Shown here: one piece after another, positions 1-64,000 of the stretch | How the letters are laid out: each line of letters opens with the position of its first letter | How positions within the stretch are numbered: position 1 is the first letter of the stretch | Virus record (IMG/VR): IMGVR_UViG_3300050015_000167 | Location: 1 to 64,000 of that record | Reading direction: 5' to 3' (one strand) | Length of the DNA: 64,000 nt | From: a virus | Notes under the pieces: model-generated | What the model was told of the DNA's origin: nothing | Databases searched by the model: none | What the model saw: the letters and a program-made list of their open reading frames with translations, nothing else | Position numbers and translations under genes: made by a program

Positions 1-417
1 CTCCTTAAAAACATTGGAGTATCCGACCACTCCGAAGTCATTGATGCTCTCCAAGTACTCCGGTGTAATGGAGTGGAAGACACCCTCTGGTTGCTCCGGA
101 GTACCGCATGTTTTGAAGACACGGCTCAGGCATGGGCGGAGTACAATAAGGTGAAGGCTCCGGCATGGGCGGAGTACAATAAGGTGAAGGCTCCGGCATG
201 GGCGGAGTACAATAAGGTGACGGCTCAGGCATGGGCGGAGTACGATAAGGTGACGGCTCAGGCACGGGCGGAGTACGATAAGGTGAAGGCTCAGGCACTG
301 GCGGAGTACGATAAGGTGAAGGCTCAGGCACTGGCGGAGTACGATAAGGTGAAGGCTCAGGCATGGGCGGAGTACAATAAGGTGAAGGCTCCGGCATTAG
401 AAAATATACTTTCGTAA
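1..417 (+). CDS. 3' part of a gene entering from the left edge; C-terminus made of eight 11-aa repeats AEY[ND]KV[KT]A[PQ]A[WLR]
   Basis: Frame 1 is open from base 1 to TAA 415-417. The 33-bp repeat is in frame. The next promoter begins at 422. Confidence 0.6.
   Translation, partial: LLKNIGVSDHSEVIDALQVLRCNGVEDTLWLLRSTACFEDTAQAWAEYNKVKAPAWAEYNKVKAPAWAEYNKVTAQAWAEYDKVTAQARAEYDKVKAQALAEYDKVKAQALAEYDKVKAQAWAEYNKVKAPALENILS
121..399. repeat. 33-bp tandem repeat, about 8.5 near-identical copies
   Basis: Unit GCGGAGTACAATAAGGTGAAGGCTCCGGCATGG (few variable positions) starts at 136, 169, 202, 235, 268, 301, 334 and 367. Confidence 0.9.
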
Positions 418-421
418 GTAT

Positions 422-456
422 TTGACATCCATCGCAGAATGTGAGATACTTGAAAT
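422..456 (+). promoter_or_regulatory. sigma70-like promoter abutting the start codon
   Basis: TTGACA 422-427; 17 bp; TGaGATACT (-10 at 445-450); 6 nt; ATG 457. Confidence 0.65.
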
Positions 457-885
457 ATGAAGACACAAGACGAACTACTCCTTGACTTAGTACGAAGCCT
501 CCCTGAACTAGTCCTAACTGGCAGCCGGTACTTCGGTACGGCCCGCCGAGATTCGGACTGGGACTTCATGTTGCCCGCTGGTCTGGAATACATGCTGCCG
601 GAATCGTTTTTCCTGAAGTCCGAGAATCGTGGTCACTACAACGATCCGTGCGTGGAACAAGTGTGGGAATCGTATGCGTTGAATGTCCATGTGCAAGTCG
701 TCACCGACATGGAAACCAAGATTGCCGCTCAGAAGATCATCCGTGACGCCGGCGCCCTTGTTGGTTTGGGAAAGGAACAGCAGAAGGCAGTCTGGACGGC
801 AGTTGTCAACGCCCTCCTAATTCGTCGGTGGCGGCCGGCCGATCTCTCAGCGGATACGTCTATTAGTTTTGGAAGTTCTTCCTAA
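457..885 (+). CDS. pol-beta-fold (minimal) nucleotidyltransferase-like protein
   Basis: TGSRYFGTARRDSDWDF gives GS-x10-DxD, the G[SG]...[DE]x[DE] signature of MNT-type nucleotidyltransferases. 142 aa, preceded by a promoter. Confidence 0.55.
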   Translation: MKTQDELLLDLVRSLPELVLTGSRYFGTARRDSDWDFMLPAGLEYMLPESFFLKSENRGHYNDPCVEQVWESYALNVHVQVVTDMETKIAAQKIIRDAGALVGLGKEQQKAVWTAVVNALLIRRWRPADLSADTSISFGSSS

Positions 886-985
886 TGTGCCCGAGTAACA
901 CTTGGGGAGAAACTCACCTTCCAAATACCCCGGCGTTAGTAGCGGACCACCCGCGAAACCGCCGGGTTTCTTTAGGCCCAAACTT

Positions 986-1042
986 TCGTTATGATAACAG
1001 AAACCACTTGACAACCATGTTAGTAACTGTTACACTTTAAAT
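986..1042 (+). promoter_or_regulatory. early promoter cassette (palindrome + sigma70-like promoter, leaderless geometry)
   Basis: CGTTATGATAACAG 987-1000; TTGACA 1008-1013; 17 bp; TACACT 1031-1036; 6 nt; ATG 1043. Confidence 0.65.
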
Positions 1043-1225
1043 ATGAATGAAACCGTGAAACCGTATCGTGATATGCCGGCCACATGGAACGCACGCAAAA
1101 AGTTGGTTCTTCTTCCTCCTGATTTGACCGAGGAATTCTGGCACGGTGGAGGACACAATTGTTCTGGAGTAGAAGGACCCTCAATGCGTAAATGGGCAAT
1201 TGAAACGTTCAAGTATTGGTTTTAG
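1043..1225 (+). CDS. hypothetical small early protein (60 aa)
   Basis: ORF starts exactly 6 nt after the -10 box. Confidence 0.5.
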   Translation: MNETVKPYRDMPATWNARKKLVLLPPDLTEEFWHGGGHNCSGVEGPSMRKWAIETFKYWF

Positions 1226-1264
1226 ATTGTTTCCTTTTAGATTCTTCAGAGCGTGCATTCCTGC

Positions 1265-1294
1265 TTGACTTTCAATAAACTAAAATGTTATACT
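1265..1294 (+). promoter_or_regulatory. sigma70-like promoter (leadered)
   Basis: TTGACT 1265-1270; 18 bp; TATACT 1289-1294; AGAGGTG precedes ATG 1314. Confidence 0.45.
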
Positions 1295-1313
1295 TGTATT
1301 AGAGGTGAATTGT

Positions 1314-1475
1314 ATGGCGATGACGGTTTCTGTATCAGTGGCCCAAGGCATTCAATACATTATAGGACAATCACTTATGGTAGGTGGCCAATGGCTCAAA
1401 ATTTGTGGTAAATTTCCAATAATGGATGAAACTGGGAAAGTTACCCATTATAACATTTTAGTGGAAAAGAGGTAA
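1314..1475 (+). CDS. hypothetical small protein (53 aa, below ORF-track cutoff)
   Basis: ATG 1314 with AGAGGTG Shine-Dalgarno; TAA 1473-1475; hand translation. Confidence 0.3.
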   Translation: MAMTVSVSVAQGIQYIIGQSLMVGGQWLKICGKFPIMDETGKVTHYNILVEKR

Positions 1476-1776
1476 TCATAGTGGGGTGGTCTGGATACAA
1501 AGAATATGTAAAAGAGGATGTTACTCTTGCCATTTTCTATGACGCGGGTCTAAAACGTTGGTATGCTTTCCGACCCGGAACAAATGATGCGGCAATATAT
1601 TTCCGTAGATGGTAATATATTCTTTTCGATATAGGTCCTACATGGTTCAAAACTTATGAGGATGCCAAATTGGAAGTAACCGCAAGAGGTTTCAAAGTAT
1701 TCTTTCCTAATATGATAAAGGAAATTATACCAGGGGAAGAACCTTGGTAACGGATGTAATAAAAAAAGGAAAATAA

Positions 1777-1953
1777 ATGATAAACGTTATATTGGTTGTT
1801 GCTTGGATTCTTGTAGTAACAATGGCGCTGACTTTCTGGATATCTCCAAAAGGATGCCGTTATCTTTCTCTTCGGTTATTTGCTCGTGCGGAGCAACTTG
1901 AAATTGGACGCAAAACGTATCATGATACAATTGCCTCCAATATGTATTTGTAG
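1777..1953 (+). CDS. hypothetical small membrane protein (58 aa)
   Basis: AAAGGA before ATG 1777; hydrophobic N-terminus MINVILVVAWILVVTMALTFWI; TAG 1951-1953. Confidence 0.35.
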   Translation: MINVILVVAWILVVTMALTFWISPKGCRYLSLRLFARAEQLEIGRKTYHDTIASNMYL

Positions 1954-1976
1954 AATCAGTTTTGGAGGTAGACTAA

Positions 1977-2186
1977 ATGCCATTCTGGGATGATGATTAC
2001 CCCGATTATGACCGTACTCCAGATGAATCTGAATTCCGTGATCCCGGGGGAAATTCTGCTCTACGTGCCGGTAAACGGACTAAACCGTGCCCTACATGTG
2101 GCAGAAAGAATGCTTTGACCGTAAAGGACGTTCAATTGGGTTATCAATGTGATCCGTGCGCGAATCGCGCCGAAAGAGGATTTTAA
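1977..2186 (+). CDS. small zinc-ribbon protein
   Basis: CPTC...CDPC pair of CxxC motifs; GGAGG before ATG 1977. Confidence 0.55.
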   Translation: MPFWDDDYPDYDRTPDESEFRDPGGNSALRAGKRTKPCPTCGRKNALTVKDVQLGYQCDPCANRAERGF

Positions 2187-2323
2187 TGGACAAAGCGCAT
2201 CTAGTTATGGAGAAGTATTTCGATACGGACGTGACCGATTACGAGTCGGCCATGGACGTATTTCTGGACAACGACGTTGATCCGGAGATTGCTCGTTTCA
2301 TCGCCAGCACGATGTTCCCATAA
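2186..2323 (+). CDS. hypothetical small acidic protein (45 aa)
   Basis: ATG overlaps the upstream TAA (TAATG). Followed by hairpin GAGGGC-AAAA-GCCCTC. Confidence 0.35.
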   Translation: MDKAHLVMEKYFDTDVTDYESAMDVFLDNDVDPEIARFIASTMFP

Positions 2324-2350
2324 GGAAGAGGGCAAAAGCCCTCAAGCATG

Positions 2351-2430
2351 TGTTATGATAACAAGAAGCTTACGTTATGATAACAAGAAACCAGTTGACA
2401 TCCATACCCGGCGCGTGCTATAATCTTAAT
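2351..2430 (+). promoter_or_regulatory. early promoter cassette with two palindromes
   Basis: TGTTATGATAACA 2351-2363 and CGTTATGATAACA 2373-2385; TTGACA 2395-2400; 18 bp; TATAAT 2419-2424; 6 nt; ATG 2431. Confidence 0.7.
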
Positions 2431-2685
2431 ATGATTACAATGGCTTTGAATGAAAACGAAGTAGCGTTGTTCCGATTCGCGTTTCAGAAGTGGGCAAAGA
2501 TTCCCGACTCCGATCCATACAAGTACTCAATTGCCGTGTACCTGACCAAGAATGAAATCCGCCTTTTGAGGCACGGATTAGATTTATGGATGGATGAGGA
2601 TTCATCTATTTTTCCTTCTCCAGAAACAAATGCGGGAACAGCATTATTCCACGCTATGATGGAATTTGAGGAATGCGAAGAATAG
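2431..2685 (+). CDS. hypothetical early protein (84 aa)
   Basis: ORF track gives 2377..2685, but 2377-2430 is the palindrome/promoter. ATG 2431 lies 6 nt after TATAAT. Confidence 0.55.
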   Translation: MITMALNENEVALFRFAFQKWAKIPDSDPYKYSIAVYLTKNEIRLLRHGLDLWMDEDSSIFPSPETNAGTALFHAMMEFEECEE

Positions 2686-2810
2686 AAACCATTTTCCTCA
2701 CCGCTGTAATGTTGATGGTGGCGATATTATTTTCCTATATCGTCACCCAAGCATTGATAGATATATTTTGGATTTTGTGGTATTGTTATCCTTTTGGTTT
2801 CTAAAGCCTC

Positions 2811-2823
2811 TGTTATCATAACG
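2811..2823. promoter_or_regulatory. solitary copy of the palindrome
   Basis: TGTTATCATAACG, about 125 bp upstream of the next -35 box. Confidence 0.5.
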
Positions 2824-2946
2824 TTAGTTTCCCCTACTTTAGCGTTACAGTTTGCGTTGTATTTTGGCCCATGCTGTAGTATCAGACTGTATGGACAAAT
2901 CGAACCTAGAGCATTGTAGCGCGATAAAATAAATGTAATTCGACTA

Positions 2947-2980
2947 TTGACAAGCATATATAGGTTTGATATTATAGATC
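2947..2980 (+). promoter_or_regulatory. sigma70-like promoter, leaderless geometry
   Basis: TTGACA 2947-2952; 17 bp; TATTAT 2970-2975; 5 nt; ATG 2981. Confidence 0.65.
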
Positions 2981-3283
2981 ATGAGCGAATTAAGAAACAA
3001 CACTGTTTCCACCGATAAATTCGATTACGCAAATCGAGTTTATTCCGCTGAAATTTCCGATTTAGGACAATCGTTCCGATTCACCCAAATTTACACGGAT
3101 GCAGCGGATCGTGGTTTCACCCTTCAATCCCGAACAGGGAAAGTTGCCAATTTCTTTGTAGCGCACCGGCACGAAGATGGTGAAGGTGATACTACTCATT
3201 GGACTTTATTGCCGACGCCAGAGGCGATCCGACAAAATCCTAACCTTCATGATGTCCATATAGTGCTGTTCAACCATGATTAG
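2981..3283 (+). CDS. hypothetical early protein (100 aa)
   Basis: ORF begins 5 nt after the -10 box. Confidence 0.6.
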   Translation: MSELRNNTVSTDKFDYANRVYSAEISDLGQSFRFTQIYTDAADRGFTLQSRTGKVANFFVAHRHEDGEGDTTHWTLLPTPEAIRQNPNLHDVHIVLFNHD

Positions 3284-3293
3284 GAGTTATCCA

Positions 3294-3527
3294 ATGTACG
3301 ATGGCTACGATGATTACGAATTAGATTCCAGAGAGGCGTTCTATGAACAGGATGACCTCGAAACCTTCAACCAGAATGAAGCGGATGATTACCGCAATGA
3401 GGGATCAGATGACAGTGACCTGGATTACGATCTTGATGCGGATTTGGACTTCTTGGACGAATTAGAAGACTTCCTTTATCACCGAGATGAAGCCACACGG
3501 CTCGGTGATGATATTTCCTATCAGTAA
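3294..3527 (+). CDS. extremely acidic small protein (Asp/Glu/Tyr-rich)
   Basis: AGGAG 3281-3285 then ATG 3294 (ORF track start 3276). Sequence MYDGYDDYELD...DSDLDYDLDADLDFLDELEDF. Confidence 0.6.
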   Translation: MYDGYDDYELDSREAFYEQDDLETFNQNEADDYRNEGSDDSDLDYDLDADLDFLDELEDFLYHRDEATRLGDDISYQ

Positions 3528-3620
3528 CCAACAAATTGGTCGAGACTCACGCTAATCGGTAAAACCTGGTAGTAGAATGGTTAGACAATAAGCCAGGTAG
3601 CTTCAATCACAAGGAATTCT

Positions 3621-3645
3621 CCGGCGACAGATGTTCGCCGGGTTT
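3621..3645 (+). terminator. hairpin with short T tract
   Basis: CCGGCGA-7 nt-TCGCCGG followed by GTTTCC. Confidence 0.5.
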
Positions 3646-3662
3646 CCTTGGCCTCAAGGTCT

Positions 3663-3720
3663 CGTTATCATAACAAATTCTTGCTTGACAGGATACAGTT
3701 ATTTGTGTTATGATTTAATC
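3663..3720 (+). promoter_or_regulatory. early promoter cassette
   Basis: CGTTATCATAACA 3663-3675; TTGACA 3685-3690; TATGAT 3709-3714; 6 nt; ATG 3721. Confidence 0.65.
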
Positions 3721-4047
3721 ATGATGAAACGTGATCCGAAACACCAGAAGAGATTCGAGAAACTGGCTTCTCTTCTCCTTTTGACCGTAGAGGAAGCCGA
3801 TGAATTGTGCCGGGCCGCCTCTTCCACATGGGAATACATCGCATACGATTGCCTCGCTGCCGATCCTGGTCGTGACATGAAAGCGGATGAAGTGATCGAA
3901 GTAGTCCTGGATGCGAACCATATTACTTCGAATACTCGCAATCTTTCCCCCAAAGTCCGCACACTGTTGGATTCGTACACGATGTCACCGACCATCCAGA
4001 AACTCCTCAAGGAATTCGTGTTCGTGTATAAGTCTTACGGAATGTAA
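3721..4047 (+). CDS. hypothetical early protein (108 aa)
   Basis: ORF track 3631..4047 runs through the promoter. ATG 3721 is 6 nt after the -10 box. Confidence 0.6.
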   Translation: MMKRDPKHQKRFEKLASLLLLTVEEADELCRAASSTWEYIAYDCLAADPGRDMKADEVIEVVLDANHITSNTRNLSPKVRTLLDSYTMSPTIQKLLKEFVFVYKSYGM

Positions 4048-4059
4048 AAGGAAACCAAA

Positions 4060-4437
4060 ATGATGAAACGTCAAGAGTTTACCGTGTCCTTTAAAATCGT
4101 GTCGTTCCTTTCCGAAAAAGATGTAATAGAATCCGTTAAAGCCCTTTTGGCTCTTACATCTCCAAATATGTTTTATTTGACCAAGAAGGAAACCGAATCC
4201 ATTACCATTTACAAATTGGAAGAAACCAAAAATTCATTCGTTTCCGAATTCGTCCTGAAAGCCATCTTCGATGACTATTCCGAGTATTGGGATGAATGTA
4301 ATGGAAGTTGGTCTCTCTATCTCGATACTGCCACAAGATATGTCACCGAGGAAGACGCACGGAACGTCCTTTTGCCAGTTACGGCAGTAATGGACGTTTT
4401 CCAAAACAAAGGCGTTATCACAATCAGGGAAGTTTAG
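4060..4437 (+). CDS. hypothetical protein (125 aa)
   Basis: AAAGGAAA before ATG; noticeably more AT-rich than its neighbours. Confidence 0.6.
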   Translation: MMKRQEFTVSFKIVSFLSEKDVIESVKALLALTSPNMFYLTKKETESITIYKLEETKNSFVSEFVLKAIFDDYSEYWDECNGSWSLYLDTATRYVTEEDARNVLLPVTAVMDVFQNKGVITIREV

Positions 4438-4444
4438 TCTCCCC

Positions 4445-4618
4445 ATGTATAAACTCACAGTAGAATACCAACCACATTTTGATCATTACCGTATTACTGT
4501 CAAACATAAGGGAAAGTACCGGATTGAGACTATTTGGGAACATTTTGCTATCAAAGAATTTGTTGCCGTTACCATCACCAATGCCACCTCTTGGATGATT
4601 AAACACGGCGGGTTCTAA
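4445..4618 (+). CDS. hypothetical small protein (57 aa)
   Basis: Hand translation MYKLTVEYQPHFDHYRITVKHKGKYRIE...; TAA 4616-4618. Confidence 0.4.
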   Translation: MYKLTVEYQPHFDHYRITVKHKGKYRIETIWEHFAIKEFVAVTITNATSWMIKHGGF

Positions 4619-5182
4619 TAGCACAATCCAACCGATCTATTAACACACCTCCTATTCATTATGAAACCAAAAATATTGTTTATTATCACCATTTCCATAT
4701 TGTTGAGTTTCATTCTGATATATGGTGTGCTTTGGATCCTTTGTTTCATTCTTTCAGAAATTTTATGAGATTCCCTTTACTCCTTTCATGTGCTATTTTA
4801 ATCGGTAAATTGGTCGGAGAAGGTATATTCCTGCTTCTCTTGAAAATATTCTGAAGGAATCCATTTTCCATAGCCATATTATTGTGGCGAGATATACTTA
4901 AGTGGCTGCTAAAGTAACAAAAAGAGGAAATAAAGGGAAAAGAATATATCGTGCCGAGAGGTAAGGAGTATCCACATGGTTGCTCCAATAATAGGGATGA
5001 AATGAGGATGAGGACCATTAGTGACCTCTTAAGTCCTTTGAGTCCATTGGAGTCCCTTTGGTTCCGTTGTCAGTCGACCCAGCACCCCAAAACTCCAGCG
5101 GTCCCAGTGGTCCCAGAGGACCTCTGTGGTTCCCAGTCCCTCTGTGTCCATTGTCCCTCTCCGGTTTTCTCCTCACAAGCTT

Positions 5183-5302
5183 CTGTTATCATAACGGACC
5201 CTTCCAGTCCACCAAGGTCCCGTTATCATAACGCCCTCTTGCCAATAATTCCCAAAAAACTTTGATATTCCGCTTGACAGTAGCCCCGGGGACTGCTATA
5301 TT
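5183..5302 (+). promoter_or_regulatory. two palindromes plus sigma70-like promoter (leadered)
   Basis: CTGTTATCATAACGG 5183-5197; CGTTATCATAACG 5221-5233; TTGACA 5274-5279; 17 bp; TATATT 5297-5302; 49-nt leader with AAGGAG before ATG 5352. Confidence 0.6.
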
Positions 5303-5351
5303 AGAAGAGTAGACAGAAACACACACTCGCAGAAAACGAAGGAGATACATT

Positions 5352-5777
5352 ATGAGTTTCAAACGAATCGAAGGCGTGCTGCCCAACGGCAACCCCAAGA
5401 CCCTTTTCCGCGCTATTGCGCTTAATACTCAACAGTTTGCCCTCGTCCAGAGCATCATTGCTTTCCACAATGGCGAGACCAAGCTCACCCGGAAACAGAT
5501 CCTCGCTTGCAACGAGACGTTGCGCCCCGGGAAAGCATACATGCCGTACTTCATTTCCAAGAACGTCGCGTGCCGCAGGGCCGGCGATGCGTTCGGGATC
5601 TATAACTTGTCCGGTCTGAAAGCTGCGTCCGGAAAGTCCGTCGCCGCTCCGACCCCCAAGAAGGAAAAGAAGGCGAAGGCTAAGAAGGAAGCGAAGGCTA
5701 AGCGTGGACAGCCGGCTGTGGAAACGCCGGCCGTCGAAGTGAGCACGGAAGTCGCCGTGGTCCCCGAAGTCGCATAA
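5352..5777 (+). CDS. protein with globular N-domain and Lys/Ala/Pro-rich basic tail; paralog of 9766..10221
   Basis: Tail is PKKEKKAKAKKEAKAKRGQP. Strong SD. Shares MSFKR.EG...LFRAI and LRPGKAYMPYFISKNVAC with 9766. Confidence 0.7.
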   Translation: MSFKRIEGVLPNGNPKTLFRAIALNTQQFALVQSIIAFHNGETKLTRKQILACNETLRPGKAYMPYFISKNVACRRAGDAFGIYNLSGLKAASGKSVAAPTPKKEKKAKAKKEAKAKRGQPAVETPAVEVSTEVAVVPEVA

Positions 5778-5797
5778 CCACCCAGTATATCACCAAA

Positions 5798-5826
5798 CGG
5801 AAAGGGTATCAAGCCCTTTCCGTTTT
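5798..5826 (+). terminator. rho-independent terminator
   Basis: CGGAAAGGG-7 nt-CCCTTTCCG followed by TTTT. Confidence 0.7.
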
Positions 5827-5843
5827 CCTTTTGGGGCAAGAAC

Positions 5844-5913
5844 CTGTTATCATAACAGGACCTTGACGATAAAACCACTTGACAATGTATTCAGAATGTG
5901 AGATACTGTGAAT
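5844..5913 (+). promoter_or_regulatory. early promoter cassette
   Basis: CTGTTATCATAACAG 5844-5858; TTGACA 5879-5884; 17 bp; TGaGATACT (-10 at 5902-5907); 6 nt; ATG 5914. Confidence 0.7.
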
Positions 5914-6150
5914 ATGAAACAGATCAGTATTCTCGAAGCCCAAGAGATCACCGCGGCCGCTGGCGCTGCCATTGCCGGCCTTCTGAAGACCTACGGTGTT
6001 ACCGTGAATGGTAAACTCGTGCCGCCCGGGCCGACGGTGCGTGGCTATGTGGCTTGGAATAAAAAGCTCAAGGCCGTATACAACCCGGCCATTACATGGC
6101 GTCCGGATGCGTTCTTGGGGGAAACCCAACAGTATGCCCTGGTGAGCTAG
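5914..6150 (+). CDS. hypothetical early protein (78 aa)
   Basis: ORF track starts at GTG 5908, inside the gap after the -10 box. ATG 5914 fits the 6-nt rule. Confidence 0.6.
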   Translation: MKQISILEAQEITAAAGAAIAGLLKTYGVTVNGKLVPPGPTVRGYVAWNKKLKAVYNPAITWRPDAFLGETQQYALVS

Positions 6151-6153
6151 GGA

Positions 6154-6232
6154 GAGGGCTTCGGCCCTCAAGGTCCTGTTATCATAACAGAATTATCTTG
6201 ACATCCATTGGTGTGCGTGCTACTATATGAAT
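6154..6232 (+). promoter_or_regulatory. hairpin + palindrome + promoter cassette
   Basis: GAGGGC-TTCG-GCCCTC 6154-6169; CTGTTATCATAACAG 6176-6190; TTGACA 6198-6203; 17 bp; TACTAT 6221-6226; ATG 6233. Confidence 0.7.
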
Positions 6233-6562
6233 ATGAAATTGATTATCAACGTAGCAAACGAGCGGTACGCCAACGTAGAGGTATCCGGTTTCAAGTTCGA
6301 GGTTGAACTCGAAAACGTACCGGAAGACCGCCAGTGGAAGATTGAGGAGCTCCGTGGGGAGCGCGACCGCCTACAGGTCGACTTCAATAACGTGGCTGAC
6401 CAGTTGAGCCAGGCACTCGCAACGATCCGCACCCAACGTACGGAAGCGGCGCCTGTCCGCAACAAAATCAACGCCATCAAGAAGGTCCGCGAACTGACCA
6501 ACATGGGCCTCAAGGAAGCCGTGGACCTCACCGATGCCATGGTTGTGGCGTTAAACCAGTAA
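6233..6562 (+). CDS. early protein with ribosomal L7/L12 C-terminal-domain-like segment
   Basis: INAIKKVRELTNMGLKEAVDLTDA resembles the IK.VR..TGLGLKEAKDLV segment of L7/L12. ORF track start 6227 abuts the -10 box. Confidence 0.55.
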   Translation: MKLIINVANERYANVEVSGFKFEVELENVPEDRQWKIEELRGERDRLQVDFNNVADQLSQALATIRTQRTEAAPVRNKINAIKKVRELTNMGLKEAVDLTDAMVVALNQ

Positions 6563-6589
6563 CCAACAAGACCGGAACCAGTCCGGTTA

Positions 6590-6616
6590 CCGGAGGGGAC
6601 AGCAACCCTCCGGTTT
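6590..6616 (+). terminator. rho-independent terminator
   Basis: CCGGAGGG-8 nt-CCCTCCGG followed by TTT; a second small hairpin at 6571-6587. Confidence 0.65.
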
Positions 6617-6632
6617 CCAAGGCCTCAAGGTC

Positions 6633-6689
6633 CTGTTATCATAACAGAAACCACTTGACACCAGGCCATTGGTGTGTTAGTATTAGATT
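6633..6689 (+). promoter_or_regulatory. early promoter cassette
   Basis: CTGTTATCATAACAG 6633-6647; TTGACA 6655-6660; 17 bp; TAGTAT 6678-6683; 6 nt; ATG 6690. Confidence 0.7.
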
Positions 6690-7274
6690 ATGAAACGCAT
6701 TACACTGTTGGCTTTGATGATTGCCTCTGCCTGCTACGGCCAGAGGGTTCAAACAATGGCAGGGAATCTGCCACGTGACCTCCTGGGACCTGTTGATATG
6801 CGGGACACCCGAACGGTTTGCAACGGACCGTGCATTTGGGGAAATGCGGACAGCGTTTTAATGCCGATCACCTTTTCCCCACCGGCCGGCTTCCGTGTGA
6901 AGATCTTGAGCCTCCGCGGCGATATGGTATCGTGGATCAAAAGCCTTCCGGGTGACAAAGCCACTCCGTTGGAGAGCATGGCCGGGACTTTGATGGGCTT
7001 CGAGGAAAACGATACCCAGACGGACCTGGCATGCACCTACTGTGCAATGCGTACCCCACTGTATATCCAAGACAGTGTGGGAGAAAAGTCTCCCAATCAC
7101 CGCGCCGACTTCAATTACGATGGTGTGGACCTGGTGCTGCCGGCCGATAACACCCTCAACCTCAAGATTGCGGCCTGGCTCAATACGACCGGAAAGCCAA
7201 TTCACATTGAAGCCACATACGTAATCAAGTTCCAATTCGTTCGAATCCGTGACAACGAAGAGGAGGCCAAGTAA
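6690..7274 (+). CDS. exported protein (194 aa) with Sec-type signal peptide
   Basis: N-terminus MKRITLLALMIASACYGQ; several Cys in the mature part. Confidence 0.65.
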   Translation: MKRITLLALMIASACYGQRVQTMAGNLPRDLLGPVDMRDTRTVCNGPCIWGNADSVLMPITFSPPAGFRVKILSLRGDMVSWIKSLPGDKATPLESMAGTLMGFEENDTQTDLACTYCAMRTPLYIQDSVGEKSPNHRADFNYDGVDLVLPADNTLNLKIAAWLNTTGKPIHIEATYVIKFQFVRIRDNEEEAK

Positions 7275-7390
7275 TGTTGTATCTCATCATCGCCGGTATA
7301 TGGATTATATTGTGTTGCCTTTCGGCGCTCTGGTTTTATTGTGCCAAGGCACAGGAACGGAGGCTCCGCAATATGCGGAAGGGGAGATAA
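7274..7390 (+). CDS. small single-pass membrane peptide (38 aa)
   Basis: TAATG overlap with the upstream gene; MLYLIIAGIWIILCCLSALWFYC then basic tail. Confidence 0.35.
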   Translation: MLYLIIAGIWIILCCLSALWFYCAKAQERRLRNMRKGR

Positions 7391-7403
7391 ACTCCCCAAG
7401 ACC

Positions 7404-7460
7404 CTGTTATCATAACAGAATTATCTTGACATCCCCAGTGGACTATGTTATCATTGTTAT
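7404..7460 (+). promoter_or_regulatory. early promoter cassette
   Basis: CTGTTATCATAACAG 7404-7418; TTGACA 7426-7431; 17 bp; TATCAT 7449-7454; 6 nt; ATG 7461. Confidence 0.7.
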
Positions 7461-7739
7461 ATGACAAGTTTAGAAATGCAGAAGGCCATCGGCCAGCCCG
7501 TGATATACGAGAGCCACGGCCTCCGTTTTGTATGCGTGGTGAGGGATGTAAAGGTCTCTTATGGACAACCACGCTTCCTGATTACGCCAATGATGGGAAC
7601 AGGAGAGACCTTTGTAGAGATTGGCACGATTTCACCGATGCCAGCGGATAAGAACCAATTGCGATATACACCGGAACGCCACGTGAGCCCGGGGTACGCT
7701 GCCCTCCCTAGTGGTCAGAACGGAATGATTGTCCGTTAG
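7461..7739 (+). CDS. hypothetical early protein (92 aa)
   Basis: Starts 6 nt after the -10 box. Confidence 0.6.
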   Translation: MTSLEMQKAIGQPVIYESHGLRFVCVVRDVKVSYGQPRFLITPMMGTGETFVEIGTISPMPADKNQLRYTPERHVSPGYAALPSGQNGMIVR

Positions 7740-7750
7740 TGAAATAGTTG

Positions 7751-7785
7751 TTGACATCCGCCAACGATTGTGAGATACTAATTAC
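7751..7785 (+). promoter_or_regulatory. sigma70-like promoter, leaderless geometry, no palindrome
   Basis: TTGACA 7751-7756; 17 bp; TGaGATACT (-10 at 7774-7779); 6 nt; ATG 7786. Confidence 0.65.
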
Positions 7786-7965
7786 ATGAGCAAATCGAGT
7801 AACACACCGGGCGCCGCACGAGCGCATTATGAGACGCGCAAAGCGAATCGCCCCGTCCAGATCTGGAAAAAGGCTTTGAAGTCGAAGCCCGGTGTCCCCT
7901 CCACGCGCATTGCCGCGGCCAAGGGTGAAGTGGGAGCCATCCCAGTCAAGTCGTTTTCGAAGTAA
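7786..7965 (+). CDS. hypothetical basic protein (59 aa, below ORF-track cutoff)
   Basis: Hand translation MSKSSNTPGAARAHYETRKANRPVQIWKK...; TAA 7963-7965. Confidence 0.45.
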   Translation: MSKSSNTPGAARAHYETRKANRPVQIWKKALKSKPGVPSTRIAAAKGEVGAIPVKSFSK

Positions 7966-7977
7966 AGGAGCCACACC

Positions 7978-8112
7978 ATGAAGGATTTCGCCGTCGTCAC
8001 GGATTGCCGGACGTATTTCGCTACGTCCGTTGCCGCTAACGTTTACGGATGGGCCACAGGCGGCACCGTCGAAGTCTGGACAAAGAACGGCTGGAAGCCG
8101 TTGAAGGGATAA
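7978..8112 (+). CDS. hypothetical small protein (44 aa)
   Basis: AAGGAG before ATG 7978; TAA 8110-8112. Confidence 0.4.
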   Translation: MKDFAVVTDCRTYFATSVAANVYGWATGGTVEVWTKNGWKPLKG

Positions 8113-8156
8113 GTTTCATACCCGGAGAAGTAGCGCTAAAATTCTCCGATCGCTAG

Positions 8157-8208
8157 CCGGAAGGTGAGCTATAGAGGTCTGCGACCTCCATTGGCCCTTC
8201 CGGTTTTT
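8157..8208 (+). terminator. compound hairpin terminator
   Basis: CCGGAAGG...CCTTCCGG enclosing GAGGTC-TGC-GACCTC, followed by TTTTT. Confidence 0.65.
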
Positions 8209-8224
8209 CTTTGTGACCAAGGTT

Positions 8225-8238
8225 CTATTATCATAACG
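8225..8238. promoter_or_regulatory. degenerate copy of the palindrome
   Basis: CTATTATCATAACG; no well-spaced promoter follows. Confidence 0.4.
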
Positions 8239-8402
8239 AAAGCTTGATATAGACCGCTCTAATAGCGTGGCCACTGTATACTAAATGATGCGATTTCTAC
8301 CCCTACAATGACGCTGGCTGCATTTGTCCATACCCCCTGATACTACAGCATGGGCCGGCCAGCCGACGCAGCCAAGGGCTCGGTATCGATAACGAATAGT
8401 GC

Positions 8403-8436
8403 TTGACTATTAGAACTACCTGTGTTAGTATAGATC
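8403..8436 (+). promoter_or_regulatory. sigma70-like promoter, leaderless geometry
   Basis: TTGACT 8403-8408; 17 bp; TAGTAT 8426-8431; 5 nt; ATG 8437. Confidence 0.65.
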
Positions 8437-8625
8437 ATGGCATTCAATGAAGTAGCTTTCAGAGCGGATCCCGATTCGTTTGATATCAGGGTTTGCGCGG
8501 AAGAGACCGTACTCGGTATGCCTGGTATGGCATTCTTACAATGGAGAGACGCATTCTTGGACACCAAGCCCGGCGTATTCATGCTCCACAAAGCCGAGTG
8601 TCTAATAGATCCATGCGGAAAATAG
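8437..8625 (+). CDS. hypothetical early protein (62 aa)
   Basis: Starts 5 nt after the -10 box. Confidence 0.5.
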   Translation: MAFNEVAFRADPDSFDIRVCAEETVLGMPGMAFLQWRDAFLDTKPGVFMLHKAECLIDPCGK

Positions 8626-8732
8626 TACACATGATGATCCTGTGGACATGGATGATGCCGTGTCCACAGACCCAAGTGGCAACGTTGATTGTCATAGGGA
8701 TATGGATATGGAATCGGAAAGCTTCCAAGGAC

Positions 8733-8783
8733 CCGTTATGATAACGGTGTCTATTAGAACGGAAGCTCCTGTTATGATAACGG
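8733..8783. promoter_or_regulatory. pair of palindromes 36 bp apart without an obvious promoter
   Basis: CCGTTATGATAACGG 8733-8747 (perfect 15-mer) and CTGTTATGATAACGG 8769-8783. Confidence 0.55.
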
Positions 8784-8800
8784 TACCTTGGGGCCTGGAA

Positions 8801-8835
8801 ATGCCCTCCGGGGAGAACCGGAGGGCATGGTTTTT
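8801..8835 (+). terminator. strong rho-independent terminator at the switch to leftward genes
   Basis: ATGCCCTCCGG-6 nt-CCGGAGGGCAT followed by GGTTTTT. Confidence 0.7.
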
Positions 8836-8978
8836 ACCGGGGCATTGCCCGCAGTCTGATGTGAGGTGGTGATGTCCAGGTCAGGGTCTCGGCGGCCCGC
8901 TGGCGTTTGCAATCTGCGATGAACCGTTTCCAGGTACGGAGTATGGACTTCATTTTACCCTCCCAGGAGAAACCCCGC

Positions 8979-9347
8979 TTATGCGGGGTTGAGCATTTTC
9001 GCTTTCGCTTTGGCTTCGATCATTTCGAGTAGCTGCCCGCGATACTTGGCAATCGTGGGGACGGGGACGGTGCCGCGTTTCCAGGGGCGGCGGCAATTGC
9101 GCAGGTCGTCGGCGGTCAGATGGCCCCCGGCGAGTATCACGCGAGCATAGTTCCCGAATTCGCGGGCGTCGGCGACCTGGAAGCCTACGGTGTTTTTGAC
9201 GTAGGTCTCGCCCGTCTGTTTTTCTACTTCGGTCTGGCGTTTATACAGTGCGACGATGGCCATCTCGACCCATGCGTCATTAGTCGAAAGCATATCGAGG
9301 ATCTTTGCTTTCGTCCAGTCGGTTACTTTGTTGTAATTAACGTACAT
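8979..9347 (-). CDS. hypothetical protein (122 aa)
   Basis: ORF track 8979..9398. Minus-strand TTGCAA-16 bp-TACTAT lies at 9384-9357, 9 nt before ATG 9347. The spacer contains a CGTTATCAT half-site. Confidence 0.55.
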   Translation of the reverse strand: MYVNYNKVTDWTKAKILDMLSTNDAWVEMAIVALYKRQTEVEKQTGETYVKNTVGFQVADAREFGNYARVILAGGHLTADDLRNCRRPWKRGTVPVPTIAKYRGQLLEMIEAKAKAKMLNPA

Positions 9348-9586
9348 AACATAATCATAGTAGCATGATAACGGGTGCTTGCAACATGTTTTTATCATAA
9401 TCGAACATTAAAATCTGTTAATGTTCCAACAGGGCCACCTGTGGTGCGCCCACTGTGGCGTGAGATATAAGCGCCCAGGGGCGGATTACAGCGTAGTCCA
9501 ACTATAGCGGAATTCCAAGCTTTTGTCAAGTATCCGAACATTAAAGTTTTTTAATAATTCAACGTCGAAAAAACTTCAGAATTCGC

Positions 9587-9620
9587 TTGACCCAGGGGGT
9601 GCGCTCTGCTACTATGAATC
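9587..9620 (+). promoter_or_regulatory. sigma70-like promoter, leaderless geometry
   Basis: TTGACC 9587-9592; 17 bp; TACTAT 9610-9615; 5 nt; ATG 9621. Confidence 0.6.
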
Positions 9621-9764
9621 ATGATTGAAACGACGATACAGAGCGCAAAAAACCTAATCGACTCGAATCCGGGCGCGGCCGCCGCTGCCATCGCCTTGGG
9701 AGTCTTTATCGCCGCCGCTTATCTCATCGTTTCGTTCTATAAAATTTACACAGGAGCTCACTAA
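9621..9764 (+). CDS. small membrane peptide (47 aa)
   Basis: Hand translation MIETTIQSAKNLIDSNPGAAAAAIALGVFIAAAYLIVSFYKIYTGAH; TAA 9762-9764. Confidence 0.4.
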   Translation: MIETTIQSAKNLIDSNPGAAAAAIALGVFIAAAYLIVSFYKIYTGAH

Positions 9765-9765
9765 A

Positions 9766-10221
9766 ATGTCATTCAAACGCCTCGAAGGTCTCACCGCGAA
9801 GGGTACGCCGATCACCCTGTTCCGCGCAATTGTTGTTAACGCCGAGCAATTCAAGCTGGCCCAAGATATGATCGCCGCCAACAACGGCGAGCCCCTGATG
9901 ACCCGCAAAGTCATCCTGTCCATGAATGAAGCCCTACGCCCCGGGAAAGCATACATGCCGTACTTCATTTCCAAGAACGTCGCCTGCAAGACCAAGACGT
10001 TCGGTGTTTACGACCTGTCTAAACTGAAGCTTTCGGCCGCCGCGAAGGCCGCTGCCGTCGAAACCCCCGCGCCCGAATCGACACCGATCTCCGCGCCGAA
10101 GACCAAGCGCGTCCGCGCAAAGCGCGAATCCAAGCCGAAGCTTGGGCAGCCCGAAACCCCCGTCGCCGAGTCGGTCGAGCACCCGCCCCTGGGCATCGAA
10201 GCCCCCGCCGTCACCGAGTAA
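9766..10221 (+). CDS. paralog of 5352..5777 (globular N-domain + basic/Pro-rich tail)
   Basis: AGGAG before ATG. Shares a 47-bp identical stretch (9937-9983) with 5523-5569. Confidence 0.7.
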   Translation: MSFKRLEGLTAKGTPITLFRAIVVNAEQFKLAQDMIAANNGEPLMTRKVILSMNEALRPGKAYMPYFISKNVACKTKTFGVYDLSKLKLSAAAKAAAVETPAPESTPISAPKTKRVRAKRESKPKLGQPETPVAESVEHPPLGIEAPAVTE

Positions 10222-10322
10222 GTTCTGATAGAATCTCCTCTCCCGAATCGCTCCCCGCTCCCCGGGGGGCTTTTTCAGGCCTACGCGTTATGTAAGTAAC
10301 CACTTACTTACTTCGCAAGGTC

Positions 10323-10336
10323 CCGTTATCATAACC
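10323..10336. promoter_or_regulatory. palindrome copy between convergent terminators
   Basis: CCGTTATCATAACC preceded by CAAGGTC. Confidence 0.5.
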
Positions 10337-10350
10337 GAAGCTTGGGCCTG

Positions 10351-10377
10351 AAAAAGCCCCCGACCGAAGCCGGGGGC
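10351..10377 (-). terminator. rho-independent terminator of the leftward gene
   Basis: Minus strand reads GCCCCCG-8 nt-CGGGGGC followed by TTTTT. Confidence 0.65.
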
Positions 10378-10393
10378 GAAGGACTGGGCGATT

Positions 10394-10717
10394 TTAGCAG
10401 AGTTTCGAAATTTGGGTCGACGCGGTGATAGCGCCCGTCTGAAAGCGGCCGAAGTGGCGAATAACGAAGGGCTGAACCTCGCGGAGGTCAACGTCGGGGT
10501 TGCTCTGCGGATACGTCATATTCGCGGAGATCCCGTTGTTTTTGAGAAGACGAAAGCGGGAGCGGCGAAGCTTGTAAGCGGCGAAGGTCGTCGGCGTCTC
10601 GCCCGCTAACAGTTTGGCGATAAGCTTCAACGAGCCGGCAATGTGGCCTTGCTTGCGGGCGAGGAGGTTGCTGTTTTTGCGCTGTTCCCGGCGCAGGGTT
10701 TTCTCGGTTTTGGTCAT
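10394..10717 (-). CDS. hypothetical basic protein (107 aa)
   Basis: GC-rich ORF followed by a terminator; Arg/Lys-rich N-terminus. Confidence 0.55.
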   Translation of the reverse strand: MTKTEKTLRREQRKNSNLLARKQGHIAGSLKLIAKLLAGETPTTFAAYKLRRSRFRLLKNNGISANMTYPQSNPDVDLREVQPFVIRHFGRFQTGAITASTQISKLC

Positions 10718-10725
10718 TTGTCTCC

Positions 10726-10890
10726 TTAGAAGTCTTCAGATGCAATGAAGGCGCGCCATGCGGGGAGCTCCCAGCCGTCGGGCGCATTGTAGTACAGATT
10801 CGAATGGGTCGAGCATTCCACGCGCAATTCAGCGATTAGCGCGGGGTCGTTTGTTTTCTTGACGTTGATGTAGTCGGCTAGCGTGCTCAT
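10726..10890 (-). CDS. hypothetical small protein (54 aa)
   Basis: ORF track 10726..10956. A minus-strand TTGACG promoter-like element lies inside 10891-10956, so ATG 10890 (MSTLADYINV) is preferred. Confidence 0.45.
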   Translation of the reverse strand: MSTLADYINVKKTNDPALIAELRVECSTHSNLYYNAPDGWELPAWRAFIASEDF

Positions 10891-11097
10891 ATTCAATCTC
10901 ACTGTACTGTATACACTATGGGCTAGTTCCGAGCGCACGTCAAGAGAAATCTGCATTATTCTTTATTAAGATTTGTTAATGAATACACTTTGTACACCTG
11001 TACAATCGTAGAATGCTCTGTGCTGCGTCGGGGCTCAAGTGAGTACAACTACTCAAGTTAGCATCGCCGAGCGCATCACAAGCTTAACACGCTGAAT

Positions 11098-11364
11098 ATG
11101 CATAGCTACACACGATGTACGAATGCTCTGGTTACCCCTGGTTTGACGCTGGCTGGGTTTCTGGGTCAATCTGATGGTTTAGCATGGGCCCAGGGTTATA
11201 AATCGATTCTAGAGCATTCTAGCGAATGGATTAAAGAAAAGGATGAGATTGAAGCGGCAATGTGTATGAAAGCAAAGGGGATAGGGGTTTGGGAGTATAT
11301 GCAAGTGAATTGCAGGTACTCGGAAGTTATTGAGGCCATTGGGGTTAGCTGGGAGTGCGTTTAG
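11098..11364 (+). CDS. hypothetical protein (88 aa) in the compositional transition zone
   Basis: ORF only; intermediate GC; no clear promoter or SD. Confidence 0.3.
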   Translation: MHSYTRCTNALVTPGLTLAGFLGQSDGLAWAQGYKSILEHSSEWIKEKDEIEAAMCMKAKGIGVWEYMQVNCRYSEVIEAIGVSWECV

Positions 11365-11542
11365 GGAATCATAAAAGTGGGAAATCGAGAGTAGATACTA
11401 TCGATTAAAGTTTGTGTTCGTATGTGTGTATCAAAGAATTCCCATTCCAAAAAATTTTTCTGGAGGACATAGAGGACTCAGTGGACCTTTGTGTCCATTC
11501 GTGATTCGAGAATATCATAATACTCAATGATAAATAGAGAAT

Positions 11543-11902
11543 ATGATAACCGAAACCGAATTGAAACTGATCCGTAAACAACAAAAAGAAGTTAGAGATC
11601 GATATAAACAAAATCATCCAGAAGGAGCAATGGACGCTCATCGTCAAAAGAAATACGGAATCACTCCTGAACAATTTCATTCTCTTATATTAAAACAAAA
11701 TAATTGTTGTGCGATTTGTGGTAAACCTGAGACCATAAAATGGAGAGGAAAAATTAAAAAACTTGCTATAGACCATAACCACGATACAGGAAAAATTCGT
11801 GGGTTATTATGTCATTTCTGTAATGTCGGTATAGGACAATTTAGAGATTCTTTACCATTACTACAAAAAGCTATGGACTATATCAAATTACATGATTCTT
11901 AA
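11543..11902 (+). CDS. endonuclease VII-type HNH endonuclease (free-standing)
   Basis: CAICGK...LAIDHNHDTGKIRGLLCHFCNVGIGQF matches the C.IC...DHdH.TG.vRGlLC..CN..lG signature of the T4 endo VII family. Confidence 0.8.
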   Translation: MITETELKLIRKQQKEVRDRYKQNHPEGAMDAHRQKKYGITPEQFHSLILKQNNCCAICGKPETIKWRGKIKKLAIDHNHDTGKIRGLLCHFCNVGIGQFRDSLPLLQKAMDYIKLHDS

Positions 11903-11919
11903 ACCAAAAAATTTTTTAC

Positions 11920-12090
11920 TTAGGAAATATTTTTAATTATAAACCAGGGATTTAATGCTTGTTCAGAAACATGTGCTATGCCTAAACCTTGTGGTGTTTT
12001 CACAAACACATAATCAGGAGGTAATGATATATCAACTTCTACAGGCTTACCAAAAATGGCTAGTAATTGCTCTTCCGTATCAATTATCAT
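11920..12090 (-). CDS. hypothetical small protein (56 aa)
   Basis: Hand translation MIIDTEEQLLAIFGKPVEVD...; starts 1 nt after the stop of 12092..13144. Confidence 0.3.
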   Translation of the reverse strand: MIIDTEEQLLAIFGKPVEVDISLPPDYVFVKTPQGLGIAHVSEQALNPWFIIKNIS

Positions 12091-12091
12091 G

Positions 12092-13144
12092 TTATGGCAT
12101 CTCCGGTAATTTATCTTTTACGTCCGAATGAAGCTTTTCAAATTGAGGCCAGAAATCTTTTGGATTGATATGATAACCGGTAAGATCACCAGTGCCATCA
12201 GGAAATGTAATTTCGTAATAGCCAAAGAACGCGCCACCCATATGAGCAACTGGCTTTTCATTTTCGTCCATAATATCGACCATCGAATCAGCAATCTTGA
12301 AACGACACTTACCTTTATGTACACCAGGATGCCAGTCGCAATACACAGGCACAGTGATATAACCTACTGGCTCTTTAGGCGCTTCTTTGTCCCAATTGAC
12401 GATTTCATCCTTTTCTATTTCGAATTCGATCTCTGGCAGAACTTCATCCACATCTGTTTCGATGTATGATATTCCGGGTGAGGGAAGCAAAGCTTTAACA
12501 GGTGTGTCAACATTATTATCAATTTCGACGCTGGATACTCCTGGTGAAATGTAGTTTCGGCCGTCTTCGCCAACCCATTCAGAAGTGTAGCCTTCTGGAC
12601 GTCTCAACTCTCTTCCTTCGGATTGAGTTTCTTTGATTATGGAATCTGTAGCAGTCAGAATGCTAATAGCCTCATCTTGATATGTGGCTTCGAAGACCTT
12701 ATCATGATCTGGTGACGGTAGACCGAAACTATCTCGGAACCATTGTGGAATAGGATCTTCTAGTTTTCCGTCGTCATTAATGACATTGAACATTTCGGAC
12801 ATACCCAATTGTTCAATTTCGTATTGGACAGAATTTCTATATGTAAAGCCAGAAGCGACCATCACAACAGCATTAGGATTATCATGAGCCCATTGAACAA
12901 TGGCATGAGCATTGGATTCCATAAGATCATTGCCTGGTAACATTCCACCGAAGTCATAGACAACCAGATCGGTTCCGGGATCGATAGAACCCGGGCACCA
13001 TACATGCTGGAACCTGATTTCTGCGGGAGCAAGTAGTTCGGTAAAGGTTCTCTTATGGGTCTCTACTTCATCCTCAGCGGTGACATCACCGAAGGCGTGA
13101 CCCATCGGGTCTACAAGAATCGCAACTTTAAGATGTATGTTCAT
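12092..13144 (-). CDS. hypothetical protein (350 aa)
   Basis: Long clean ORF; no motif recognised. Confidence 0.7.
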   Translation of the reverse strand: MNIHLKVAILVDPMGHAFGDVTAEDEVETHKRTFTELLAPAEIRFQHVWCPGSIDPGTDLVVYDFGGMLPGNDLMESNAHAIVQWAHDNPNAVVMVASGFTYRNSVQYEIEQLGMSEMFNVINDDGKLEDPIPQWFRDSFGLPSPDHDKVFEATYQDEAISILTATDSIIKETQSEGRELRRPEGYTSEWVGEDGRNYISPGVSSVEIDNNVDTPVKALLPSPGISYIETDVDEVLPEIEFEIEKDEIVNWDKEAPKEPVGYITVPVYCDWHPGVHKGKCRFKIADSMVDIMDENEKPVAHMGGAFFGYYEITFPDGTGDLTGYHINPKDFWPQFEKLHSDVKDKLPEMP

Positions 13145-13211
13145 AATAATATCATATCACAAAAAATCGTGGGTGTCAAGAGAATATACATATTCTTATA
13201 CGAGGATACTA

Positions 13212-13502
13212 ATGTTTGCTGATTTGATTCTCTATACCGAACCGGTAAGACCAGTTATTAATCCGATGTTCGATCTTTTTGCTTTTCTGGATTTGAAACA
13301 TATTCCGCCAATCCTACCTGCGAAGGTTGTGGACCATGTAGAATTGCGCTTACCAGAAAAGTGTAAAGAAATGGACTTCTTTCCAGATGATATTTGGGAT
13401 TTTATCTTGTGGCAGACAGAAGAGAAAGGTTATACGGTGGTTCGGTATGTAGATTCAAATTGGCTATATTGGGCCCTTTTGGTCAATAAATTAAAACACT
13501 AA
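13212..13502 (+). CDS. hypothetical protein (96 aa)
   Basis: ORF track 13137..13502 would overlap the divergent gene start; internal ATG 13212 preferred. Confidence 0.4.
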   Translation: MFADLILYTEPVRPVINPMFDLFAFLDLKHIPPILPAKVVDHVELRLPEKCKEMDFFPDDIWDFILWQTEEKGYTVVRYVDSNWLYWALLVNKLKH

Positions 13503-13563
13503 ATAGAAGTGATACCTTAATATAATAATAAAGGTCATCGAATTTAGAAAGGATCTAAAAACA

Positions 13564-13881
13564 ATGGCACAGACAGTAAGCGTTCAATATCAGATTAAGC
13601 AATACGGACTTCAGGGTAATGGTGCGGGAGCATTAGGAGCTCTACCTTATCAGTTGATTATCCACTTTCTTAGCGAATCTGAAGCAAGCGTAAAGAATGT
13701 ATTTCTTGGCGACTTCGACACGATTGCCCATGCAAAATATGCGGCAGTAGCATTTTTAACTAATGGATGGGTAACCGGTACTTTCTCAACAGCAGATACA
13801 TATTGGTCTCCTGCGGCAGCGGTAACAACGGCGGCAGAAGTTCTAAGTACGGTAGCCGTATTTACATTACAAGAAAGCTAA
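13564..13881 (+). CDS. small protein, paralog of 14388..14657
   Basis: Shares SEASVKNVFLGDF / SEASPKNVWLKDY and overall layout with the gene on the other side of the GIY-YIG gene. Confidence 0.6.
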   Translation: MAQTVSVQYQIKQYGLQGNGAGALGALPYQLIIHFLSESEASVKNVFLGDFDTIAHAKYAAVAFLTNGWVTGTFSTADTYWSPAAAVTTAAEVLSTVAVFTLQES

Positions 13882-13882
13882 A

Positions 13883-14407
13883 ATGAAACACAAGTATTCG
13901 GTGTATAAGCATACGAATACTATTTCTCGTAAAGCTTATATTGGATATACAAAGAAAACTATGAAACAAAGATGGAGCGACCATTTATATCGTTCCAGAA
14001 AATATAGTTTTGATAGAAAATTCGATAATGCTTTACGGGAATATCCGATGAATTTATGGGAAAATGAAATTTTATTTTCTGATATTAAAACTTTAGAAAA
14101 AGTCAAAAAATTAGAAATTGAAATGATTTCCAAATATGATACCTTCAATAATGGATACAATAGTAATCCAGGTGGAGGAGGTCACATACATTCTAAAGAA
14201 ACTAATTTGAAAATATCTAATTCTAAAAAGGGTCATTCTTATAATTTAGGATCTAAGCGTTCTGAAGAAACGAAAAAGAAAATGTCTCTTTCCAAGTTAG
14301 GAAATAAAAATTGTTTAGGACGTATTTTATCCAAAAAAACTAAAAAACAAATTAGTGTTTCTGAAAAGAAAACCAAAGGAGAAAAACGTGTTTCAATTTT
14401 ATATTAA
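13883..14407 (+). CDS. GIY-YIG homing endonuclease with NUMOD3-like repeats
   Basis: YSVYKHTN...KAYIGYTKKTMKQRWSDH (GIY-YIG); C-terminal KKGHSYNLGSKRSEETKKKMS repeats. Confidence 0.85.
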   Translation: MKHKYSVYKHTNTISRKAYIGYTKKTMKQRWSDHLYRSRKYSFDRKFDNALREYPMNLWENEILFSDIKTLEKVKKLEIEMISKYDTFNNGYNSNPGGGGHIHSKETNLKISNSKKGHSYNLGSKRSEETKKKMSLSKLGNKNCLGRILSKKTKKQISVSEKKTKGEKRVSILY

Positions 14408-14657
14408 ACGGTATGGAACATGGGGAGATAATGCGGATCTTACTAGTGCGTATCCTCCTACTTCGTTCCAATTAACACTCAGAGTGGTAGGCGTTTCAGA
14501 AGCCTCACCCAAAAACGTGTGGTTGAAAGACTATACCTCACTAGCACTAGCTAAAAATGGAGCGGCTGCATTATTCGCATCAGGAACAGTAACACCCTGG
14601 GTAGATAATGCCAACTCTTATGAAAGCTTAAGCGCAGTATTCACACCTACTTTCTAG
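14388..14657 (+). CDS. small protein, paralog of 13564..13881
   Basis: AAGGAG then GTG 14388 (ORF track start 14355); overlaps the 3' end of the endonuclease gene. Confidence 0.55.
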   Translation: MFQFYIKRYGTWGDNADLTSAYPPTSFQLTLRVVGVSEASPKNVWLKDYTSLALAKNGAAALFASGTVTPWVDNANSYESLSAVFTPTF

Positions 14658-14680
14658 GGTCAGTTTGTTGTGAATCCAAG

Positions 14681-14715
14681 AAAAAGGGTTGTCTCTTCGG
14701 AGACAACCCTTTTTC
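14681..14715. terminator. bidirectional rho-independent terminator
   Basis: AAAAA-GGGTTGTCTC-TTCG-GAGACAACCC-TTTTT between convergent gene sets. Confidence 0.8.
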
Positions 14716-14859
14716 ATTATACGGAGGGGATATGAAAGTTAAAAGCGTATTCATACCGTTATGGATTGGTTGGGGCATTTCAATAATGCCAAAAAGTAGT
14801 ATGAGAATGATTCAAGATAAACGGCCAGATTTATTTGGACCGAATTCTCCTTATAGCAT

Positions 14860-15219
14860 TCATGGTTTCTTTACGACAGGAACTTCAACAGGTAGTGGAA
14901 TAAATGCGCCAGTTTTTGAATTTTCCCAAAAAATATCGGCGCATGATCGACACAACCAACCAGAACCACCACAACCGCATGAAATAGGAATGTATCCTTC
15001 TAGACCATAAATTGTTGCTATACCTAGAAGTTCTCCATAAACATTATCATCTGTATGAGGTTCGCTCAAGAAACTGGCAACACCTGATGGAAGAATACTT
15101 CCCAATACAGAACCATCCATATCCCATATCATCAAGACCATTCCTTTTACATCTATACCCTTATAGGATGACCGCATATTCTTAACTAATTCTGGTGTTA
15201 ATCTTATAATATTTTTCAT
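14860..15219 (-). CDS. hypothetical Cys-rich protein (119 aa)
   Basis: ATGA-coupled to 15216..15599. The overlapping + ORF 14732..15010 is judged spurious. Confidence 0.55.
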   Translation of the reverse strand: MKNIIRLTPELVKNMRSSYKGIDVKGMVLMIWDMDGSVLGSILPSGVASFLSEPHTDDNVYGELLGIATIYGLEGYIPISCGCGGSGWLCRSCADIFWENSKTGAFIPLPVEVPVVKKP

Positions 15220-15599
15220 AACAATATATTTTCCATACTGGAGCGAATTTGATTAATTCTTTCTATATTACCTATTTCAGCATACTTTTGTATTGCCAAC
15301 TCATAAAGTTCTACTTGAATGTCAGGAAACAAAGAAATAGTTGGCATCAATGAAATTTCATCGATTTGTTCAGCTTGAGTGGTAATCTTTTCATATTGTG
15401 CTTGGTCTTCAATCTCATGTCGGATAGAAAACTTTCCGATGAAATAAGCAATGAAAGAAAGTGCTGCTGCTAATCCAAGTGCCGGAATCATAGCGGTTAA
15501 AGGAATATGAATGACACACCAAAAACAAAGTGCGAAGATAATAATTCCTGATAAGATGGTTGGTTTAAATGTAAAATTCATTTTGTATGATACTCTCAT
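15216..15599 (-). CDS. membrane protein (127 aa, two predicted TM helices)
   Basis: Hydrophobic stretches ILSGIIIFALCFWCVIHI and MIPALGLAAALSFIAYFIG. Confidence 0.6.
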   Translation of the reverse strand: MRVSYKMNFTFKPTILSGIIIFALCFWCVIHIPLTAMIPALGLAAALSFIAYFIGKFSIRHEIEDQAQYEKITTQAEQIDEISLMPTISLFPDIQVELYELAIQKYAEIGNIERINQIRSSMENILL

Positions 15600-15927
15600 T
15601 TCACATATTCATTATATGTTTTGACTAAATGGTCAAATGCTATAAACACAGATAAAAAACATCGGTTTATAAACATATCAATTTTTTGCTTTTGACTATA
15701 AACTATTGGAGGAGGAATAACTTGTTTCTCAAAATAAGATAGTGGAATAGGAATAAATGCTGATTTCAATTCATCACCATCTGAAGTTTGATATGGATTT
15801 ACATAAGTATTTTTATAATAAGGATTATTACCATGGGTTGTACCCTGATGGCATGTAGGTCCTGTAAAATTATAATTATCGATATTATATGATACTGTAT
15901 AACCAGTTGGACCTTTTCTTCAGACAT
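15596..15927 (-). pseudogene. gene interrupted by a frameshift at an A4 run just after its start
   Basis: ATG 15927 (MSEEK) is out of frame by one with a 105-codon open frame (RKGPTGYTVSYNIDNYNFTGPT...NEYVK). That frame ends in ATGA overlap with 15599. Confidence 0.35.
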
Positions 15928-15929
15928 AA

Positions 15930-16130
15930 CTATTCTCCAGAATAAACCATATTTTCTACTTCTTCAAGAAGCATATCATGATAACGGTCAAGAGTAATAT
16001 CAAATTGTGAGAGTGTCATAACCAATCTATCATTGAAATCTTCCATATCATTCGGTGAAATGAACTCTGGATCATAATTATTCAAAAGTTCATGAACTGC
16101 TTCAAGTAAATTATTTTCATTGGTTGTCAT
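15930..16130 (-). CDS. hypothetical acidic protein (66 aa)
   Basis: First gene of the leftward set. Confidence 0.5.
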   Translation of the reverse strand: MTTNENNLLEAVHELLNNYDPEFISPNDMEDFNDRLVMTLSQFDITLDRYHDMLLEEVENMVYSGE

Positions 16131-16178
16131 TTGGTTTCTCGGTGAAATATTTCGTTCATTCTTATTATCTCATAAATC

Positions 16179-16967
16179 TTGGTGGATGTCAAGCTAAATA
16201 TAGATACTATGTTAAATTCCTATTTTAATTTTTTTAAAGCAGCAAATGAGCAGAATCTTGTAGAAGATTTGGTTATTGAATCCATTCAAATTTATGGAAT
16301 GGATATCAATTATATACCCAAGACTTTAGTAGATTATAATGCGTTGCTCGGTGAAGATCCACAAAAAGCATTCCAACAATATTATACAATTGAATCGTAT
16401 ATGGAAAATATTGAAGGATTCACTGGTATGGGAAATTTCTTGAGCAAGATGGATCTTAACATAGACAAACAAGCCACATTCGTTTTTTCTAAACGAAGAT
16501 TTGATGAAGAGATTTTAGGATTAAATTGGAAAGGTGATTGGGTTTCAACCGTAACATATAATATAAATGATGCGGTACATTATCAAGGAATAATTTATAT
16601 TAGTGTTTATAATTCTAATTTAGGAAATATTCCTGGTTCTAATGCTAATTGGAGTGTAATGCTTCAAGTTCGTCCAAAAGAAGGAGATTTAATTTATCTT
16701 CCTCTTACTCATGATATCTTTGAAATCTTATTTGCCGATCATGAAGAAGTTTTCTATCAATTAGGAAAAATTTATGTTTGGAAAATTACCGCAGAAAAAT
16801 GGCGCGCTAATCATGAAGTTTTCGAAACAGGTAACGCTGAAATCGATGCCATCGCTGCCGAGTTGGATGAAGAAGATGGAGTAACAAAAGATCCGATAGC
16901 AGATAACTCCACTATTGAAGACCGTATGACATCTTTTCTTAATTTGGATCCAAAATCACCATTTTAA
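16179..16967 (+). CDS. g14: neck protein, g14-like (by position upstream of g15), with a CBM5/12-like insertion
   Basis: 262 aa, directly upstream of g15-g16 as in T4. EQNLVEDLVIESIQIYGMDINYIPK motif. Start codon uncertain (TTG/GTG). Confidence 0.5.
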   Translation: MVDVKLNIDTMLNSYFNFFKAANEQNLVEDLVIESIQIYGMDINYIPKTLVDYNALLGEDPQKAFQQYYTIESYMENIEGFTGMGNFLSKMDLNIDKQATFVFSKRRFDEEILGLNWKGDWVSTVTYNINDAVHYQGIIYISVYNSNLGNIPGSNANWSVMLQVRPKEGDLIYLPLTHDIFEILFADHEEVFYQLGKIYVWKITAEKWRANHEVFETGNAEIDAIAAELDEEDGVTKDPIADNSTIEDRMTSFLNLDPKSPF

Positions 16968-16976
16968 AAAAATATA

Positions 16977-17498
16977 ATGTATATAATTTATAAGCATACA
17001 AATATCGTTTCTGGAAAATCGTATATAGGATATACAAATAAAACTATAGAAGAAAGATGGAAAATTCATTTACAACGTTCAAAAAATAATTATAAATGGA
17101 AATTCGATAAGGCTCTACGAAAGTATCCAGAAAATTCTTGGAATCATGAAATTTTATGTGAATGTGATACTTTAAAAGAAGCTAATCAAAAAGAAATTGA
17201 AATGATTTCCGTATATAAATCATATAAATATGGTTATAATTCTACATTAGGTGGAGATGGTGGTAGAACTAAAGGAATGACCGGTAAGAAACATTCGGAA
17301 AAAACTAAAGAAAAAATGAGAAGGTCTCGTTTAGGAAAGAAACTTTCTAAAGAAACGAAAAAGAAAATATCATTATCTTGTAAAGGAAAAATAGGTCATC
17401 CAATGTCGTCAGAACATAAAGCTAAATTATTATTATGTCATCTTGGTAAAGATTTAAAAAATAAAAAATTAGCTAAAGGATGTGTCTATGCTCGGTAA
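16977..17498 (+). CDS. GIY-YIG homing endonuclease with NUMOD3-like repeats
   Basis: MYIIYKHTNIVSGKSYIGYTNKTIEERWKIH; inserted between g14-like and g15. Confidence 0.85.
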   Translation: MYIIYKHTNIVSGKSYIGYTNKTIEERWKIHLQRSKNNYKWKFDKALRKYPENSWNHEILCECDTLKEANQKEIEMISVYKSYKYGYNSTLGGDGGRTKGMTGKKHSEKTKEKMRRSRLGKKLSKETKKKISLSCKGKIGHPMSSEHKAKLLLCHLGKDLKNKKLAKGCVYAR

Positions 17499-18231
17499 TG
17501 ATGTGTTTAATTTTCATACAATTGAGAAGATAATTTCTGCCTTTGGGTATATATTTTCAGATATATCTTTCCAGAGAATAGATCCCAATACATCTGCTGT
17601 TAAAACTATTAAGGTTCCAATCAGTCAATCAGCCAAAGAAAAATGGGCTGTACGTGATTTAGAAGATCCAAATGCTGGTGATGAATCACGCCAAAGACAT
17701 GTCCAGATTGTTTTACCCCGAATGGGATATGAAATGATTAATTTCTCTTTCGATCCCACGAGACAATTAACTCCAGTCAATTATCGCGTTCAATCTTCAG
17801 GTAATGGTCCTTCAGCATTAGTACAATTGAATCCTGTTCCTCAAATATTTGATTTTGAATTATATTTACAAACTCGTACATTAAGTGATTCATATGCTAT
17901 TGTTGAACAGATAGCCGCATTCTTTCATCCTGATTATGTTGTGCCCATCATTGATATTCCTGAAATGAATATTCGTAGAGATATCGTTTTTACTATGACT
18001 GGAAAATCTCATTCTGATAGTTATGAAGGTTCATTAATGGATAAACGTATTATTGAATGGACCTTTAATTTTCAAGCACAAGGTCATATTTATCCACCAA
18101 TTAGAGAAAAGAAAGTTATCACGAATACCAAAGTTTTCATGGACAATAGAGAAAGCGTACAACTTACTACGGATCCTCCTGCTCCGAATATTGATGAATC
18201 TTACGATATCATTGAAACTATAGTACCCTAA
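17482..18231 (+). CDS. g15: tail sheath stabiliser / tail completion protein g15
   Basis: FGYIFSDISFQRID...IKVPISQSAKEKW...VQIVLPRMGYEMINFSFD parallels T4 gp15 (LFSNIQIKRQ...IRVPITYASKEHF...ETILPRINLHLVDFSY). Confidence 0.75.
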   Translation: MSMLGNDVFNFHTIEKIISAFGYIFSDISFQRIDPNTSAVKTIKVPISQSAKEKWAVRDLEDPNAGDESRQRHVQIVLPRMGYEMINFSFDPTRQLTPVNYRVQSSGNGPSALVQLNPVPQIFDFELYLQTRTLSDSYAIVEQIAAFFHPDYVVPIIDIPEMNIRRDIVFTMTGKSHSDSYEGSLMDKRIIEWTFNFQAQGHIYPPIREKKVITNTKVFMDNRESVQLTTDPPAPNIDESYDIIETIVP

Positions 18232-18235
18232 ATAT
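18228..18235 (+). promoter_or_regulatory. CTAAATAT motif overlapping the g15 stop, 4 nt before the terS ATG
   Basis: GTACCCTAAATAT-TAAT-ATG 18240. Confidence 0.3.
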
Positions 18236-18239
18236 TAAT

Positions 18240-18779
18240 ATGGCAAAAGGACAAAGAGGGCGACCTCCCAAGCAAACAACATCACAGAAGATTACCAGTG
18301 CCTTGGATATAGCGCAAGAAGAAATTACATCTTTGATGCCTATTGAACAACAGAATGCTTTGGTTCCTGTAATACAAACACCAGAAGTTATCGTGGCTGA
18401 ATCTCCACAGATTGTAAAAGATGCCAAAGATGATTATGATTTTGCCAGAAATAATTTACATAATCTTTTAAGTAAGGGTAATAAACTATTGGAAGGTATG
18501 TCGGATTTATGTAGTGAGAGTGATTCACCCAGAGCATTTGAAGTTGCCGGAAATCTTATAAAAACTTTAGTTGAAGGTACAAGAGAGTTAATGACTCTTC
18601 AAAAAGATATTAGAGACGTAGAAAAGAAGAATTCTCCTGATATTACTCCTGTTACTATTGAAAATGCTGAAGAGGTTAATCAATATCATTTGGAAGGCAC
18701 TACAATGGAAATGCTTGAGGCCTTAAATGAAATACGGCGAAAGAAAATAGAAAATCAACAAACCAAGGAAACAAAATAA
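18240..18779 (+). CDS. g16: terminase small subunit g16
   Basis: [14 protein letters not shown]...[19 protein letters not shown]...[10 protein letters not shown] parallels T4 gp16 (DDYGVVRRNMH...NADSPRHMEVFATLMGQM...ILKLHKDMKD). Confidence 0.75.
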
Positions 18780-19924
18780 TGGCTAATCCAAAAACACCAA
18801 TATATCCGAGTGCTCTTGCTACTGACCTTGATTTAAAGGTTGTTACGGATAATGCCTTTTCACCATTAGCTGCCGGTATTGATGGAGTCGTTACAGATAT
18901 ACCTTTCAATACTAATAGCGTATTTACCTTCCCTTGTCTTATTGCCTTGGAAAATGAAGTTATTTTAGCTGTAGGTCCTATTGTTGGTATTAACATTACA
19001 AATTGTCAAAGAGGATATATTGGTAGTGCTGTTCCTCACGCATTTAATATCGTCGGATTTGCTTATATCTTTGGTGACAATATTAATCAAATAACGGCTG
19101 AAATTAAAGCTATCGAAACCGCACTTGGAATATCTATTGTTAATGTAGTAAAACCGGGTGATGCGGCTGCTGGTGATTTGACTGGTACCTATCCGAACCC
19201 AACATTAGTAGCAACAGCAGTTACTCCAGGAACATATGGAACAGGTGTAGCTACTCCAGTAATTATTGTAGATCAAAAAGGAAGAATTACAAGTTTAACA
19301 ACTACTCCTACTTTGGGAGCAACAGGACCTACAGGACCTACTGGTTATACTGGTCCTGGTAACTTTACAGGATATACTGGATATACAGGGGTAACAGGAC
19401 CTACCGGTTTTACTGGTTTTACTGGTCCTGGTAATTTCACAGGATATACAGGACCCATTGGTCCTACTGGAGCAACTGGACCTACTGGTTTCACAGGATT
19501 CACTGGTCCTGGTAATTTTACAGGATATACAGGATATACAGGACCTACTGGTTATACAGGAATAACAGGACCCACTGGTTATACAGGATCTGGTAACTTC
19601 ACTGGTTATACTGGTTATACAGGACCTACAGGAGCAGGAGCAACAGGACCTACTGGGTTTACTGGATATACAGGAGCAGGAGCAACAGGACCCACTGGGT
19701 TTACTGGACCTGTAGGATATACTGGTCCGGGTAATTTCACAGGATATACTGGACCTACTGGTCCAAGTCAATGGACAACATCTGGTAGTGATATTTCTTT
19801 TGTATCAGGACGAATTATTATAAATGCTCCTACTTATGCTACAGATGGGGCCGCCGGTTCAGGAGGTCTTACAACCGGTATGGTTTATAAGCATTCAGAT
19901 GGTAGTCTTCAAGTCAAACTTTAA
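18779..19924 (+). CDS. collagen-like (G-X-T) fibre protein A
   Basis: About 180-aa N-domain nearly identical to that of 19949..21763, then about 150 aa of GPT/GYT/GFT triplets with 5 GNFTG interruptions (about 19316-19765). Confidence 0.85.
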
Positions 19925-19936
19925 GGATAAAGAGAA

Positions 19937-19944
19937 CTAAATAC
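19937..19944 (+). promoter_or_regulatory. CTAAATAC motif 4 nt before the start codon
   Basis: AACTAAATAC-TTTT-ATG 19949. Confidence 0.3.
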
Positions 19945-19948
19945 TTTT

Positions 19949-21763
19949 ATGGCTAATCCAAATACTCCAGTATATCCGAGTGCTCTTGCTACCGATTTGA
20001 ATTTAAAAGTCGTTACCGATAATGCTTTTTCTCCATTAGCTGCCGGTATTGATGGAGTAGTCACCGATATACCTTTTAATACCAATACTGTTTTTACATT
20101 CCCTTGTCTCATTGCTTTAGAGAATGAAATTATCTTGGCCGTTGGACCTATTGTTGGTATCAATATTACAAATTGTCAAAGAGGATATATTGGTAGTGCT
20201 GTTCCTCATGCGATGAATGTTGTAGGATTTGCTTATATCTTTAGTGACAATATCAATCAGATAACAGCCGAAATTAAAGCTATTGAGACCGCTTTAGGGG
20301 TAAATTTAGGTAATGTTGTTACTCCAAGTACGGCAGCCGGTGGTGATCTCGTAGGATTTTATCCTAACCCAACATTAGCAGCAACCGCAGTTACACCAAA
20401 TATATATGGTGATAATACCCATATTCCTGTAATTACTGTTGACCAAAAAGGACGCATAACAAATGTAAACCCTGTTCTTATTGGCGGCGCAACTGGTCCC
20501 ACAGGTTATACAGGGTATACTGGTTCTGCTGGTCCTACAGGATATACTGGGTTCACTGGCCCGGGTAATTTTACAGGTCCTACTGGTTATACAGGTCCTA
20601 CTGGTTATACAGGAGATACTGGTCCAGGTAACTTTACGGGTTATACAGGTTATACTGGATTTACAGGTTCAACTGGTTATACTGGTCCTATGGGATCTAC
20701 AGGACCAGGTAACTTTACAGGTTACACTGGTTATACAGGTTACACTGGACCAGCAATCACAGGCCCTACCGGTTATACGGGTTACACAGGAGCAGGAAAC
20801 TTTACTGGATATACAGGACCTACTGGATATACTGGTTTCACTGGTGCCACAGGTCCTGTAGGATATACAGGTGCTACAGGTTTTACTGGATATACGGGGA
20901 TGGGTTCAACCGGACCCACTGGTCCCGGTAACTTTACAGGATATACTGGTCCTACTGGTTTTACAGGTTATACGGGTGCGACAGGATTTACTGGTCCGGG
21001 TAACTTTACTGGATATACGGGACCTACAGGATATACAGGAGCTACTGGTTATACAGGTCCAGGTAACTTCACGGGATATACGGGTTACACCGGACCCACA
21101 GGATTCACTGGTCCTATAGGACCTACAGGTTATACAGGATTCACTGGCCCAGGTAACTTTACGGGATATACGGGTTATACTGGAGAAACTGGTCCTACGG
21201 GGTACACTGGTCCTGGAAACTTTACAGGACCTACAGGTTATACTGGTCCCGGTAATTTCACAGGATACACCGGACCAACAGGATATACCGGACCCGGTAA
21301 CTTTACAGGTTATACAGGATATACTGGTCCTAATGGACCTACAGGTGCGACCGGTTATACTGGTCCTATCGGTCCTACTGGAGCAACTGGTTATACTGGT
21401 CCTGGTAACTTTACAGGATATACGGGATATACGGGATATACAGGATATACTGGTCCAGGCAACTTTACCGGTTATACAGGATATACAGGACCTATTGGTC
21501 CCACGGGTTATACGGGGTACACTGGATATACTGGCCCTGGCGCAAGTTCATATGCGGTTCTTATTGGAGATGCTGCCGCAAGTACATTTACTGTTACTCA
21601 TAATTTGAATGCGGCGCATGTTTTTGTTTCGGTAAAAGATGCTACCTCAACATATCTTGTATTTCCAGATATTTCGATTACATCAAATAATGCTATTTCT
21701 GTAGCTTTTTCTATTATACCAACTCTTAACCAATATCTTGTTTCGGTTATAGGATTCGCATAA
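19949..21763 (+). CDS. collagen-like (G-X-T) fibre protein B
   Basis: Same N-domain, about 350 aa of G-X-T triplets with 13 GNFTG interruptions (about 20484-21540), about 70-aa C-terminal beta-rich domain. Confidence 0.85.
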
Positions 21764-21767
21764 AAAT

Positions 21768-22877
21768 ATGGCGAGAATATTTAATATTTCTCCTAATTGG
21801 CAGATTGATTGTGAAACTGCCAATTTTGGAAGTCAGGTTACTACGGATCAAATTAGTTTACCTAATTGGAATAATCTTGCTTTATTATTATCAAGAGGTA
21901 TCACTGGAGGAACTGTATTTACAAATCCTATAGCATCTACTTATAGTATAATATCTAATACCTATTATGGTGGAGTTTTAGCACCTAATGGTGATATACA
22001 TTTTGTTCCTCTAAATGCTGTTGTAGGACAAAAGATTTCTGCTGCTGGTGTTGTTTCTACTTACAGTTTGGTATATACCGTTGGTAGTATGAACACTGGT
22101 GGAGTTTTATCGCCTAATGGTGATATACATTTTGTACCTTATACTGCTTCTGTAGGACAAAAAATAAATTCTTCAGGTGTAGTATCAACTTATAGTTTGG
22201 TATATACCACCGCAACGGCTTATGTTGGTGGAGTTTTAGCGCCTAATGGTGATATACATTTTATACCATTTTTTGGTAGTGTAGGACAAAAAGTGTCCGT
22301 GGCTGGTGTTGTTTCTACTTATAGTTTAGTATATACTACCGCTAATGCATATTCTGGTGGAGTTTTAGCACCTAATGGTGATATATATTTTATGCCCAGG
22401 TCGGCTACTGTAGGACAAAAAGTATCTTCTACTGGTGTGGTATCGACATATAGTTTGGTATATACTACCGCTTCTGCTTGTACTGGTGGTGTAATTGATC
22501 CTAATGGTAATATACATTTGGTGCCTCAAAATGCTTCTGTAGGACAGAAAATATCTATTACGGGTGTTGTTTCTACTTATAGCTTGGTATATACTACCGC
22601 TAATGCATATTCTGGTGGAGTTTTAGCACCTAATGGTGATATACACTTTATACCGTTATCTGCTGCTGTCGGACAAAAAGTATCTCCTGCTGGTGTGGTT
22701 TCTACTTATAGTTTGGCATATACCGCTCCCACCGCGCATCTTGGTGGAATACTTTTACCTAATGGTGATATACATTTTATACCATTTTTTGGTAGTGTAG
22801 GACAAAAATTAACAACAGGAGCAGGTGTTAATTTTGGTATAGGAACTTGTTGTTCTCCTTATCTAAATAAATTTTAG
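21768..22877 (+). CDS. 7 x 43-aa repeat protein (beta-propeller-like), paralog 1
   Basis: Seven GGVLAPNGDIHF[VI]P...VGQK[IV]S..GVVSTYSLVYTT units; C-terminus CCSPYLNKF. Confidence 0.8.
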   Translation: MARIFNISPNWQIDCETANFGSQVTTDQISLPNWNNLALLLSRGITGGTVFTNPIASTYSIISNTYYGGVLAPNGDIHFVPLNAVVGQKISAAGVVSTYSLVYTVGSMNTGGVLSPNGDIHFVPYTASVGQKINSSGVVSTYSLVYTTATAYVGGVLAPNGDIHFIPFFGSVGQKVSVAGVVSTYSLVYTTANAYSGGVLAPNGDIYFMPRSATVGQKVSSTGVVSTYSLVYTTASACTGGVIDPNGNIHLVPQNASVGQKISITGVVSTYSLVYTTANAYSGGVLAPNGDIHFIPLSAAVGQKVSPAGVVSTYSLAYTAPTAHLGGILLPNGDIHFIPFFGSVGQKLTTGAGVNFGIGTCCSPYLNKF

Positions 22878-22885
22878 GAACTATT

Positions 22886-24013
22886 ATGGCAAACAATTCA
22901 ATCTCGACAGAATGGAATTCAGAAGTAACCTCACAAAATTGGGGTTTATATCCTTCTGGTGATAATAGTTCAATCGATACCGCATTAGTCGCATGGTATA
23001 ATTTACAGAATCTTATTGGAAAAAGTACGAACAGAGGAACAACATTTGCGAATGGAGTTATTTCTACTTACAGTCTGGTTTATACAACTACTAATGCCTA
23101 TATTAGTGGAGTACTTTCACCTAATGGAGATATTCATTTTATACCTTTTAGTGCTCCTGTAGGACAAAAAATAAATTCTTCTGGTGTTGTATCTACTTAT
23201 AGTTTGGTATATACTACTACATCTAATTATGCTGGTGGAGTACTCGCCCCTAATGGTGATATTCATTTTGTTTCTTACAATGCTGCTAAAGGACAAAAAA
23301 TAAATTCTTCTGGTATTGTTTCTACATATAGTTTGGTATATACAACCACTGGTGCCTATGTTGGTGGAGTACTTTCACCTAATGGTGACATACATTTTGT
23401 TCCTTTTAATGCTGTTGTAGGACAAAAGATTTCTGCTGCTGGTGTGGTTTCTACTTATAGTTTGGTATATACTGCGTCTGGTACGTACCAAGGGGGCACA
23501 CTTGCTCCTAATGGTGATATTCATTTTGTACCTTATTCTGCTACTATAGGTCAAAAGATATCTGCTGCTGGTGTTGTATCAACTTATAGCTTAATATATA
23601 CTACTGTTGGTGCGTATGATGGTGGAGTACTTGCTCCTAATGGGGATACACATTTTGTGCCTCGCGCCGCAATAGTAGGACAAAAAATATCTATTACTGG
23701 TGTTGTTTCAACCTATAGTTTGGTATATACTGCTGCTACGGCATATACAGGTGGTGTACTCGCCCCTAATGGTGATATACATTTTGTTCCTCAATCTGCT
23801 GCTGTAGGACAAAAGATTTCTGCTGCTGGTGTGGTTTCTACTTATAGTTTGGTATATACTACTACGGGTGCTTATTATGGTGGAGTACTTTCACCCAATG
23901 GTGATATTTATTTTATTCCTTTATCATCCGTTGTAGGACAAAAAATATCTACATTACCTGTTATTCCTTTTGATAATGCTCTTTGTCTTTCCCCTTTCTT
24001 TAATAAATTCTAA
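22886..24013 (+). CDS. 7 x 43-aa repeat protein, paralog 2
   Basis: Seven repeats; C-terminus CLSPFFNKF. Confidence 0.8.
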   Translation: MANNSISTEWNSEVTSQNWGLYPSGDNSSIDTALVAWYNLQNLIGKSTNRGTTFANGVISTYSLVYTTTNAYISGVLSPNGDIHFIPFSAPVGQKINSSGVVSTYSLVYTTTSNYAGGVLAPNGDIHFVSYNAAKGQKINSSGIVSTYSLVYTTTGAYVGGVLSPNGDIHFVPFNAVVGQKISAAGVVSTYSLVYTASGTYQGGTLAPNGDIHFVPYSATIGQKISAAGVVSTYSLIYTTVGAYDGGVLAPNGDTHFVPRAAIVGQKISITGVVSTYSLVYTAATAYTGGVLAPNGDIHFVPQSAAVGQKISAAGVVSTYSLVYTTTGAYYGGVLSPNGDIYFIPLSSVVGQKISTLPVIPFDNALCLSPFFNKF

Positions 24014-24017
24014 ATAC
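24010..24017 (+). promoter_or_regulatory. CTAAATAC motif overlapping the upstream stop, 4 nt before the start codon
   Basis: TTCTAAATAC-CATT-ATG 24022. Confidence 0.3.
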
Positions 24018-24021
24018 CATT

Positions 24022-25140
24022 ATGATAAGAGATATTTCCCCAACATTTTTAACAGAAGTTGCTGCCCTCACAAGAGGAACTATACCTACAGGTAACGATA
24101 GTTCTATATCAACTAATCTTGTTTCTTGGACGGGATTTCAGAAACTTCTAAAAGAAGGTGTGAATGGTGGATCTCTATTCAATAATACTGTAGTTTCTAC
24201 TTATAGTTTGGTATATACGAATATTAATAATTCTGCTGGTGGTGTTCTTTCTCAAAATGGAGATATACATTTTATACCAAGATCTTCAGTTGTAGGACAA
24301 AAGATATCGGCTTCTGGTGTTGTTTCAACCTATAGTTTGGTATATACAACTGCTAATGCGTATCATGGAGGAGTACTTGCGCCTAATGGTGATATTCATT
24401 TTGTACCCTTACTTGCGAATAGAGGACAAAAAGTTTCTTCTGCCGGTGTTGTTTCAACCTATAGCTTGGCATATACCGCAGGAAATTATCAAGGCGGTGT
24501 TCTTGCGCCTAATGGTGATATACATTTTGGTCCTCAAGTTGGACCAGGACAAAAAATTTCTGCTGCCGGTGTTGTTTCAACCTATAGTTTGGTATATACG
24601 GTTACTAATGCTTATGTTGGTGGTGTTCTTGCGCCTAATGGTGACATACATTTTGTACCCTATTCTGCTGTTGTAGGACAAAAAATTTCAGCATTAGGTG
24701 TTGTAACCACATATAGTTTGGTATATACAACCGCGGGTGCTTATTATGGTGGAGTACTTTCCCCTAATGGGGATATTCATTTGATACCTAATTCTGCTGT
24801 TGTAGGACAAAAAATATCTATTACTGGTGTAGTATCCACTTATAGTTTGGTATATACAACCGCGGTTGCTTATATTGGTGGTGTACTCGCCCCTAATGGT
24901 GATATACATTTTGTTCCTCAATCTGCTGCTGTAGGACAAAAGATTTCTGCTGCTGGTGTGGTTTCTACTTATAGTTTGGTATATACTAATTCCTTTTCTT
25001 TTATGAGTGGCACACTTGCGCCTAATGGTGATATTCATTTTGTACCCTATTCTTCTGTTGTGGGACAAAAAATTTCAACTAATCCAGGAGTAAAATTTAC
25101 CCTGGGTATTTGTATGAGCCCATTTTTAAATAAATTTTAA
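24022..25140 (+). CDS. 7 x 43-aa repeat protein, paralog 3
   Basis: Seven repeats; C-terminus CMSPFLNKF. 112 bp (24877-24988) are identical to 23750-23861. Confidence 0.8.
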   Translation: MIRDISPTFLTEVAALTRGTIPTGNDSSISTNLVSWTGFQKLLKEGVNGGSLFNNTVVSTYSLVYTNINNSAGGVLSQNGDIHFIPRSSVVGQKISASGVVSTYSLVYTTANAYHGGVLAPNGDIHFVPLLANRGQKVSSAGVVSTYSLAYTAGNYQGGVLAPNGDIHFGPQVGPGQKISAAGVVSTYSLVYTVTNAYVGGVLAPNGDIHFVPYSAVVGQKISALGVVTTYSLVYTTAGAYYGGVLSPNGDIHLIPNSAVVGQKISITGVVSTYSLVYTTAVAYIGGVLAPNGDIHFVPQSAAVGQKISAAGVVSTYSLVYTNSFSFMSGTLAPNGDIHFVPYSSVVGQKISTNPGVKFTLGICMSPFLNKF

Positions 25141-25160
25141 TCTGAATAAATATTATCACT

Positions 25161-26501
25161 ATGTACAACCGCGACAAAATTATTGAAACGATGCACCAAA
25201 TTAAAGATGAGTCTGATACTATTGCTCCTTATGTTGTAATAGCACAACCAAGAAGAATTAAAGAAGAGACTCCCGCCCAAAATTTTGATGGGTATGATAA
25301 CTTACATGTTGACTTACATGGGTTTAGTCATGGATATGTTGATATTGCTGGAGAAAAAGTAGATGTTGCCAGAAATTATTTAATGGAACAGGCTCTACAA
25401 AGTGGAGCCAAATATTTATTTTTTATCGGTGAAGATACAGTAGTTCCTATGAACGCCTTTAAAGTACTTCATAAGACAGCCGAAGAAAATCCTGAAGCGA
25501 TCATTGCTGGCGTTTATTATATAAAATTATCAGATGCTATGATTATGGTAAGAACAGGTGATTGGATCACTATACCTAATGTTGATCCGGGCCAATTGTT
25601 AGAAGCATGGCAAACAGGTATGGATTGTATGATGATTCCTATTACTGTTCTTCAAAAAATAAAAGATTCTTTTCCAGAATTACCATTTTGTTGTATCGGT
25701 AATAATGTAGATGGAATTCCTTTTATTGGAGAAGATAATTTCTTTGCTCATTTAGTTCATAAACTTGGTATCAAAATACTTGTTAATACTGATGTTCAAT
25801 GTTTACATATGGATATTGGTAATGGTAAATATACAGCGCATCCCGATGTGGATTTGAAAAATTACTTTACAAATATTCCTGTTACTGAAAGACTTACTAT
25901 AGCAGATAAGAAATATATTGATGACCGGTGGCTTAATAGATTACCAGAAGGTACAAGCAATTCTAAAAAATATCAACTTGACGATTTTATCAAACTTGGT
26001 TACCCCGTTAAATTCAATATGGGTTGCGGCCGCGATAAATTTGAGGGATATATTGGTATAGACAAATATAATGATGCTGCGGATATTAAAGAAGATGTAA
26101 CCAAATTATCTCTTCCATATTCTTGTGCTGATGAAATTTATGCCTCGCATTTAATTGAGCATATTCCTAATTTTCAAATTCCTGAAGTATTAACTTCATG
26201 GTTTAATATATTAAAACCAGAAGGACAATTAATTTTAGAAACTCCTAATCTGGAAGAATTATGTAAAGATTTTGAGACAGCCACAGAACAAGAACGATAT
26301 ATGATTTCATTGTGTATTTTTGGAGCAATTAATACTGATGGAAAGCAATTTGAAAACGGAACAGCAAGTCCACATTTATGGGGTTTTTATCCTAAAATAT
26401 TAGTAGAGATTCTTGAAAAAATAGGGTTCAAAGAAATAACTGTTCTACCACAAAAGGGATTACATCCTGGTAAGAATTTTAGAATAGAGGCGAAAAAATG
26501 A
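25161..26501 (+). CDS. glycosyltransferase-like N-domain fused to class I SAM-dependent methyltransferase
   Basis: N-part is GT-A-like (YLFFIGEDTVVP). C-part FNMGCGRDKFEGYIGIDK...ASHLIEHIP...LKPEGQLILETPN is a typical methyltransferase. Confidence 0.6.
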   Translation: MYNRDKIIETMHQIKDESDTIAPYVVIAQPRRIKEETPAQNFDGYDNLHVDLHGFSHGYVDIAGEKVDVARNYLMEQALQSGAKYLFFIGEDTVVPMNAFKVLHKTAEENPEAIIAGVYYIKLSDAMIMVRTGDWITIPNVDPGQLLEAWQTGMDCMMIPITVLQKIKDSFPELPFCCIGNNVDGIPFIGEDNFFAHLVHKLGIKILVNTDVQCLHMDIGNGKYTAHPDVDLKNYFTNIPVTERLTIADKKYIDDRWLNRLPEGTSNSKKYQLDDFIKLGYPVKFNMGCGRDKFEGYIGIDKYNDAADIKEDVTKLSLPYSCADEIYASHLIEHIPNFQIPEVLTSWFNILKPEGQLILETPNLEELCKDFETATEQERYMISLCIFGAINTDGKQFENGTASPHLWGFYPKILVEILEKIGFKEITVLPQKGLHPGKNFRIEAKK

Positions 26502-26941
26502 ATGTAACTATTTCCCTAGAAGGATTAAGAAGTTTAGATGCTCCAGAAACCCGGGTCTTGGCTGATATTGCCGTCACCTACAATTCTATTGTATATAATT
26601 GGCAAGTATATATTCCTACTAATACAACAAATTTAGGTGATTTTTTACAGAGTATCAGTGGTTTAATTACGGCTGATATTGATGAAAAGGAAGCCATCTG
26701 GGCTGCTTTAACACCAAAAACTCGTACTATTGATACTGGTATGGATAGTATTACTGTTGCTATTAATAAATCGGAAATTGTTAAGGCAACTATTCCCGAT
26801 TACTATGCTTTGCGTCGGGCAGCCTATCCATCAATTTTAGACCAAATAGGAGCATTATGGAAAGGACCAAAAGATCCTGATTATATTGCTATGCAGCAAG
26901 CCATAGAAACCGTAAAAAATAATATTCCTAAAAAATCATAA
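26498..26941 (+). CDS. hypothetical protein (147 aa)
   Basis: ATGA-coupled to the upstream gene. Confidence 0.6.
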   Translation: MNVTISLEGLRSLDAPETRVLADIAVTYNSIVYNWQVYIPTNTTNLGDFLQSISGLITADIDEKEAIWAALTPKTRTIDTGMDSITVAINKSEIVKATIPDYYALRRAAYPSILDQIGALWKGPKDPDYIAMQQAIETVKNNIPKKS

Positions 26942-26942
26942 T

Positions 26943-28682
26943 ATGACAGAAACTTATCTTGGAAATTCGAGTTTAAAAGATACCAATGTAAAAATCTCTT
27001 GGACACCAAAACGGCTCGCAGAACTACAAAAATGCGAGGAAGATCCCGTGTATTTTATCACGAAATATATCCAAGTAGTAACCATTGACGAAGGTGTAAC
27101 TGATTTTAAACTTTGGGATTTCCAAGCTAAATTGATTGAAACCGTACACGGTAATCGCTATGTTATTACCGTCATGCCTCGTCAAAGTGGTAAATCTACC
27201 ACGATGATTGCTTACTTCCTACATTATATTCTTTTCAACAAATATAAGCGTGTTGGTATCTTGGCTAATAAACGTGATACTGCTATAGAATTACTTTCCC
27301 GTCTTCAATTGGCTTTTGAGTTGTTACCAATGTGGTTACAACAGGGTGTGAAAGTTTGGAATAAAACAAGAATTGAATTAGAAAATGGTTGTATTATTGA
27401 AGCCCATGCTACTTCTGGCGCATCTGTTCGTGGAAAGACATTCAATATTATTTTCTTGGATGAATTTGCTCACATTGAACCAAAATTAGCAGATAAATTT
27501 TGGACATCTACATTTCCTGTTATTTCACAAGGTACAACATCTAAAGTTATAATTGTTTCTACTCCTAATGGAGTTAATCTATTTCATGATTTATGGACAA
27601 AAGCACAATTAGATCATTCGCATAAAGATTGGAACCAATTTATTCCTATTCAAGTTCATTATACTGAAGTTCCTGGTAGAGAAAAAGCTGAATGGGCTGA
27701 AAAGATGGTATCAATTATTGGACAAGATAGATTTGACCAAGAATTTGGTTGTGAGTTTTTGGGATCAGGTGCTACTCTTATTAACGGTAGATTTTTAAAA
27801 CTTTTACCAATTCGATCACCCTTATACTCTCAAAATGGATTAGATGTTTATGAAAATCCTGTTAAAACAATAAATGAACCTCATGTTTATGTTATTACGG
27901 TTGATACAGCACAAGGAAAACAATTAGATTATTCTGCGCTTTGTGTTATGGATGTTACTTCTTCTCCTTATAAAATAGTCGCTAAATATAGGAGTAATGT
28001 AATTCCTCCTGTATTATTTGCCGATCAGATTATACCTATCGCAAAACGGTATAATAATGCTTTCATTCTTATAGAAATGGATGGTCCTGGTTTTCAAGTT
28101 GCGGATGATTTACATCATATTCATGAATATGAAAATATCATGATGGTAGCAACAAAAGGCCGTTCAGGACAAATTTTAGCTACAGGTTTTGGTAATACAG
28201 GAAAAAATGTCCAAAGAGGATTAAAAATGAGTACTCCTGTTCGTAGGACAGGTTGTGCTAATCTTAAAACTCTGATAGAGAATAAAAAATTAGAAATATA
28301 TGATAATGATATTAAAAATGAATTAAATTCCTTTGAATTAAAAGGAGATAAATACCAAGCCGCAGAAGGACACCATGATGATTTAGTAATGACTCTTGTT
28401 ACCTTTTGTTGGTTAACAACCCAAAAACATTTTAGGGATCTCGTGGATTCTGCTGTTAGAGACGATCTATTAGATGAATATGCTCCAAATTTCGATCATG
28501 ATTTGACACCATATGGATGGCTTGAAATTCATCAAGATGTAGAAGAAATTATGTTAACTAAAAAGGATATTTGGAAAAGTGCCCAAAGTGATATTTGGGA
28601 ACATTATGCCGAAAGAGAACGCATAAAAGCCACCATTGATATGGACCGATTAAAACGATTACAAGATTATGGCTGGGCTTAA
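26943..28682 (+). CDS. g17: terminase large subunit g17
   Basis: Walker A MPRQSGKST; Walker B IIFLDEFAH; 579 aa; position before the sheath gene. Confidence 0.9.
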   Translation: MTETYLGNSSLKDTNVKISWTPKRLAELQKCEEDPVYFITKYIQVVTIDEGVTDFKLWDFQAKLIETVHGNRYVITVMPRQSGKSTTMIAYFLHYILFNKYKRVGILANKRDTAIELLSRLQLAFELLPMWLQQGVKVWNKTRIELENGCIIEAHATSGASVRGKTFNIIFLDEFAHIEPKLADKFWTSTFPVISQGTTSKVIIVSTPNGVNLFHDLWTKAQLDHSHKDWNQFIPIQVHYTEVPGREKAEWAEKMVSIIGQDRFDQEFGCEFLGSGATLINGRFLKLLPIRSPLYSQNGLDVYENPVKTINEPHVYVITVDTAQGKQLDYSALCVMDVTSSPYKIVAKYRSNVIPPVLFADQIIPIAKRYNNAFILIEMDGPGFQVADDLHHIHEYENIMMVATKGRSGQILATGFGNTGKNVQRGLKMSTPVRRTGCANLKTLIENKKLEIYDNDIKNELNSFELKGDKYQAAEGHHDDLVMTLVTFCWLTTQKHFRDLVDSAVRDDLLDEYAPNFDHDLTPYGWLEIHQDVEEIMLTKKDIWKSAQSDIWEHYAERERIKATIDMDRLKRLQDYGWA

Positions 28683-28694
28683 AATCCAGGAAAC

Positions 28695-28702
28695 TATAAA
28701 TA
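28695..28702 (+). promoter_or_regulatory. T4-type late promoter motif TATAAATA
   Basis: Exact TATAAATA 7 nt before ATG 28709; g55 late sigma is encoded in this window. Confidence 0.45.
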
Positions 28703-28708
28703 TAACAG

Positions 28709-29176
28709 ATGCAACACATTCATCATATTGAGCCGAAATATTTGATAGGAGAAGATAATTCACCTGATAATCTTACACCTCCAATTTCGGTAGCTTTACA
28801 TGCGGCTTTGCACCAAGATCTTTATGAACATTTTGGAAATACGGAAGATTTAAGAGCCTATAAAATGTTATTAGGAGAATCTTTGAGTGGTATTATGGAT
28901 TCTGAGAAATACCGAAATAAATTATCTGAATCGCAAAAAGGAAATAAAAATAGGTTAGGAACAAAACATTCGGAAGAATCTATATTAAAAATAAGTAATA
29001 AATTAAAATTAAGAAAACATTCGGATGAATCCAAAATAAAAAGTTCCAAAACACAGAAAGGTAAAATACTTTCTAAAGAACACATAGAAAATATGTCGGC
29101 ATCTTTGAAGGGAAGGAAACTTTCTAAAGAACATCGAGAAAATATTGGAAAAGCCATAAAAGCTAAAATGCTCTAA
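28709..29176 (+). CDS. HNH homing endonuclease with NUMOD-like repeats; paralog of 56883..57383
   Basis: HHIEPKYLIGEDNSPDNLTPPISVALHAALH; C-terminal KHSEES/SKEH repeats; sits between g17 and g18. Confidence 0.75.
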   Translation: MQHIHHIEPKYLIGEDNSPDNLTPPISVALHAALHQDLYEHFGNTEDLRAYKMLLGESLSGIMDSEKYRNKLSESQKGNKNRLGTKHSEESILKISNKLKLRKHSDESKIKSSKTQKGKILSKEHIENMSASLKGRKLSKEHRENIGKAIKAKML

Positions 29177-29228
29177 AAAGTATATCCAATAAATAGTTTA
29201 TAGAATTTAGATATAAGGAGATACATAA

Positions 29229-31487
29229 ATGGGATTTCAACTTTCCCCAGGCGTTGCCATTGCCGAAATTGATTTGTCAACAGTAGTTACCGGAGTCGCC
29301 ACTACAGGTGGAGTTATTGCTGGACCTCTTCAATGGGGACCAGCTAACGTAAGAACACTTGTAGATAGCGAAATTACTTTAGTCAATACTTTCGGTAAAC
29401 CAACAAATGACACCGCAGAGGTCTTTATGACCGCGGCAAGTTTCTTACAATATGGAAATAACTTAAATGTTGTTCGCGTATTGTCTGCAAATGCAAGAAA
29501 TGCGGCAGTATTAAATGATGGTGTCGCGCATGTCGTAATTACAACTTCTGGTGCGGGCTACACCCACGTACCAACGTTGGCTTTTTCAAGTGGTGCGGCT
29601 ACCGCTACATGTACAGTTTTAAATGGAGGAATCAATAGCGTAACAATTACTGCTACGGGTTCAGGATATTCAATTACAGTTCCTCCAACAATTACTATCA
29701 CACCAACTAGTGGAGATATTATCACTACACCAGCCGTATTAACTGCTGTTGTCGGTGTTCAGATTAAAAACCAAGATGATTATGAACAGAATTTTGCTGC
29801 CGGACAAGCAATGGCCGGTGATTTCGTTGCAAAATATGCTGGTGCATTAGGTAACGGTATTCAAGTTGCTATTTGTGATGATGCTTCTCAATTCCCTACA
29901 TGGCCTTATAAGGGTCTTTTCACAAGTGCTCCTGGTACTTCTGATTATGCAGCCGCCAATGGTGGAACAAATGATGAATTACACATTGTTGTAATTGACA
30001 ATGTTGGAATTATCAGTGGAACTCCTGGTGATATTCTCGAAACGTATGCTTTCGCATCAAAAGCTGCCGATGCCAAAGATGCCCAGGGAGAATCTATCTA
30101 TTACCCAACAGTAATTGATCGTAAATCTTCATGGATTCGCTGGTTAGATTTTCCAGCCGCTGGAACAAATTGGGGACAGAATGCACATAATGTTACCTTT
30201 ACTCAATTAACTCCTTCAGCAACTAAAGCTTCTAAAGATCTTTTGGTTGCTAATGCTGGAATTACTTACACAGCCGTTGCTTCTGGTTCTGGTGGAAATT
30301 CTATAACTGTTGCTTATGTTCAACAAGCTGGTACCACTCATCCATTGACTGTTTCTGTAGTTGGTAATGTAATTACTGTCAATCTACAGGTAGTTGCTTC
30401 CGTTATCGCTTCAATAGCCACTTCAGTTAAAGCTGCTGTTGATGCCGTCGCCTCTGGATTAGTAACAACAGCGTTAGATGGTACTGGTGCAGATTTAGTT
30501 ACTGCTTTTGGTCCTACTGCTTTAGCTGGTGGTTATGATGCTACGACCTACTTGGTAATCCTTGAAGGTGGAGCCGATGCCAATACTTATGGAAGTACTG
30601 TTGGAACCGTAACAGATGGAATCATTATGGAAGGTTATGATTTATTCAACGTTGATGAATTTGATTTTGCGTTGATTTTGACTGCCAACCATAGTTCAAC
30701 TGTCGCTATTCATTGTATCAATGATATTTCAGAATCTCGTATGGATTCAGTGACATTCTTATCACCTCCTAAGGATGCCGTTGTAAATAATGCTGGAAAT
30801 GAAGTTACAGATGTTGTAGCTTATCGGAATACTCTTCCAAGTTCAAGCTATGCTTTCTTAGATAGCAATTGGATCAAGAAATACGACAAATACAATGATC
30901 TTTACCGCTGGGTACCTGCAAACGGTGATGTAGCTGGTCTTTGTGTAAGAACAGACTTTACTCGTGATCCATGGTTCTCACCCGCTGGTTTAAATCGCGG
31001 AAATATTAAGGGTGTTACGTCTCTTGCTTGGAATCCAAAACAAGCTTATCGTGATGTTCTTTATCAATCTGGAGTTAACCCAATCGTTGCTTTCCCTGGC
31101 CAAGGTGCTGTATTATTTGGCGATAAAACATTACAATCTAAGCCAAGTGCTTTTGATCGTATTAACGTTCGGCGTTTATTCATAGTAATTGAAAAGGCTA
31201 TCAGCCGTGCGGCTAAGTATACTTTGTTTGAATTCAATGATGAAGTTACCAGAGCACAGTTCCGTGGCTTGATTGATCCATTTTTACGTGATATTCAAGG
31301 AAGACGCGGACTATACAACTATAAGGTTGTTTGTGACGCATCGAATAACACACCACAAATGATTGACACCAATTCTTTCCAAGGTGACATTTATTTGCAA
31401 CCAGCAAAATCTATCAATTTCATTAAGTTAAACTTTATCGCCACACGTACTGGCGTTAGTTTCGATGAAATTGTTGGTAAATTCTAA
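29229..31487 (+). CDS. g18: tail sheath protein g18
   Basis: C-terminus GDKTLQSKPSAFDRINVRRLF...LFEFNDEVTRAQF...VVCDASNNTPQMID...INFIKLNF is the conserved sheath signature. Confidence 0.88.
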   Translation: MGFQLSPGVAIAEIDLSTVVTGVATTGGVIAGPLQWGPANVRTLVDSEITLVNTFGKPTNDTAEVFMTAASFLQYGNNLNVVRVLSANARNAAVLNDGVAHVVITTSGAGYTHVPTLAFSSGAATATCTVLNGGINSVTITATGSGYSITVPPTITITPTSGDIITTPAVLTAVVGVQIKNQDDYEQNFAAGQAMAGDFVAKYAGALGNGIQVAICDDASQFPTWPYKGLFTSAPGTSDYAAANGGTNDELHIVVIDNVGIISGTPGDILETYAFASKAADAKDAQGESIYYPTVIDRKSSWIRWLDFPAAGTNWGQNAHNVTFTQLTPSATKASKDLLVANAGITYTAVASGSGGNSITVAYVQQAGTTHPLTVSVVGNVITVNLQVVASVIASIATSVKAAVDAVASGLVTTALDGTGADLVTAFGPTALAGGYDATTYLVILEGGADANTYGSTVGTVTDGIIMEGYDLFNVDEFDFALILTANHSSTVAIHCINDISESRMDSVTFLSPPKDAVVNNAGNEVTDVVAYRNTLPSSSYAFLDSNWIKKYDKYNDLYRWVPANGDVAGLCVRTDFTRDPWFSPAGLNRGNIKGVTSLAWNPKQAYRDVLYQSGVNPIVAFPGQGAVLFGDKTLQSKPSAFDRINVRRLFIVIEKAISRAAKYTLFEFNDEVTRAQFRGLIDPFLRDIQGRRGLYNYKVVCDASNNTPQMIDTNSFQGDIYLQPAKSINFIKLNFIATRTGVSFDEIVGKF

Positions 31488-31507
31488 AGGCTATAGGAGA
31501 AATTATA

Positions 31508-32092
31508 ATGCCAGTAAGAAGTATTACAGGTTTTAGAGCCGCATTAGTTGGTAGCGGTACAAGACCAAACCTTTTCCAAATCGTATTGAGATTTCCCGTA
31601 TTAGCCGCCTCTGGTGCTGCCGATGGGTTAGTAACTCTATTATCTGAATCTTCATCTATTCCAGCCGATAAAATCGGTGAAATTGAAGTTCCTTATATGG
31701 GGCGTAAAACCTATTATCCTGGTGATCGTGATTTTGATCCATGGACAGTTACCATCATGAGCGATGAAAATTGGTTAATCCGCGATGCATTTCAGCGTTG
31801 GTTAAGCGCATTGAATAGTCACGTTGGTAACGTCCGTGATTTTGCGGCCGCAACACCATCTGATTATACAACCGATGCGTTAGTCCAACAGTTATCGAAG
31901 TTAGATTTACCCCCAATTGCACAATATAACATGAAGGGGTGTTTTCCAACAGAAGTTGGAGCTATGGAATTAGATTGGGGAACAAATAACACCATTCAAA
32001 AATTCCAAGTAACTTTCCGTTATCAGTGGTGGGATGCAGTTTCAGTTAATGGTCCTACAACTGACGGTGATGGTGGTCCTTTAGCGGGCTAA
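31508..32092 (+). CDS. g19: tail tube protein g19
   Basis: RPNLFQIVLRFP...SSSIPADKIGEIEVPYMGRK...FDPWTVTIMSDE pattern of the gp19 family; position after the sheath gene. Confidence 0.8.
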   Translation: MPVRSITGFRAALVGSGTRPNLFQIVLRFPVLAASGAADGLVTLLSESSSIPADKIGEIEVPYMGRKTYYPGDRDFDPWTVTIMSDENWLIRDAFQRWLSALNSHVGNVRDFAAATPSDYTTDALVQQLSKLDLPPIAQYNMKGCFPTEVGAMELDWGTNNTIQKFQVTFRYQWWDAVSVNGPTTDGDGGPLAG

Positions 32093-32099
32093 TCATCGT

Positions 32100-32107
32100 T
32101 ATAAATA
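32100..32107 (+). promoter_or_regulatory. T4-type late promoter motif TATAAATA
   Basis: Exact match 52 nt upstream of portal ATG 32159. Confidence 0.45.
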
Positions 32108-32114
32108 TTCTCAG

Positions 32115-32139
32115 AAGGGAAGCCTAATAAGCTTCCCTT
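32115..32139 (+). other. stem-loop in the tube-portal spacer
   Basis: AAGGGAAGC-7 nt-GCTTCCCTT; no real T tract. Confidence 0.4.
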
Positions 32140-32158
32140 AACTGAGTTTAGGAAAATA

Positions 32159-33754
32159 ATGGCAAACAAAAAATTTATTATAGAAGCATTTAAACTTTTG
32201 GGATTTCAAATTGGAGATCGTAGCCCAATCCAAAAATTTAAATCATTCGCTATACCACAAAATACCGATGGAGCCAGTCAAGTAGCATCTGGTGGTATTT
32301 ACGGCACATATGTCGATTTAGAAGGCACCGCCAAAAATGAAGCGGAACTTATAACTCGTTACCGTGATATGGCAATGCAGCCGGAATGTGAGCAAGCTTT
32401 AGAAGATATTATTACGGATACAGTAGTACAGGAAGATAATAAACCAGCCGTCCAAATCAATTTAGAAAAATTGGATGTTACTGATTCAATCAAAACCCAA
32501 ATTCGAGAATGTTTCGATGAAATTCTAAAGCTCCTGAATTTCAACGAAGATGGAATGGAAATCTTTCGGCGTTGGTATGTTGATGGTCGTTTATTTTATC
32601 ATATCTTAGTTGATAAAGATAATCCAGATGATGGTATTCAAGAATTACGTTATTTAGATCCACGCAGAGTAAGAAAGATTAGAGAAATTAAAAAGAAGTT
32701 AGGAGAAGGTGGAGTTGAAATTGTTGATTCCATTCTCGAATATTATCTCTATAATGAACGTGGTATTGTAAATGTTGAAAGTACTACGGCTGTTGGTGTT
32801 AAAATTGCTCCAGATTCAATTTGTTATGTTCATTCAGGACAAATTGATAGCACGCGCAATATGGTAGTAAGTTATTTACATAAGGCAATCAAACCTTTAA
32901 ACCAATTACGTGCTATGGAAGATGCTCACGTAATTTATCGGTTAAGCCGTGCTGCGGAACGTAGAGTATTCTACATTGATGTTGGTAATATGCCAACTAA
33001 TAGAGCCGAACAGTATATTAAAGTTATCATGAATGACTTCCGTAATAAGTTAGTTTATGATTCAAATACTGGTGAAGTCCGGGATGATAAGAAATTCTTA
33101 TCCATGCAAGAAGATTTCTTTTTGCCCAGACGTGAAGGTGGAAGAGGTACAGAAGTAACAACCTTACCCGCTGGTACTAATTTAGGGCAAATTGAAGATA
33201 TTATGTATTTCCAAGAACGGTTATACAAATCTTTACATGTTCCTACTTCTCGTTTGAAGTCCGGTGATGGTATGGGTATGGGAAGATCTGCGGAAATCTC
33301 ACGCGATGAAATCAAGTTTTCGAGATTTATTACCAAATTACGTAAGCGTTTCGAGCACCTATTTAAAGAATTACTAAAGATCCAATTATTGTTCCGTGGT
33401 ATCATTGTTTCAGATGATTGGGAAACATTTAGAGAAGGTATCTTCTTTGATTTCCAAAAAGATTCAGTTTTTACTGAAGCTAAAGAACAAGAAATTTGGA
33501 CAACGAGAATTGAACTATTGCAAGCATTTGATCCAGGATCTATTGTAGATCGTTATGTATCTCGGGAATGGTTGAAGAAAAATGTAATGCGATTCTCTCA
33601 AGAAGAAATCGAATTAATGCAAAAACAAATCGACGCTGAAAAGCCTCTCGCTGATGAGGAAGCTGAAAAAGCGGCATCATTAGAAACTGGCGCATTCTTT
33701 GATACTGAAGATAATGCCCAAGAAACTGTACCAAAGAAAAAGGCGGCCAAATGA
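32159..33754 (+). CDS. g20: portal protein g20
   Basis: 531 aa, position g19-g20-g21, acidic C-terminus; typical T4-type portal size. Confidence 0.8.
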   Translation: MANKKFIIEAFKLLGFQIGDRSPIQKFKSFAIPQNTDGASQVASGGIYGTYVDLEGTAKNEAELITRYRDMAMQPECEQALEDIITDTVVQEDNKPAVQINLEKLDVTDSIKTQIRECFDEILKLLNFNEDGMEIFRRWYVDGRLFYHILVDKDNPDDGIQELRYLDPRRVRKIREIKKKLGEGGVEIVDSILEYYLYNERGIVNVESTTAVGVKIAPDSICYVHSGQIDSTRNMVVSYLHKAIKPLNQLRAMEDAHVIYRLSRAAERRVFYIDVGNMPTNRAEQYIKVIMNDFRNKLVYDSNTGEVRDDKKFLSMQEDFFLPRREGGRGTEVTTLPAGTNLGQIEDIMYFQERLYKSLHVPTSRLKSGDGMGMGRSAEISRDEIKFSRFITKLRKRFEHLFKELLKIQLLFRGIIVSDDWETFREGIFFDFQKDSVFTEAKEQEIWTTRIELLQAFDPGSIVDRYVSREWLKKNVMRFSQEEIELMQKQIDAEKPLADEEAEKAASLETGAFFDTEDNAQETVPKKKAAK

Positions 33755-33903
33755 ACCAAATAAGATACGGAGCAACACCGGCTCATGTACATGTACGACA
33801 AGAAATGGAACCAGTAGTAAAAGAAGAATCTCTTCCTAATGCTGTTAAAGAACTAGAACCTGAAAAAATTAAAGTATCCTGGGAGATCGAAGATGGTAAG
33901 TAA
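33751..33903 (+). CDS. small protein (50 aa) in the g67/g68 position
   Basis: ATGA overlap with the portal stop; hand translation MNQIRYGATPAHVHVRQEMEP... Confidence 0.35.
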   Translation: MNQIRYGATPAHVHVRQEMEPVVKEESLPNAVKELEPEKIKVSWEIEDGK

Positions 33904-34513
33904 TATCATTCTGGCTTGCGAAAATAAAGACTCACATTCCTTAATTAAGAGTGTTGATCGGTCCCTCACAGAAAAAGTAGTAGATGCCTTGCAGAAGAAA
34001 AAACAAGAAATTGGAAAGTCTCTTTTTGAATCGGCAAAACTTCAGACTAAATTAGCTGAAGACACTTACGAAAATTATGAACCCAAGGTACAAGAAGCCA
34101 TTGACTACGTAGTAGAATCCATCTTAGAAGGTGGACTCGAATTAGAAAATACTCTATGTATGGCATCAAAACAATATGCTGTCAAGGAAGAATCATTGAG
34201 AGAATATTTTGACCATTTATTGGAAACTACTAAAACCGAGGTCCAAGTAGATAGTACCAGTTCAAATGATGGTGACAATAAACGCGGTCTAAGAGATGAT
34301 GAAGATACCAATAAACGTGTCCGTTATGAATCAACAATTACATTGGTTACAGGACAAAAATTGGTATTGAATGAAGTTTCCTTGTTTGCTGTTAATTCAT
34401 TCGTTGAAAATTTGACAGAAAGCGACCGAGTTGCTTTCCACACATCATTAACTAAAGATAAAGCTAATTGCATTAAGACCATTGGATTTTGCCAAAAAAT
34501 GGTAAAGAGCTAA
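33893..34513 (+). CDS. hypothetical acidic protein (206 aa), possible prohead core component by position
   Basis: Lies between portal and prohead protease, where T4 has g67/g68. Confidence 0.45.
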   Translation: MVSNIILACENKDSHSLIKSVDRSLTEKVVDALQKKKQEIGKSLFESAKLQTKLAEDTYENYEPKVQEAIDYVVESILEGGLELENTLCMASKQYAVKEESLREYFDHLLETTKTEVQVDSTSSNDGDNKRGLRDDEDTNKRVRYESTITLVTGQKLVLNEVSLFAVNSFVENLTESDRVAFHTSLTKDKANCIKTIGFCQKMVKS

Positions 34514-34534
34514 ATAATATAAGTGGAGCCAAAT

Positions 34535-34762
34535 ATGACAGATACAAAACTCATTACTGCTATCGAAAGTAAAAACCACTTAGAAGCTTACGAATTATTG
34601 GAAAAAACATTATATCGTAAAGCTGGTGTTCTTTTAGAAGAGAAGAAAAAGGTTGTGGCTGCCAAAACATGGCCTACTATCAAAGAATCCGATGAGAAAG
34701 AAGTTCTCAAGGCGTCCAGACGAAAATCTCTAAAGGAAAAATTAAAGAAAGTTAAAGAGTAG
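34535..34762 (+). CDS. small helical protein, possible prohead core protein by position
   Basis: GTGGAG SD then ATG 34535 (ORF track start 34523); MTDTKLITAIESKNHLEAYELLEKTLYRKAG. Confidence 0.45.
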   Translation: MTDTKLITAIESKNHLEAYELLEKTLYRKAGVLLEEKKKVVAAKTWPTIKESDEKEVLKASRRKSLKEKLKKVKE

Positions 34763-34766
34763 TATT

Positions 34767-35453
34767 ATGCCAACTTTAAATGGAGAAAACGCCCAAATCT
34801 TAATAGAATCGTGTGATGAATTCCAATTCATTAAAGAAGATTTTAATGGAGTAAAACATCATATGGTTGAAGGTATTTTTCTTCAACAGGAGATGGTCAA
34901 TAAAAACCGAAGAAAATATACTAAAGATATAATGGAACCTGAAGTAAATCGTTATATCAATGAAATGGTAACAAGAAATCGGGCAGTAGGAGAATTAGGA
35001 CATCCAGAAGGGCCCACAATTAATCCTGAAAGAGTTTCACATAAAATTGTTTCTTTAATCCAAGATAATAATAATTTTATTGGTAAAGCAAGAATATCAA
35101 ATTCACCATTTGGTAAAATTGTACAGAACTTTTTAGATGAAGAAATTTTATTTGGTGTTTCTTCAAGAGCTATTGGATCATTAAGAAAAGTTAATAGTAT
35201 CGATATTGTCCAATCTGATTTTAGATTAGCTACAGCGGCCGATATTGTTATGGATCCATCCGCACCAGATGCATTCGTGCGTGGAATTATGGAAAACAAA
35301 GAATATATCTTTGCTGATGGTCTAATCCAAGAACAGAATTTAGAAAAATGGAAAAATGCTATTAAATCCGCTTCCATGAATAGTTTACATGAAGCGTCAT
35401 TAAATGCTTATTCAGAATTCCTATCAGATTTGGATAAACGATTCAAAATTTAA
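34767..35453 (+). CDS. g21: prohead core protease g21
   Basis: NRAVGELGHPEGPTINPERVSHKI matches the GELGHP...H region of T4-type prohead proteases. Confidence 0.8.
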   Translation: MPTLNGENAQILIESCDEFQFIKEDFNGVKHHMVEGIFLQQEMVNKNRRKYTKDIMEPEVNRYINEMVTRNRAVGELGHPEGPTINPERVSHKIVSLIQDNNNFIGKARISNSPFGKIVQNFLDEEILFGVSSRAIGSLRKVNSIDIVQSDFRLATAADIVMDPSAPDAFVRGIMENKEYIFADGLIQEQNLEKWKNAIKSASMNSLHEASLNAYSEFLSDLDKRFKI

Positions 35454-35458
35454 ATAAC

Positions 35459-35466
35459 CATAAATA
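35459..35466 (+). promoter_or_regulatory. late-promoter-like motif CATAAATA
   Basis: One mismatch to TATAAATA, 38 nt before ATG 35504. Confidence 0.3.
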
Positions 35467-35503
35467 TGATTACTAATCAATTGATTTATACAAGGAGCGA
35501 TTA

Positions 35504-36919
35504 ATGAAGTCCTTTCAAGAAAAATTGGAACGGATTCTCCGCGAAGGTAATACCGGCGTTCTAACAGAGAACGACCAAGAATTAAGCCCTACAAGTGTTT
35601 GTCCTGAAAAGGGTGAAGACGTTACAAAGGGAGTAATTGATGGTACTGGTAAAATCGACGCTACGGGTCCAGTGAAACATACGGGAGATAGTACCTTAAA
35701 GACTACTCCAGGAGTTAGCGCAACGGAAGGACCTACTGGTCATATTCCTGTTAATTCTGATCTACCTCGTGGACAAAATGACGGTCTTGGAACCAGTAAT
35801 GGACCAGGAAAAAACAGTCTTCCTCCAACACCCAAAGTTTATGGGTTACATGAAGAGGAAGAAGATAAGAAAGAAGTAAAAGAAGAAAAGAAAGAACTTC
35901 CTCCTTTTATGAAAAAGGGTCATAAGGAACCAGATGCCGATAACAAGGGCGGAAAATCCGATCATGACGCTGATAACAAAAAAGGTCTCAAAGAAGAGGA
36001 AGAAGACAAGAAAGGTTTGAAGGAAGAAGGCGAATCACAAGCTGCCGCAACTTTAAAACTTAAACCTCAAGGTGCCGGTGAAAAAGCTGACAAATTGAAG
36101 GAAGAAACTGACCAAGAAGAAGGTCCAAAAGATACCACAAAACTTGGTATTAAAGAAGAGGAAGAAGACAAGAAAGCTGATGAAAAGGCCGTTAAAGAAG
36201 CCACAAATGAACTTTTCAAAGGTGAGACTATTTCTGAAGTATTAAAGGAAAAGACTGCTACTATCTTCGAATCAACACTTTCTCAACGCATCAAAGAATA
36301 TCGTAGTATTTTGACCGAAAGATTTACAAAGAAACTTAATGCCCGCGTACAAACCATTCGGGAAGAATTGACCGAATCAGTTAATGGACATTTAGATTTA
36401 GTTGTTGAAAATTGGGTCAAAGAAAATGAAGTACCTTTGGAAAAGGCTATCAAGGCTGAATTAGTAGAAGAATTTATTGGCGACTTGAAAAACTGTTTCG
36501 AAAGTCACTATATTGATTTACCTCAAGAAAAGGTCGACGTTGTAACAGAAATGTCCAATCGTATCGGTCAGCTTGAAACAAAACTAAATGAACAAATTAC
36601 CATAGGCGTTAACTTGCAAAAACAGGTTAAACTTTATGAACGTTCTGAAGTTTTTGATAAAGTATCAAAGGGTTTGGCATCTACTCAAGTTGAAAAACTT
36701 AGAAGTTTGTCAGAAAACGTTGAATATAAAACTGGAAAACAGTTTGAAACTGCGTTAAAAACTTTGAAAGAGAATGTAGAAAATTCTACAACTAAAACCA
36801 ATGTTGAACCAAAAAGAACTTTAACGGAACAGACCTTAGATCAAAATACAGAAGTAGTAGAAAATTCTGGAATGTTTGATTCTGTTAAAGAATCTATGGC
36901 TCGGATGGCTAAAAGATAA
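35504..36919 (+). CDS. g22: prohead scaffold protein g22
   Basis: Lys/Glu-rich low complexity plus a long coiled-coil C-half; located between g21 and g23. Confidence 0.7.
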   Translation: MKSFQEKLERILREGNTGVLTENDQELSPTSVCPEKGEDVTKGVIDGTGKIDATGPVKHTGDSTLKTTPGVSATEGPTGHIPVNSDLPRGQNDGLGTSNGPGKNSLPPTPKVYGLHEEEEDKKEVKEEKKELPPFMKKGHKEPDADNKGGKSDHDADNKKGLKEEEEDKKGLKEEGESQAAATLKLKPQGAGEKADKLKEETDQEEGPKDTTKLGIKEEEEDKKADEKAVKEATNELFKGETISEVLKEKTATIFESTLSQRIKEYRSILTERFTKKLNARVQTIREELTESVNGHLDLVVENWVKENEVPLEKAIKAELVEEFIGDLKNCFESHYIDLPQEKVDVVTEMSNRIGQLETKLNEQITIGVNLQKQVKLYERSEVFDKVSKGLASTQVEKLRSLSENVEYKTGKQFETALKTLKENVENSTTKTNVEPKRTLTEQTLDQNTEVVENSGMFDSVKESMARMAKR

Positions 36920-36924
36920 GGAAT

Positions 36925-36932
36925 TATAAATA
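36925..36932 (+). promoter_or_regulatory. T4-type late promoter motif TATAAATA
   Basis: Exact match 52 nt upstream of capsid ATG 36984, which has an AAGGAG SD. Confidence 0.5.
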
Positions 36933-36983
36933 GTTCCATACAAGTTAATTAGTTTTGTTTAAAGAATTAAGGAGAATTATTAA

Positions 36984-38303
36984 ATGAGAGATTCAATGAC
37001 CACAGATAAATTGGTCGAAAAGTGGGCACCGGTTCTCGATGATGAGAATTTTGGCAAGTTGACTAATCGCCATAAACGCCGCGTAGTTGCGACAGTTATG
37101 GAAAATCAACAAGAAGAATATACAAAAACTCGCCAAATCTTGTCGGAAGCCGCTCCAACACTAAGTACTGGTGCTGGAATCGCTAATTTCGATCCAATCT
37201 TGATTTCATTAGTAAGACGTGCAATGCCCAATCTTATTGCGTATGATGTTTGCGGCGTTCAACCCATGGTTGGACCAACTGGCTTAATCTTCGCTATGAA
37301 GTCACGTTATACCAGCAAGACCGGTACAGAAGCTTTATTCAATGAAGCTGATACCGCGTTTACTGGTCAGACAGCAACAGCCCCAACAGCCGGTTTCGGT
37401 GGAACAGCCCATGCTGGTACGGATCCCGTATCTACTGGTTTCCCTCCAACTGCTTCTGGTTATACAACTGGTCGTCCTATGACAACCGGACAAGGTGAAG
37501 CTTTGGGAGATCAAGTTGGACCTGATTTCAACCAAATGGCATTCTCAATCGACAAGATTTCCGTTGAAGCAAAGACCCGCGCATTGAAAGCTGAGTATTC
37601 AGTTGAAGTTGCCCAAGATCTAAAAGCTATCCATGGTCTTGACGCTGAAACAGAATTAGCGAATATTCTTTCCGCTGAAATCTTAACCGAAATCAACCGG
37701 GAAATTATCCGTACCATTTACTTCATCGCCGTCCCTGGTGCAGCACAAACCACAGTTCCTGGCACATTCGACTTAGATGTTGACGCAAACGGTCGTTGGT
37801 CAGTTGAGAAGTTTAAGGGTTTGATGTTCCAAGTAGAACGCGAAGCCAATGCTATTGCAAAGGCAACCCGTCGTGGTAGAGGGAATGTTATCATCTGTTC
37901 ATCAGACGTTGCTAGTGCGCTAGTAATGGCTGGTAAATTAGATTATACTCCTGCTATCCAAAGTGACCTAACTGTTGACGATACTGGCAACACATTCGCT
38001 GGTGTTCTAAACGGACGTTTCAGAGTTTATATCGATCCTTACTTTGGTAATGGTGGTGTAAACGAAGAATTCTTATTGGTTGGCTATAAGGGTGCTAATG
38101 CGTATGATGCCGGTTTGTTCTATTGCCCATACGTTCCTCTACAGTTGTTTAGAGCACAAGATCCACATAGCTTCCAGCCAAAAATCGCATTTAAGACAAG
38201 ATATGCTGTTGCTCCAAATCCATTCTGGAGTGATGCTAATGCTACGCTTCAAGCGAATAGTTCCGCATATTACAGAATGATTAAAATCACTAATTTGTTA
38301 TAG
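36984..38303 (+). CDS. g23: major capsid protein g23
   Basis: LIAYDVCGVQPMVGPTGLIFAMKSRY signature of gp23; 439 aa; follows the scaffold gene. Confidence 0.9.
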   Translation: MRDSMTTDKLVEKWAPVLDDENFGKLTNRHKRRVVATVMENQQEEYTKTRQILSEAAPTLSTGAGIANFDPILISLVRRAMPNLIAYDVCGVQPMVGPTGLIFAMKSRYTSKTGTEALFNEADTAFTGQTATAPTAGFGGTAHAGTDPVSTGFPPTASGYTTGRPMTTGQGEALGDQVGPDFNQMAFSIDKISVEAKTRALKAEYSVEVAQDLKAIHGLDAETELANILSAEILTEINREIIRTIYFIAVPGAAQTTVPGTFDLDVDANGRWSVEKFKGLMFQVEREANAIAKATRRGRGNVIICSSDVASALVMAGKLDYTPAIQSDLTVDDTGNTFAGVLNGRFRVYIDPYFGNGGVNEEFLLVGYKGANAYDAGLFYCPYVPLQLFRAQDPHSFQPKIAFKTRYAVAPNPFWSDANATLQANSSAYYRMIKITNLL

Positions 38304-38336
38304 ATACAAAGAATTGTGGCTTAGTTTTAAACTCAA

Positions 38337-38365
38337 AAGGGAAATCGAAAGGTTTCCCTTTCTTT
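38337..38365 (+). terminator. rho-independent terminator after g23
   Basis: AAGGGAAA-8 nt-TTTCCCTT followed by TCTTT. Confidence 0.65.
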
Positions 38366-38391
38366 AGAAGCATCAAAAACTTAAAATTATC

Positions 38392-38426
38392 TTGACAACT
38401 TCGGACGACTGTGATATAATGGTCTC
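38392..38426 (+). promoter_or_regulatory. sigma70-like promoter, leaderless geometry, in the AT-rich backbone
   Basis: TTGACA 38392-38397; 17 bp; TGaTATAAT (-10 at 38415-38420); 6 nt; ATG 38427. Confidence 0.65.
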
Positions 38427-39344
38427 ATGATAGAAAATAAACCGTACACATACATTTACTATACTACTGATATGATTCCTTTTTATGTAGGAAAAGGGAC
38501 CGATAAACGAGCATATAAACATTTAACTGAATCTTTAGAAAAAACCAACAATCCAGAAAAAGTAAAAGAAATACAAAAAATTCTTGAATCTGGCAAAACA
38601 CCCATTATAAAAATAATGTATGCTGAAACCGAGTCTGAAGCCTTTGAATTAGAAGAATTTTTGACCTATCATTGGGGATTACGTCACAAAGGTGGAATTC
38701 TTACTAATATGCAATATGGTGGTGAAAATGGTAAATTTGTTGGTTTTGCTGATTTACCTAGAACACAAAAACATAAAAAGAAAATTAGTAAAGCAACCAA
38801 AAAATATAATAATTCTCATCCAGAAAAATGGGAAAAATTTACTAATCAACAGAAAAAAGAACCTAAATCTCCAAAAGCTTGTAAGAAAATGTCCGAAACT
38901 AAACTTAAATTGTATGCAGAACACCCGGAACTCCATCCCCGCCTTGGGAAACAACAATCAGAATATTCTATTCAAGTTTCAAGAGAAGTTAATTCTGGTA
39001 CATGGGAAATAACCTTCCCCGATCACCATAAAGAATTGATAACTAATTTGAAACTGTTTTGTAAAGAACATTCCATTAATCATGGAAATCTTGCAAACGG
39101 ATCTGCTGCTGGATATAAAGCAATCAATTTAAATCCCAATAAAAAGAAAGCCAAAACTCAATCAGCAAAAGACGCCATTTCTAATGCAAGATCATGTTCC
39201 TATCAAATTATTTTTCCTGATAACCACATTGAGATCATATCTAATCTTTCTAAATGGCGAGAAAACAATAATATCAAACGTGATAATTTAATGACACCAA
39301 AAGGTAATTCTCAAGGTTACCATGCCACAAAAATTGAATCCTAA
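38427..39344 (+). CDS. GIY-YIG family homing endonuclease (305 aa)
   Basis: YTYIYYTTDMIPFYVGKGTDKRAYKH...EAFELEEFL...LTNMQYGG. Confidence 0.7.
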   Translation: MIENKPYTYIYYTTDMIPFYVGKGTDKRAYKHLTESLEKTNNPEKVKEIQKILESGKTPIIKIMYAETESEAFELEEFLTYHWGLRHKGGILTNMQYGGENGKFVGFADLPRTQKHKKKISKATKKYNNSHPEKWEKFTNQQKKEPKSPKACKKMSETKLKLYAEHPELHPRLGKQQSEYSIQVSREVNSGTWEITFPDHHKELITNLKLFCKEHSINHGNLANGSAAGYKAINLNPNKKKAKTQSAKDAISNARSCSYQIIFPDNHIEIISNLSKWRENNNIKRDNLMTPKGNSQGYHATKIES

Positions 39345-39350
39345 AGTACC

Positions 39351-39358
39351 CTAAATAC
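39351..39358 (+). promoter_or_regulatory. CTAAATAC motif 4 nt before the start codon
   Basis: GTACCCTAAATAC-TAAC-ATG 39363. Confidence 0.3.
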
Positions 39359-39362
39359 TAAC

Positions 39363-39575
39363 ATGCCAATAGATATCATTCACGGAAAAGGTTATAGAAT
39401 TGGAGAATCTGATAGAATAATCGGAGATTCTACTGCTGACCCAGAAGGTTTTATAGTTCTTAATCAACAAAATGGTAAATTATTTCTTGTTGCTGGTGGT
39501 ATATGGACTGATGGTGGAACTTTTTCTAATGCCAATTTTACTCAAGAATATTTTGATACCTGGATTTTAAGTTAA
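39363..39575 (+). CDS. small protein, N-terminal paralog of 39585..40031
   Basis: GKGYRIGESDRIIGDSTADPEGFIVLNQ versus PKYRIGNSGRIIGSSAVPPEGFILLNL. Confidence 0.55.
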   Translation: MPIDIIHGKGYRIGESDRIIGDSTADPEGFIVLNQQNGKLFLVAGGIWTDGGTFSNANFTQEYFDTWILS

Positions 39576-39584
39576 AGGACAATT

Positions 39585-40031
39585 ATGTCAGTTTCAGCAT
39601 ATCGTATACCAAAATACCGTATAGGAAATTCAGGAAGAATTATTGGTTCTTCTGCGGTTCCTCCAGAAGGATTTATATTACTGAATTTGAGTGATAATAA
39701 TTGTTATATTGTTTCTGGAGGATTATGGACAACTCTCGATATAATTCCTAATCCTATAGTAATAGTTTTTAATTTATCATCAAATGTTTCTAGTCAAAGT
39801 GTTTTTACTTTTTATGTTGATCCTATTTCTGGTTCAGATTCAAATACTGGGTTAACAAAATATGATGCATGGTTGACAACAGAACATTCAGATTTACAAA
39901 TTTTACTTCCAGGACAAACCATAGGTTATTTACAATCTGGTTCCTGGGTTCTTTACCGGACACTAAATATGACCGTAGATCAAACAAATATGACCGCAGA
40001 TAATATGACGGCTGGAGCTAATCAATTCTAA
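39585..40031 (+). CDS. hypothetical protein (148 aa), paralog of 39363..39575
   Basis: Shared N-terminal 50 aa. Confidence 0.55.
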   Translation: MSVSAYRIPKYRIGNSGRIIGSSAVPPEGFILLNLSDNNCYIVSGGLWTTLDIIPNPIVIVFNLSSNVSSQSVFTFYVDPISGSDSNTGLTKYDAWLTTEHSDLQILLPGQTIGYLQSGSWVLYRTLNMTVDQTNMTADNMTAGANQF

Positions 40032-40032
40032 T

Positions 40033-40830
40033 ATGAAAACACTATTTCTTTCTCTATTTCTTTGTGTTGGGTTATTTGGACAGATAGTTAATATACCTAC
40101 TAATATAGGAATTAAAAATCTTCCTGGTGCTATTAATTCTAATTATTCAACCACATCACAATTTATATCTGGCACCTCTATACCATTATCTTGTGTCTCT
40201 ACCTCTAATATAGCATTTTATAAAACGGATAGCAAGGCATATTATGATTGTATTAATAATTTGTATCTCCTAAGAATTAATGCTGATGCGTCAGGTAACG
40301 TATCGGTGGGGGCTACGGTGCTTGGCCCAAAGACCATCGGGGCGGGGGCAAACCAACTCCCAGCAGCGGCAACCTGTACGCGCTGCATGACGATGGTTAC
40401 TGATGCGGCGAGCGCCTCCGATTGCACCGTTGGATCAGGCAGCAGCATAGCGGTCTGTTATTCGAACGGTACGTTGTGGGGGCCACTGGGCGCGGGTGCT
40501 ACCCCCGTGCCCACTCCCAGCACCACCATCACTCTCACAGCGCCACGCGGGTACGCGATCTGTACTGGCACATGCACGGTGACTTTGCCCGTGCCAGCGG
40601 CCGGTTACGAATTCTGCGTTATGAACGACGACGCCGTGGCGACGGCGATCACTCTTGCCGCTCTCGGGTCTGGTGCCATGTATGAGAACGCGATTCGCAC
40701 GGCGTATGGAACGCCGGGGACTGGGACTATGGTGCTTGCGGCTGCACAAGGGAATGCTATGTGCCTCGTGGGTAGAGATGTCACTCACTACCTGACGGTT
40801 TCGTACACCGGCTCTCCAACGGTGAACTAA
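40033..40830 (+). CDS. mosaic exported protein: AT-rich 5' part (signal peptide + about 85 aa) fused in frame to a GC-rich Cys/Gly/Thr-rich C-domain
   Basis: MKTLFLSLFLCVGLFGQ signal peptide. Composition switches at about 40285-40300 inside the ORF without a frame break. Confidence 0.7.
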   Translation: MKTLFLSLFLCVGLFGQIVNIPTNIGIKNLPGAINSNYSTTSQFISGTSIPLSCVSTSNIAFYKTDSKAYYDCINNLYLLRINADASGNVSVGATVLGPKTIGAGANQLPAAATCTRCMTMVTDAASASDCTVGSGSSIAVCYSNGTLWGPLGAGATPVPTPSTTITLTAPRGYAICTGTCTVTLPVPAAGYEFCVMNDDAVATAITLAALGSGAMYENAIRTAYGTPGTGTMVLAAAQGNAMCLVGRDVTHYLTVSYTGSPTVN

Positions 40831-40831
40831 C

Positions 40832-42058
40832 ATGAGACGCTTACTCATCGGATTTCTGGCGATTTCGCTGTTCGGGCAATCGCTGATGAAGATTGTTAAC
40901 CAGGGCGATCCGAAGGCCTCCTGGTATACCACCCACACCACCGGGTTTGCCCCCGTGTACTCAAAAACTGGGAGCACGCTTATTTGGGCGTGGCCGGATG
41001 GGACTTTCGATAGCAGCAATTCTCCTACGAAAACTCTCGCATCCGGAACGAAGCGCGTTGAGGTCCAATCGCAGGATGGATTTGGTGCTGTAACGGCTAT
41101 CGATGTTAACTCGATGGATCTCACGGGGAGCATCCCCTCGCTGTCGGCCAACACGGCGCTGACGGTCTTCGACGCGCACGGCAACCAGCTCACGGGGAGC
41201 ATCCCCTCGCTGTCGGCCAACACGGCGCTGACGGTCTTCGACGCGGGCGGCAACCAGCTCACGGGGAGCATCCCCTCGCTGTCGGCCAACACGGCGCTGT
41301 CGTACTTCGACGCGGGCGGCAACCAGCTCACGGGGAGCATCCCCTCGCTGTCGGCCAACACGGCGCTGACGGTCTTCTACGCGCACGGCAACCAGCTCAC
41401 GGGGAGCATCCCCTCGCTGTCGGCCAACACGGCGCTGACGGTCTTCTACGCGCACGGCAACCAGCTCACGGGGAGCATCCCCTCGCTGTCGGCCAACACG
41501 GCGCTGTCGTACTTCTACGCGGGCGGCAACCAGCTCACGGGGAGCATCCCCTCGCTGTCGGCCAACACGGCGCTGACGGTCTTCTACGCGGGCGGCAACC
41601 AGCTCACGGGGAGCATCCCCTCGCTGTCGGCCAACACGGCGCTGACGGTCTTCTACGCGCACGGCAACCAGCTCACGGGGAGCATCCCCTCGCTGTCGGC
41701 CAACACGGCGCTGACGGTCTTCTACGCGGGCGGCAACCAGCTCACGGGGAGCATCCCCTCGCTGTCGGCCAACACGGCGCTGACGGTCTTCTACGCGGGC
41801 GGCAACCAGCTCACGGGCTCAATCCCCGGCAGTTTTGCGACTCAACAGACTTTGGCGAATCTGGATATATCGACTAATGCCCTCCCATCCTCCGACATCG
41901 ATCAGATTCTCGCGGATCTGGTGGTAAGTCTGAGTATCAGTGGCCGTGTGGTGTGCGATGTGGAATTGGGCGGTGGGACTAATGGACCACCAACGGGCCA
42001 GGGCATCACGGACAAGGCCACTCTTATCGCAGGCGGGTGGACGGTGGTGACCAATTGA
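40832..42058 (+). CDS. leucine-rich-repeat protein with signal peptide
   Basis: MRRLLIGFLAISLFGQ, then ten 23-aa units GNQLTGSIPSLSANTAL[TV/SY]F[DY]A[HG] (N.L.G.IP..L LRR signature). Confidence 0.8.
   Translation: MRRLLIGFLAISLFGQSLMKIVNQGDPKASWYTTHTTGFAPVYSKTGSTLIWAWPDGTFDSSNSPTKTLASGTKRVEVQSQDGFGAVTAIDVNSMDLTGSIPSLSANTALTVFDAHGNQLTGSIPSLSANTALTVFDAGGNQLTGSIPSLSANTALSYFDAGGNQLTGSIPSLSANTALTVFYAHGNQLTGSIPSLSANTALTVFYAHGNQLTGSIPSLSANTALSYFYAGGNQLTGSIPSLSANTALTVFYAGGNQLTGSIPSLSANTALTVFYAHGNQLTGSIPSLSANTALTVFYAGGNQLTGSIPSLSANTALTVFYAGGNQLTGSIPGSFATQQTLANLDISTNALPSSDIDQILADLVVSLSISGRVVCDVELGGGTNGPPTGQGITDKATLIAGGWTVVTN
41117..41820. repeat. 69-bp tandem repeat, about 10 near-identical copies
   Basis: GGCAACCAGCTCACGGGGAGCATCCCC... 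recurs at 41180, 41249, 41318, 41387, 41456, 41525, 41594, 41663, 41732 and 41801. Confidence 0.9.
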
Positions 42059-42453
42059 GACGCACGCTGCCCTGGATCATCGTCGCTGGGTTGTTCTGCC
42101 TATTGATGTCCCCATACCTTCGGGCGCAGGAGAAGCCCACGAGCATCTGGTGGGTACACGGGGCCGTGGTCGCTCATATGATGAGTGCCACTCAGGACGG
42201 ATTGTCAAGCTGGAAACAGTCGGAGGCGAACCCGATCTACACCACTCAGGCAGGTCCGCAGGCGGGGCATTTCTACCGCACTGGCGCGGGCAGGATGACG
42301 GCGTCAACGCTCAGTGTGGTGGCGGTGAGTGAAGTCGTCGCGCATTTCAAACCGGGCTGGAAAAAGTACATCGCTGCTCTCAATTTCGGCGCAGCCACGG
42401 CGCACGTCGGAGTCACGGCAAGCAACGTGGTTCGCAATCCTTACTACAGGTAA
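42055..42453 (+). CDS. exported or membrane protein (132 aa)
   Basis: TTG 42055 overlaps the TGA of the LRR gene (ORF track start GTG 42037). N-terminus MRRTLPWIIVAGLFCLLMSPYLRAQE. Confidence 0.5.
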   Translation: MRRTLPWIIVAGLFCLLMSPYLRAQEKPTSIWWVHGAVVAHMMSATQDGLSSWKQSEANPIYTTQAGPQAGHFYRTGAGRMTASTLSVVAVSEVVAHFKPGWKKYIAALNFGAATAHVGVTASNVVRNPYYR

Positions 42454-42536
42454 CGTATTTAATCGCGGTTTTTGCTATGGAAATTCTCCACAATTCGGAA
42501 AGCAGGGGCAGCGCAAGAGGCCCCGCCCCGCTCGGG

Positions 42537-43562
42537 TCACAGGTACGACGGCGCGTGCTGGCGGTAGTCTGCGGTGTGGGCGTGCTGGCTGCGATGAACG
42601 TAAATCATCGTGCTCTGCACGTAGACGTGGCCGAGCTGGTCCTTGATGGTCAGCATGTGGGCTCCCCTGTTTGCCATGTTGGTGGCGAGCGAGTGGCGCA
42701 TCAGGTGTGGCCAGACGCGGCGGTCAATGCCCGCCCGCTTGGCCAGGACTCGCACGATCTTACGCACGTCCTGCGATTGCAGTTGATGGCCGTGGCGCTT
42801 CGTGACGAACAGCAGGTCATCGGGCATCAGGGTCTTTCCCTTGGTAGTCAGTTGAGCCTTTCGCCAAGCGAGGTACTCTTCGAGCAACCCCAGGCACTCT
42901 CCGGTTACGGCGGCGTCCCGTTGCTTGTTGAATTTGCATTCCTCCATGCGGAGGATGCCGTTGGGGATGTCAATGTCACGGATGCGGAGGTTGCAAAGCT
43001 CGTTGTTCCGAATTCCCGAATAGGCCATCGTGGAGATGAGCGCCTTCTCGCGGATGCTTGTCGTCGAGTGCAGGAGGATTGCCACCTCGGCTTCCGTCAA
43101 TGTAACAGGGACGCTGTTGGTTCGCTTCGGTGGCCGCATCAGATCGATGGGGTTGCCGATGTACTCGCAAAAGCGTTCCATCGTGCTGCACATGATCGAA
43201 ATATAGCCGGGGGAGTTCTTGCCGTCCGAGCGCATGAGCGCGATGAACGATTCCAGATCGCCGTGGGAAGGATTGCTCCCGATCAGCGGATGGGCGCGGC
43301 GCAGCACGCCAAGGTAGAGCGCGGCTGTCCGGTTGTTGACTTTGCAGTGAGTGTACAGGTACGTCTCGAAACTACTCAGGAGACGCTTGCATTCTTCGGA
43401 AACAGGGGTAGACTTTTGTTTAGCCATTGTGGCCCGCTCCAACGGGCTGGTGGTCAGAGCCGCCGCTTGACTGCGAATCTTGCGGTGGCTCGATTCCCAC
43501 TCTACCCCAATTGGCAACGTTCCACCACGGTTGATCGTTGCTTCCAGTACCAACATGGTCAT
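42537..43562 (-). CDS. tyrosine recombinase / integrase (XerC/D-like), GC-rich copy
   Basis: AYSGIRNNELCNLR...HLMRHSLATNMANRGAHMLTIKDQLGHVYVQSTMIYVH carries the R...HxxR...Y catalytic pattern. Confidence 0.85.
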   Translation of the reverse strand: MTMLVLEATINRGGTLPIGVEWESSHRKIRSQAAALTTSPLERATMAKQKSTPVSEECKRLLSSFETYLYTHCKVNNRTAALYLGVLRRAHPLIGSNPSHGDLESFIALMRSDGKNSPGYISIMCSTMERFCEYIGNPIDLMRPPKRTNSVPVTLTEAEVAILLHSTTSIREKALISTMAYSGIRNNELCNLRIRDIDIPNGILRMEECKFNKQRDAAVTGECLGLLEEYLAWRKAQLTTKGKTLMPDDLLFVTKRHGHQLQSQDVRKIVRVLAKRAGIDRRVWPHLMRHSLATNMANRGAHMLTIKDQLGHVYVQSTMIYVHRSQHAHTADYRQHAPSYL

Positions 43563-43631
43563 GGGGTACGCCCATGGTCGAAAGTTTAGGCAACGGTCTT
43601 ACTGTTTTACGTTACTTGTAAATAATATTAC

Positions 43632-43688
43632 TTGACAACACAAGAGAATCTGTAGTATTGTAGGATTATGACTACTACAGATTCTCTT
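43632..43688 (+). promoter_or_regulatory. promoter plus 16-bp perfect inverted repeat bracketing the recombinase start
   Basis: TTGACA 43632-43637; 18 bp; TATTGT 43656-43661; 6 nt; ATG 43668. Inverted repeat AAGAGAATCTGTAGTA 43642-43657 / TACTACAGATTCTCTT 43673-43688. Confidence 0.6.
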
Positions 43689-44503
43689 AAATCATTTGAA
43701 ACCTTTCTTTACGTTACTTTAGGATTAGCAGAAACACCACCGATGGTTATACTAATGTTATTAAACGCGCATTACCTTTTATTGGTGATAATTTTACCAT
43801 TGATAATGTAAATCACTATATAATGAATCTTAGGAAAAATAACAAAACCTCTTCGTATATTCAAAATATTTGTGTATCTTTAGAAAGATATGGAGAATTT
43901 ATTGGTATTCCTATTAAATTAGGGCGACCTAAAAAATCAAATCAAATATTAAAATCTCCATTATCTGAAGCTGAAATAACAATAATTATAGAAGCAACTA
44001 AAAATATTAGAGAAAAATCAATTTTATCTCTATTAGCATATTCTGGAATAAGAAATCAAGAATTGTGTTCTTTAAGGATCAGAAATTTAAATTTAGCCCA
44101 ACAATCTGTATTTGTCGAAAATGGAAAAGGACATAAATCTAGGTTAGTTTTTATTTCTGGAAATTGTTGCGAATTATTACAAAAATACTTGCATACCACT
44201 CGTATCGATATTAGTCCAGATGAATTGTTATTTCTAACCTTGCGTAATAATTTACCATTAGAACCACAGGATTTGCGTAAAATAATCAAAACTGTTGCAA
44301 AAAGAACTAAAATCACCAAAAGGATTCATCCTCATCTTTTTCGTCATAGTTTAGCAACAAACATGCTTAATAGAGGAGCAAATCTTATGACTATTAAAGA
44401 ACAATTAGGACATAAGTATATTGAAACTACAATGATTTATATTCATAGTACCCAACAAAGAGTCCAGGCAGAATATCGCATGTTTACACCAAGTTACATG
44501 TAA
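43668..44503 (+). pseudogene. AT-rich paralog of the tyrosine recombinase, needing a -1 frameshift near 43725-43740
   Basis: 43668-43811 (MTTTDSLKSFETFLY...) and the frame of 43823..44503 align consecutively with the GC-rich copy. C-part HLFRHSLATNMLNRGANLMTIKEQLGHKYIETTMIYIH is intact. Confidence 0.6.
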
Positions 44504-44569
44504 ACATAAATAAGGAAATATATCAACCTTCGGTCATACCAAAGGTTATTACGCAAACAAAGTAACACC

Positions 44570-44577
44570 CTAAATAC
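44570..44577 (+). promoter_or_regulatory. CTAAATAC motif upstream of the glycosyltransferase gene
   Basis: ACACCCTAAATAC, 8 nt before ATG 44586. Confidence 0.25.
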
Positions 44578-44585
44578 TAGTACCA

Positions 44586-45662
44586 ATGAAACCAAACAAA
44601 CTTAAAATTCTTACAGTTTTTAAAAATCCTCAAATCGATGAACCAACAGCATGTCACCAAGGATTAGGTGTCACTGCTACACGATTAACTTTAGCTTTCA
44701 AATCTTTAGGTTTAGATGCTGATTGTTTTCCTGTTAAAAATGGAGAATACTTGTGGCAAAAATTATCTACAGATTGGAAAGAATATAATCATGTAATTTT
44801 ATGTGCACCTTTTATTGATGCAACCTTTCTTAAAAAACTATTTTCCTTTTTTAAAAATAAAAAATTTGCTTTGATATATCATTCTAATTTAGGATTTTTA
44901 ACTCAAGATAGATTTGCTGTATTATCCCTTGGTTTATATTTTGAATTAGAAGAATCTTGTCCTAATTTTAGAATAGCTACTAATTGTTTGGAATTTTCTA
45001 AAAGTATCGAACAAGCAACGGGTAAAAAATTTTTATATTTACCTAATTTATTTCCTCTTCCTAATAAAATGCCCTCAAAACATTTTATTTGGACACACAA
45101 ACATACATTAAATATTGGATTATTTGGGGCGGCCCGCATTTTGAAAAATTGGTTAACTGCTGGTGTGGCTACCATGATAATTTCAAAAACATTACAAGCG
45201 GAAACATTTTTACATATTAATACGTCTAGAGATGAAAATGCAGGTAATCTGAGAGAAAATTTAAGAAGTTTAATAGATTTAAATCCTCATGTGCATATTA
45301 TTGAAGTTCCTTGGTTAGGACATGAAAAATTTCTAGAATATTTACCAAAATTAGATTTATTGATGCAACCAAGTTTTACAGAGACATTTAATAATGTTAC
45401 CGCTGAAGGTGTTTCTTGTACTGTTCCTAGTGTTGTTTCCGATGCTATTGTATGGGCTCCTGAAAATTGGAAAGCTAGATCAGATAGTGCTACTGATGTT
45501 GCACGAGTAGGATTAAACTTACTTCATGATTCTGATTCTTACAAAAATGGTTGGAAAAAACTCAAAGATTATAATGAAAAAGCTATTGAGGAATGGTTTA
45601 AATGGTTTGAAATTAAAAAAGATTGTAATTTTTGGAATAAATTAACAGGTTGGTTATCCTAA
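44586..45662 (+). CDS. GT-B fold glycosyltransferase (GT1/GT4-like)
   Basis: LLMQPSFTETFNNVTAEGVSCTVPSVVSD matches the PS..E.fg....EA...G.PvV region of GT-B enzymes. Confidence 0.55.
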   Translation: MKPNKLKILTVFKNPQIDEPTACHQGLGVTATRLTLAFKSLGLDADCFPVKNGEYLWQKLSTDWKEYNHVILCAPFIDATFLKKLFSFFKNKKFALIYHSNLGFLTQDRFAVLSLGLYFELEESCPNFRIATNCLEFSKSIEQATGKKFLYLPNLFPLPNKMPSKHFIWTHKHTLNIGLFGAARILKNWLTAGVATMIISKTLQAETFLHINTSRDENAGNLRENLRSLIDLNPHVHIIEVPWLGHEKFLEYLPKLDLLMQPSFTETFNNVTAEGVSCTVPSVVSDAIVWAPENWKARSDSATDVARVGLNLLHDSDSYKNGWKKLKDYNEKAIEEWFKWFEIKKDCNFWNKLTGWLS

Positions 45663-45666
45663 TTTC

Positions 45667-46257
45667 ATGAGCCAAATCTTTACAAATGAATCACAGAACC
45701 TCGGAGCCTTTAATAGGCAACAAAAGAATGTAAATCCTCTTCTACCGAATAAATTTACATTTTTCTTGACTAAATTACCAGAATTGTCTATGGCAGCTAA
45801 AAGTTCTAATATTCCTGGTATTTCATTACCAAGTTTTAAACAAGTCACCAGTTTGAACCCTATTCCACGTAGTGGATTAAATCTAACATTTGAAGCATTA
45901 GAAATCACATTTATTGTAGATGAAGACCTTAATAATTGGTCCGAATTAGCCAATTGGATGCGATTGATGGCCATGGTAAAAACTGGTACAGATTACAGTG
46001 AAGTTAAAATTGAACAATTACAACCTGGTCCGGAAGGTGGTTTAGTATCAGATGCTCAATTGGTAATTTTAACAAATGAATCTGTACCTAATATTGTGTT
46101 TTTCTTTAGGGATGCATTTCCAGTATATTTGAGTGAATTACGTTTAACTAACGATACTTCTACTCCAGTACCTTTAGAAGCAACCGTACGTTTCGAATAT
46201 ACTTACTATGATTTTTCTTCAATTAATCCAGAATTGGAACCTGATAATAACGTCTAA
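45667..46257 (+). CDS. gp19-family tail tube-associated protein, g3-like by position
   Basis: NKFTFFLTKLP...SSNIPGISLP parallels PNLFQIVLRFP...SSSIPADKI of the tube gene. Sits before uvsY, as g3 does in marine T4-like phages. Confidence 0.5.
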   Translation: MSQIFTNESQNLGAFNRQQKNVNPLLPNKFTFFLTKLPELSMAAKSSNIPGISLPSFKQVTSLNPIPRSGLNLTFEALEITFIVDEDLNNWSELANWMRLMAMVKTGTDYSEVKIEQLQPGPEGGLVSDAQLVILTNESVPNIVFFFRDAFPVYLSELRLTNDTSTPVPLEATVRFEYTYYDFSSINPELEPDNNV

Positions 46258-46284
46258 AGGCTATATTATGGAAAGGATTTTACA

Positions 46285-46713
46285 GTGACATTACAGGAAT
46301 TACAAGATAAAGTAAAAAAAGATTTGAAAATCCAACATGATGAATTGGTTTATGAAGCAGTAAGAACTCCGGATATACATCATGAATATAATCGAATGTT
46401 AATGACCGAAAAATTAGCATTAAAGAAATTAGAACGCGATTGGGATATTCTTTATCTCAAGCAATGGGAATATTATAGAAAAAAAGCTGATCCGGAAATC
46501 TATGAGAAGAAACCATTACTCAAAAAGATTATGGATACAGATGTCAAACTTTATCTTGCTGCGGATGAAGACTTATTGAATTTACGAGCGCATATGGATA
46601 GTAAGGAAGAACTTATTGATTTCCTAAAACGCACTATGGACCAAGTGGCACAAAGGACTTGGTTAATTAAAAACTCTGTGGATTATATGAGGTATTTAGG
46701 CGGAGAAAAGTAA
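46285..46713 (+). CDS. uvsY: recombination mediator UvsY
   Basis: 142 aa. MTLQELQDKVKKDLKI...YEA parallels T4 UvsY MRLEDLQEELKKDVFI...YEA. GTG start after GGAAAGGA. Confidence 0.6.
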   Translation: MTLQELQDKVKKDLKIQHDELVYEAVRTPDIHHEYNRMLMTEKLALKKLERDWDILYLKQWEYYRKKADPEIYEKKPLLKKIMDTDVKLYLAADEDLLNLRAHMDSKEELIDFLKRTMDQVAQRTWLIKNSVDYMRYLGGEK

Positions 46714-46726
46714 AACTTTTCAAATA

Positions 46727-46734
46727 CATAAATA
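46727..46734 (+). promoter_or_regulatory. late-promoter-like motif CATAAATA
   Basis: 22 nt before ATG 46756. Confidence 0.3.
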
Positions 46735-46755
46735 TGGTTTACAGGAGATCGGATA

Positions 46756-47112
46756 ATGATAGAACCAACATGTTACGATATTACCATACCAAAAGGTGCT
46801 ACCTACGATCAAACTTTCACATGGAAGGATGATTCGGGTAATATTTACGATTTAAGTTCATATACAGCAAGGATGCAAATCCGAGTTGCTATTAATGCAC
46901 CAGATCCTGCTGTAATTAATCTTACAACAGAAAATGGTGGTATTACCTTATCTGGAACAAATCCTAATATTTCTTTGTATATCAGTGATACAGATACTTC
47001 CGCAATTAAAATTTCGTCTGGATTTTATGATTTAGAACTTAAAGAACCAGATAATATCGTTATTCGTTTATTACAAGGAAAAGTTAAATTTTCTCCAGAG
47101 GTTACCAGATAA
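46756..47112 (+). CDS. hypothetical beta-rich protein (118 aa)
   Basis: AGGAG SD; ATGA-type coupling to the next fibre gene. Confidence 0.6.
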
Positions 47113-47804
47113 TGAGTTTATCTACAAATTTACAAAAAAATGTTATTGAAGTTCTTAAACCCATTCGTGTTGATTTGGTAGAAGTTGCTGTAAACGGACC
47201 TCAAGGACCAAAAGGACCTACAGGTTATACAGGATATACAGGATTCACTGGTCCTGGTAACTTTACTGGTTATACTGGTTATACAGGACCATTAGGACCT
47301 ATTGGACCTACAGGATATACTGGTTATACTGGACCGGGTAACTTTACTGGATATACAGGACCCACTGGTTATACAGGTTTCACTGGGCCGGCAGCGTCAT
47401 TAACAACCTCTACCGGAACATTAGGTGCTGATGTCACTATGACTACTGCGGGTACAGCATATGATGGACCTACAACTTCAGCACTTGCAACAGGAACATG
47501 GTTAATAATATCGCATGTAACTATAGATACTGCCGCAACTAATAGTTCACAAAATTTGACAGCTAAATTATGGAATGGAACTACTGTAATAGCTTCATGT
47601 GAAATGTCTACTCCTTCTGTTTCGGCACCTAATGATGTTGGTTATAGTACGATTACATTAGCTGGTATTGCAACTACTAATAATGATACCTGGCGAATAA
47701 CTTGTTTTACAACAAAAGCAAATTCTGTAATATTGCGAAACCCTGCTAATAGTAGTCCCGGTGCAAATAATGCAAGTCAAATTATAGCCGTTAAAATAGG
47801 GTAA
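47112..47804 (+). CDS. collagen-like (G-X-T) fibre protein C with about 135-aa globular C-domain
   Basis: [28 protein letters not shown]... about 47196-47390; 2 GNFTG interruptions. Confidence 0.8.
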
Positions 47805-47822
47805 ATATTCAAAGTTTACGCT

Positions 47823-47830
47823 CATAAATA
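47823..47830 (+). promoter_or_regulatory. late-promoter-like motif CATAAATA
   Basis: 14 nt before ATG 47844. Confidence 0.3.
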
Positions 47831-47843
47831 GATATAGAACATT

Positions 47844-49607
47844 ATGAGCGTAAACTTTTCAGTAGTTTTGATTTGCCGCAATGAGGCAAAAACACTTCCC
47901 CGTCTGTTAAAATCTTTGGAAGAATTTCAAAAGAAAGATGGAGAAGTTATCTTACTTGACACCGGTTCAACTGATAATACACCATCTATCGCAAGATCTC
48001 TTGGATGTAAAGTTACTGAAGTAGGTGAACGATTCCTAACAACAATTGATGAAGACTTGGCAGAAAAGATTAATACCAGGTTTGTAATCGAGAATGAACA
48101 ACCTATAGTCAAAGTAGGTGATAAACTCTTTGATTATTCCTCTGCCCGTAACTTTGCTGCCACTCTTTCCTCTAATGACATGTGTGCTATGCCTGATTGT
48201 GATGAGGCTTATACCATGTTAAACATTGATGCTATACAAAAAGTCATTGAACAAGGATGCGAACAATTAGAATATCATTTTGTGTTCTCTCATTATCCTG
48301 ATGGTTCACCAGCTATTCAATTTATGCATTCCAAGTTTTATAATCGCACCAAAATGAAGTGGGTTGGCGTAGTACATGAAGTACTTTCTGGTGACGCAAA
48401 ACGGATGTACCTTGACACTTCTATCATCAAATTAGAACATTGGCAAGAACCATCAGAGCACCGCTCTCGATATCTGACTGGATTAGCTCTGGATTGCTAT
48501 TTGAACCAAGAAAATGACAGAAATTCACATTATTTGGGTCGTGAGCTAGTTTGGACAGGTAGACACAAGTCCGGCATCAAAGAATTACAAAGGCACGTAG
48601 AAATGCGTAAATTTCCTATGGAACGCGCACAATCTATGATTTTCATTGGTGATGCTTATGAAATGCTTGGAGATGAGCAAAATGCTCTAAAATGGTACAA
48701 TCAGTCATTTTTAGATGATGGTACTCGTAGAGAACCACTTTTACGCATGGCACAACACTTTTGGAAGAAAAATGATGCTTTGAAAGTAGCATGTTATTGT
48801 GCGGCAGCAATGGAAATTGGTGAAGTCAGTTTCTATGCTAATTATGCCGCTCATTATACCTTTGAACCTCATGAATTGATGTACTGGGCAAAATGGTATC
48901 TTGGAGATAAAGAAGAATCTAAATTACATTGGGAAAAATGTCTTGCTTATACTCCTCTTTCTCCTAAATATTTACATGATGCCCGTTTCTATATTAAACT
49001 ACCCAAGGTGTCTATTGTAATTCCTACTCTCGGAAGAGAAGAAAAATTACAACGTTGTATTGATGCTATCAAGAAAAATGCTAATTATCCTGAAGAAGCC
49101 TATGAAATCATCGTTGAACATGATTCCTTTGAGACCAGACAAGGGGTTCCAAAGACTTTGAAGGCTGGAGTAGATAAAAGTACCGGTGAATTAGTCATGT
49201 TTCTTGGAAATGACTGTATTCCAGAAGAAAACTTCTTAATTCTTGCTGTATTGAGAATGTTAAAAGAATTCCCACGTTGTGGTGGTTTAATCGGTCTAAA
49301 TGACGGTCCTACCAATCAAACTGTAGCAAAACACTGGTTAGCCTCAAAAAACCTATTGAAACATTTGGATGGAGAATTTTTCTGTACCTTATATCATCAT
49401 GTCGGTTGCGATAATGAATTGACGGGACGGTGTCTGAAAATGTCTAAATATTATTGGTGTGAAGAGGCAAAGGTAAAACACGATCATTTTGTCAGTGGTG
49501 CTGAGTTTGATGATGTATATAAACTTGGATGGAATGAAAAGTGTGTTGCCGAGGACAGGAAACTCCTTGCTGAACGTGCCAAATTGTTAGACTTTGAGAT
49601 ATTATAA
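47844..49607 (+). CDS. double GT2 glycosyltransferase with central TPR-like region
   Basis: FSVVLICRNEAKTLPRLL...ILLDTGSTDNT at the N-terminus; VSIVIPTLGREEKLQRCIDAI...IIVEHDS at the C-terminus. Confidence 0.7.
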   Translation: MSVNFSVVLICRNEAKTLPRLLKSLEEFQKKDGEVILLDTGSTDNTPSIARSLGCKVTEVGERFLTTIDEDLAEKINTRFVIENEQPIVKVGDKLFDYSSARNFAATLSSNDMCAMPDCDEAYTMLNIDAIQKVIEQGCEQLEYHFVFSHYPDGSPAIQFMHSKFYNRTKMKWVGVVHEVLSGDAKRMYLDTSIIKLEHWQEPSEHRSRYLTGLALDCYLNQENDRNSHYLGRELVWTGRHKSGIKELQRHVEMRKFPMERAQSMIFIGDAYEMLGDEQNALKWYNQSFLDDGTRREPLLRMAQHFWKKNDALKVACYCAAAMEIGEVSFYANYAAHYTFEPHELMYWAKWYLGDKEESKLHWEKCLAYTPLSPKYLHDARFYIKLPKVSIVIPTLGREEKLQRCIDAIKKNANYPEEAYEIIVEHDSFETRQGVPKTLKAGVDKSTGELVMFLGNDCIPEENFLILAVLRMLKEFPRCGGLIGLNDGPTNQTVAKHWLASKNLLKHLDGEFFCTLYHHVGCDNELTGRCLKMSKYYWCEEAKVKHDHFVSGAEFDDVYKLGWNEKCVAEDRKLLAERAKLLDFEIL

Positions 49608-49997
49608 ATGATGGAACAAATTATATTACCAGAGCATGGACATCCAGATTACAATAAAATCTACGCTAAACTTTGGAGATTAAATAATCCAAATTATAAC
49701 AAAGATTATCATTCAAAAAAGAAAATAGAACATAATGATAAAATTTTTGAATGTAGATGGAAGGGACGTGGAATAAAAGATTTTGATTATGAACGATATT
49801 TGGTCCTTTTAAAGAAACAAAAAGGAAAATGTAAGATCTGTAAGTGTGTTCTTAATCCACCATATGTAGATCATAACCATAATACAGGAAAAGTTCGAGG
49901 ATTACTGTGTCGTGGATGTAATGTGGCCTTGGGTACTTTCCAAGATAGTATAAAAATACTTAAAAATGCGGTAAAATATCTAGAAAACTCCAAATGA
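49608..49997 (+). CDS. endonuclease VII-type HNH endonuclease; paralog of 11543..11902
   Basis: CKICKC...VDHNHNTGKVRGLLCRGCNVALGTF. Confidence 0.8.
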   Translation: MMEQIILPEHGHPDYNKIYAKLWRLNNPNYNKDYHSKKKIEHNDKIFECRWKGRGIKDFDYERYLVLLKKQKGKCKICKCVLNPPYVDHNHNTGKVRGLLCRGCNVALGTFQDSIKILKNAVKYLENSK

Positions 49998-51532
49998 TAC
50001 CAGAAACACTAAAAGAAAAAACTATTTACGTTCGTAAGAAAAATGAGACCTACTTGGAAGTCTTAGCCGTAGATTCTATATTATCCAGTCTTAGCGATTT
50101 CTTTAGTTTTTTTGTTCCTGGATATAAATTCATGCCCAAATTTCGCATGAAAATGTGGGATGGAAAATTAAGATTATTTAACAAAAATAATGGAGAACTA
50201 TACGTCGGTCTCCTTCCTCACATCAAAGCCTATAGTAGTATGCATGAATACCAAATTGTATATACGTGTGGTGATCTTGATATTGAGGAAGAATTTTCTG
50301 TTTCGGAAGCTGAAGAATTTGCCAGTAAGCTTAAATTGCACGCTAAACGTAGAGAAGGGGACAAAGAGGTCTTTAAACCAATTATTCCTCACGATTATCA
50401 AATAGCGGCATTTCGTCATGCAGTACAAACCAAAAGATGCTTACTACTTTCTCCTACTGCTAGTGGTAAGTCATTGATTATTTATCTTCTGATTAGATAT
50501 TATCAAGAAATAGTCAAAGGCAAGATTTTAATTATTGTTCCCACAGTAAATCTCGTTAGTCAGTTATATTCTGACTTCGGAGAGTACTCCTATGACGATA
50601 CATGGGATGTTCGCAATGAAGCCCATATGGTTTATCAAGGACAAGATAAAGGATCTGAAAAACAGGTTATTATTTCTACTTGGGAATCAATATACAAATT
50701 AGGAATTGGATACTTTGAACAATTTGATGTTGTAATTGGTGATGAAGCTCACGGATTCAAAGCCAATTCTCTAACATCAATCATGCAGAAATCTTATAAA
50801 GCTGCATATCGGTTCGGAACAACTGGTACATTAGATGGCACTAAAACACACAAATTAGTCCTTGAAGGATTATTTGGTAAAGTTTATAAAGTTACGACAA
50901 CAAAAGAATTACAAGAGCAAGGTACATTAGCAAAAATGTTAATAACTTGTCTAATGTTACATTATCCTGAGGATGTATGTAAGAAAATGAAAGGTGCCAA
51001 GTATCAAGATGAAGTATCTTTCATCGTTGAACATGAAGGTAGAAATAAATTTTTACGTAATCTTACATTATCATTGAAGGGTAATACACTCGTTCTCTTC
51101 AATCTTGTAGAACGACATGGAAAATTATTATATGAGGATATTAGAGACCACGCACATAATGAAAGAAAAGTTTTCTTTATTTCAGGTAAAGTTGATGCTG
51201 AAGACCGAGAAACTTTTAGAAAAATTATGGAATCCCAGACTGATGCTATCATTGTTGCCTCTTATGGTACTTTCTCAACTGGTGTTAATATTCGGAATCT
51301 ACACAACGTTGTTCTTGCTTCTCCTTCAAAAAGCCGTATTCGCGTGCTACAGAGTTTGGGTAGGGGATTGCGAAAGGGAGAAACCAAAGACACATTGAAT
51401 TTATATGATGTGTCTGATATCCTTCAATATAAGGCACACAAGAATCATACTTTGAAACATTTTATGAAACGGATTGAGATATATAATAGTGAGAAGTTTG
51501 ATTTTAATATTTTCAAAGTAAGGTTGAAATAA
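49994..51532 (+). CDS. uvsW: UvsW helicase
   Basis: FFSFFVPGYKFMPKFRMKMWDGKLRLF, LLSPTASGKSL, VIGDEAH, VASYGTFSTGVNIRNLH and LQSLGRGLR run parallel to T4 UvsW along the whole length. Confidence 0.85.
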   Translation: MIPETLKEKTIYVRKKNETYLEVLAVDSILSSLSDFFSFFVPGYKFMPKFRMKMWDGKLRLFNKNNGELYVGLLPHIKAYSSMHEYQIVYTCGDLDIEEEFSVSEAEEFASKLKLHAKRREGDKEVFKPIIPHDYQIAAFRHAVQTKRCLLLSPTASGKSLIIYLLIRYYQEIVKGKILIIVPTVNLVSQLYSDFGEYSYDDTWDVRNEAHMVYQGQDKGSEKQVIISTWESIYKLGIGYFEQFDVVIGDEAHGFKANSLTSIMQKSYKAAYRFGTTGTLDGTKTHKLVLEGLFGKVYKVTTTKELQEQGTLAKMLITCLMLHYPEDVCKKMKGAKYQDEVSFIVEHEGRNKFLRNLTLSLKGNTLVLFNLVERHGKLLYEDIRDHAHNERKVFFISGKVDAEDRETFRKIMESQTDAIIVASYGTFSTGVNIRNLHNVVLASPSKSRIRVLQSLGRGLRKGETKDTLNLYDVSDILQYKAHKNHTLKHFMKRIEIYNSEKFDFNIFKVRLK

Positions 51533-51957
51533 TGCCAGAAGAATATGAACCAGTACCAGAAAATACCACTGCCACAATAGAACCAATTTTTACTGAAGAT
51601 GAATTAATGAACCTTCGTTCCATTAAATTGATGAATGGTGATAATATATTGGCTTGTATTTTGGCTATAGATGAAAACAAACTTATTATTAAACGGCCAT
51701 GCCAAAAAATAGTTTTTATGGGAGAAGATAATTCTACTAAACTGTTACTAACAAAATGGCAATCACATGCTCTGAATGAAAATCACACGATCATGGCACA
51801 TGCCATTGTAGGTTATTGTATGGTTACTTTGGATATGATTGAATTCTATATTAAGAGTGTTCAACAACAGATCATTGATGAGTGCAAACAGAAAGAACCG
51901 GTTTCACCGTTCCCATCATGGATGGATTTACCTCTCAATAAGAGCCAAATCAACTAA
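51532..51957 (+). CDS. hypothetical protein (141 aa)
   Basis: ATGA-type coupling to uvsW. Confidence 0.55.
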   Translation: MPEEYEPVPENTTATIEPIFTEDELMNLRSIKLMNGDNILACILAIDENKLIIKRPCQKIVFMGEDNSTKLLLTKWQSHALNENHTIMAHAIVGYCMVTLDMIEFYIKSVQQQIIDECKQKEPVSPFPSWMDLPLNKSQIN

Positions 51958-52089
51958 TTTCTCTATAGGTACCTCTAAGTACTTACCATACCATAATCAT
52001 AGGCTACACACTCAGTATAGCAAATGTCAAGGGGGAAGTCAAGGGTTTTTTGAAAATAAATTAAACTTTGTTGGAACTTCATTATTTTG

Positions 52090-52118
52090 TTGCGTTTAGG
52101 CTTTGACTATGCTATAAT
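52090..52118 (+). promoter_or_regulatory. sigma70-like promoter
   Basis: TTGCGT 52090-52095; 17 bp; TATAAT 52113-52118; about 28-nt leader with GAGAGG before TTG 52147. Confidence 0.5.
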
Positions 52119-52146
52119 GGTATTAGAGTAAAATTGAGAGGGATGA

Positions 52147-52644
52147 TTGAGGGAATTCAACACTTTTGTATCCAAAATAAAACATGATGCCAGTTTAAGA
52201 GGAGAAACCGTGTATAATACGGGAAAACCTTGTAAACGAGGACATTTGGCCGACAGATTGATCTCTAATGGACTTTGTATTGTTTGTTTTGAATCCAAAA
52301 ATAAAAGACATTTTGAATGGATGCACAATCCTAATTTAGAAGAAAGAAAATGTCGGTTAATTACACAAGCAAGGCAAAATGCCAAACAAAAAGGATTAGA
52401 ATTTCTAATTAACAAAGATGATTTAGAATGGCCTATAAATTGTCCTATTTTAGGTTTTGGGTTAGATTATTTTGGTGTTAGCGGACATAAAATGTTATCT
52501 CCTTCTTTTGATCGTGTTGATTCAACGAAAGGTTATATTAAAGGAAATGTTTTTGTTATTTCTAACAGAGCCAATTCATTTAAAGGAAATATGACAATAG
52601 AAAATGTTAGAAATATGTTGAGGTATATGGAACATGGCATCTAA
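52147..52644 (+). CDS. HNH homing endonuclease
   Basis: CPILGFGLDY...LSPSFDRVDSTKGYIKGNVFVISNRANSFKG is typical of phage HNH_3-type enzymes; TTG start uncertain. Confidence 0.7.
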   Translation: MREFNTFVSKIKHDASLRGETVYNTGKPCKRGHLADRLISNGLCIVCFESKNKRHFEWMHNPNLEERKCRLITQARQNAKQKGLEFLINKDDLEWPINCPILGFGLDYFGVSGHKMLSPSFDRVDSTKGYIKGNVFVISNRANSFKGNMTIENVRNMLRYMEHGI

Positions 52645-53275
52645 GGTACAATATGTAAATAATTCCGAATTTTTGGCCGCATTCATACGATACCTCCCAG
52701 TTATTCGTCCACTCCGAAAGAAACATAAAGCACTTTGTAAAAAACTCCTAAAACAAGGAGTGAAGAAATCTGAATTACCCAAGTTTGCTCGTCCACAAAC
52801 GGCCGATTATGATTTCATCGGTGAATGTCTATTGAAGATTGCCACTCATCTTGCCCGAAAATATACATTCATTGGTTCATTTTCTTCCTTGCAAGAAGAC
52901 ATGATTGGAGATGCATTAGAGAACGCAATCATGTATATGGATAATTTTGATCCTAAAAAATCTAAAAATCCCTTCGCATATTTCACACAGATTATGACCT
53001 ATGCTTTCTATCGTAGAATGGCTAAAGAATCTAAACAAAATTATATTAAACAAAAAAGTTTGGAAAGTGCTATTGATTTCTTTGCGGTTCAAGGTGGTGA
53101 TTCTGGTGATTATGCAAACACTTATATTAAGTTTATTCGTGATGCCAAAAGCGATATCATAAAAGATTTCGAAGAAAGTAAGCGAAATAAAAAGAAACCA
53201 TCTTCCCCATCAAAGAGTAAGAAGGTTGAAAATCCTGGAATTGAGAAATTCATGGTGGTAAATGAAAACCTTTAA
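52634..53275 (+). CDS. g55: late transcription sigma factor g55
   Basis: VQYVNNSEFLAAF and KNPFAYFTQIMTYAFYRRM parallel T4 gp55 (YNYVNNKELLQAI, KNPHAYITQACFNAFVQRI). Confidence 0.8.
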   Translation: MASKVQYVNNSEFLAAFIRYLPVIRPLRKKHKALCKKLLKQGVKKSELPKFARPQTADYDFIGECLLKIATHLARKYTFIGSFSSLQEDMIGDALENAIMYMDNFDPKKSKNPFAYFTQIMTYAFYRRMAKESKQNYIKQKSLESAIDFFAVQGGDSGDYANTYIKFIRDAKSDIIKDFEESKRNKKKPSSPSKSKKVENPGIEKFMVVNENL

Positions 53276-54347
53276 TACCTCCAAGGGTAAAGTAGCAATC
53301 ATAACCGACACACATTTTGGAGCTAGGGCAGATAGTCCAGTATTTCATGATTATTTTATGCGGTTCTTTGACGATGAATTCTTTCCGTTCTTGGAAAGAG
53401 AAGGAATCAAAGTTGTATTGCATCTTGGAGATTTTACTGACCGACGAAAATATATCAATTTTGTTACTTTGAATAAGGTGAGAAATTACTTTATCCGTAG
53501 AATTAAAGAGATGGAAATTACTTTGATCTGTACGGTAGGTAATCATGATACGTACTATAAAAATACCAACGAAATTAATTCCATGCATGAATTATTTTCA
53601 AATATAGATCATATTCATATCCTAACTGAAGTTGAAGAGGTTATGTTCGATAAAACGAAGGTTTTATTGGTACCTTGGATCAATGAAAGTAATTACGAAT
53701 CATCCATTGCAAAGATTCAGTCATCCGATGCTGAAATCCTTATGGGACATTTAGAGATCAAAAAGTTTCTAATGAACCGGGGACAAACATCTGAAACAGG
53801 ATTCGACGCAACAATGTTTGATAAATTCAAATTGGTTGCTTCGGGACATTTTCATCATAAATCTGATGCAAAGAATATATTTTATCTTGGTGCTCCATAT
53901 GAATTGACCTTTGCAGACATTAATGATCCTAGAGGTTATCATAGTTGGGAAATAAATTCAACCGAACTAGATTTTCACCAGAATCCTTATAAGATGTTTT
54001 ATAAGGTTTTTTATAACGATAAAGATGCCACTTTACCTTCTTTGTTGAAAAAGATCAGTAATAAATTCCAAGGATCGTACGTTAAGGTTGTTGTTCAAAA
54101 TCGTATGAATCCTGTATTTTTTGATAAGTTTATGGAAAAATTATTTTCTTTAGGTCCAGCAGATATCAAAATTGAGGATGATGATAGATTGGTTGGTAAT
54201 GAAGAAATGATTATTGATACTGCGGCAGAAGATACTTTAACCATTCTCAATAAATATGTTGATGGATTAGAAATTGATTCTAATAAAGATAAAATTAAGG
54301 AAGAATTGCGCACCTTGTATATTGAGGCGCAAAATGCAGAAAAATAA
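53262..54347 (+). CDS. g47: recombination nuclease g47 (Mre11/SbcD-like)
   Basis: Phosphoesterase motifs DTHFG, LGDFTD, GNHD, GHLE and GHFH. Confidence 0.85.
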   Translation: MKTFNTSKGKVAIITDTHFGARADSPVFHDYFMRFFDDEFFPFLEREGIKVVLHLGDFTDRRKYINFVTLNKVRNYFIRRIKEMEITLICTVGNHDTYYKNTNEINSMHELFSNIDHIHILTEVEEVMFDKTKVLLVPWINESNYESSIAKIQSSDAEILMGHLEIKKFLMNRGQTSETGFDATMFDKFKLVASGHFHHKSDAKNIFYLGAPYELTFADINDPRGYHSWEINSTELDFHQNPYKMFYKVFYNDKDATLPSLLKKISNKFQGSYVKVVVQNRMNPVFFDKFMEKLFSLGPADIKIEDDDRLVGNEEMIIDTAAEDTLTILNKYVDGLEIDSNKDKIKEELRTLYIEAQNAEK

Positions 54348-54742
54348 TGGAAATAACAACTGTACCTACATTTACAGCAACCATTTATCTTGGATACAAA
54401 TACCACTATGATGGAAAAGAAATATATCCAAAAGAAGTTTTTAATTTCATTCAAAATTGGGTGAATGAAATTAGTATGTGTGTTTCGGTAAGATCTATAG
54501 AATTTCAATATAAAGGTGGATGGGAAAATGGTTTAGCTATTACTTTCATTAATTACCCAAGATTTCCTTCCACACCAGAAAAGATCAAAGCAAACGCATT
54601 GGACCTTGCTGAAAAATTGACCATTCTTTGTAAACAATACCGGGTTACCATTGTGTGTACAGATGAAACGATAATGATATCTAATACACCAGAACTTAAT
54701 AATGAATTTCCTGATAAGGAGAAAACCGTTGATAGTCTTTAA
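54347..54742 (+). CDS. hypothetical protein (131 aa) between g47 and g46
   Basis: ATGG/TAATGG coupling to g47. Confidence 0.55.
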   Translation: MEITTVPTFTATIYLGYKYHYDGKEIYPKEVFNFIQNWVNEISMCVSVRSIEFQYKGGWENGLAITFINYPRFPSTPEKIKANALDLAEKLTILCKQYRVTIVCTDETIMISNTPELNNEFPDKEKTVDSL

Positions 54743-56447
54743 AAAGATAAGATGGCGTAATTTCCTATCAACTGGGGATGAGTATACAGAAATTGAATTA
54801 AATAAATCACCCACAACATTGATTATGGGAAAAAATGGATCGGGAAAATCTACTCTTTTAGATGCCCTTACATTTGCTCTATTTGGGGATGCTTTTAGAA
54901 ATGTTAATATTCCTGCCCTCATAAATGATACGAATGAAAATGAAATGGAAGTTAATGTTGAATTCTCAATTGGTAGAACCAACTATAAGATCCGGCGTGG
55001 ATTAAAGCCTCGCCTATTCGAAATCTTCATCAACAATATCCTATTAAATCAAGATTCAAAAGCCCGTGATTATCAGAAGCATTTAGAACAGAATATACTA
55101 AAGTTGAATAAGAAGTCATTCAACCAGGTTGTCGTTCTTGGTAGCGCATCATTCGTTCCTTTCATGCAATTGACTTGTGCTGACCGCAGATACATTATTG
55201 AAGATCTATTAGATATCCAGATCTTCTCGGCAATGAATTTGGCTCTCAAACAACGTGTTGCGGAGATGAAAGATGAATATATTTCAATTGCTAATGGAAT
55301 TGAGATTCAAAACGAAAAGATCTCTCTTGTTAAAAGCTATTTGAAAAAATTGCGGTCGGATAGTGTCAATGCTATCGCCGAAAAGAAAACTATCATCGAA
55401 GATAATTTAGAACAAAAAGAAGCTGATAGAGAAGCTATTGATGAAATACGGCAAGAAATTGATGATTTATTAGCAACTATTACCGATCAACCGAAAATTC
55501 AAGATAATATCAGAAGATTGGAAACTTCGGAAGATAAATTGAAAGTTACGAAAACCAAAGCTGAAAAGGAACGCAAATTCTTTGAAAATAATAATGAATG
55601 TCCTACATGTAAACAAGGAATTGATGAAAATTTCAAAGAAGGAATGGTTACAACTAAAACAGCATTAGTTAAAGAAATTGAAACGGCATTAGAACAATTA
55701 CAAACCGATTTGAATAAATCTGAAACAAGATTGGAAGAGATTGTTAATATCGTTAAAGTTACGGAAATTAAATCTCAGGAAATTAGTAACCTTAAAAATT
55801 CTATTCACGCAATCGATAATTTCATTTCTAAAGTCAAAAAAGAAATTGAAGATCTCCAAGAACGTGATGGAGATACTGGTGATCAGGAAAAGAAGTTAAA
55901 AAATCTTCAAGATGAATTAGAAATATTAATTGAACAAAGAGAGACGATTACATCCAGAAAACACTATTTAGATATCGTTTCGATCATGTTGAAGGATAGT
56001 GGTATCAAAACTAAGATCATTCGTCAATATTTACCGATTATCAATAAATATGTTAACCGATATCTTAGTGCGATGGATTTCTTCGCTAACTTCAATTTGG
56101 ATGAAAATTTCAAAGAAATCATTCATATTCGTGGGAGTAAAGAAAGAACGTATTACCAATTATCTGAGGGACAAAAACTTCGGATAGATTTAGCTATATT
56201 ATTTACATGGCGAGAAGTAGCTAAACTAAAAAATAGTGCCAATACTAACCTTCTCCTAATGGATGAAATATTCGAGAGCAGCCTTGACCCGACAGGTGTA
56301 GAAGATTTCCTTAAGTTAATACAAAATCTAAGTAGAGATATTAATATCTTTATAATAAGTCCTCAGGGAGATCAACTTATCGATAAATTCAATAATGTAA
56401 TTAAGTTTACCGAATCTCAAGGTTTCTCTGTAATGGAGCAGAACTAA
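54702..56447 (+). CDS. g46: recombination ATPase g46 (Rad50/SbcC-like)
   Basis: Walker A GKNGSGKST; CPTC zinc hook in the coiled coil; DSGIKTKIIRQYLPIINKYVNRYL, LSEGQK and LLLMDE. The true start may be TTG 54729 after AAGGAG. Confidence 0.85.
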   Translation: MNFLIRRKPLIVFKKIRWRNFLSTGDEYTEIELNKSPTTLIMGKNGSGKSTLLDALTFALFGDAFRNVNIPALINDTNENEMEVNVEFSIGRTNYKIRRGLKPRLFEIFINNILLNQDSKARDYQKHLEQNILKLNKKSFNQVVVLGSASFVPFMQLTCADRRYIIEDLLDIQIFSAMNLALKQRVAEMKDEYISIANGIEIQNEKISLVKSYLKKLRSDSVNAIAEKKTIIEDNLEQKEADREAIDEIRQEIDDLLATITDQPKIQDNIRRLETSEDKLKVTKTKAEKERKFFENNNECPTCKQGIDENFKEGMVTTKTALVKEIETALEQLQTDLNKSETRLEEIVNIVKVTEIKSQEISNLKNSIHAIDNFISKVKKEIEDLQERDGDTGDQEKKLKNLQDELEILIEQRETITSRKHYLDIVSIMLKDSGIKTKIIRQYLPIINKYVNRYLSAMDFFANFNLDENFKEIIHIRGSKERTYYQLSEGQKLRIDLAILFTWREVAKLKNSANTNLLLMDEIFESSLDPTGVEDFLKLIQNLSRDINIFIISPQGDQLIDKFNNVIKFTESQGFSVMEQN

Positions 56448-56857
56448 TGAATACCAGAAACGAACAATATTTTATGGATCGTATCAGAATATATGAAATG
56501 CTGACAAAGGAAGAACAATATGCTTCAGGTTGGGGAGAACCTGAATATGGGGAAGATAAAACTCATCCAGTATTTCCTGAACATGCTGTAAGTTCTGAAA
56601 CAGGTCAACCTTTCTCCCTAATTGAATGGATCAATTTTACTCAGAAATATTTGGATGAAGCAAGATTAGCCGAAAGTAATTATTGTCCTGATACTGCATC
56701 CGTTCGAATTAGAGTTTTGAAAGCTGCATCTTTATTGGTTACGGCTTTGCAAGTACATGGTAAACTTGAGGATTATAAAAACCTTGCGGGTGTGAGTAGT
56801 ACCAATTATCCTATAAACCATGGGGGATTAGCAGTTTTAAAAGACTTGCAATCCTAG
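56447..56857 (+). CDS. hypothetical protein (136 aa)
   Basis: TAATG overlap with g46. Confidence 0.55.
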   Translation: MNTRNEQYFMDRIRIYEMLTKEEQYASGWGEPEYGEDKTHPVFPEHAVSSETGQPFSLIEWINFTQKYLDEARLAESNYCPDTASVRIRVLKAASLLVTALQVHGKLEDYKNLAGVSSTNYPINHGGLAVLKDLQS

Positions 56858-56874
56858 TTCGTTTGTGCTATAAT
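56846..56874 (+). promoter_or_regulatory. sigma70-like promoter in front of the HNH gene
   Basis: TTGCAA 56846-56851; 17 bp; TGcTATAAT (-10 at 56869-56874); 8 nt; ATG 56883. Confidence 0.55.
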
Positions 56875-56882
56875 AGTATTAT

Positions 56883-57383
56883 ATGCATGTTCATCACATT
56901 CAACCGAAATATTTAATTGGGGAAGATAATTCACCATATAATCTTACTCCTCCTATTTCGGTTGCAATGCACGCGGCTTTACATAAAGATCTATTCGAAC
57001 ATTTCGGTAATCCTGAAGATGAATTTGCATATAAAGGATTATTGGGTGAATCTCTCAGAGGTATTAGACATACTCCAGAAATGAGGAAGAAAATGTCTGA
57101 ATCTCATTTAGGTAAATCTTCTGGAATGAAAGGTAAGAAGCATTCCAAAGAAACTAAAGAACAGATGTCCAAAACTCATACCGGAATGATTTGTTCTGAA
57201 GAATCTAAACAGAAGGTTACTAATTCCAAATTAGGAAAGAAACGTAAACCATTTTCTGATGAATGGAAAAAGAAAATGAGTGACGCCCATAAGGCTAGAA
57301 AACGTAAGCCTATGTCCGAAGAAACAAAAAAGAAAATCTCTGAATCTACTAAAGGACGAATTCCTTGGAACAAAAAGAAATAA
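56883..57383 (+). CDS. HNH homing endonuclease with NUMOD-like repeats; paralog of 28709..29176
   Basis: HHIQPKYLIGEDNSPYNLTPPISVAMHAALH; repeats KKHSKETKEQMS. Confidence 0.75.
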   Translation: MHVHHIQPKYLIGEDNSPYNLTPPISVAMHAALHKDLFEHFGNPEDEFAYKGLLGESLRGIRHTPEMRKKMSESHLGKSSGMKGKKHSKETKEQMSKTHTGMICSEESKQKVTNSKLGKKRKPFSDEWKKKMSDAHKARKRKPMSEETKKKISESTKGRIPWNKKK

Positions 57384-59080
57384 AATATTATTATGATAGA
57401 AATGCTTACATTATTGATAATACTTCAATTAATGTAACTTTTGAAGAATTACTGTTGATGCATTCCAAGGATTTTGAAATTTGGGTTACTAACATGCGTT
57501 CTGAAGTATTGCGCGTATGGGATACCTATGGAATTCCACCTTTAGCTGGATTAACAGAATATGATATGTGTGAGGAGTTTCGAAAAATGAGTGGAACTCC
57601 TGGCGTAACAATTTCATTACACAAAGCAAAATCTGGTGGTACAAAACCATACATAGATCAATTAGATGGAAAAGCTAATGTAATCATCAATGACGGTTAT
57701 ATGGGTTCGTGTGTGAATCAATTCTTTCCAACTATGATGCGTGCAAAGATAAATTACCAGACGAAGGTCACGGAGGAAGGATCATTTAAAGGATATGCTG
57801 TTTATGATCTTTTTGCTAATGACAAGTACCTTACTAGAATGATTAAAAGTGGCCGGCGACACTTTAAAAAAGATTCTTTTTATAGATATTCTTGTTCTAT
57901 TCCTGCTAATTCTAGTTTAGGATTAATTCCAGCAGATACAGGAAAACAATGGGTACAACTTTTCAAACAAGATTTCATAAAGTTTGCTGATTATGGTTAT
58001 TGGTTGAGTCGAGTAGAACCACCAGAAGATGGAGAAGTTGGTAGCGGTTATACTTCTGTTGATGCCTCTAAGTTCCTCTGGTTGAGTAAAGCCGAGATCA
58101 TTGAATTAGTTCATTTAGGAATAGTTGGAAGAGAAAATCTAACAAACCTAATATCATTTAATACTGATTTGGATGAAATAGGAAGAAGTGGTTCATTTTT
58201 AGAAAATACTTTAGGAACGCTTGCTACTGAATTAAAAGATGATGAACAATACCATATTCGTTTCTATAAAAAATCTACTAGGATATTTCCTTTAGGATTT
58301 ACAGCTTTTAAGATAGGATTTATCCAAGTAGCGGTAAACTTTCCCCCAATGATTGCGAAATATTTGTATGAAAAATATACCAACCATTGTAAGGAACAAA
58401 AAACAATAAACATTTATGACCCTTCGAGTGGATGGGGTGGACGTATTGTTGGGGCGATGACTGTATTGGATGATAGACACATTAATTATGTGGGAACTGA
58501 TCCAAATACAGATAATTTCATTCCCGATTTAGGAATTACACGTTATGAGTATTTGGCTAATTTTGTCAATAACTCATTAAAGAGATTTGGTTATGAACCC
58601 CACACATATGAAGTTTTCCAACTCGGATCTGAAGTTATTGGAAAAGAAAAGCGATTTAAGAAATATAAGGGAAAACTCGATCTTGTGTTCACCTCACCTC
58701 CGTATTTTAATCGAGAAGGCTATTCAGAGGATGAAACTCAATCCTTAAAGAAGTTTCCTCAATATGATGCATGGAGAGAAGGATTCTTAAAGCCTACTCT
58801 TACGACAGCATACACTTATTTGAAACCAGACCGTTTCTTACTTTGGAACATTGCAGATATCAAAGTAGGTGAGCAATATTATCCTTTAGAACAAGATAGT
58901 AAGGATATTCTCGAAAAATTGGGCGCTGAATTTGTTGGTGTTGAAAAGATGGTTCTTGCTAACATGCCCGGTGCGAACCGTATAGGTGATGATGGAATGC
59001 CAACATGCAAGAATTTCTGCAAAGTGAACGGTAAGTTCCATAAGACTGAGTTAATCTTTGTATTCAGGAAACCAAAATGA
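57365..59080 (+). CDS. DNA methyltransferase (N6A/N4C type) with about 340-aa unassigned N-terminal region
   Basis: Motif I-like IYDPSSGWGGRIVGA and motif IV DLVFTSPPYFN; TTG start uncertain. Confidence 0.65.
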   Translation: MEQKEIKYYYDRNAYIIDNTSINVTFEELLLMHSKDFEIWVTNMRSEVLRVWDTYGIPPLAGLTEYDMCEEFRKMSGTPGVTISLHKAKSGGTKPYIDQLDGKANVIINDGYMGSCVNQFFPTMMRAKINYQTKVTEEGSFKGYAVYDLFANDKYLTRMIKSGRRHFKKDSFYRYSCSIPANSSLGLIPADTGKQWVQLFKQDFIKFADYGYWLSRVEPPEDGEVGSGYTSVDASKFLWLSKAEIIELVHLGIVGRENLTNLISFNTDLDEIGRSGSFLENTLGTLATELKDDEQYHIRFYKKSTRIFPLGFTAFKIGFIQVAVNFPPMIAKYLYEKYTNHCKEQKTINIYDPSSGWGGRIVGAMTVLDDRHINYVGTDPNTDNFIPDLGITRYEYLANFVNNSLKRFGYEPHTYEVFQLGSEVIGKEKRFKKYKGKLDLVFTSPPYFNREGYSEDETQSLKKFPQYDAWREGFLKPTLTTAYTYLKPDRFLLWNIADIKVGEQYYPLEQDSKDILEKLGAEFVGVEKMVLANMPGANRIGDDGMPTCKNFCKVNGKFHKTELIFVFRKPK

Positions 59081-59226
59081 AACCATTATTTGAAGGACTC
59101 GTATATAACGGTCCTGGTGTTTCACCACTTATAGCTCCATCTGAGCTAGTATTTTACCTACGCTATCGGTACCAATCAGAATACCAGATAGATCGTTGGG
59201 AAGATGAAGGCGGATCATGCCTGTAA
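59077..59226 (+). CDS. hypothetical small protein (49 aa)
   Basis: ATGA overlap with the methyltransferase stop; hand translation. Confidence 0.3.
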   Translation: MKPLFEGLVYNGPGVSPLIAPSELVFYLRYRYQSEYQIDRWEDEGGSCL

Positions 59227-59423
59227 ATTATCACCAATGTTTATCGATTCAATATAAACATGGTATAGCTCCTAAGTTACCTTTTAATGTAGAAGATATT
59301 GAAGTTTGGTTAGCAATCAAAAATTTTCCTGAAAGAGTATTGTGTCCTTCAAGTCCTTATATGTGTCATAATGATAGGTGTGGTTGTAGACAAAATATAA
59401 AATATAGGAATGTGATAAGATAA
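59217..59423 (+). CDS. hypothetical Cys-rich protein (68 aa)
   Basis: Overlap-coupled chain of small ORFs. Confidence 0.45.
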   Translation: MPVNYHQCLSIQYKHGIAPKLPFNVEDIEVWLAIKNFPERVLCPSSPYMCHNDRCGCRQNIKYRNVIR

Positions 59424-59608
59424 TGGAAGAATTTACATTTGAAATTGAAAAAATTGATATTGTATTCCGGCCAAAAAGGTTTCTGACTTGTATTGATTTC
59501 AAATGTCCTAGATGCCGAAAAGAAATATTACAAGGACCTTATATGAAACGTAGAGTAGGAAAACATTGGAAACTTCATACGGAGAAAAATAATGGAAGTA
59601 CCTTTTAG
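59423..59608 (+). CDS. hypothetical small protein with a CPRC motif (61 aa)
   Basis: TAATG coupling to the upstream ORF. Confidence 0.45.
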   Translation: MEEFTFEIEKIDIVFRPKRFLTCIDFKCPRCRKEILQGPYMKRRVGKHWKLHTEKNNGSTF

Positions 59609-59816
59609 TCAACAAGAAATTGATGCCATTAAACAACTGGCACAAATGATGGATGTTTCTCCCCATCAGGTAATCATTCAAGCCGTCAGAATGTACCAAC
59701 TATACAAGATGGGTAAAGTACAATTACTTTTCCCAAGAGTTATAAGTGGTTGTAGTTATGAAGTGGTTGAAGACACTCCGGCACCAGAAGACATACCAAT
59801 TGTTGCTCCAGTTTAA
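59592..59816 (+). CDS. hypothetical protein (74 aa)
   Basis: Overlap-coupled to the preceding ORF. Confidence 0.45.
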   Translation: MEVPFSQQEIDAIKQLAQMMDVSPHQVIIQAVRMYQLYKMGKVQLLFPRVISGCSYEVVEDTPAPEDIPIVAPV

Positions 59817-59956
59817 GAATTGAATTTTCTTTGGATTGCGTCGATAACAACAAAGGATCCGAAGAGTCCAAGAACGATAAGAACAGTCATACTAATATTT
59901 ATGCCTAAAGCACTCATTTTAAAGGGTTTTCCACACAATGATGGATTTTACAACAT

Positions 59957-61000
59957 ATGAAGCAAGCAATGAGTTTTGATGATGTAATTTTAGTACCCAA
60001 GAGGACCTTTGGTGGTTCCAGATCTCAAGTAAATTTGAGTACCATTATTTGTGGAAGAGAAATGAAGATCCCTATTTTCTCTGCCAATATGTCTTCTGTT
60101 ACAGAAGCCAAGATGGCTGTTGCTATGCGTAGGCATGGTGGTTTAGGTATTCTTCATCGCATGTGTTCAATTCATGAACAAGAAAGAATGTTAATTGAAA
60201 TAAATGCTGGAATATCAGAGGCCGATGTTATACATACACCTGTTTATGTTTCTATTGAAGGAACTTTAAATGAAGCCATTGATAGAATTTTGGGCACATA
60301 TCTTGAGAATCCTTATGGATATTGTATTGATATTGCCCATGCTGATTCTCCAGATGTAGAATTAACAGTTAAAGGTATCGTAGATCGTTATCCAAATCTT
60401 AATTTGATTATTGGTAACTATGCGACACCTGAAGGAATTCTCAATCTTATTAATTCGGTTCCTAAATTAGATCTTTCTAAAGTTGCATTTAAAGTAGGTA
60501 TTGGTAGCGGTAGCCAATGTACAACACGAATAGTAACTGGTTGTGGATTACCTACTCTTGAAAGTATGTTTAGGATTAGAGAAAAATTAATTCCAACAAT
60601 TACACTTATCGCTGATGGTGGATTTAAGAACTCTGGTGATATCGTAAAAGCTTTAGCTGCCGGAGCCAATGCTGTAATGTTAGGTAGTTTGCTTGCTGGA
60701 ACCAAAGAAACACCAGGTAATGTAATCAAGACATCTTCCGGGTTATTTAAAGTATATCGCGGTTCGGCTTCATTTGGCCAGAAATTTGAAGTAGGAAAGA
60801 ATGGTCATATTGAGGGAGAGGAAAGTCTTGTTCCTTATAAGAGCCAACTTACAACTACAATGACACAATTGATTGAAGGAATGAAATCTGGTTTCTCTTA
60901 TTGTGGTGCGATGAATATTTTGGAACTTCAAGAGAATGCCGAATTTGTTCATATCACTAATTCGGGTTATAAAGAAGGAACTCCTTTCGGTTCTAAATAG
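59957..61000 (+). CDS. IMPDH/GMP reductase family enzyme without CBS insert (GuaC-like)
   Basis: FDDVILVPKRT..GSRSQVNL, catalytic loop GIGSGSQCTTR, IADGGFKNSGDIVKALAAGANAVMLGSLLAG. 347 aa, the same length class as bacterial GuaC. Confidence 0.8.
   Translation: MKQAMSFDDVILVPKRTFGGSRSQVNLSTIICGREMKIPIFSANMSSVTEAKMAVAMRRHGGLGILHRMCSIHEQERMLIEINAGISEADVIHTPVYVSIEGTLNEAIDRILGTYLENPYGYCIDIAHADSPDVELTVKGIVDRYPNLNLIIGNYATPEGILNLINSVPKLDLSKVAFKVGIGSGSQCTTRIVTGCGLPTLESMFRIREKLIPTITLIADGGFKNSGDIVKALAAGANAVMLGSLLAGTKETPGNVIKTSSGLFKVYRGSASFGQKFEVGKNGHIEGEESLVPYKSQLTTTMTQLIEGMKSGFSYCGAMNILELQENAEFVHITNSGYKEGTPFGSK
60993..61000 (+). promoter_or_regulatory. CTAAATAG motif overlapping the stop codon, 5 nt before ATG 61006
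   Basis: TTCTAAATAG-TTTTG-ATG. Confidence 0.25.
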
Positions 61001-61002
61001 TT

Positions 61003-61575
61003 TTGATGAAACTTTCAGGAATTTATATTATAATTAATACTAAGACTAATCATTTTTATATTGGTTCAGCCGTTAATTTCCAGAAACGATGGAATACACA
61101 TAAAAGATTACTTAGAAAGAATGAACATCATTGTCAACATTTACAGAATTCTTGGAATATTGATGGAGAAAAATATTTTGAATTCTATGTAATAGAATAT
61201 ACAAAAGATAACTCAACGCTAATCGAATTAGAACAAAAATGGATTAATAAATTTTGGAATCAAGACGTTCTTTTTAATACCTGTCAATTCGCGTATTCCT
61301 CTAAAGGAAGAATACCTTGGAATAAAGGTAAAACCGGAGTTCAAGTTGCATGGAATAAAGGATTACATTGTTCTAAGGAAACCAAAAAGAAATTGTCTAT
61401 TTTTAATTTGGGAAAGAAATTATCTCAAGAAACAAAAGATAAGATTTCTAAAACATCAAAAGGAAAAATTATTTCCGAAAAAACAAAAAAGAAAATATCA
61501 AAAGCCAAGAAAGGACATGAAGTTTCTTTAAAGACAAGAAAGAAAATTTCTAATACTTTAAAATGTAAAACTTGA
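61003..61575 (+). CDS. GIY-YIG homing endonuclease with NUMOD3-like repeats
   Basis: SGIYIIINTKTNHFYIGSAVNFQKRWNTH; C-terminal ETKKKLS/ETKDKIS/KTKKKIS repeats; probable start ATG 61006. Confidence 0.85.
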   Translation: MMKLSGIYIIINTKTNHFYIGSAVNFQKRWNTHKRLLRKNEHHCQHLQNSWNIDGEKYFEFYVIEYTKDNSTLIELEQKWINKFWNQDVLFNTCQFAYSSKGRIPWNKGKTGVQVAWNKGLHCSKETKKKLSIFNLGKKLSQETKDKISKTSKGKIISEKTKKKISKAKKGHEVSLKTRKKISNTLKCKT

Positions 61576-61606
61576 CATTATAGCCCAAACGTGCTATAAT
61601 TGATTT
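61572..61606 (+). promoter_or_regulatory. sigma70-like promoter, 6 nt before the GTG start
   Basis: TTGACA 61572-61577 (overlaps the upstream TGA); 17 bp; TGcTATAAT (-10 at 61595-61600); 6 nt; GTG 61607. Confidence 0.55.
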
Positions 61607-63919
61607 GTGACTACAACCCCCGTCAACGTACAAGCGAAAAAGATGCTTGCCAAGATTTTGGCAACGGAAAATATTACCATTGTCCATGCAGGTGTCCGTA
61701 CCGCTACCTTTGATTTGAAACGCCGGATACTTACTCTTCCAATTTGGAAGGATATGTCCGGTGATGTTTATGATTTACTATTGATGCATGAAGTTGCCCA
61801 CGCATTATTTTCCTCTAATATAGGACCTCTACTTCTACCTGCTTGTGAAAAGATTGATCCAAAATTCCCTAAAGCTGCAAAGCGTTTTATTAATGTTGTC
61901 CTTGATGCTAAAGATGAACGTTTAATAAAAGCAACATATCCTGGTGGTAGAGGATCATTCATTCGTGGTTATGCTGAATTGATAGAACGCAATTTCTTCG
62001 GCACCAAAGATCAGGATATTAATGATTTTGGAATCGTTGATCGTCTTAATATGTATTTCAAGACAGGAAATTTAGATATTGAATTTTCAGATAAAGAAAT
62101 GGATTTTATTCGTGAAATTGAAAAAGTTATGACGTTCGAAAAGGTTGTAAATATTTGCGAACGTCTTTACCAATATGCCAAGGAAGAACGAGATAGAAAA
62201 AAGGCTGAAGAGGAAGAAGACGGCGAAGATGAGTCCGAAGAAAAGAATCAAGATAGCACGGAACAGAAAAAGAATAAGAGTTCAAAGTCCAAAGAAGAGG
62301 ACGATGAAGACGATGAACTAATAGATCCGGACGATGAATCTGGAGATGAATCAGGAGACGGTGAAGAAACCGACGAAGATTCAGGAGAAACTGAAGATGA
62401 AACCGATGAAGCCGGCGAAACCACTGAAGCCGAAGAAACCGACGAAGATGCTACGGACGATGAAGACGAAAAATCCTCTGAAACCGATAAAACCAAAACT
62501 ACCGAAGATAACGTAGATGATTCTCCAATTGAATCGGTAACAGATAAAACTTGGGAAGAAACTCAAGAGGATCTCTGTGATCCTAATGCACGGCCAATAT
62601 TATATTTGGGAATTCCTATACCTAAATTAAATAAAATTATTGTCCCGTATAAAACAGTACATGAAGAGATTCGTAAGTTTTATACTTCTGGAGAAATTAT
62701 CAAGCAACATACTATTGAATTTGATCGATTTAAACAAGAAAATAAACCGGTTGTCGATTGGTTGATTAAAGAATTTGAATTACATAAATCTGCCGATCAA
62801 TATGCCAGAACAAAGACGGCAAAAACTGGTATATTAAATCTCAATCGTTTGAGTCAATATAAGTTTTCTGATGATATGATGTTAAAGGTATCTGCTATTA
62901 CGGGCGGGCAAAATCATGCGTTAGAGATCTTTATTGATTGGAGTGGTTCTATGAATAGTCATGTTTTGGGAACTATTCATCAGGTAATTAATCTTGCAAC
63001 TTTTGCTCGTAAAGAACAAATACCTTTTAATGCATATACTTTTGGTTCTTTGTGCGTTCATTCTAAACAAAAGGATTATAGTTTTAGCCATGCTAATATG
63101 GATGAATTTGAACATCATCCTAATGATTTCGCATTCTTTGTTGGATTTAAATTAAGACAAATACTTTCTAATAAAATGTCAGCTTCAGAATTTAATGAAG
63201 CTTGCGTTAATTTATTAATGTTGGCATCTGGTGCTACGAGAGGATATAGTACAAATAGATTTATTTGTAATATGCCTGGTCTTCCTAAAAATGATTGTAT
63301 GGGTGGAACACCATTGAATGAGGCAATGACAGCGGCATCATATATTGTTGATGAATTACGCCTTAAATCTAATATACAAATTGTGAATGTTATTTTCATT
63401 ACTGATGGTGAAGCTACTACAGATGGAAGATATGTTCGAAATGAATTTGGTGATTGTAGTACAATTGACTATGGAAAAGAAGATGTATTTTTAAGAGATA
63501 CAAATACACATATAGATTATCCATTAGGTAATGATGGTATAGAGAATACACGTCAATTTATTAATATATTGCGAAACCGAACCAAAGTTAATGTTATTGG
63601 GTTTTTCATTTCTGGAGATAAAGAAGATAAAATAGATGAAACTATTTCCAAATATTGTCATACTCGTTGGTTAAAAACTGAAGAGAAGGAAAAACTTCAT
63701 AAGGAATTAATAGATAATAATTTTATTTTGGTAAAAGATATGGGTTATAGTGAATTCTATTTGATACCTGGAGGAAGTAAATTACGAATTAATCTTCCTA
63801 GAACACAATTGAATCCTATGATGAGTACCCACCAGATGGTTACAGCAATGACTCAACATGGTTTAGAACAACGAAAACAAAGGGTAGTTTTAACCAGATT
63901 CATTAAGTTGATATCCTAG
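61607..63919 (+). CDS. vWA-domain protein, CobT-like, with N-terminal HExxH motif and a long poly-acidic tract
   Basis: HEVAH near the N-terminus; E/D-rich tract about 62190-62525; MIDAS-like IFIDWSGSMNSH and a later ITDGEAT. Confidence 0.65.
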   Translation: MTTTPVNVQAKKMLAKILATENITIVHAGVRTATFDLKRRILTLPIWKDMSGDVYDLLLMHEVAHALFSSNIGPLLLPACEKIDPKFPKAAKRFINVVLDAKDERLIKATYPGGRGSFIRGYAELIERNFFGTKDQDINDFGIVDRLNMYFKTGNLDIEFSDKEMDFIREIEKVMTFEKVVNICERLYQYAKEERDRKKAEEEEDGEDESEEKNQDSTEQKKNKSSKSKEEDDEDDELIDPDDESGDESGDGEETDEDSGETEDETDEAGETTEAEETDEDATDDEDEKSSETDKTKTTEDNVDDSPIESVTDKTWEETQEDLCDPNARPILYLGIPIPKLNKIIVPYKTVHEEIRKFYTSGEIIKQHTIEFDRFKQENKPVVDWLIKEFELHKSADQYARTKTAKTGILNLNRLSQYKFSDDMMLKVSAITGGQNHALEIFIDWSGSMNSHVLGTIHQVINLATFARKEQIPFNAYTFGSLCVHSKQKDYSFSHANMDEFEHHPNDFAFFVGFKLRQILSNKMSASEFNEACVNLLMLASGATRGYSTNRFICNMPGLPKNDCMGGTPLNEAMTAASYIVDELRLKSNIQIVNVIFITDGEATTDGRYVRNEFGDCSTIDYGKEDVFLRDTNTHIDYPLGNDGIENTRQFINILRNRTKVNVIGFFISGDKEDKIDETISKYCHTRWLKTEEKEKLHKELIDNNFILVKDMGYSEFYLIPGGSKLRINLPRTQLNPMMSTHQMVTAMTQHGLEQRKQRVVLTRFIKLIS

Positions 63920-63930
63920 CCAAATATTTC

Positions 63931-63959
63931 TTGACTTTTGGCTTGATATAATGTATAAT
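63931..63959 (+). promoter_or_regulatory. sigma70-like promoter at the right edge
   Basis: TTGACT 63931-63936; 17 bp; TATAAT 63954-63959; the target gene lies beyond the window. Confidence 0.45.
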
Positions 63960-64000
63960 AGTAAAGTGTGATTAAACATAGCAATTGAGGTATTTAATAA

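Follow-up and report, generated by a model that had tools for sequence, protein, structure and literature searches.

Genes between terS and terL

The window, a stretch of 64,000 nucleotides of DNA from an uncultured T4-like phage, contains an 8.2-kb block between the genes of the small and the large terminase subunit, which consists of seven genes on the plus strand whose junctions range from -4 to +24 nt. The block and its boundaries comprise the following features:

18240..18779, plus strand: terS, small terminase of the gp16 type, flanking the block on the left (Pfam PF11053, DNA_Packaging, 32.4 bits, cut-off 25; PHROG 445, terminase small subunit, 86.5 bits)
18779..19924, plus strand: colA, fibre with anchor domain and Gly-X-Thr collagen-like stalk, 381 aa (Pfam Collagen 39.8 bits, cut-off 27.2)
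19949..21763, plus strand: colB, chimeric fibre, 604 aa (Pfam Collagen 96.3 bits, cut-off 27.2)
21768..22877, plus strand: prop1, 7-bladed beta-propeller paralog (seven PNGD motifs with a 43-aa period; C-terminal motif CCSPYLNKF)
22886..24013, plus strand: prop2, 7-bladed beta-propeller paralog (936 homologs; best matched by position 2 in 7 of the 10 other loci compared)
24022..25140, plus strand: prop3, 7-bladed beta-propeller paralog (best matched by position 3 in 6 of the 10 other loci compared)
25145..25152, plus strand: AATAAATA, late-promoter-like motif of the T4 type, located within the 20 nt that precede the GT/MT gene, 8 nt 5' of its start codon
25161..26501, plus strand: GT/MT fusion, 446 aa, GT-A-fold glycosyltransferase (residues ~1-262) and class I SAM methyltransferase (~280-446) (PHROG glycosyltransferase, E 6e-9)
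26498..26941, plus strand: orf147, conserved small protein, 147 aa (149 homologs, none named)
26943..28682, plus strand: terL, large terminase of the gp17 type, flanking the block on the right (Terminase_6N 83 bits, Terminase_6C 59 bits, both above cut-off)

The ORF coordinates reproduce the terS end at 18779, the terL start at 26943 and the common strand of the intervening genes described in a previous sequence-only reading, and the identities proposed there for terS, terL, the collagen-like fibres and the glycosyltransferase agree with matches to Pfam and PHROG profiles. The tight coupling of the genes is reflected in the TAATG overlap shared by the terS stop and the colA start, in the ATGA overlap at the junction of the GT/MT gene with orf147 and in a close packing with 1 nt between orf147 and terL and 4-24 nt in the remaining gaps, whereas the previously quoted 'ATGG' does not constitute an overlap. 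The encoded TerL is 45-49% identical to its counterparts in Kyanoviridae and 68-81% to those of relatives in IMG/VR.

Short-read assemblies do break at highly repetitive genes, independent contigs stop within colA and the exact prop1 record was found nowhere else, as might be expected if the repeat-rich collagen and propeller genes had been mis-joined into the terminase region during assembly. Such an artefact has a practically negligible probability in light of the recurrence of both outer junctions in independent assemblies, where GTMT-orf147-terL and gp14-HEG-gp15-terS-colA(start) were each recovered (Logan SRR35915826; JGI 3300050019, 3300050020), of an internal gene order that equals the conserved order found in dozens of other contigs, and of the intact gene junctions and reading frames.

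Fibre genes at a variable site

In T4, g16 and g17 are adjacent, and this arrangement had been taken as the norm, with the block as a single lineage-specific accessory insertion that separates the two genes. Adjacency is indeed found in T4, and terS abuts terL in two loci of the window's own lineage (L022 and L023), whereas marine T4-like relatives carry 2-6.6 kb between both genes (HTVC008M 2 kb, P-TIM40 5.4 kb, S-H25 6.6 kb). Within the own lineage, the interval holds a single fibre gene with homologous N-terminus at 13 loci and none at two. Relatives thus commonly carry the fibre part of the block at this site, whereas no close relative among those sampled showed, between the two terminase genes, the cassette formed by the propellers, the GT/MT fusion and orf147. 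With genes at this position in most close relatives and in all three cultured marine relatives examined, and a cassette that is widespread outside the lineage, the view of a single insertion is already largely refuted and we regard it as very improbable. The proposal that the site is a hotspot for cargo is supported, yet it is not new, because the g15-g18 region of cyanomyoviruses has already been described as hypervariable, with insertions of 4-14 genes (Millard et al. 2009, summarised in PMC2984593).

The resident fibre of the lineage, a putative tail or neck fibre, comprises about 500 aa, with a conserved N-terminal domain of ~145 aa and variable distal parts. The N-terminus of colA is 41-65% identical to this single fibre gene of close relatives and 81% identical to colB across the N-terminal 180 aa; colA and colB are the products of a recent duplication of the gene residing at the site in most close relatives. 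In colA, the anchor and one 'GDLxGxYPNPT' repeat (residues 1-~178) are followed by collagen-like G-X-Y runs at residues 180-330, a further run of three triplets at 357-365 and a short unique C-terminal rest, with threonine at the Y position in 35 of its 47 triplets. The longer Gly-X-Thr stalk of colB (Thr at Y in 79 of 101 triplets) connects a resident-type anchor domain to a C-terminal domain of ~75 aa that is of the type found at the end of the fibre gene directly before prop1 in cassette-bearing phages. The C-terminal 85 aa of colB match the fibres upstream of cassettes in other phages with E-values of 2e-16 to 4e-22, compared to E >= 0.16 at best for the C-termini of own-lineage fibres, and they also match the C-terminal ends of PHROG structural-protein families. 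colB is therefore chimeric, its N-terminus being of the resident type and its C-terminus of the cassette type.

The anchor domain is N-terminal in every case, among proteins of 221-992 aa, and in more distant phages tandem pairs of it are located between gp15 and terL. Our searches found no characterised homologs of this domain, of the C-terminal domain of colB or of orf147, and matches of the block to NCBIfam collagen adhesin families were far below cut-off. The collagen proteins would form trimeric fibres that are anchored to the virion via their shared N-terminal domain.

A conserved and widespread cassette

The cassette of three propellers, GT/MT fusion and orf147 is conserved, widespread and so far undescribed. 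In IMG/VR it occurs at over 70 loci from distantly related T4-like phages, whose TerL is 41-46% identical to that of the window, and at least 152 propeller stretches are present in IMG/VR. The GT gene adjoins the propellers in 76 of 91 loci and orf147 is present in 74 of the 91, in nearly all of them after the GT gene, either directly or past one ORF. Where the contig is long enough, the order is fibre-prop-prop-prop-GT-orf147-gp13-gp14-gp15-terS-terL, and the cassette usually resides 1-6 kb upstream of gp14-gp15-terS-terL and in every case directly 3' of a fibre gene. Searches for homologs in databases found the whole cassette in no cultured phage. The assumption of a module specific to the window's lineage therefore does not hold, given the distribution of the cassette in distant T4-like phages and the residence of the fibre part in close relatives.

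The blades of the propellers are 55-65% identical among themselves, and a high identity between blades is typical of propeller lectins. In a comparison with 10 other loci, positional orthology of the three paralogs is partial, with prop1 being ambiguous. Longer variants have ConA-like lectin domains at their N-terminus, for which matches were found to the PHROG families 'baseplate wedge' and 'virion structural'. In the cultured Cylindrospermopsis phage Cr-LKS4, the propeller forms the C-terminus of a 1,130-aa protein, with an annotated virion structural protein being encoded two genes upstream. The three propellers of the window might thus act as distal, multivalent lectin-type binding heads.

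The AlphaFold model of the GT/MT fusion (pLDDT 80.6) finds its best glycosyltransferase fold match in STIV A197 (PDB 2c0n, E 2.8e-8, TM 0.73), and many SAM methyltransferases match its C-terminal half. Its GED motifs are invariant and a GxG motif for SAM binding is present, with neither a signal peptide nor a transmembrane segment being predicted, and it has 796 database homologs. In different phages, this GT domain occurs in fusions with methyltransferases of two classes that are not homologous to each other. A cytoplasmic GT/MT would decorate the Thr-rich fibres, the propellers or both with a methylated glycan; collagen threonines cannot be its universal substrate, since conservation of the GT extends to phages with an upstream fibre that is not rich in Thr. 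Further GT genes are located in the window at 44586 and 47844. For orf147, whose model (pLDDT 91.5) has no match in PDB or BFVD, a role as assembly or adaptor factor is conceivable.

The proposed transcription with the late genes is consistent with the location of the block inside the late structural module, with its tight packing and with the late-promoter-like AATAAATA before the GT/MT gene. The same heptamer is found just 5' of gp18, gp20, gp22, gp23 and other plus-strand genes, and overall the motif is depleted (19 found vs 31.6 expected). Terminator-like matches within the block are coding repeats. The seven genes would thus be co-expressed late, together with terS and terL.

A role as fibre or in adhesion, as had been suggested, is the best reading. 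We consider it somewhat better than even, with a probability of about 0.55, that the block serves host recognition as a composite fibre/adhesin module within the known g15-g18 hypervariable region of aquatic T4-like phages, where the cassette most likely encodes an adhesin module with late expression and possible glycosylation. Alternatively, the cassette could be non-structural and serve host takeover or surface remodelling, with the GT/MT preventing superinfection by altering the glycan precursors of LPS, capsule or S-layer of the host, and with the propellers acting as cytoplasmic enzymes of the lyase or lactonase type or as binding proteins for host glycans. The glycosyltransferases of the pelagimyophage host recognition cluster have been interpreted in this way (PMC7029224), the additional GT genes of the window would fit, and the sole named relatives of the propellers, the Vgb lyases, are enzymes. 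However, the similarity to Vgb lyases is confined to the level of the repeats and falls far under the cut-offs (36-47 bits vs 50 and 39-52 vs 600), and seven near-identical blades speak against a single diverged active site. Together with the invariable position of the cassette directly after a fibre gene, the fusion of some propellers to lectin or structural domains and the lack of a membrane segment in the GT, this renders a non-structural system unlikely.

Origin of the block and relation to known systems

Instead of a single insertion, the block is a composite of two origins, a resident fibre gene that was duplicated and a cassette that was imported or relocated. The resident gene was duplicated to yield colA and colB, which were given Gly-X-Thr collagen stalks. 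The cassette was most likely captured, or else relocated, by recombination within a fibre gene, as the chimeric character of colB suggests, and the 3' end of the donor fibre would have arrived together with its downstream genes. In the TerL tree the window falls among relatives that lack the cassette, so that one gain on its branch is simpler than at least three losses. The 60-70% identity of its GT to those of other cassette phages is by itself no proof of horizontal transfer, because the GT is generally more conserved than TerL, by 15-25 identity points between any two cassette phages. The cassette might instead be ancestral to this broad group of T4-like phages and vertically inherited. It would then have been relocated along with the fibre gene to the site between terS and terL, and it would repeatedly have been lost from close relatives or be placed elsewhere in their genomes. 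GT and propeller identities track TerL identity roughly as among other cassette phages, the resident fibre holds an equivalent position, and the neck module of the lineage is rearranged in any case, with no gp13 in the window and an inverted gp13 in L023. Such a history would nevertheless require at least three independent losses, the C-terminus of the resident fibre has no detectable relation to the cassette-type C-terminus, and own-lineage contigs, including near-complete relatives of 175.7 and 179.7 kb, are absent among the best matches of our IMG/VR cassette scans, from which we infer a likely genome-wide absence of the cassette in close relatives. We thus favour capture and assign to vertical descent a minor yet appreciable chance.

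The locus resembles the g15-g18 region of cyanomyoviruses as summarised in PMC2984593, where variable genes likewise interrupt the otherwise conserved g13-g23 module of structural genes at a position between the sheath gene and those for neck and terminase, and P-TIM40, S-H25 and HTVC008M show this type of insertion directly. In contrast to the cargo named there, mostly small ORFs and host-derived metabolic genes (ptoX, plastocyanin, carbon metabolism), the window carries a complete fibre/propeller/GT module in a lineage that is not cyanophage-like, with a TerL at most 49% identical to that of any isolate. The same kinds of components are found in the hypervariable host recognition cluster of pelagimyophages and cyanomyophages, which contains tail fibres, proteins with collagen repeats and ConA domains and glycosyltransferases and which ends at gp14 (Zaragoza-Solas et al. 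2020, PMC7029224). In other phages the propeller cassette is located in this cluster, upstream of gp14, whereas the module of the window separates terS from terL; PMC7029224 makes no mention of the three-propeller/GT-MT/orf147 cassette, and the word 'propeller' does not occur there. In Alteromonas phages, distant families have a tail fibre in common together with its cognate accessory gene, as one unit (PMC10579305), similar to the fibre C-terminus and downstream genes that the window shares with phages of 41-46% TerL identity. However, the unit described there consists of fibre and chaperone cap instead of propellers, GT/MT and orf147, and transfer into the window is suggested by distribution rather than by near-identity.

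Among viral enzymes, STIV A197, the nearest solved glycosyltransferase, is just 20% identical to the GT of the window. The chlorovirus PBCV-1 protein A064R, a GT-GT-methyltransferase, shares the fusion to a sugar methyltransferase and is missing from the best 50 fold matches of our GT/MT model. Such soluble virus-encoded GT-A enzymes are found beside structural genes in mycobacteriophages, where capsid and tail are glycosylated (Freeman et al. 2023, as cited in PMC12801897), and our literature search found no report of virion glycosylation in T4-like phages. By description, the GT-A enzyme with a second domain near Gly-X-Thr stalks is akin to SgtA of C. difficile (residues 1-260 plus a second domain), whose gene adjoins that of BclA3 and which O-glycosylates threonines of GPT collagen repeats (PMC7157674); unlike in SgtA/BclA3 and Bacillus BclA, the phage GT is conserved also beside fibres that are not Thr-rich. 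Propeller domains serve as host-binding or peripheral tail elements in the phage receptor-binding proteins phi11 Gp45 (5 blades), PRD1 P2 and phiKZ gp131C (7 blades) (PMC6115969). The propellers of the window show no detectable sequence relationship to these proteins, and instead of one domain within a fibre there are three paralogs of ~370 aa, each of them free-standing and with a conserved ...NKF tail at the C-terminus.

Gene content and setting of the terS-terL interval

The terminase genes of the window enclose an 8.2-kb block of seven further genes, whose coordinates in a sequence-only reading of the same DNA are identical to those in the ORF list of the window.

Genes of the terS-terL interval
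18240-18779, plus strand: terS, terminase small subunit (Pfam DNA_Packaging, 32.4 bits against a cut-off of 25; PHROG terminase small subunit, 86.5 bits)
18779-19924, plus strand: colA, collagen-like gene
19949-21763, plus strand: colB, collagen-like gene
21768-22877, plus strand: prop1, first of three propeller paralogs of about 370 residues
22886-24013, plus strand: prop2, second propeller paralog
24022-25140, plus strand: prop3, third propeller paralog
25161-26501, plus strand: GT/MT, fusion of a glycosyltransferase and a putative methyltransferase, 446 residues
26498-26941, plus strand: orf147, 147 residues
26943-28682, plus strand: terL, terminase large subunit (Terminase_6N, 83 against a cut-off of 22; Terminase_6C, 59.2 against 22.6)

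With all profiles above their curated cut-offs, the flanking genes constitute a T4-type pair of gp16 (TerS) and gp17 (TerL). The junctions in the block range from -4 to +24 nucleotides and include the TAATG and ATGA overlaps described previously. The surrounding order is gp14, a GIY-YIG homing endonuclease, gp15, the block, an HNH-like endonuclease, gp18, gp19, gp20, gp21, gp22 and gp23, and with the flanks gp14-gp15 and gp18-gp23 the block is thus embedded among the late structural genes of a T4-like phage. Independent assemblies from other datasets reproduce both outer junctions, which for practical purposes excludes an assembly chimera; an exact-sequence lookup returned no record of prop1 in other assemblies. 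Alternative-frame and antisense ORFs at 19295-19771 (minus strand), 20481-21608 (plus strand, off-frame), 24317-24676 (plus strand) and 24694-25068 (minus strand) were dismissed as by-products of the repeats in the collagen and propeller genes. The underlying sequence observation is correct and robust.

Several other features were observed in the window. Four homing-endonuclease-like genes are distributed across the late structural module (13883-14407, 16977-17498, 28709-29176 and 38427-39344), two of the GIY-YIG type, one HNH/NUMOD-like and one PHROG_314-like; the one between gp14 and gp15 overlaps the start of gp15 by 17 nucleotides and the one between terL and gp18 has an TATAAATA of its own at 28695. 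A GC-rich island of foreign composition (about 4800-11100, 45-62% GC compared to 30-37% around it) is poor in ORFs at about 7.3-8.9 kb and contains a 194-residue ORF (6690-7274) with a signal-peptide-like N-terminus; by blastn it matched nothing among GenBank phages, and tRNA and Rfam scans of it were negative. Downstream of gp23, surface- or glycan-related genes encode a leucine-rich-repeat protein (40832-42058), a weakly GT1-like protein (44586-45662) and a GT2 plus TPR protein (47844-49607, PHROG beta-1,4-glycosyltransferase).

Most junctions of the block leave no space for independent regulation. The motif ATAAATA is depleted in the window, with 19 copies found compared to 31.6 expected, and 10 of its 14 plus-strand copies are located 8-73 nucleotides upstream of ORF starts, including those of gp18, gp20, gp22 and gp23.

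ATAAATA copies near ORF starts
11530, 25146, 28696, 29189, 32101, 35460, 36926, 44506, 46728 and 47824, plus strand

At the level of sequence, a role of these copies as T4-type late promoters fits their positions, and so would a T4-type late transcription of the entire block in which GT/MT, orf147 and terL are boosted internally, the copy at 25146 preceding the GT/MT gene. The strict TATAAATA is absent from the block, where the relaxed ATAAATA is informative. A sigma-70 promoter scan returned fewer matches than in shuffled sequence, and tRNA and Rfam scans found neither tRNAs nor RNA elements. Terminator-like matches in the block were discounted since they fall inside repeated 'SPNGD' coding sequence.

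The 13-kb region found no match among GenBank phages by megablast, none of which is close in DNA sequence, and the closest TerL proteins in this set, from marine Kyanoviridae, are 45-49% identical. According to their annotation, the gap between terS and terL spans 2 kb with two genes in HTVC008M, 5.4 kb with twelve genes in P-TIM40 and 6.6 kb with sixteen genes in S-H25, and the assumption of g16 and g17 as normal neighbours therefore does not hold for relatives of the window. In cyanomyoviruses, g15-g18 is described as a hyperplastic region, where variable non-core genes that differ among related phages reside within the conserved structural module (PMC2984593). The window conforms to this description with seven genes between terS and terL, and relatives hold 0, 1 or many. 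Because the site is part of a known variable region, the notion of a surprising terminase split is incorrect and the split itself is of little importance; the proposed hotspot for accessory cargo is real, but a region of variable content had already been published.

A resident fibre family and a widespread cassette

In 13 IMG/VR loci from close relatives of the window, a group with TerL proteins 68-81% identical to its own, terS and terL are separated by a single gene encoding about 470-513 residues, the first ~145 of which share 41-65% identity with the colA and colB N-termini, followed by 'GGDLxGxYPNPT' repeats and an unrelated C-terminus. In two members of the same lineage, L022 and L023, terS directly abuts terL. 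An exhaustive HMMER search located the shared domain always at the N-terminus, in proteins of 221-992 residues, with its residues 120-176 forming a repeat that reaches up to 36 copies in giant fibre proteins. Profile and sequence searches found no Pfam relative and no significant PDB match of the family. We read the domain as a putative virion anchor with exchangeable distal parts. Two tandem fibre genes with this domain are found within the gp15-terL interval of more distant T4-like contigs (L203:2611-7656 and L204:1747-6743), and the g15-g17 interval regularly houses members of the family. In these two contigs, the tandem pair follows a large Gly-rich protein and a small Peptidase_S26-like gene. 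Other observations in close relatives concern inteins at two sites of terL (L018:7959-10691; L016-L020; L022:7729-10933; L023:8771-12020; L039). The first site is located inside the Walker-A motif, with L018 containing a continuous 910-residue ORF, and the second follows DQEFG, where an extra ORF splits the intein in L022 and L023; the terL of the window carries inteins at neither site.

Within their first 180 residues, colA and colB are 81% identical, a similarity far above that to any ortholog, and they are therefore a recent tandem duplication. The stalks contain 47 (colA) and 101 (colB) Gly-X-Y triplets in runs of 3-11 that are interrupted periodically by G.GNFTG, with Thr occupying Y in 75-78% of the triplets and Pro, Tyr or Phe occupying X. 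Both score as collagen triple-helix repeats (PF01391, 39.8 and 96.3 bits compared to a cut-off of 27.2). Matches to the NCBIfam profiles of the bacterial collagen-like adhesins Scl1, Scl2 and Lcl are confined to the Gly-X-Y region and, at 36-127 bits, remain below the equivalog cut-offs of 325-500.

The remaining genes have a different distribution. Mapping of the window's proteins onto own-lineage loci detected no propeller, GT/MT or orf147 homolog within 10 kb of terS-terL, so that the comparison of synteny with relatives places the fibre family, but not these other genes, among the residents of the interval. Elsewhere they are abundant: 152 stretches in IMG/VR are related to the propeller, and the databases contain 936 homologs of it, 796 of GT/MT and 149 of orf147, nearly all of them without a name. 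Among 91 loci that were fetched, the glycosyltransferase directly follows the propellers in 76 and orf147 follows the glycosyltransferase in 74. On contigs of sufficient length, the order is large fibre, three propellers, GT(MT), orf147, gp13, gp14, gp15, terS, terL and gp18, in phages whose TerL, gp15 and terS are 41-46%, 29-37% and 31-36% identical to those of the window. In cultured phages, tblastn identified two weak propeller matches and none for GT/MT, and thus no carrier of the cassette. The genes constitute a widespread cassette of fixed order in uncultured T4-like phages, which in the window occupies another site and is fused to another fibre, the resident one. This reverses, for most of the block, the earlier claim of lineage specificity, and it supports the view of a portable functional unit. 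In other cassette-bearing phages, we also noticed a 251-residue fibre-like and a 1,026-residue structural-type protein between gp15 and terS (L036:15754-19765) and a 323-residue ORF between terS and terL (L035:14229-15200).

Each propeller paralog contains seven PNGD motifs with a period of 42-43 residues, which suggests seven blades and, judged by these tandem repeats of ~40-45 residues, a predicted seven-bladed beta-propeller fold. Blades are 55-65% identical within one protein and paralogs 63-69% identical to each other. The similarity to virginiamycin B lyases is restricted to the repeats (PDB 2qc5, E 3e-7) and falls far below every cut-off (PF24684, 36.4-46.8 bits compared to 50; NCBIfam Vgb(A)/(B), 32-52 bits compared to 600), which argues against membership in that family. 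A C-terminal NK[F/Y/L] is found in 138 of 147 unique homologs, and [AG]DNSS precedes blade 1 in about half of the homologs compared to a background of 7%. The three copies match their positional counterparts in 58, 79 and 79 of 110 cases, consistent with an old triplication and a degree of homogenisation; strict one-to-one orthology, being only partly supported, was not adopted. Longer variants carry an additional ConA-like lectin domain matching PHROG 'baseplate wedge' and 'virion structural' families, and in the cultured phage Cr-LKS4 a distant homolog forms the C-terminus of a 1,130-residue protein encoded two genes downstream of an annotated virion structural protein.

In the AlphaFold model of GT/MT (pLDDT 80.6), the solved glycosyltransferase closest to the first half is A197 of STIV (PDB 2c0n), a viral GT-A enzyme (Foldseek E 2.8e-8, TM 0.73), and this half matches PHROG_34859 with E 6e-9. 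Among 38 homologs, G90-E91-D92, following strand 85-89, and G190-E191-D192 are invariant. The model thus predicts a GT-A fold, Rossmann-like and with an acidic DxD-type motif after the central strand; for this half there was no match to a Pfam GT family and no significant match in a sequence search of the PDB. The second half scores just below the cut-offs of Methyltransf_23 (24.7 compared to 27) and Methyltransf_11 (19.4 compared to 21.2), its family profile matches PDB 3dli (E 1.7e-5) and its model resembles many class I SAM methyltransferases (Foldseek E 2e-8). In its SAM-binding region, N286, G288 and D301 are invariant in the 38 homologs and G290 and D292 nearly so. L125:10001-11329 and related loci (including L040, L042, L058, L060 and L084) carry this GT-A domain in fusion with a Methyltransf_24/TylF-like O-methyltransferase that is not homologous to the domain of the window. 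This apparent replacement of the Methyltransf_23/11-like domain, with both functions presumably kept, argues for glycosyl transfer plus methylation as the selected function. The orf147 model (pLDDT 91.5) found no match in fold searches of the PDB and BFVD (best E 0.16 and 8.5e-3, TM at most 0.36), and sequence searches returned PHROG_1787, a family of unknown function (E 3e-4), with no Pfam or NCBIfam match and nothing significant in the PDB. Considered as a tail-fibre assembly chaperone of the Tfa, gp38 or gp57 kind, orf147 showed no sequence or fold similarity to a known chaperone family. Neither a signal peptide nor a convincing membrane segment was found in the block proteins.

Probable acquisition of the cassette

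The junction between resident and cassette genes is located in colB, whose last 85 residues match the C-termini of fibres located ahead of prop1 in phages with the cassette (33-41% identity, E 2e-16 to 4e-22) but not those of own-lineage fibres (E at least 0.16). By this comparison, colB is chimeric, with a resident anchor, a donor-type tip and donor-type genes downstream. L004, L022 and L023 form the sister group of the window in a TerL tree, with L018, L009 and L012 outside and L013 further out; the cassette is absent from the terS-terL interval of all these relatives except L012, whose contig stops short of it. A single gain is thus simpler than three or more losses, which would be required if the cassette had descended vertically and been relocated, an alternative we consider somewhat unlikely. 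No own-lineage contig, two of which are near-complete genomes, appears among the best 80 matches of either IMG/VR cassette-gene scan. The contrast between 60-70% identity in the cassette and 41-46% in TerL is insufficient as proof of transfer, since between any two cassette phages the glycosyltransferase is 15-25 identity points more conserved than TerL. The argument for horizontal transfer is instead based on the phylogenetic distribution and the chimerism of colB, and capture by recombination within the fibre gene is favoured, though not proven. The window would in this case provide a natural experiment, in which T4-like phages swap adhesins via recombination within fibre genes.

The neck module of the window's lineage is broken, in contrast to its contiguous arrangement in other T4-like phages. 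No gp13 homolog was found anywhere in the 64-kb window, where small minus-strand ORFs are located upstream of gp14 (1-16179), and a 350-residue minus-strand ORF (12092-13144) was rejected as a divergent gp13. In the relative L023, gp13 is inverted about 4 kb upstream of gp14 (1546-2280, minus strand).

Proposed function and relation to known systems

Which bacteria are killed by aquatic T4-like phages is determined by host-recognition modules, and in uncultured lineages these are almost entirely unannotated. With a probability of about 0.55, we regard the block as such a late-expressed adhesin module. In this mechanism, trimeric collagen fibres would be anchored to the virion via their shared N-terminal domain, the three propellers would act as multivalent, lectin-like distal binders, the cytoplasmic GT/MT would place a methylated glycan on the Thr-rich stalks, the propellers or both, and orf147 may serve as assembly or adaptor factor. 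The glycosyltransferase is no less conserved next to fibres that are not rich in Thr, which counts against collagen as its substrate. The main competing explanation is a remodelling of the host surface, a role that has been proposed for glycosyltransferases in host recognition clusters of pelagimyophages (PMC7029224); for the window we consider it distinctly unlikely.

A more specific version of the adhesin module, which we regard as speculative and unlikely, would be a self-contained system that produces glycoprotein adhesins and whose enzyme glycosylates its own fibres and/or propeller lectins with a methylated glycan, where the conserved, sequon-like [AG]DNSS ahead of blade 1 is a candidate site and the tip of the fibre carries a fixed hetero-assembly of the three paralogs. 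If true, it would represent the first case of virion glycosylation among T4-like phages and a mobile host-range module of a large uncultured aquatic myovirus group. A decoration of virion proteins by GT/MT would extend phage virion glycosylation from actinophages to T4-like phages, with bearing on models of host range, on the stickiness of particles and on the interpretation of 'LPS-like' glycosyltransferases, which are commonly counted among auxiliary metabolic genes.

Virion glycosylation is a property of mycobacteriophages and chloroviruses, which are among the closest functional precedents of the proposed module. With systems of the mycobacteriophage type, the window shares a glycosyltransferase gene adjoining structural genes. 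The other precedents are SgtA of C. difficile, a GT-A enzyme encoded next to the BclA3 gene that O-glycosylates Thr in the GPT collagen repeats of BclA3 (PMC7157674), and the propeller receptor-binding proteins of the phages phi11, PRD1 and phiKZ (PMC6115969). Pelagimyophages and cyanomyophages possess a host recognition cluster, an island that combines tail fibres with glycosyltransferases and is located between the baseplate gene VrlC and the neck gene gp14 (PMC7029224). In other loci, the position of the cassette upstream of gp13 and gp14 corresponds to the end of this cluster proximal to these genes, whereas the module of the window resides at a distinct location, downstream of gp14, gp15 and terS.

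Follow-up and report, generated by a model that had tools for sequence, protein, structure and literature searches.

Collagen-like genes lying close to glycosyltransferase (GT) genes in a phage genome raise the question of whether the phage sugar-coats its own fibres and, if so, with which enzyme. The window analysed here, a single stretch of DNA of 64,000 nucleotides, carries three genes (A, B and C) with long runs of G-X-T triplets. A sequence-only reading had placed them at 18779..19924, 19949..21763 and 47112..47804, where all three are indeed present on the plus strand, and had proposed that the phage makes glycosylated collagen-like hairs. The first half of this proposal, that these are collagen-like phage fibre genes, is supported by our analysis; the second half, glycosylation, is a prediction from sequence. 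Taken together, the evidence leads us to propose, with a probability of about 0.6, that A, B and C encode trimeric, collagen-like fibres on the virion of a T4-like phage and that their threonines are O-glycosylated by the enzyme encoded at 47844..49607.

To our knowledge, glycosylation of phage virions has been demonstrated experimentally only in mycobacteriophages, and in environmental phages, GT genes located near tail-fibre genes are routinely interpreted as acting on host LPS or DNA. If our proposal holds, O-glycosylated collagen-like fibres would be common on uncultured phages whose hosts span 33-63% GC, and a large number of viral-metagenome glycosyltransferases annotated as 'cell wall biosynthesis' would have to be relabelled. 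The consequences would extend to receptor recognition, protease resistance, immune recognition and the stability of fibres that lack hydroxyproline.

Three collagen-like fibre genes in a T4-like genome

The phage is a T4-like myovirus of roughly 177 kb. The window follows the T4-like core structural order from gp13 to gp23, with gp15 (PF16724, 1e-52; about 33% identical to cyanophage gp15), gp16, TerL, sheath, tube, portal and gp23 (PF07068, 1e-141), and profile matches to gp15, gp16, TerL, sheath, portal and gp23 flank the fibre genes, which are organised as follows:

18779..19924, plus strand: gene A, a 381-aa fibre protein (ORF, Pfam and profile matches)
Gene A, aa 1 to about 130, plus strand: N-terminal anchor domain, lineage-conserved (comparison with relatives)
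Gene A, between the N-domain and the collagen-like region, plus strand: one GDLxGxYPNPTL...VDxKGRIT unit
19316..19768 (gene A, aa 180-330), plus strand: collagen-like G-X-T region with 5 GNFTG and 2 phase-shifting GAGATG breaks
Gene A, C-terminus, plus strand: tail of 50 aa
19949..21763, plus strand: gene B, a 604-aa paralogue of A with the N-domain in common
20486..21541 (gene B, aa 180-531), plus strand: collagen-like region with 13 GNFTG
Gene B, C-terminus, plus strand: β domain of 70 aa, related to phage head-decoration and tail-fibre C-termini
47112..47804, plus strand: gene C, a 230-aa fibre with a 28-aa N-terminus
47196..47393 (gene C, aa 29-94), plus strand: collagen-like region with 2 GNFTG
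Gene C, C-terminus, plus strand: TNF/C1q-like jelly-roll head of 136 aa (AF2 and Foldseek)

All three proteins exceed the cut-off of Pfam Collagen (PF01391; 27.2 bits), with 39.8 bits for A, 96.3 for B and 27.3 for C. Their triplets occupy about 50, 117 and 22 positions, respectively, in runs of 3-11; Thr ends nearly all of them, and GYT, GPT, GFT and GAT dominate. In addition, PHROG tail-fibre families match the stalks. The N-domain shared by A and B, previously described as near-identical, shows 88% identity across 132 aa and 82% across 179 aa, and it is also that of the fibre gene found between gp16 and gp17 in relatives. From this gene context, we infer that A, B and C are incorporated into the virion.

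Trimerisation could be driven by the C-terminal domains. The AF2 model of the head of C (pLDDT 81, pTM 0.76) has a fold that is typically trimeric, and Foldseek matched it to the TNF-like lectin BC2L-C (TM 0.68), EDA-A1, C1QL2 and the C1q domain of Caprin-2, as well as to many phage 'C1q domain' proteins in BFVD. The 70-aa domain of B, which resembles capsid-decoration and tail-fibre C-termini, is another possible trimerisation domain. The parallel drawn earlier with BclA, which ends in a C1q-like domain, is therefore apt for C, which ends in a jelly-roll of this type; A and B have other C-termini.

A glycosyltransferase gene linked to Thr-rich collagen

The candidate enzyme comprises two modules:

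47844..49607, plus strand: GT2-TPR-GT2 glycosyltransferase (Pfam, profile matches, linkage), the proposed fibre O-glycosyltransferase plus glycan extender
aa 1-385 of this enzyme: N-module of the GmaR/SgtA type, a GT-A domain with DxSxARN and DxDE followed by TPRs
aa 386-587 of this enzyme: C-module, a second GT2

The gene starts 39 nt after gene C, directly behind the third fibre gene as had been stated, and the two GT domains attributed to it are confirmed by Pfam (GT2, 2.9e-23), which finds two GT2 domains together with TPRs (TPR_2, TPR_8 and TPR_12; TPR profile matches at 231-379). Residues D118, D120 and E121 are invariant. The best solved-structure relatives of the N-module are GmaR (1.5e-11 by profile, 9.8e-9 by single sequence) and SunS (3e-6); the match to GmaR covers both the nucleotide-binding and the DxDE regions and aligns the DTGSTD, DxSxARN and DxDE motifs. 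GmaR combines a GT with TPRs and O-GlcNAcylates flagellin (PMC9638930). SgtA, of 358 aa, likewise combines GT-A with TPRs; its gene directly precedes bclA3, and in vitro the enzyme attaches β-O-GlcNAc to the Thr of GPT peptides (PMC7157674). In length and domain order the N-module corresponds to SgtA; the sequence comparison was made with an SgtA-like clostridial gene. The latter lies 3 nt upstream of a BclA-like GPT gene and encodes a 363-aa GT-A+TPR protein with 31% identity to the N-module (E 6e-41). Homology with GmaR and with this clostridial GT-A+TPR/BclA-like pair makes O-glycosylation of Thr the best-supported candidate mechanism for the fibres. The enzyme family counts at least 952 homologues (E ≤ 1e-10); close relatives were confined to 15 of 185,579 species genomes, each time on a MAG contig, and matches in only four of 50,697 GenBank phage records, at about 25% identity.

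Among all window ORFs, 47844..49607 is the only one that recurs in viral loci chosen by collagen motif (29/94), where its homologues are always on the same strand and often abut the collagen gene. In the reverse direction, 72 of 80 enzyme-selected viral loci carry a same-strand collagen ORF in which Thr fills 40% or more of the Y positions, and none has it on the opposite strand, compared with 0/31 control loci selected by TerL (Fisher p = 2e-20). The association persists after de-duplication (56/64 clusters at 90% identity, 28/33 at 70%), in loci of 33 to 63% GC, and in relatives of 26-31% identity from Clostridia and Actinomycetota MAGs. In a generic collagen sample, the enzyme lay beside 3 of 33 Thr-rich collagens and beside none of the 72 others. 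More generally, the SgtA/GmaR-type family is in viruses almost always encoded beside a Thr-rich collagen-like fibre gene. The collagen partners fall into at least 34 unrelated C-terminal domain families, and 19 of the proteins have almost no tail, so that the G-X-T region is the only feature common to them. The link is asymmetric: no such enzyme was found in the examined stretch for 30/33 Thr-rich viral collagen genes and 65/94 motif loci, so that G-X-T fibres do not generally require it. Of the four GT domains that had been said to accompany the fibres, the two in 47844..49607 track G-X-T collagen; those at 25161 and 44586 do not. Genes A and B lie 26-28 kb from 47844..49607.

It could be argued that these GTs leave the fibres alone and instead remodel host envelope polysaccharide or LPS, for superinfection exclusion or receptor masking, or modify DNA, their nearness to the fibres reflecting shared hypervariable host-recognition regions. 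Such a role has been read into GTs near the tail-fibre genes of marine T4-like phages (PMC7029224). JGI, the source of the annotation, labels the enzyme family 'glycosyltransferase involved in cell wall biosynthesis', and in NCBIfam the enzyme comes closest to polysaccharide GT2 enzymes, with scores that all fall well short of the cut-offs. However, the linkage is specific to Thr-rich collagen and holds over the whole GC range and down to the distant clostridial relatives; other fibre types are not partners, because nothing but the G-X-T stalk is common to the 34 unrelated head families. In addition, the closest solved relatives of the enzyme, GmaR and SunS, are protein or peptide glycosyltransferases, its module carries TPRs, and no membrane-spanning or lipid-carrier features were noted in it. 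Late-type promoter boxes precede the GT genes, whereas the DNA glucosyltransferases of T4 are early genes. We therefore regard modification of the host envelope or DNA as unlikely. The enzyme might also glycosylate a virion protein other than the collagen stalk, such as the globular heads, the LtfC-like protein described below, or the termini of the capsid or tail tube. The heads and N-domains of A, B and C are Ser/Thr-rich as well, and virion glycosylation in mycobacteriophages targets the C-termini of capsid and tail-tube proteins (Freeman et al., 2023). Such a target is nevertheless very improbable: the partners have no non-collagen domain in common, the enzyme accompanies only Thr-rich stalks in the generic sample, and SgtA, of the same architecture, modifies Thr inside GPT repeats (PMC7157674).

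The GNFTG element

The stalks are interrupted by GNFTG, for which 5, 13 and 2 copies at irregular intervals had been reported in A, B and C; the exact counts are borne out, and the spacings range from 12 to 46 residues. The element had also been thought to shift the Gly register. This is not the case, as the Gly phase is kept across the motif in 20/20 copies, with run starts that differ by multiples of 3. GNFTG is one triplet with Asn in place of Gly, with a Y-position Gly just before it (GPG-NFT-G). Phase shifts are produced by four further breaks, two GAGATG in A plus one GPAITG and one GMGSTG in B. No two of the 20 copies of GNFTG have the same 27-mer, and synonymous differences occur at every codon; since every copy differs in its codon string, the element is under selection at the amino-acid level.

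In an unbiased set from relatives, the interrupting triplet after a Y-position Gly was NFT in 202 cases, AFT in 37, SFT in 4, AYT in 3 and NST in 2, and one 913-aa relative (L133) has 16 GAG-AFT and no NFT. Given the AFT and SFT variants, Phe and Thr are more conserved than Asn, which is by far the commonest residue at its position (about 82% of copies). A model that asks only for a small residue would leave this preference unexplained. Of the 72 enzyme-selected loci with a G-X-T collagen gene, only 33 have the motif in that gene.

The sequence-only reading had seen in NFT a possible N-glycosylation point. If GNFTG were a true N-x-T sequon, a cytoplasmic phage-encoded enzyme, for example one of the GT domains, would N-glycosylate the Asn of GxG-NFT-G on top of, or instead of, O-glycosylation of Thr. 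The presence of N-x-T in 20/20 copies selected at the amino-acid level and the majority status of Asn across relatives are consistent with this. Chloroviruses offer a precedent: the GTs that N-glycosylate their capsid protein are virus-encoded and cytoplasmic, and include a multi-domain GT-GT-methyltransferase. However, a sequon does not need the Phe that is almost invariant in the middle position (243/248); Ala or Ser takes the place of Asn in 41 copies, including 16/16 F-containing copies of one relative, and copies that keep Phe without Asn (41) outnumber those that keep Asn without Phe (2) about 20-fold. Similarly, no enzyme module tracks the motif, the second GT2 module being present alike with it (32/32) and without it (34/39). 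No GT41/NGT-type or STT3/PglB-type enzyme was detected among about 35 window ORFs scanned, and the residue at position -2 is Pro, where PglB-type transferases require Asp/Glu. N-glycosylation of this Asn thus seems quite unlikely. If it did occur, phage virion proteins would for the first time be seen to have an N-glycosylation sequon and machinery of their own, the equivalent in bacterial viruses of what chloroviruses do with their capsid; AFT and SFT copies would then be derivatives of the sequon that carry either no glycan or an O-linked one.

Because Asn gives way to Ala or Ser in relatives that keep Phe and Thr, and because the motif is missing from roughly half of the collagens linked to the enzyme, GNFTG reads as a conserved structural interruption and not as a sequon. 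GxG-[N/A/S]-F-T-G would then be a phase-preserving interruption of the helix, with one Gly replaced, a Gly before and an invariant Phe after, in which Asn would be preferred but not required; most likely it would provide local flexibility or a small aromatic knot at irregular positions along the stalk. Collectins and C1q also contain Gly-X-Y interruptions, such as the GQG kink of mannose-binding lectin, where G-x-G breaks the helix locally to form a kink or hinge. In contrast to these, the phage break is followed by a phase-restoring [N/A/S]-F-T triplet and recurs up to 20 times per protein. No GxG-[N/A/S]-F-T interruption in a collagen context was found in the literature searched. As it may tune the flexibility of bacterial-type collagen, it could be of interest for recombinant collagen engineering.

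Proposed mechanism, known systems and neighbouring genes

On the preferred reading, in which 47844..49607 O-glycosylates the fibres, the Thr-rich repeats of A, B and C are probably sugar-coated by the product of this neighbouring gene. Late in infection, in the cytoplasm, the N-module, with its GmaR/SgtA design, would prime the fibres by recognising still unfolded G-X-T chains and placing the first sugar on Thr, possibly Ser, at the Y position; the fused C-terminal GT2 would add a further sugar. Related phages carry methyltransferase, extra GT or GT32-like inserts between the two modules, so that the glycan may be lineage-specific. The chains would then trimerise from their C-terminal domains, in C the TNF/C1q-like head, and the glycans would stabilise the hydroxyproline-free triple helix and/or coat the fibre.

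The BclA-like logic put forward earlier (G-X-T stalk, O-glycosylated Thr, C1q-like head) is a good model. Like BclA3 of Clostridioides difficile and BclA of Bacillus anthracis, these fibres have a G-X-T stalk and, in C, a C1q/TNF-type head, and as in the BclA3/SgtA pair a GT-A+TPR gene adjoins the collagen gene. However, the context would be the virion and not the spore, GYT dominates instead of GPT, the stalk has the GxG-NFT interruption, and the enzyme differs from SgtA by its second fused GT2 and, in relatives, by the inserts. A, B and C lack an exosporium-targeting N-terminus, their N-domains being phage-lineage fibre anchors. Because of these N-domains and the phage structural region, the fibres may work like BclA but are not members of its family. 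In Listeria GmaR and SPβ SunS, TPR or helical substrate-recognition domains likewise follow the GT-A domain, but their substrates, flagellin and a Cys of sublancin, differ from the proposed collagen stalk, and the phage enzyme has a second GT2 and no antirepressor domain. A stalk with a trimeric jelly-roll is common among collagen-like fibres of phages and giant viruses (BFVD entries 'C1q domain containing protein' and 'Collagen triple helix repeat' from uncultured Caudovirales and giant viruses); neither a dedicated adjacent protein GT nor GNFTG was described for such C1q-headed fibres in the literature searched. In mycobacteriophages, phage GTs encoded beside structural genes modify virion proteins, as proposed here, but the targets reported by Freeman et al. 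(2023) are capsid and tail-tube C-termini instead of collagen repeats, the GT families differ, and the modification is experimental there and predicted here.

Other genes of the window that bear on glycosylation or fibre assembly are:

21768..22877, plus strand: β-propeller paralogue 1, with Vgb-lyase-like blades and the C-terminus C.SP.LNKF
22886..24013, plus strand: β-propeller paralogue 2
24022..25140, plus strand: β-propeller paralogue 3
25161..26501, plus strand: GT-A-like module (aa 1-270) and SAM methyltransferase module (aa 275-446)
26498..26941, plus strand: orf147
44586..45662, plus strand: 358-aa protein with sub-threshold GT-B/GT4-like matches at aa 174-287
46756..47112, plus strand: LtfC-like β-sandwich protein of 118 aa, whose stop overlaps the start of gene C

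The GT-methyltransferase fusion announced at 25161 is real: its GT-A-like module matches phrog_34859 (6e-9), with homologues that match GT2/Anp1, and its methyltransferase module falls just below the Pfam cut-off, which homologous modules in multi-GT2 fusion proteins pass. It belongs to a conserved cassette with the β-propeller genes, orf147 and fibres with a B-type C-terminal domain; an orf147 homologue lies 3' of the GT-A(-MT) homologue in 17/17 related loci, directly or 0.3-1.4 kb away. Collagen parts in the loci of this cassette are Thr-poor, and no link of the fusion to G-X-T collagen was seen in other phages. The GT claimed at 44586 could not be upheld. Glyco_trans_1_4 reaches 23.6 bits against a cut-off of 27, the GT4-conflict and Glycos_transf_1 matches are weaker, and neither a PDB match by sequence nor linkage to collagen genes was found. 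The LtfC-like gene lies upstream of the collagen gene in the related loci L043 and L095 and directly upstream in L133, and its product is a possible fibre adaptor or assembly factor.

Late-promoter-like boxes are located as follows:

25145..25152, plus strand: NATAAATA, 8 nt before the GT-MT start codon
44505..44512: late-promoter-like box of 44586..45662
46727..46734, plus strand: NATAAATA, 21 nt before the LtfC-like gene and gene C
47823..47830, plus strand: NATAAATA, 13 nt before the GT2-TPR-GT2 start codon

Such boxes lie 6-73 nt upstream of the GT genes and likewise at the sheath, portal and gp23 genes; 10 of the 14 occurrences of NATAAATA are intergenic, intergenic DNA making up 14% of the sequence (p = 1.5e-6).

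A glycosyltransferase gene paired with Thr-rich collagen genes

Four genes, all on the + strand, form the core of the system considered here:
18779..19924, +, collagen-like fibre gene A (381 aa)
19949..21763, +, collagen-like fibre gene B (604 aa)
47112..47804, +, collagen-like fibre gene C (230 aa)
47844..49607, +, GT2-TPR-GT2 glycosyltransferase, starting 39 nt after gene C

The sequence-only reading, whose observations largely hold, had proposed that the phage makes glycosylated, BclA-like fibres. This outline is upheld by the linkage between the enzyme and collagen genes and by the predicted fold of the head of C, but three of its components are not: a register shift at the recurrent GNFTG element, the role of NFT as a sequon, and the service of four glycosyltransferase (GT) domains to the fibres.

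When all 86 + strand ORFs of the window were searched against 94 loci selected by the GNFTG motif, only the 47844..49607 protein recurred (29/94 loci), always encoded on the same strand as the collagen gene and often tens of bases away. In the reverse test, viral loci were retrieved with an alignment of the N-terminal module (A1), and a collagen ORF was defined by at least 10 triplets with at least 40% Thr at Y. A Thr-rich collagen ORF was found on the same strand in 72 of the 80 enzyme-selected loci and on the opposite strand in none; GNFTG occurred in 33. Such an ORF was present in 0 of 31 TerL-selected control loci (362 kb; Fisher p = 2e-20). The linkage held after de-duplication (56/64 clusters at 90% identity and 28/33 at 70%), and the GC content of the linked loci ranged from 33 to 63%. 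The C-terminal domains of the partner proteins belong to at least 34 families unrelated to one another, 19 of the proteins are almost tail-less, and the G-X-T stalk is the sole feature common to all. Among 120 loci collected with a generic G-P-x collagen pattern, the enzyme accompanied 3 of 33 Thr-rich stalks versus 0 of 72 Thr-poor ones. Thus, the link is near-obligate from the enzyme side and not from the collagen side.

Only four relatives of the enzyme, at ~25% identity, were detected among 50,697 GenBank phage records, which places the pairing almost exclusively in uncultured phages. No description of the gene pair was found in the papers searched; on that basis, this widespread and specific enzyme–collagen pair appears to be previously undescribed, and it is directly testable.

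Enzyme type and proposed modification of the stalk

The window enzyme is modular: its N-module (aa 1-385, GT2 and TPR) and C-module (aa 386-587, GT2) are both conserved, and in relatives 750-1230 aa long they are separated by inserts (e.g., 6167..9835 in locus L066). In database homologues such as P0044 and P0058, the inserts contain Methyltransf_25/11/24 and GT32-like (PF04488/PF05704) domains, which suggests lineage-specific, in part methylated glycans. For the catalytic part, the best relatives of solved structure are Listeria GmaR (1.5e-11 in the profile search, 9.8e-9 from the single sequence) and SunS (3.4e-6); the GmaR alignment spans the DTGSTD, DxSxARN, and DxDE motifs, and the remainder of the N-module matches TPR proteins. 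GmaR, likewise built of GT and TPR parts, adds O-GlcNAc to flagellin (PMC9638930).

In the 185,579 species genomes scanned, just 15 relatives were detected, every one on a MAG contig. In Clostridia and Actinomycetota, the distant relatives (26-31% identity) are again encoded directly upstream of GPT collagen genes. In one Clostridia MAG (L213, 10004..12631), a 363-aa GT-A and TPR gene, whose product is 31% identical to aa 7-355 of the window enzyme (E 6e-41), is followed after 3 nt by a 510-aa BclA-like GPT gene with a globular C-terminus. The gene arrangement is the same as that published for sgtA/bclA3 in C. difficile, where SgtA (358 aa; GT-A 1-260, TPR 262-358) is encoded directly upstream of bclA3 and, in vitro, transfers β-O-GlcNAc onto Thr, and also Ser, of GPT peptides (PMC7157674). 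By this analogy, the L213 pair looks like an sgtA/bclA3-type pair and a cellular counterpart of the phage genes.

The best-supported reading is O-glycosylation of the SgtA/GmaR type, the biochemical steps of which we infer throughout: the enzyme encoded beside gene C would place an O-linked sugar on stalk Thr, and its second GT2 domain would extend the glycan. No nucleotide-sugar biosynthesis genes were seen among the larger window ORFs scanned, and PADLOC returned no defence-system matches for the three GT candidates.

The timing of expression was approached through promoter-like boxes. The strict T4 late promoter TATAAATA was not enriched (4 found vs 8 expected). On the + strand, the relaxed T4-type late box NATAAATA has 14 copies, 10 of them intergenic, although intergenic DNA makes up 13.8% of the sequence (p = 1.5e-6):
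11529, 25145, 28695, 29188, 32100, 35459, 36925, 44505, 46727, 47823, +, intergenic NATAAATA boxes, 6-73 nt upstream of start codons

A late box of this type marks late genes in T4-like phages. The genes preceded by the boxes include those for sheath, portal, and gp23, as well as 25161, 44586, 46756 (which runs into gene C), and 47844. Judged by motif and position, the ten intergenic boxes are likely T4-type late promoters, and such boxes would suit an enzyme that acts on virion proteins better than one that modifies DNA early.

Collagen-like fibres and their interruption

All three collagen-like ORFs are present and score above the Pfam Collagen threshold; the GNFTG counts of 5, 13, and 2 proved exact on recount, and the near-identity of the N-domains of A and B was confirmed (82-88% across the N-terminal 130-180 aa). 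Antisense and off-frame ORFs within the collagen genes (e.g., 19295..19771 on the - strand, and 20481..20861) were dismissed as repeat artefacts.

The earlier claim that GNFTG shifts the Gly register is wrong: the Gly runs flanking all 20 motifs are in the same frame. The motif is therefore a single triplet with Asn in place of Gly, and the triplet before it has an extra Gly, at Y. Four breaks of other kinds do shift the phase: two copies of GAGATG in A, and one each of GPAITG and GMGSTG in B. No two of the 20 GNFTG copies are encoded by the same 27-mer, and synonymous variation is seen at each codon (AAC/AAT, TTT/TTC, and four Thr codons); it is therefore the protein sequence that is kept invariant, and recent DNA duplication does not account for it. 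A search of IMG/VR with a degenerate DNA pattern encoding PGNFTGYTG retrieved 94 stretches with 536 GNFTG copies. GYT is the dominant triplet in them, and the Tyr-rich G-Y-T stalk is therefore a family trait.

An unbiased view of the motif came from 96 unique collagen-like proteins in loci selected by the enzyme instead of the motif. There, the interrupting triplet after a Y-position Gly was NFT in 202 cases, AFT in 37, SFT in 4, AYT in 3, and NST in 2; one 913-aa protein (locus L133) has 16 GAG-AFT and 2 GAG-AYT and not a single NFT. The consensus is therefore G-x-G-[N/A/S]-[F/Y]-T-G, of which Asn is the least conserved part. The suggestion that NFT is an N-glycosylation sequon predicts that Asn is fixed and the middle residue variable, and the opposite is seen; an enzyme module that tracks the NFT motif was sought and none was found. 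Given this pattern of conservation, GxG-[N/A/S]-F-T is best read as a putative conserved structural interruption. The motif in a collagen context is absent from the papers searched, and literature queries on GNFTG, GYT-type strings, and collagen-like phage glycosylation returned nothing relevant, the matches being epitope lists and degenerate primers.

The fibre ends have separate affinities. The A/B N-domain is also that of a single ~500-aa fibre gene that relatives keep between gp16 and gp17 (42-64% identity):
L172, 8500..9993, ~500-aa fibre gene
L178, 5896..7416, ~500-aa fibre gene
L181, from about 8584, ~500-aa fibre gene

The shaft of this fibre consists of repeated GGDLxGxYPNPT...TYGD..VDxKGRIT units and contains no collagen; it follows that A and B arose by duplication of a lineage-specific fibre in which a collagen stalk took the place of the shaft. 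An AF2 model of the N-domain (7-sequence alignment) reached a pLDDT of 42, and a profile search of the PDB gave no relatives. The last ~50 aa of gene A (19766..19924) may bear a loose resemblance to the T4 fibritin foldon (..GQAYVRKDGEWVLL..), and this tail could be a small trimerisation element. With the repeats masked, tblastn of gene B gave matches only to its C-terminal 70 aa, which resemble the C-terminal part of a capsid decoration protein (9nx3, 9e-5) and match PHROGs annotated as head decoration as well as tail fibre.

The C-terminal 138 aa of C are confidently predicted to fold as a TNF/C1q-type jelly-roll (pLDDT 81, pTM 0.76). Its best structural matches are the BC2L-C TNF-like lectin (TM 0.68), EDA-A1, C1QL2, and Caprin-2 C1q, and BFVD contains many similar phage proteins labelled 'C1q domain' or 'Collagen triple helix repeat'. 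The analogy with BclA therefore holds for C. In the closest relative (L095, 843..3737), the orthologue of C has a head 60% identical on a 965-aa open frame with 20 GNFTG, versus 230 aa and 2 copies here. Stalk length is thus plastic, with a difference of about four-fold between two phages that share 81% identity in the GT.

Other glycosyltransferase candidates and genomic setting

The idea that four GT domains serve the fibres is unsupported, as 25161..26501 belongs to another cassette and 44586..45662 is sub-threshold and unlinked. For the latter, all Pfam GT-B matches were sub-threshold and no PDB match was obtained, which leaves it unproven as a GT; it showed no linkage to collagen genes, and its homologues in Ralstonia jumbo phages are annotated 'hypothetical'.

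The 25161..26501 product is a real two-module protein (GT-A-like and methyltransferase, MT), and its modules are found on their own in thousands of proteins. Its MT module shares 36-47% identity with MT domains present in multi-GT2 fusion enzymes, in keeping with a predicted role in sugar methylation, and 27-37% identity with MT inserts of some collagen-linked multi-domain GTs. Service to G-X-T fibres was largely rejected, the neighbours elsewhere being β-propeller genes, orf147 (here 26498..26941), and Thr-poor fibres. In 17 other viral loci, several visibly T4-like, the order is a fibre with the B-type 70-aa end, 1-3 β-propeller genes (48-76% identity across the matched region), GT-A with or without MT, and an orf147 homologue; their collagen parts are Thr-poor (Thr fraction at Y of 0.02-0.29, counted in runs of 10 triplets or more) and contain no GNFTG. 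With this conserved neighbourhood other than G-X-T collagen, the 25161 enzyme therefore belongs to a second cassette, here 19949..26941. As its target, the propeller proteins or the terminal domain of B type are more likely than Thr in G-X-T. The propeller genes of the window (21768..25140) are three tandem paralogues of ~370 aa each, with ~46-aa blades (..GVVSTYSLVYTT..GGVLAPNGDIHFVP..VGQKIS..) and a conserved end C.SP.LNKF, and match streptogramin/virginiamycin B lyase β-propellers (PDB 2qc5, 3e-7).

The window (38.9% GC) derives from a distant T4-like myovirus, with the following structural and packaging genes:
17482..18231, gp15 (PF16724, 1e-52)
18240..18779, small terminase
26943 onwards, TerL, sheath, tube, and portal
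31508..32092, gp19
36984..38303, gp23

Synechococcus phages are the best GenBank relatives (~33% identity in gp15), and megablast of 17000..27000 against GenBank phages gave no nucleotide-level relatives. The contig recorded for a JGI metagenome protein identical to protein C is at most 176,794 bp long; the nearest IMG/VR contig, of 175.7 kb, has TerL and GT at 81% identity.

Several other genes were noted. A second tail-tube-like gene (45667..46257; phrog_45 1.6e-27, Phage_TTP_2 weak), distant from gp19, lies between the GT-B-like gene and uvsY. Gene 43823..44503, identical to a gene in locus L218 that matches Phage_integrase, encodes a 226-aa protein like a tyrosine recombinase/integrase, in an otherwise T4-like genome presumed to be lytic. 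Putative homing endonucleases are encoded directly past gp23 (38427..39344, GIY-YIG, LEM-3-like) and between the GT2-TPR-GT2 gene and a helicase at 49994 (49608..49997, a possible HNH-like gene). A 408-aa leucine-rich-repeat protein (40832..42058; LRR_4, 3e-29) is encoded within the structural region, and 59957..61000, of the IMP dehydrogenase/GMP reductase family (PF00478, 1e-79), is probably an auxiliary metabolic gene.

What the first reader, a model, noticed from the sequence alone, without database searches (positions are those of the whole stretch)
21768..25140. Three tandem paralogs of a 7 x 43-aa repeat protein, with long identical DNA tracts and a conserved C-x-SP[FY][FL]NKF tail
Seen in sequence:
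- Each gene (369-375 aa) has a divergent 55-aa head.
- Each then has seven units of about 43 aa: GGVLAPNGDIHF[VI]P..A.VGQKIS..GVVSTYSLVYTT..AY.
- Each has a near-identical C-terminus: CCSPYLNKF, CLSPFFNKF or CMSPFLNKF.
- A 112-bp stretch is identical between 23750-23861 and 24877-24988. Shorter identical blocks recur in all three genes.

Inference:
- Seven repeats of this size fit a seven-bladed beta-propeller, a common carbohydrate- or ligand-binding scaffold.
- The identical tracts indicate ongoing gene conversion or recent duplication.
- The variable heads could dock the three versions to different partners.
- I do not recognise the repeat as any named family.
- The codons of the LNKF tail also contain TAAATAA, so part of its conservation may be regulatory.
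Basis: partly seen in the sequence, partly recalled or inferred. Interest (0 to 1): 0.7.

Follow-up and report, generated by a model that had tools for sequence, protein, structure and literature searches.

The report
Triplet of phage propeller receptor-binding proteins
An uncultured T4-like phage carries three neighbouring genes for seven-bladed propeller proteins that most likely form the host-binding tips of a collagen-like fibre; the same triplet occurs in many related phages, with a rigid scaffold and fast-changing loops on one face.

Summary

AlphaFold gives a confident seven-bladed propeller (pLDDT 87). Its closest solved fold is streptogramin B (Vgb) lyase, but Vgb's His/Glu/His metal site is absent.

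This is not a recent duplication. Forty-nine of 54 related viral loci carry exactly three such genes, followed by a glycosyltransferase-like gene and a 147-aa gene. Heads and tails group by gene position across phages.

Within each blade, 29 of 43 positions are at least 85% conserved. Positions 2, 17, 18, 20 and 40-42 are hypervariable and lie on one face. Phages whose glycosyltransferases are 96-99% identical have propellers only 66-83% identical.

Longer relatives carry a tail-fibre N-terminal anchor. Short forms, as here, sit directly after a fibre gene that ends in a shared 75-aa domain (21 of 25 loci versus 0 of 43).

Best reading: these are virion receptor-binding tips, possibly a heterotrimer on the collagen-like fibre, and their loops are partly shuffled by short-patch gene conversion. 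The idea that the tail is conserved as a TAAATAA DNA signal is not supported. Binding, virion location and stoichiometry are untested.

The parts
21768..22877 (+). Propeller gene A (369 aa). Position-1 type: tail ...IGTCCSPYLNKF.
   Evidence: ORF. Seven blades. In head plus tail its nearest relatives are position-1 genes of other loci. Vgb_lyase PF24684 hit at E = 9e-11, below the cutoff.
22886..24013 (+). Propeller gene B (375 aa). Position-2 type: tail ...TLPVIPFDNALCLSPFFNKF.
   Evidence: AF2 model pLDDT 86.9, seven-bladed. Foldseek top hits are Vgb lyases. Nearest head plus tail relative is L005 gene 2.
24022..25140 (+). Propeller gene C (372 aa). Position-3 type: head ...LLKEGVNGG..., tail ...GICMSPFLNKF.
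   Evidence: ORF. Blades. Nearest head plus tail relative is L067 gene 3.
23750..23861 (+). Gene-conversion tract, copy in blade 6 of gene B. It carries the BC loop QSAAV and the CD loop SAA.
   Evidence: Exact 112-nt identity with 24877-24988. P about 1e-15. Blade positions 3-40.
24877..24988 (+). Gene-conversion tract, copy in blade 6 of gene C.
19949..21763 (+). Collagen-like fibre protein (604 aa). Its last roughly 78 aa (about 21527-21760) form the small beta-rich domain ('CTdom') that lies directly upstream of short-type propeller triplets in related loci. Proposed docking platform.
   Evidence: Pfam Collagen E = 8.5e-28. PHROG tail-fibre families. The CTdom is adjacent upstream in 21/25 short-type loci and 0/43 long-type loci.
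18779..19924 (+). Second collagen-like fibre protein (381 aa). Same N-terminal roughly 180 aa as the 604-aa protein, but a different C-terminus.
   Evidence: BLASTP gives 68% identity overall, and the first 120 aa are nearly identical.
25161..26501 (+). Glycosyltransferase-like N-terminal domain fused to a SAM methyltransferase-like C-terminal domain. Always follows the third propeller gene.
   Evidence: PHROG 34859 glycosyltransferase E = 6e-9; weak Pfam methyltransferase hits. Conserved synteny. 96-99% identical between phages whose propellers are 66-83% identical. No match among solved structures by sequence profile.
26498..26941 (+). Conserved 147-aa protein of unknown fold; last gene of the module.
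   Evidence: Synteny. 855 homologues, none named. AF2 pLDDT 85 but no PDB fold match (best E = 0.18).
17223..17230 (+). T4-type late-promoter motif TATAAATA; the nearest one upstream of the module.
   Evidence: Only four matches in the window, all on the + strand, three of them just upstream of structural or homing-endonuclease genes; this one (17223) lies inside the homing-endonuclease ORF 16977-17498. None lies inside 18240-26941. The total count is not above chance. No intergenic terminator-like site lies in the module.

Best explanation
Genes A, B and C most likely encode virion-borne receptor-binding (adhesin) domains of an uncultured T4-like myovirus.

Each protein is a rigid seven-bladed beta-propeller. 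Both termini and the invariant PNGD loops lie on one face. The hypervariable B-C and D-A loops of all seven blades lie on the opposite face, which is inferred to contact the host surface.

The short forms in this window lack the tail-fibre anchor that longer relatives carry. They are inferred to dock onto the roughly 75-aa C-terminal domain of the trimeric collagen-like fibre encoded immediately upstream. The docking element may be their N-terminal peptide of about 20 residues, which is conserved but unstructured in the monomer model.

Because exactly three position-specific paralogues are kept across this phage lineage, my working model is one A, one B and one C per fibre trimer. I put that stoichiometry at about 0.35-0.4.

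Loop diversity turns over far faster than the neighbouring genes. Part of it comes from short-patch gene conversion among the 21 blades.

Shown: fold, conservation pattern, synteny, conversion tracts. Inferred: virion location, docking, stoichiometry, ligand.
For: Context
- The genes lie inside the T4-type late structural block gp14-gp15-TerS-[module]-TerL-sheath-tube-portal.
- In relatives the module sits just upstream of gp14. That is the 'host recognition cluster' position described for pelagi- and cyanomyophages (PMC7029224).

Fold
- AF2 gives a seven-bladed propeller.

Architecture of relatives
- In multi-domain relatives the propeller and its tail are almost always at the extreme C-terminus of proteins up to about 1,470 aa.
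- The 460-aa relatives start with a roughly 100-aa domain that is 45-61% identical to the N-termini of annotated tail-fibre proteins of phages Venkman, CRP-6, HTVC023P and Cd.
- In Cylindrospermopsis phage CrV-01T the propeller ends a 1,138-aa protein next to virion structural proteins.

Anchor in cis versus in trans
- 21/25 short-type loci have a fibre gene ending in the shared C-terminal domain directly upstream, against 0/43 long-type loci.

Variability
- Over 668 distinct blades, 29/43 positions are at least 85% conserved. Entropy peaks at positions 2, 17, 18, 20 and 40-42. These are the B-C and D-A loops according to the DSSP strand map.
- Between phages with glycosyltransferases 96-99% identical, propellers are 66-83% identical. 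The ten variable positions differ in 72% of comparisons, the scaffold positions in 12%, and the tail in 7%.

Triplet
- 49/54 complete loci have exactly three genes, spaced 1-10 nt apart.
- For head plus tail, 116/129 nearest neighbours in other loci are at the same gene position, and 0/129 nearest neighbours overall are same-genome paralogues.

Conversion
-.

Precedents
- The phi11 Gp45 trimer has a platform of three propellers (PMC4901313).
- Collagen-plus-propeller fibres occur in eCIS (PMC12923769).
- A Hokovirus collagen-repeat protein is the top viral fold match.

The family is virus-restricted: only 5 close hits (plus one weak, 34%-identity match) in 185,579 species genomes, all on MAG contigs.
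Against: - There is no direct evidence that the proteins are in virions or bind anything. No cultured phage carries the module.
- The window proteins themselves lack a recognised anchor domain.
- The short-versus-long dichotomy may partly reflect two clades rather than many independent events.
- The heterotrimer idea rests only on copy number, positional orthology and tight gene spacing. No complex prediction could be run.
- Lectins are not among the top 50 fold matches.
- The co-conserved glycosyltransferase-like gene and the 147-aa gene remain unexplained.
- Position in the genome cannot separate tail fibre from neck whisker or head fibre.
- In more divergent phage pairs, most loop changes have no donor within the triplet.
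Confidence: 0.6

Rival explanations
1. Three independent, alternative receptor-binding proteins. Each paralogue would assemble on its own, as a monomer or homo-oligomer, on different fibres or sites. The phage would then have three specificities rather than one heterotrimeric tip.
For: - Phages with several receptor-binding proteins are common (established knowledge).
- The three paralogues have distinct conserved head and tail signatures.
- The window encodes two collagen-like fibres with different C-termini.
- A few loci carry only one or two propeller genes.
Against: - The strict number three in 49/54 loci, the fixed order and the 1-10 nt spacing suggest stoichiometric co-production.
- Blade bodies carry no position-specific signal (identity 0.708 for same position versus 0.706 for different position). 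The paralogues therefore differ mainly where they would contact partners.
- Only one fibre with the shared C-terminal domain sits upstream.
Confidence: 0.25
2. Enzymes of the Vgb type: lyases or lactonases, or another propeller hydrolase, that degrade a host surface polymer or a small molecule.
For: - The best sequence and fold matches are streptogramin B lyases.
- Propeller enzymes such as endosialidases occur in phage tailspikes (PMC4901313 discussion).
- One homologous module has an alginate-lyase gene nearby (L001).
Against: - Scores are below the Pfam and NCBIfam cutoffs.
- I recall Vgb's metal-binding residues as H228/E268/H270. In the alignment they map to D-A-loop positions that are Tyr, Ala or hypervariable here.
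- None of the 21 D-A loops has an E-x-H motif.
- The face that is catalytic in Vgb is the hypervariable one here, which is not expected of a conserved active site.
Confidence: 0.07
3. Loop hypervariability is produced by a dedicated mutagenic system (a diversity-generating retroelement) rather than by recombination and selection.
For: Variation is concentrated in a few codons of a binding scaffold, and Asn is frequent at the variable positions.
Against: - Variation affects all 21 blades of three genes, not a single C-terminal variable region.
- Differences between near-identical phages are multi-nucleotide patches that change all four bases. In 3 of 4 clusters the new patch has an identical copy elsewhere in the same triplet.
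- No reverse-transcriptase family appeared among the window or locus genes that were scanned. The scan was not exhaustive.
Confidence: 0.03
4. The identical tracts or the triplication are assembly artefacts or a very recent duplication.
For: Repeats 70-94% identical are difficult for short-read assemblers. Read-level data are not available.
Against: - All three reading frames are intact with seven blades each.
- The same three-gene architecture recurs in more than 50 independent contigs from many samples.
- Heads and tails are orthologous by position.
- A mis-join between B6 and C6 would delete a whole gene rather than create an identical tract.
Confidence: 0.02

Closest known systems
Streptogramin B / virginiamycin B lyase (Vgb; Pfam PF24684; PDB 2z2n/2z2o/2z2p, 2qc5)
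   Same: - Seven-bladed, four-stranded propeller with blades of about 42-43 aa.
- Shared blade motif: ...G..PNGDIWFTE...G.I.EY.L in Vgb versus GGVLAPNGDIHFVP...GVVSTYSL here.
- Foldseek E = 1e-19, TM 0.84-0.89 (normalised by target length), 18-21% identity.
- Profile against PDB sequences E = 9e-12.
   Different: - Below the family cutoffs.
- No His/Glu/His metal site.
- An extra 55-70 aa head and a conserved 20-aa C-terminal tail.
- Virus-restricted, encoded in a structural operon.
- The face that is catalytic in Vgb is hypervariable here.
Staphylococcus phage phi11 receptor-binding protein Gp45 (PMC4901313)
   Same: [quoted passage not shown]
   Different: - phi11 has five-bladed propellers within one homotrimeric multidomain chain of a siphovirus baseplate.
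- Here there are seven-bladed propellers on three separate paralogous polypeptides in a T4-like myovirus.
- No detectable sequence relationship.
Collagen-shaft plus beta-propeller fibres: eCIS eBAP3 fibres (PMC12923769) and the Hokovirus HKV1 collagen-repeat protein A0A1V0SG21
   Same: - Both combine a collagen-like triple-helix shaft with a propeller domain.
- The Hokovirus protein is the best viral fold match: TM 0.80 (normalised by query length), rmsd 1.9 A, 23% identity.
   Different: - In those, shaft and propeller are one polypeptide. Here the shaft (19949-21763) and three propellers are separate adjacent genes.
[quoted passage not shown]
Cylindrospermopsis phages CrV-01T gp012 (AXK90424) and Cr-LKS4
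   Same: The only cultured-phage homologues (36% identity). They have seven GGVLAPNGRIY blades at the C-terminus and end in ...SLNKI. CrV-01T gp012 lies next to virion structural proteins.
   Different: - A single 1,138-aa fusion protein in CrV-01T, with no triplet directly downstream.
- No glycosyltransferase-like or 147-aa gene there.
- Blades have a different second half.
- Annotated only as a hypothetical protein.
Host recognition cluster of pelagi- and cyanomyophages (PMC7029224)
   Same: A hypervariable block of fibre genes and glycosyltransferases immediately upstream of neck gene gp14 in T4-like aquatic phages. The module occupies that place in relatives.
   Different: - That paper does not mention propellers (0 occurrences of the word).
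- In this window the module lies between TerS and TerL instead.

Membership tests
Vgb_lyase (PF24684) / streptogramin B lyase | Seven-bladed beta-propeller fold | tested here: met
   AF2 pLDDT 86.9, 28 strands in 7 blades. Foldseek against 2qc5/2z2o/2z2p: E about 1e-19, TM 0.84-0.89 normalised by target length.
Vgb_lyase (PF24684) / streptogramin B lyase | Score at or above the curated family cutoff | tested here: not met
   Pfam 41.5, 46.8 and 36.4 bits against a 50-bit cutoff. NCBIfam Vgb(A) 52 bits against a 600-bit cutoff.
Vgb_lyase (PF24684) / streptogramin B lyase | Mg2+-binding catalytic residues (His228, Glu268, His270 of S. aureus Vgb; residue numbers recalled from memory) | tested here: not met
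   In the profile alignment the equivalent residues of 2qc5 (H233, E273, H275) fall on D-A-loop positions that are Tyr, Ala or hypervariable here. None of the 21 D-A loops has E-x-H. The blade register in sequence alignments is ambiguous, so this is a motif-level test.
Vgb_lyase (PF24684) / streptogramin B lyase | Linearises streptogramin B antibiotics | not testable with these tools
   Needs an enzyme assay.
Phage tail-fibre / receptor-binding proteins | Encoded in the late structural gene block next to fibre genes | tested here: met
   The genes lie between TerS and TerL, directly after two collagen-like fibre genes. Relatives lie just upstream of gp14.
Phage tail-fibre / receptor-binding proteins | N-terminal virion-anchor domain with the binding domain at the C-terminus | tested here: inconclusive
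   Long relatives have an N-terminal domain shared with annotated tail fibres, and the propeller is C-terminal throughout the family. The window proteins have no anchor. Docking in trans is inferred from the 21/25 versus 0/43 co-occurrence.
Phage tail-fibre / receptor-binding proteins | Evolves much faster than neighbouring genes, with variation focused on surface loops | tested here: met
   66-83% identity against 96-99% for the adjacent glycosyltransferase-like gene. Differences occur in 72% of comparisons at ten loop positions against 12% at scaffold positions.
Phage tail-fibre / receptor-binding proteins | Present in virions and binds the host receptor | not testable with these tools
   No cultured phage carries the module. 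The host is unknown.
Multivalent beta-propeller lectins (for example PLL, AAL, tachylectin) | Sequence or fold kinship and repeated sugar sites between blades | tested here: inconclusive
   No lectin is among the top 50 PDB fold matches. High blade-to-blade similarity is lectin-like. Sugar binding is not testable here.
Diversity-generating retroelement target | Template and variable repeat pair with adenine-specific differences, plus a reverse transcriptase | tested here: not met
   Differences are multi-base patches affecting all bases, and donor copies exist in other blades. No RT was seen among the scanned genes. The scan was not exhaustive.

The most novel reading that the evidence does not exclude
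The triplet may be an obligate heterotrimeric receptor-binding tip: three different seven-bladed propellers docked in trans onto one collagen-like fibre trimer. Its 21 near-consensus blades would also serve as a mutual cassette library. Short-patch gene conversion would move whole B-C, C-D and D-A loops between blades and genes, giving the phage a built-in recombinational way to re-tune host binding without a dedicated mutagenic enzyme. The co-conserved glycosyltransferase-like and 147-aa proteins would be needed to modify or assemble the tip.
Probability: 0.25. Interest if true: 0.8.

Novelty: new variant of a known kind. Interest (0 to 1): 0.6.

Why it matters
The family is large and essentially virus-only: more than 900 proteins in the 90%-identity clusters, and 448 clusters at 50% identity with E <= 1e-30. 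It has no annotation and I found no literature on it.

It marks the likely host-recognition device of a widespread uncultured lineage of T4-like aquatic phages, including contigs of 160-490 kb.

If the model holds, it offers three things:
- A compact natural 'consensus repeat plus variable loops' binding scaffold, comparable in logic to designed repeat proteins or variable lymphocyte receptors.
- A rare case of a heteromeric receptor-binding tip.
- A sequence marker (three propellers, a glycosyltransferase-like gene and the 147-aa gene) for locating host-range determinants in metagenomic phage genomes.

It would also extend the collagen-shaft-plus-propeller fibre design, so far noted in eCIS and predicted in giant viruses, to tailed phages.

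Tried and rejected
- Exact look-up of gene B in public assemblies: not on record.
- PHROGs on the three proteins gave only spurious short hits. PHROGs on the 460-aa-type anchor domain found nothing. tblastn then found tail-fibre N-termini.
- The 147-aa protein has no Pfam, NCBIfam or PDB sequence hit. Its AF2 model is confident (pLDDT 85) but has no PDB fold match (best E = 0.18). Its function remains unknown.
- The glycosyltransferase-like protein has no PDB sequence-profile hit and no NCBIfam hit. The only support for the name is a PHROG family.
- Literature searches for the repeat motif, for streptogramin lyase plus phage, and for CrV-01T / Cr-LKS4 structural annotation found no description of this family.
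- Rfam: no RNA family anywhere in the window. No tRNAs.
- Sigma-70 promoter and terminator scans show nothing above shuffled expectation. The terminator-like hits inside the genes are the SPNGD codons TCACCTAATGGTGA.
- The first blade-identity analysis was spoiled by two very long sequences and was redone.
- An all-against-all blastn of whole triplets was uninformative because every blade hits every other blade. It was replaced by gene-by-gene global alignments.
- Concerted evolution of whole paralogues within a genome is rejected. Within-genome blade identity is 0.724 against 0.706-0.708 between genomes, and long identical tracts are sporadic: median 29 nt, 7/51 triplets with tracts of 60 nt or more.
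The face assignments therefore rest on strand order, not on inspection of the 3D model.

Full report
**1. Observation**

The window region 21768-25140 holds three + strand ORFs of 369, 375 and 372 aa, 8 nt apart. The repeat finder aligns 21 copies of one unit, seven per gene, at 129-nt spacing. Tandem Repeats Finder gives period-129 arrays of 6.5-7.0 copies per gene.

Translation shows units of the form YxGGVLAPNGDIHFVPxxAxVGQKISxxGVVSTYSLVYTxxxA. The tails read CCSPYLNKF, CLSPFFNKF and CMSPFLNKF.

The 112-bp identity 23750-23861 = 24877-24988 is exact and bounded by mismatches. It joins blade 6 of gene B to blade 6 of gene C. These two blades are 94% identical over the whole unit, whereas nearly all other in-register blade pairs are 69-86% identical.

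Using the site-specific match frequencies of the other blades, 112 consecutive matches have a probability of about 1e-15. Third-position differences are 2/43 for B6-C6 against 16-23/43 for other B-C blade pairs.

**2. Genomic setting**

The window is a T4-like myovirus. The gene order is as follows:
- neck protein gp14 (16179-16967)
- a homing endonuclease
- gp15 (17482-18231)
- small terminase (18240-18779)
- two collagen-like fibre genes (18779-19924 and 19949-21763)
- the three repeat genes
- a glycosyltransferase-like / methyltransferase-like fusion (25161-26501)
- a 147-aa ORF (26498-26941)
- large terminase (26943-28682)
- another homing endonuclease
- sheath, tube and portal

TerL is only 45-49% identical to cyanomyovirus and pelagimyovirus TerL, so the lineage is uncultured.

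The T4 late-promoter motif TATAAATA occurs four times, all on the + strand. Three lie just upstream of structural or homing-endonuclease genes, and the one at 17223 lies inside the homing-endonuclease ORF 16977-17498. None lies inside 18240-26941. No intergenic terminator-like site lies in the module. The module therefore looks like part of a late polycistronic unit. This is an inference, and the motif count is not above chance.

**3. Fold**

An alignment of gene B with 32 homologues gave an AlphaFold2 model with pLDDT 86.9 and pTM 0.86.
- It has 28 strands in seven four-stranded blades.
- The N-terminal strand at residues 58-62 (VISTY) supplies the outer strand of blade 7, the usual 'velcro' closure.
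- A helix spans residues 35-49.
- Residues 1-21 are unstructured.
- The last 15 residues are of moderate confidence.

Foldseek against the PDB puts streptogramin/virginiamycin B lyases first: E about 1e-19, TM 0.84-0.89 normalised by target length, rmsd 2.4-3.0 A, 18-21% identity.

The kinship is also visible in sequence:
- Pfam Vgb_lyase scores 36-47 bits, below the 50-bit cutoff.
- NCBIfam Vgb(A) gives E = 4e-14, far below its cutoff.
- The family profile against PDB gives E = 9e-12.
- The single sequence gives E = 3e-7, with the shared blade motif PNGDI[WH]F.

I recall Vgb's metal-binding residues as His228/Glu268/His270. Their equivalents in 2qc5 (H233/E273/H275) align to D-A-loop positions that are Tyr, Ala or hypervariable here. 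No E-x-H occurs in any of the 21 D-A loops. The proteins therefore share the fold and repeat ancestry of Vgb lyases but fail the catalytic and threshold tests for membership.

**4. The triplet is old and conserved**

A database search found more than 936 homologues, none named informatively. An exhaustive profile search found 448 clusters at 50% identity with E <= 1e-30.

An IMG/VR scan gave 161 relatives in 77 loci. Further loci came from ENA and JGI contigs, including contigs of 162, 231, 238 and 490 kb.

Annotating all loci with the window's proteins gave these results:
- 49 of 54 loci with a full view carry exactly three full-length propeller genes. Three loci carry two and two loci carry one. 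Intergenic gaps are mostly 1-3 or 8-10 nt.
- The triplet is followed by the glycosyltransferase-like gene, with or without the methyltransferase half, and by the 147-aa gene.
- In relatives the module lies 0.8-4.7 kb upstream of gp14-gp15-TerS-TerL-sheath. That is the end of the 'host recognition cluster' described for pelagi- and cyanomyophages (PMC7029224). In this window it sits between TerS and TerL instead.

Using only the head and tail (the non-repeat parts), 116 of 129 genes have their nearest neighbour from another locus at the same gene position. None of the 129 has a same-genome paralogue as its overall nearest neighbour. Window gene A matches position 1 (tail IGTCCS), B matches position 2 (TLPxIPF...C[LM]SPFFNKF) and C matches position 3 (head ...EGVNGG).

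'Recent duplication' is therefore rejected. Three distinct, position-specific paralogues have been maintained.

Only five close hits (plus one weak, 34%-identity match) occur among 185,579 species genomes, all on MAG contigs. Two of the close hits lie on one 257-kb contig that may itself be phage DNA (not checked). Among cultured phages only two Cylindrospermopsis phages have a relative, at 36% identity.

**5. Scaffold and variable loops**

Over 668 distinct canonical 43-aa blades, 29 positions are at least 85% conserved. Entropy is concentrated at positions 2, 17, 18, 20 and 40-42, and is moderate at positions 21, 27 and 28.

From the DSSP strand map, the strands are:
- strand A: unit positions 1-6
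- strand B: positions 12-16
- strand C: positions 22-25
- strand D: positions 31-34

The hypervariable residues therefore sit in the B-C and D-A loops. In a four-stranded meander these loops lie on the same face, the usual ligand face of propellers and the face that carries Vgb's active site.

The invariant PNGD (A-B loop), the C-D loop, the N-terminal head and the C-terminal tail lie on the opposite face.

Blade bodies carry no positional or genomic signal. Identity is 0.708 at the same position, 0.706 at different positions and 0.724 within a genome.

Between phages whose glycosyltransferase-like proteins are 96-99% identical and whose 147-aa proteins are 88-98% identical, the propellers are only 66-83% identical. 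In 126 orthologous blades from such pairs:
- the ten variable positions differ in 72% of comparisons
- the other 33 positions differ in 12%
- the N-terminal regions differ in 14%
- the last 20 residues differ in 7%

This is the pattern expected of a host-recognition surface under diversifying pressure.

**6. Gene conversion**

Besides the B6-C6 tract, identical tracts carry whole loops between blades:
- A3 and A7: 51 nt, carrying the B-C loop FFGSV
- A3/4 and A5/6: 57 nt, carrying the D-A loop TANAYS
- B3 and B6/C6: 58 nt

Two nearly identical phages (L010 and L012) differ in the propellers by tight clusters of 3-9 substitutions in loops. For three of four clusters, the variant sequence (a 16-24-mer) also exists at another blade of the same triplet, which is a donor copy.

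In a more divergent pair, 9-15 of 48 clusters have such copies. In still more divergent pairs few do. Across 51 distinct triplets the longest inter-paralogue identical tract has a median of 29 nt. Seven triplets reach 60 nt or more, and only this window exceeds 100 nt.

Short-patch conversion is therefore real and recurrent but sporadic. It does not homogenise the genes and it explains only part of the loop turnover.

A diversity-generating retroelement is unlikely. The patches change all four bases, all 21 blades vary, and no reverse transcriptase was seen among the genes scanned.

**7. The tail**

The motif [FYW][LF]NK[FYL]-stop is kept in 211 homologous genes, while the codons vary freely: AAT/AAC 149/62, AAA/AAG 106/104, six Leu codons, and TAA/TAG/TGA 140/42/29. 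A related ...SLNKI ends the distant CrV-01T protein.

Selection therefore acts on the peptide, not on a TAAATAA DNA element. In almost all multi-domain relatives the profile match runs to the very last residue of the protein. The tail appears to be an integral, strictly C-terminal part of the domain. It may be a latch on the conserved face or a contact element.

**8. Anchor in cis or in trans**

Relatives of about 460 aa carry an extra roughly 100-aa N-terminal domain (MALVLKNRVKSTTTTTGTGT...). It is 45-61% identical to the N-termini of annotated tail-fibre proteins of Methylophilales phage Venkman, Roseobacter phage CRP-6, Pelagibacter phage HTVC023P and Azospirillum phage Cd.

Other relatives carry Laminin_G_3 domains, a second propeller, or other repeats inserted in that domain.

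Short forms, as in this window, lack the anchor. In 21 of 25 such loci the gene ending a few nucleotides upstream of propeller gene 1 terminates in the same roughly 75-aa domain as the window's 604-aa collagen-like protein. The body of that fibre varies widely (113 to 2,953 aa). None of 43 long-type loci has it.

Short forms also share an N-terminal ISPxWxxEV peptide. It is conserved but unstructured in the monomer model, which is typical of a segment that folds on a partner.

I therefore infer that the short propellers dock onto the C-terminal domain of the trimeric fibre. The caveat is that short and long types may be two clades, so the counts are not independent events.

**9. Mechanism proposed**

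A, B and C are most likely virion-borne receptor-binding tips (confidence about 0.6). Their conserved face, with both termini, points to the fibre. Their hypervariable face, with 14 B-C and D-A loops per propeller, points to the host.

The strict triplet, positional orthology and tight spacing suggest one A, one B and one C per fibre trimer (about 0.35-0.4). The alternative is three independent binding proteins (about 0.25).

Precedents:
- The phi11 Gp45 trimer has a platform of three propellers (PMC4901313).
- eCIS fibres combine collagen shafts with propeller lectins (PMC12923769).
- A Hokovirus collagen-repeat protein is the best viral fold match for the model: TM 0.80 normalised by query length, rmsd 1.9 A.
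- CrV-01T gp012 has the propeller at the end of a 1,138-aa protein beside virion structural proteins.

Whether the fibre is a tail fibre, a neck whisker (in relatives the module lies just upstream of the neck genes, which as I recall is where T4 encodes gp12 and wac) or a head fibre cannot be decided. The roles of the glycosyltransferase-like protein and the 147-aa protein are unknown. The latter has a confident model but no known fold match.

**10. Novelty and verdict**

The fold, and the idea of propeller receptor-binding domains, are known. New here are:
- a large, unannotated, virus-restricted family
- the obligate triplet with positional orthology
- the near-consensus scaffold with hypervariable loops on one face
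- the cis/trans anchor dichotomy
- loop transfer by short-patch conversion

I found no description of any of these in the searchable literature.

I rate it a new variant of a known kind, with interest 0.6.

Noticed in passing
window 40000-44503: A GC-rich island (0.53-0.58, against 0.33-0.36 around it) lies just after the head genes. It holds ORFs 40033-40830, 40832-42058 (a 408-aa leucine-rich-repeat protein, LRR_4 E = 3e-29), 42037-42453 and 42477-43589 (no family). A short tyrosine recombinase follows (43823-44503, Phage_integrase E = 1e-39). It could be a foreign insertion or a recombinase-controlled surface-protein cassette.
   Followed up: partly
window 1-12000: GC is 0.44-0.53, with only small ORFs (mostly 70-150 aa) on both strands and almost no family hits. 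A 33-nt tandem repeat (8.3 copies, 95% matches) lies at 123-397. The composition is very unlike the rest of the phage. The origin is unexplained; it could be a hyperplastic early region, foreign DNA or a chimeric assembly.
   Followed up: partly
window 13883-14407, 16977-17498, 28709-29176, 38427-39344, 56883-57383: Several GIY-YIG / homing-endonuclease-like genes are scattered through the structural block. One lies between gp14 and gp15 and one between TerL and the sheath gene. They flank the unusually placed module and could have mediated its relocation.
   Followed up: no
window 18240-28682 compared with L005, L014, L028, L031 and others: In related phages the module (fibre, three propellers, glycosyltransferase-like gene, 147-aa gene) lies upstream of gp14-gp15-TerS-TerL. 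In this window it is inserted between TerS and TerL, splitting the terminase gene pair.
   Followed up: partly
window 18779-19924 and 19949-21763: The two tandem collagen-like fibre genes have nearly identical N-terminal regions of about 120-180 aa but different lengths and C-termini. Only the second ends in the 75-aa domain linked to the propellers. A third ORF matching the collagen-like fibre protein in the phmmer screen lies at 47112-47804.
   Followed up: partly
window 23375-23388, 23760-23775, 24887-24902 and other blades: The codons for (S/A)PNGD form a short hairpin-capable palindrome (TCACCTAATGGTGA or TCGCCCCTAATGGTGA) in many blades, which the terminator scan picks up. It is probably a by-product of the codons, but such inverted repeats could favour template switching.
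   Followed up: no
L079 8906-13699 and L081; L037 7531-9693 and 11097-13274: Some relatives have a whole second propeller, or a different repeat array (FFKPDGLKMYV...), inserted inside the N-terminal tail-fibre anchor domain. These are nested domain insertions that give proteins of 720-823 aa.
   Followed up: no
L004 (JGI Ga0620986_00209, a 490,601-bp contig), locus positions 1-13632: The same module occurs in a 490-kb contig that has a T4-type terminase nearby. Its upstream fibre gene encodes 4,586 aa and ends in the same 75-aa domain. This may be a very large phage genome.
   Followed up: no
window 26498-26941: The 147-aa protein belongs to a family of at least 855 proteins, all unnamed. Its predicted structure is confident (a three-stranded sheet, a long helix, a hairpin and a helical bundle) but has no match in the PDB.
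   Followed up: yes
L001 4087-5199 (- strand): In one group of related contigs an alginate-lyase-family gene (PF05426) lies between the third propeller gene and the glycosyltransferase-like gene. A cluster of glycosyltransferase and methyltransferase genes follows the module.
   Followed up: no
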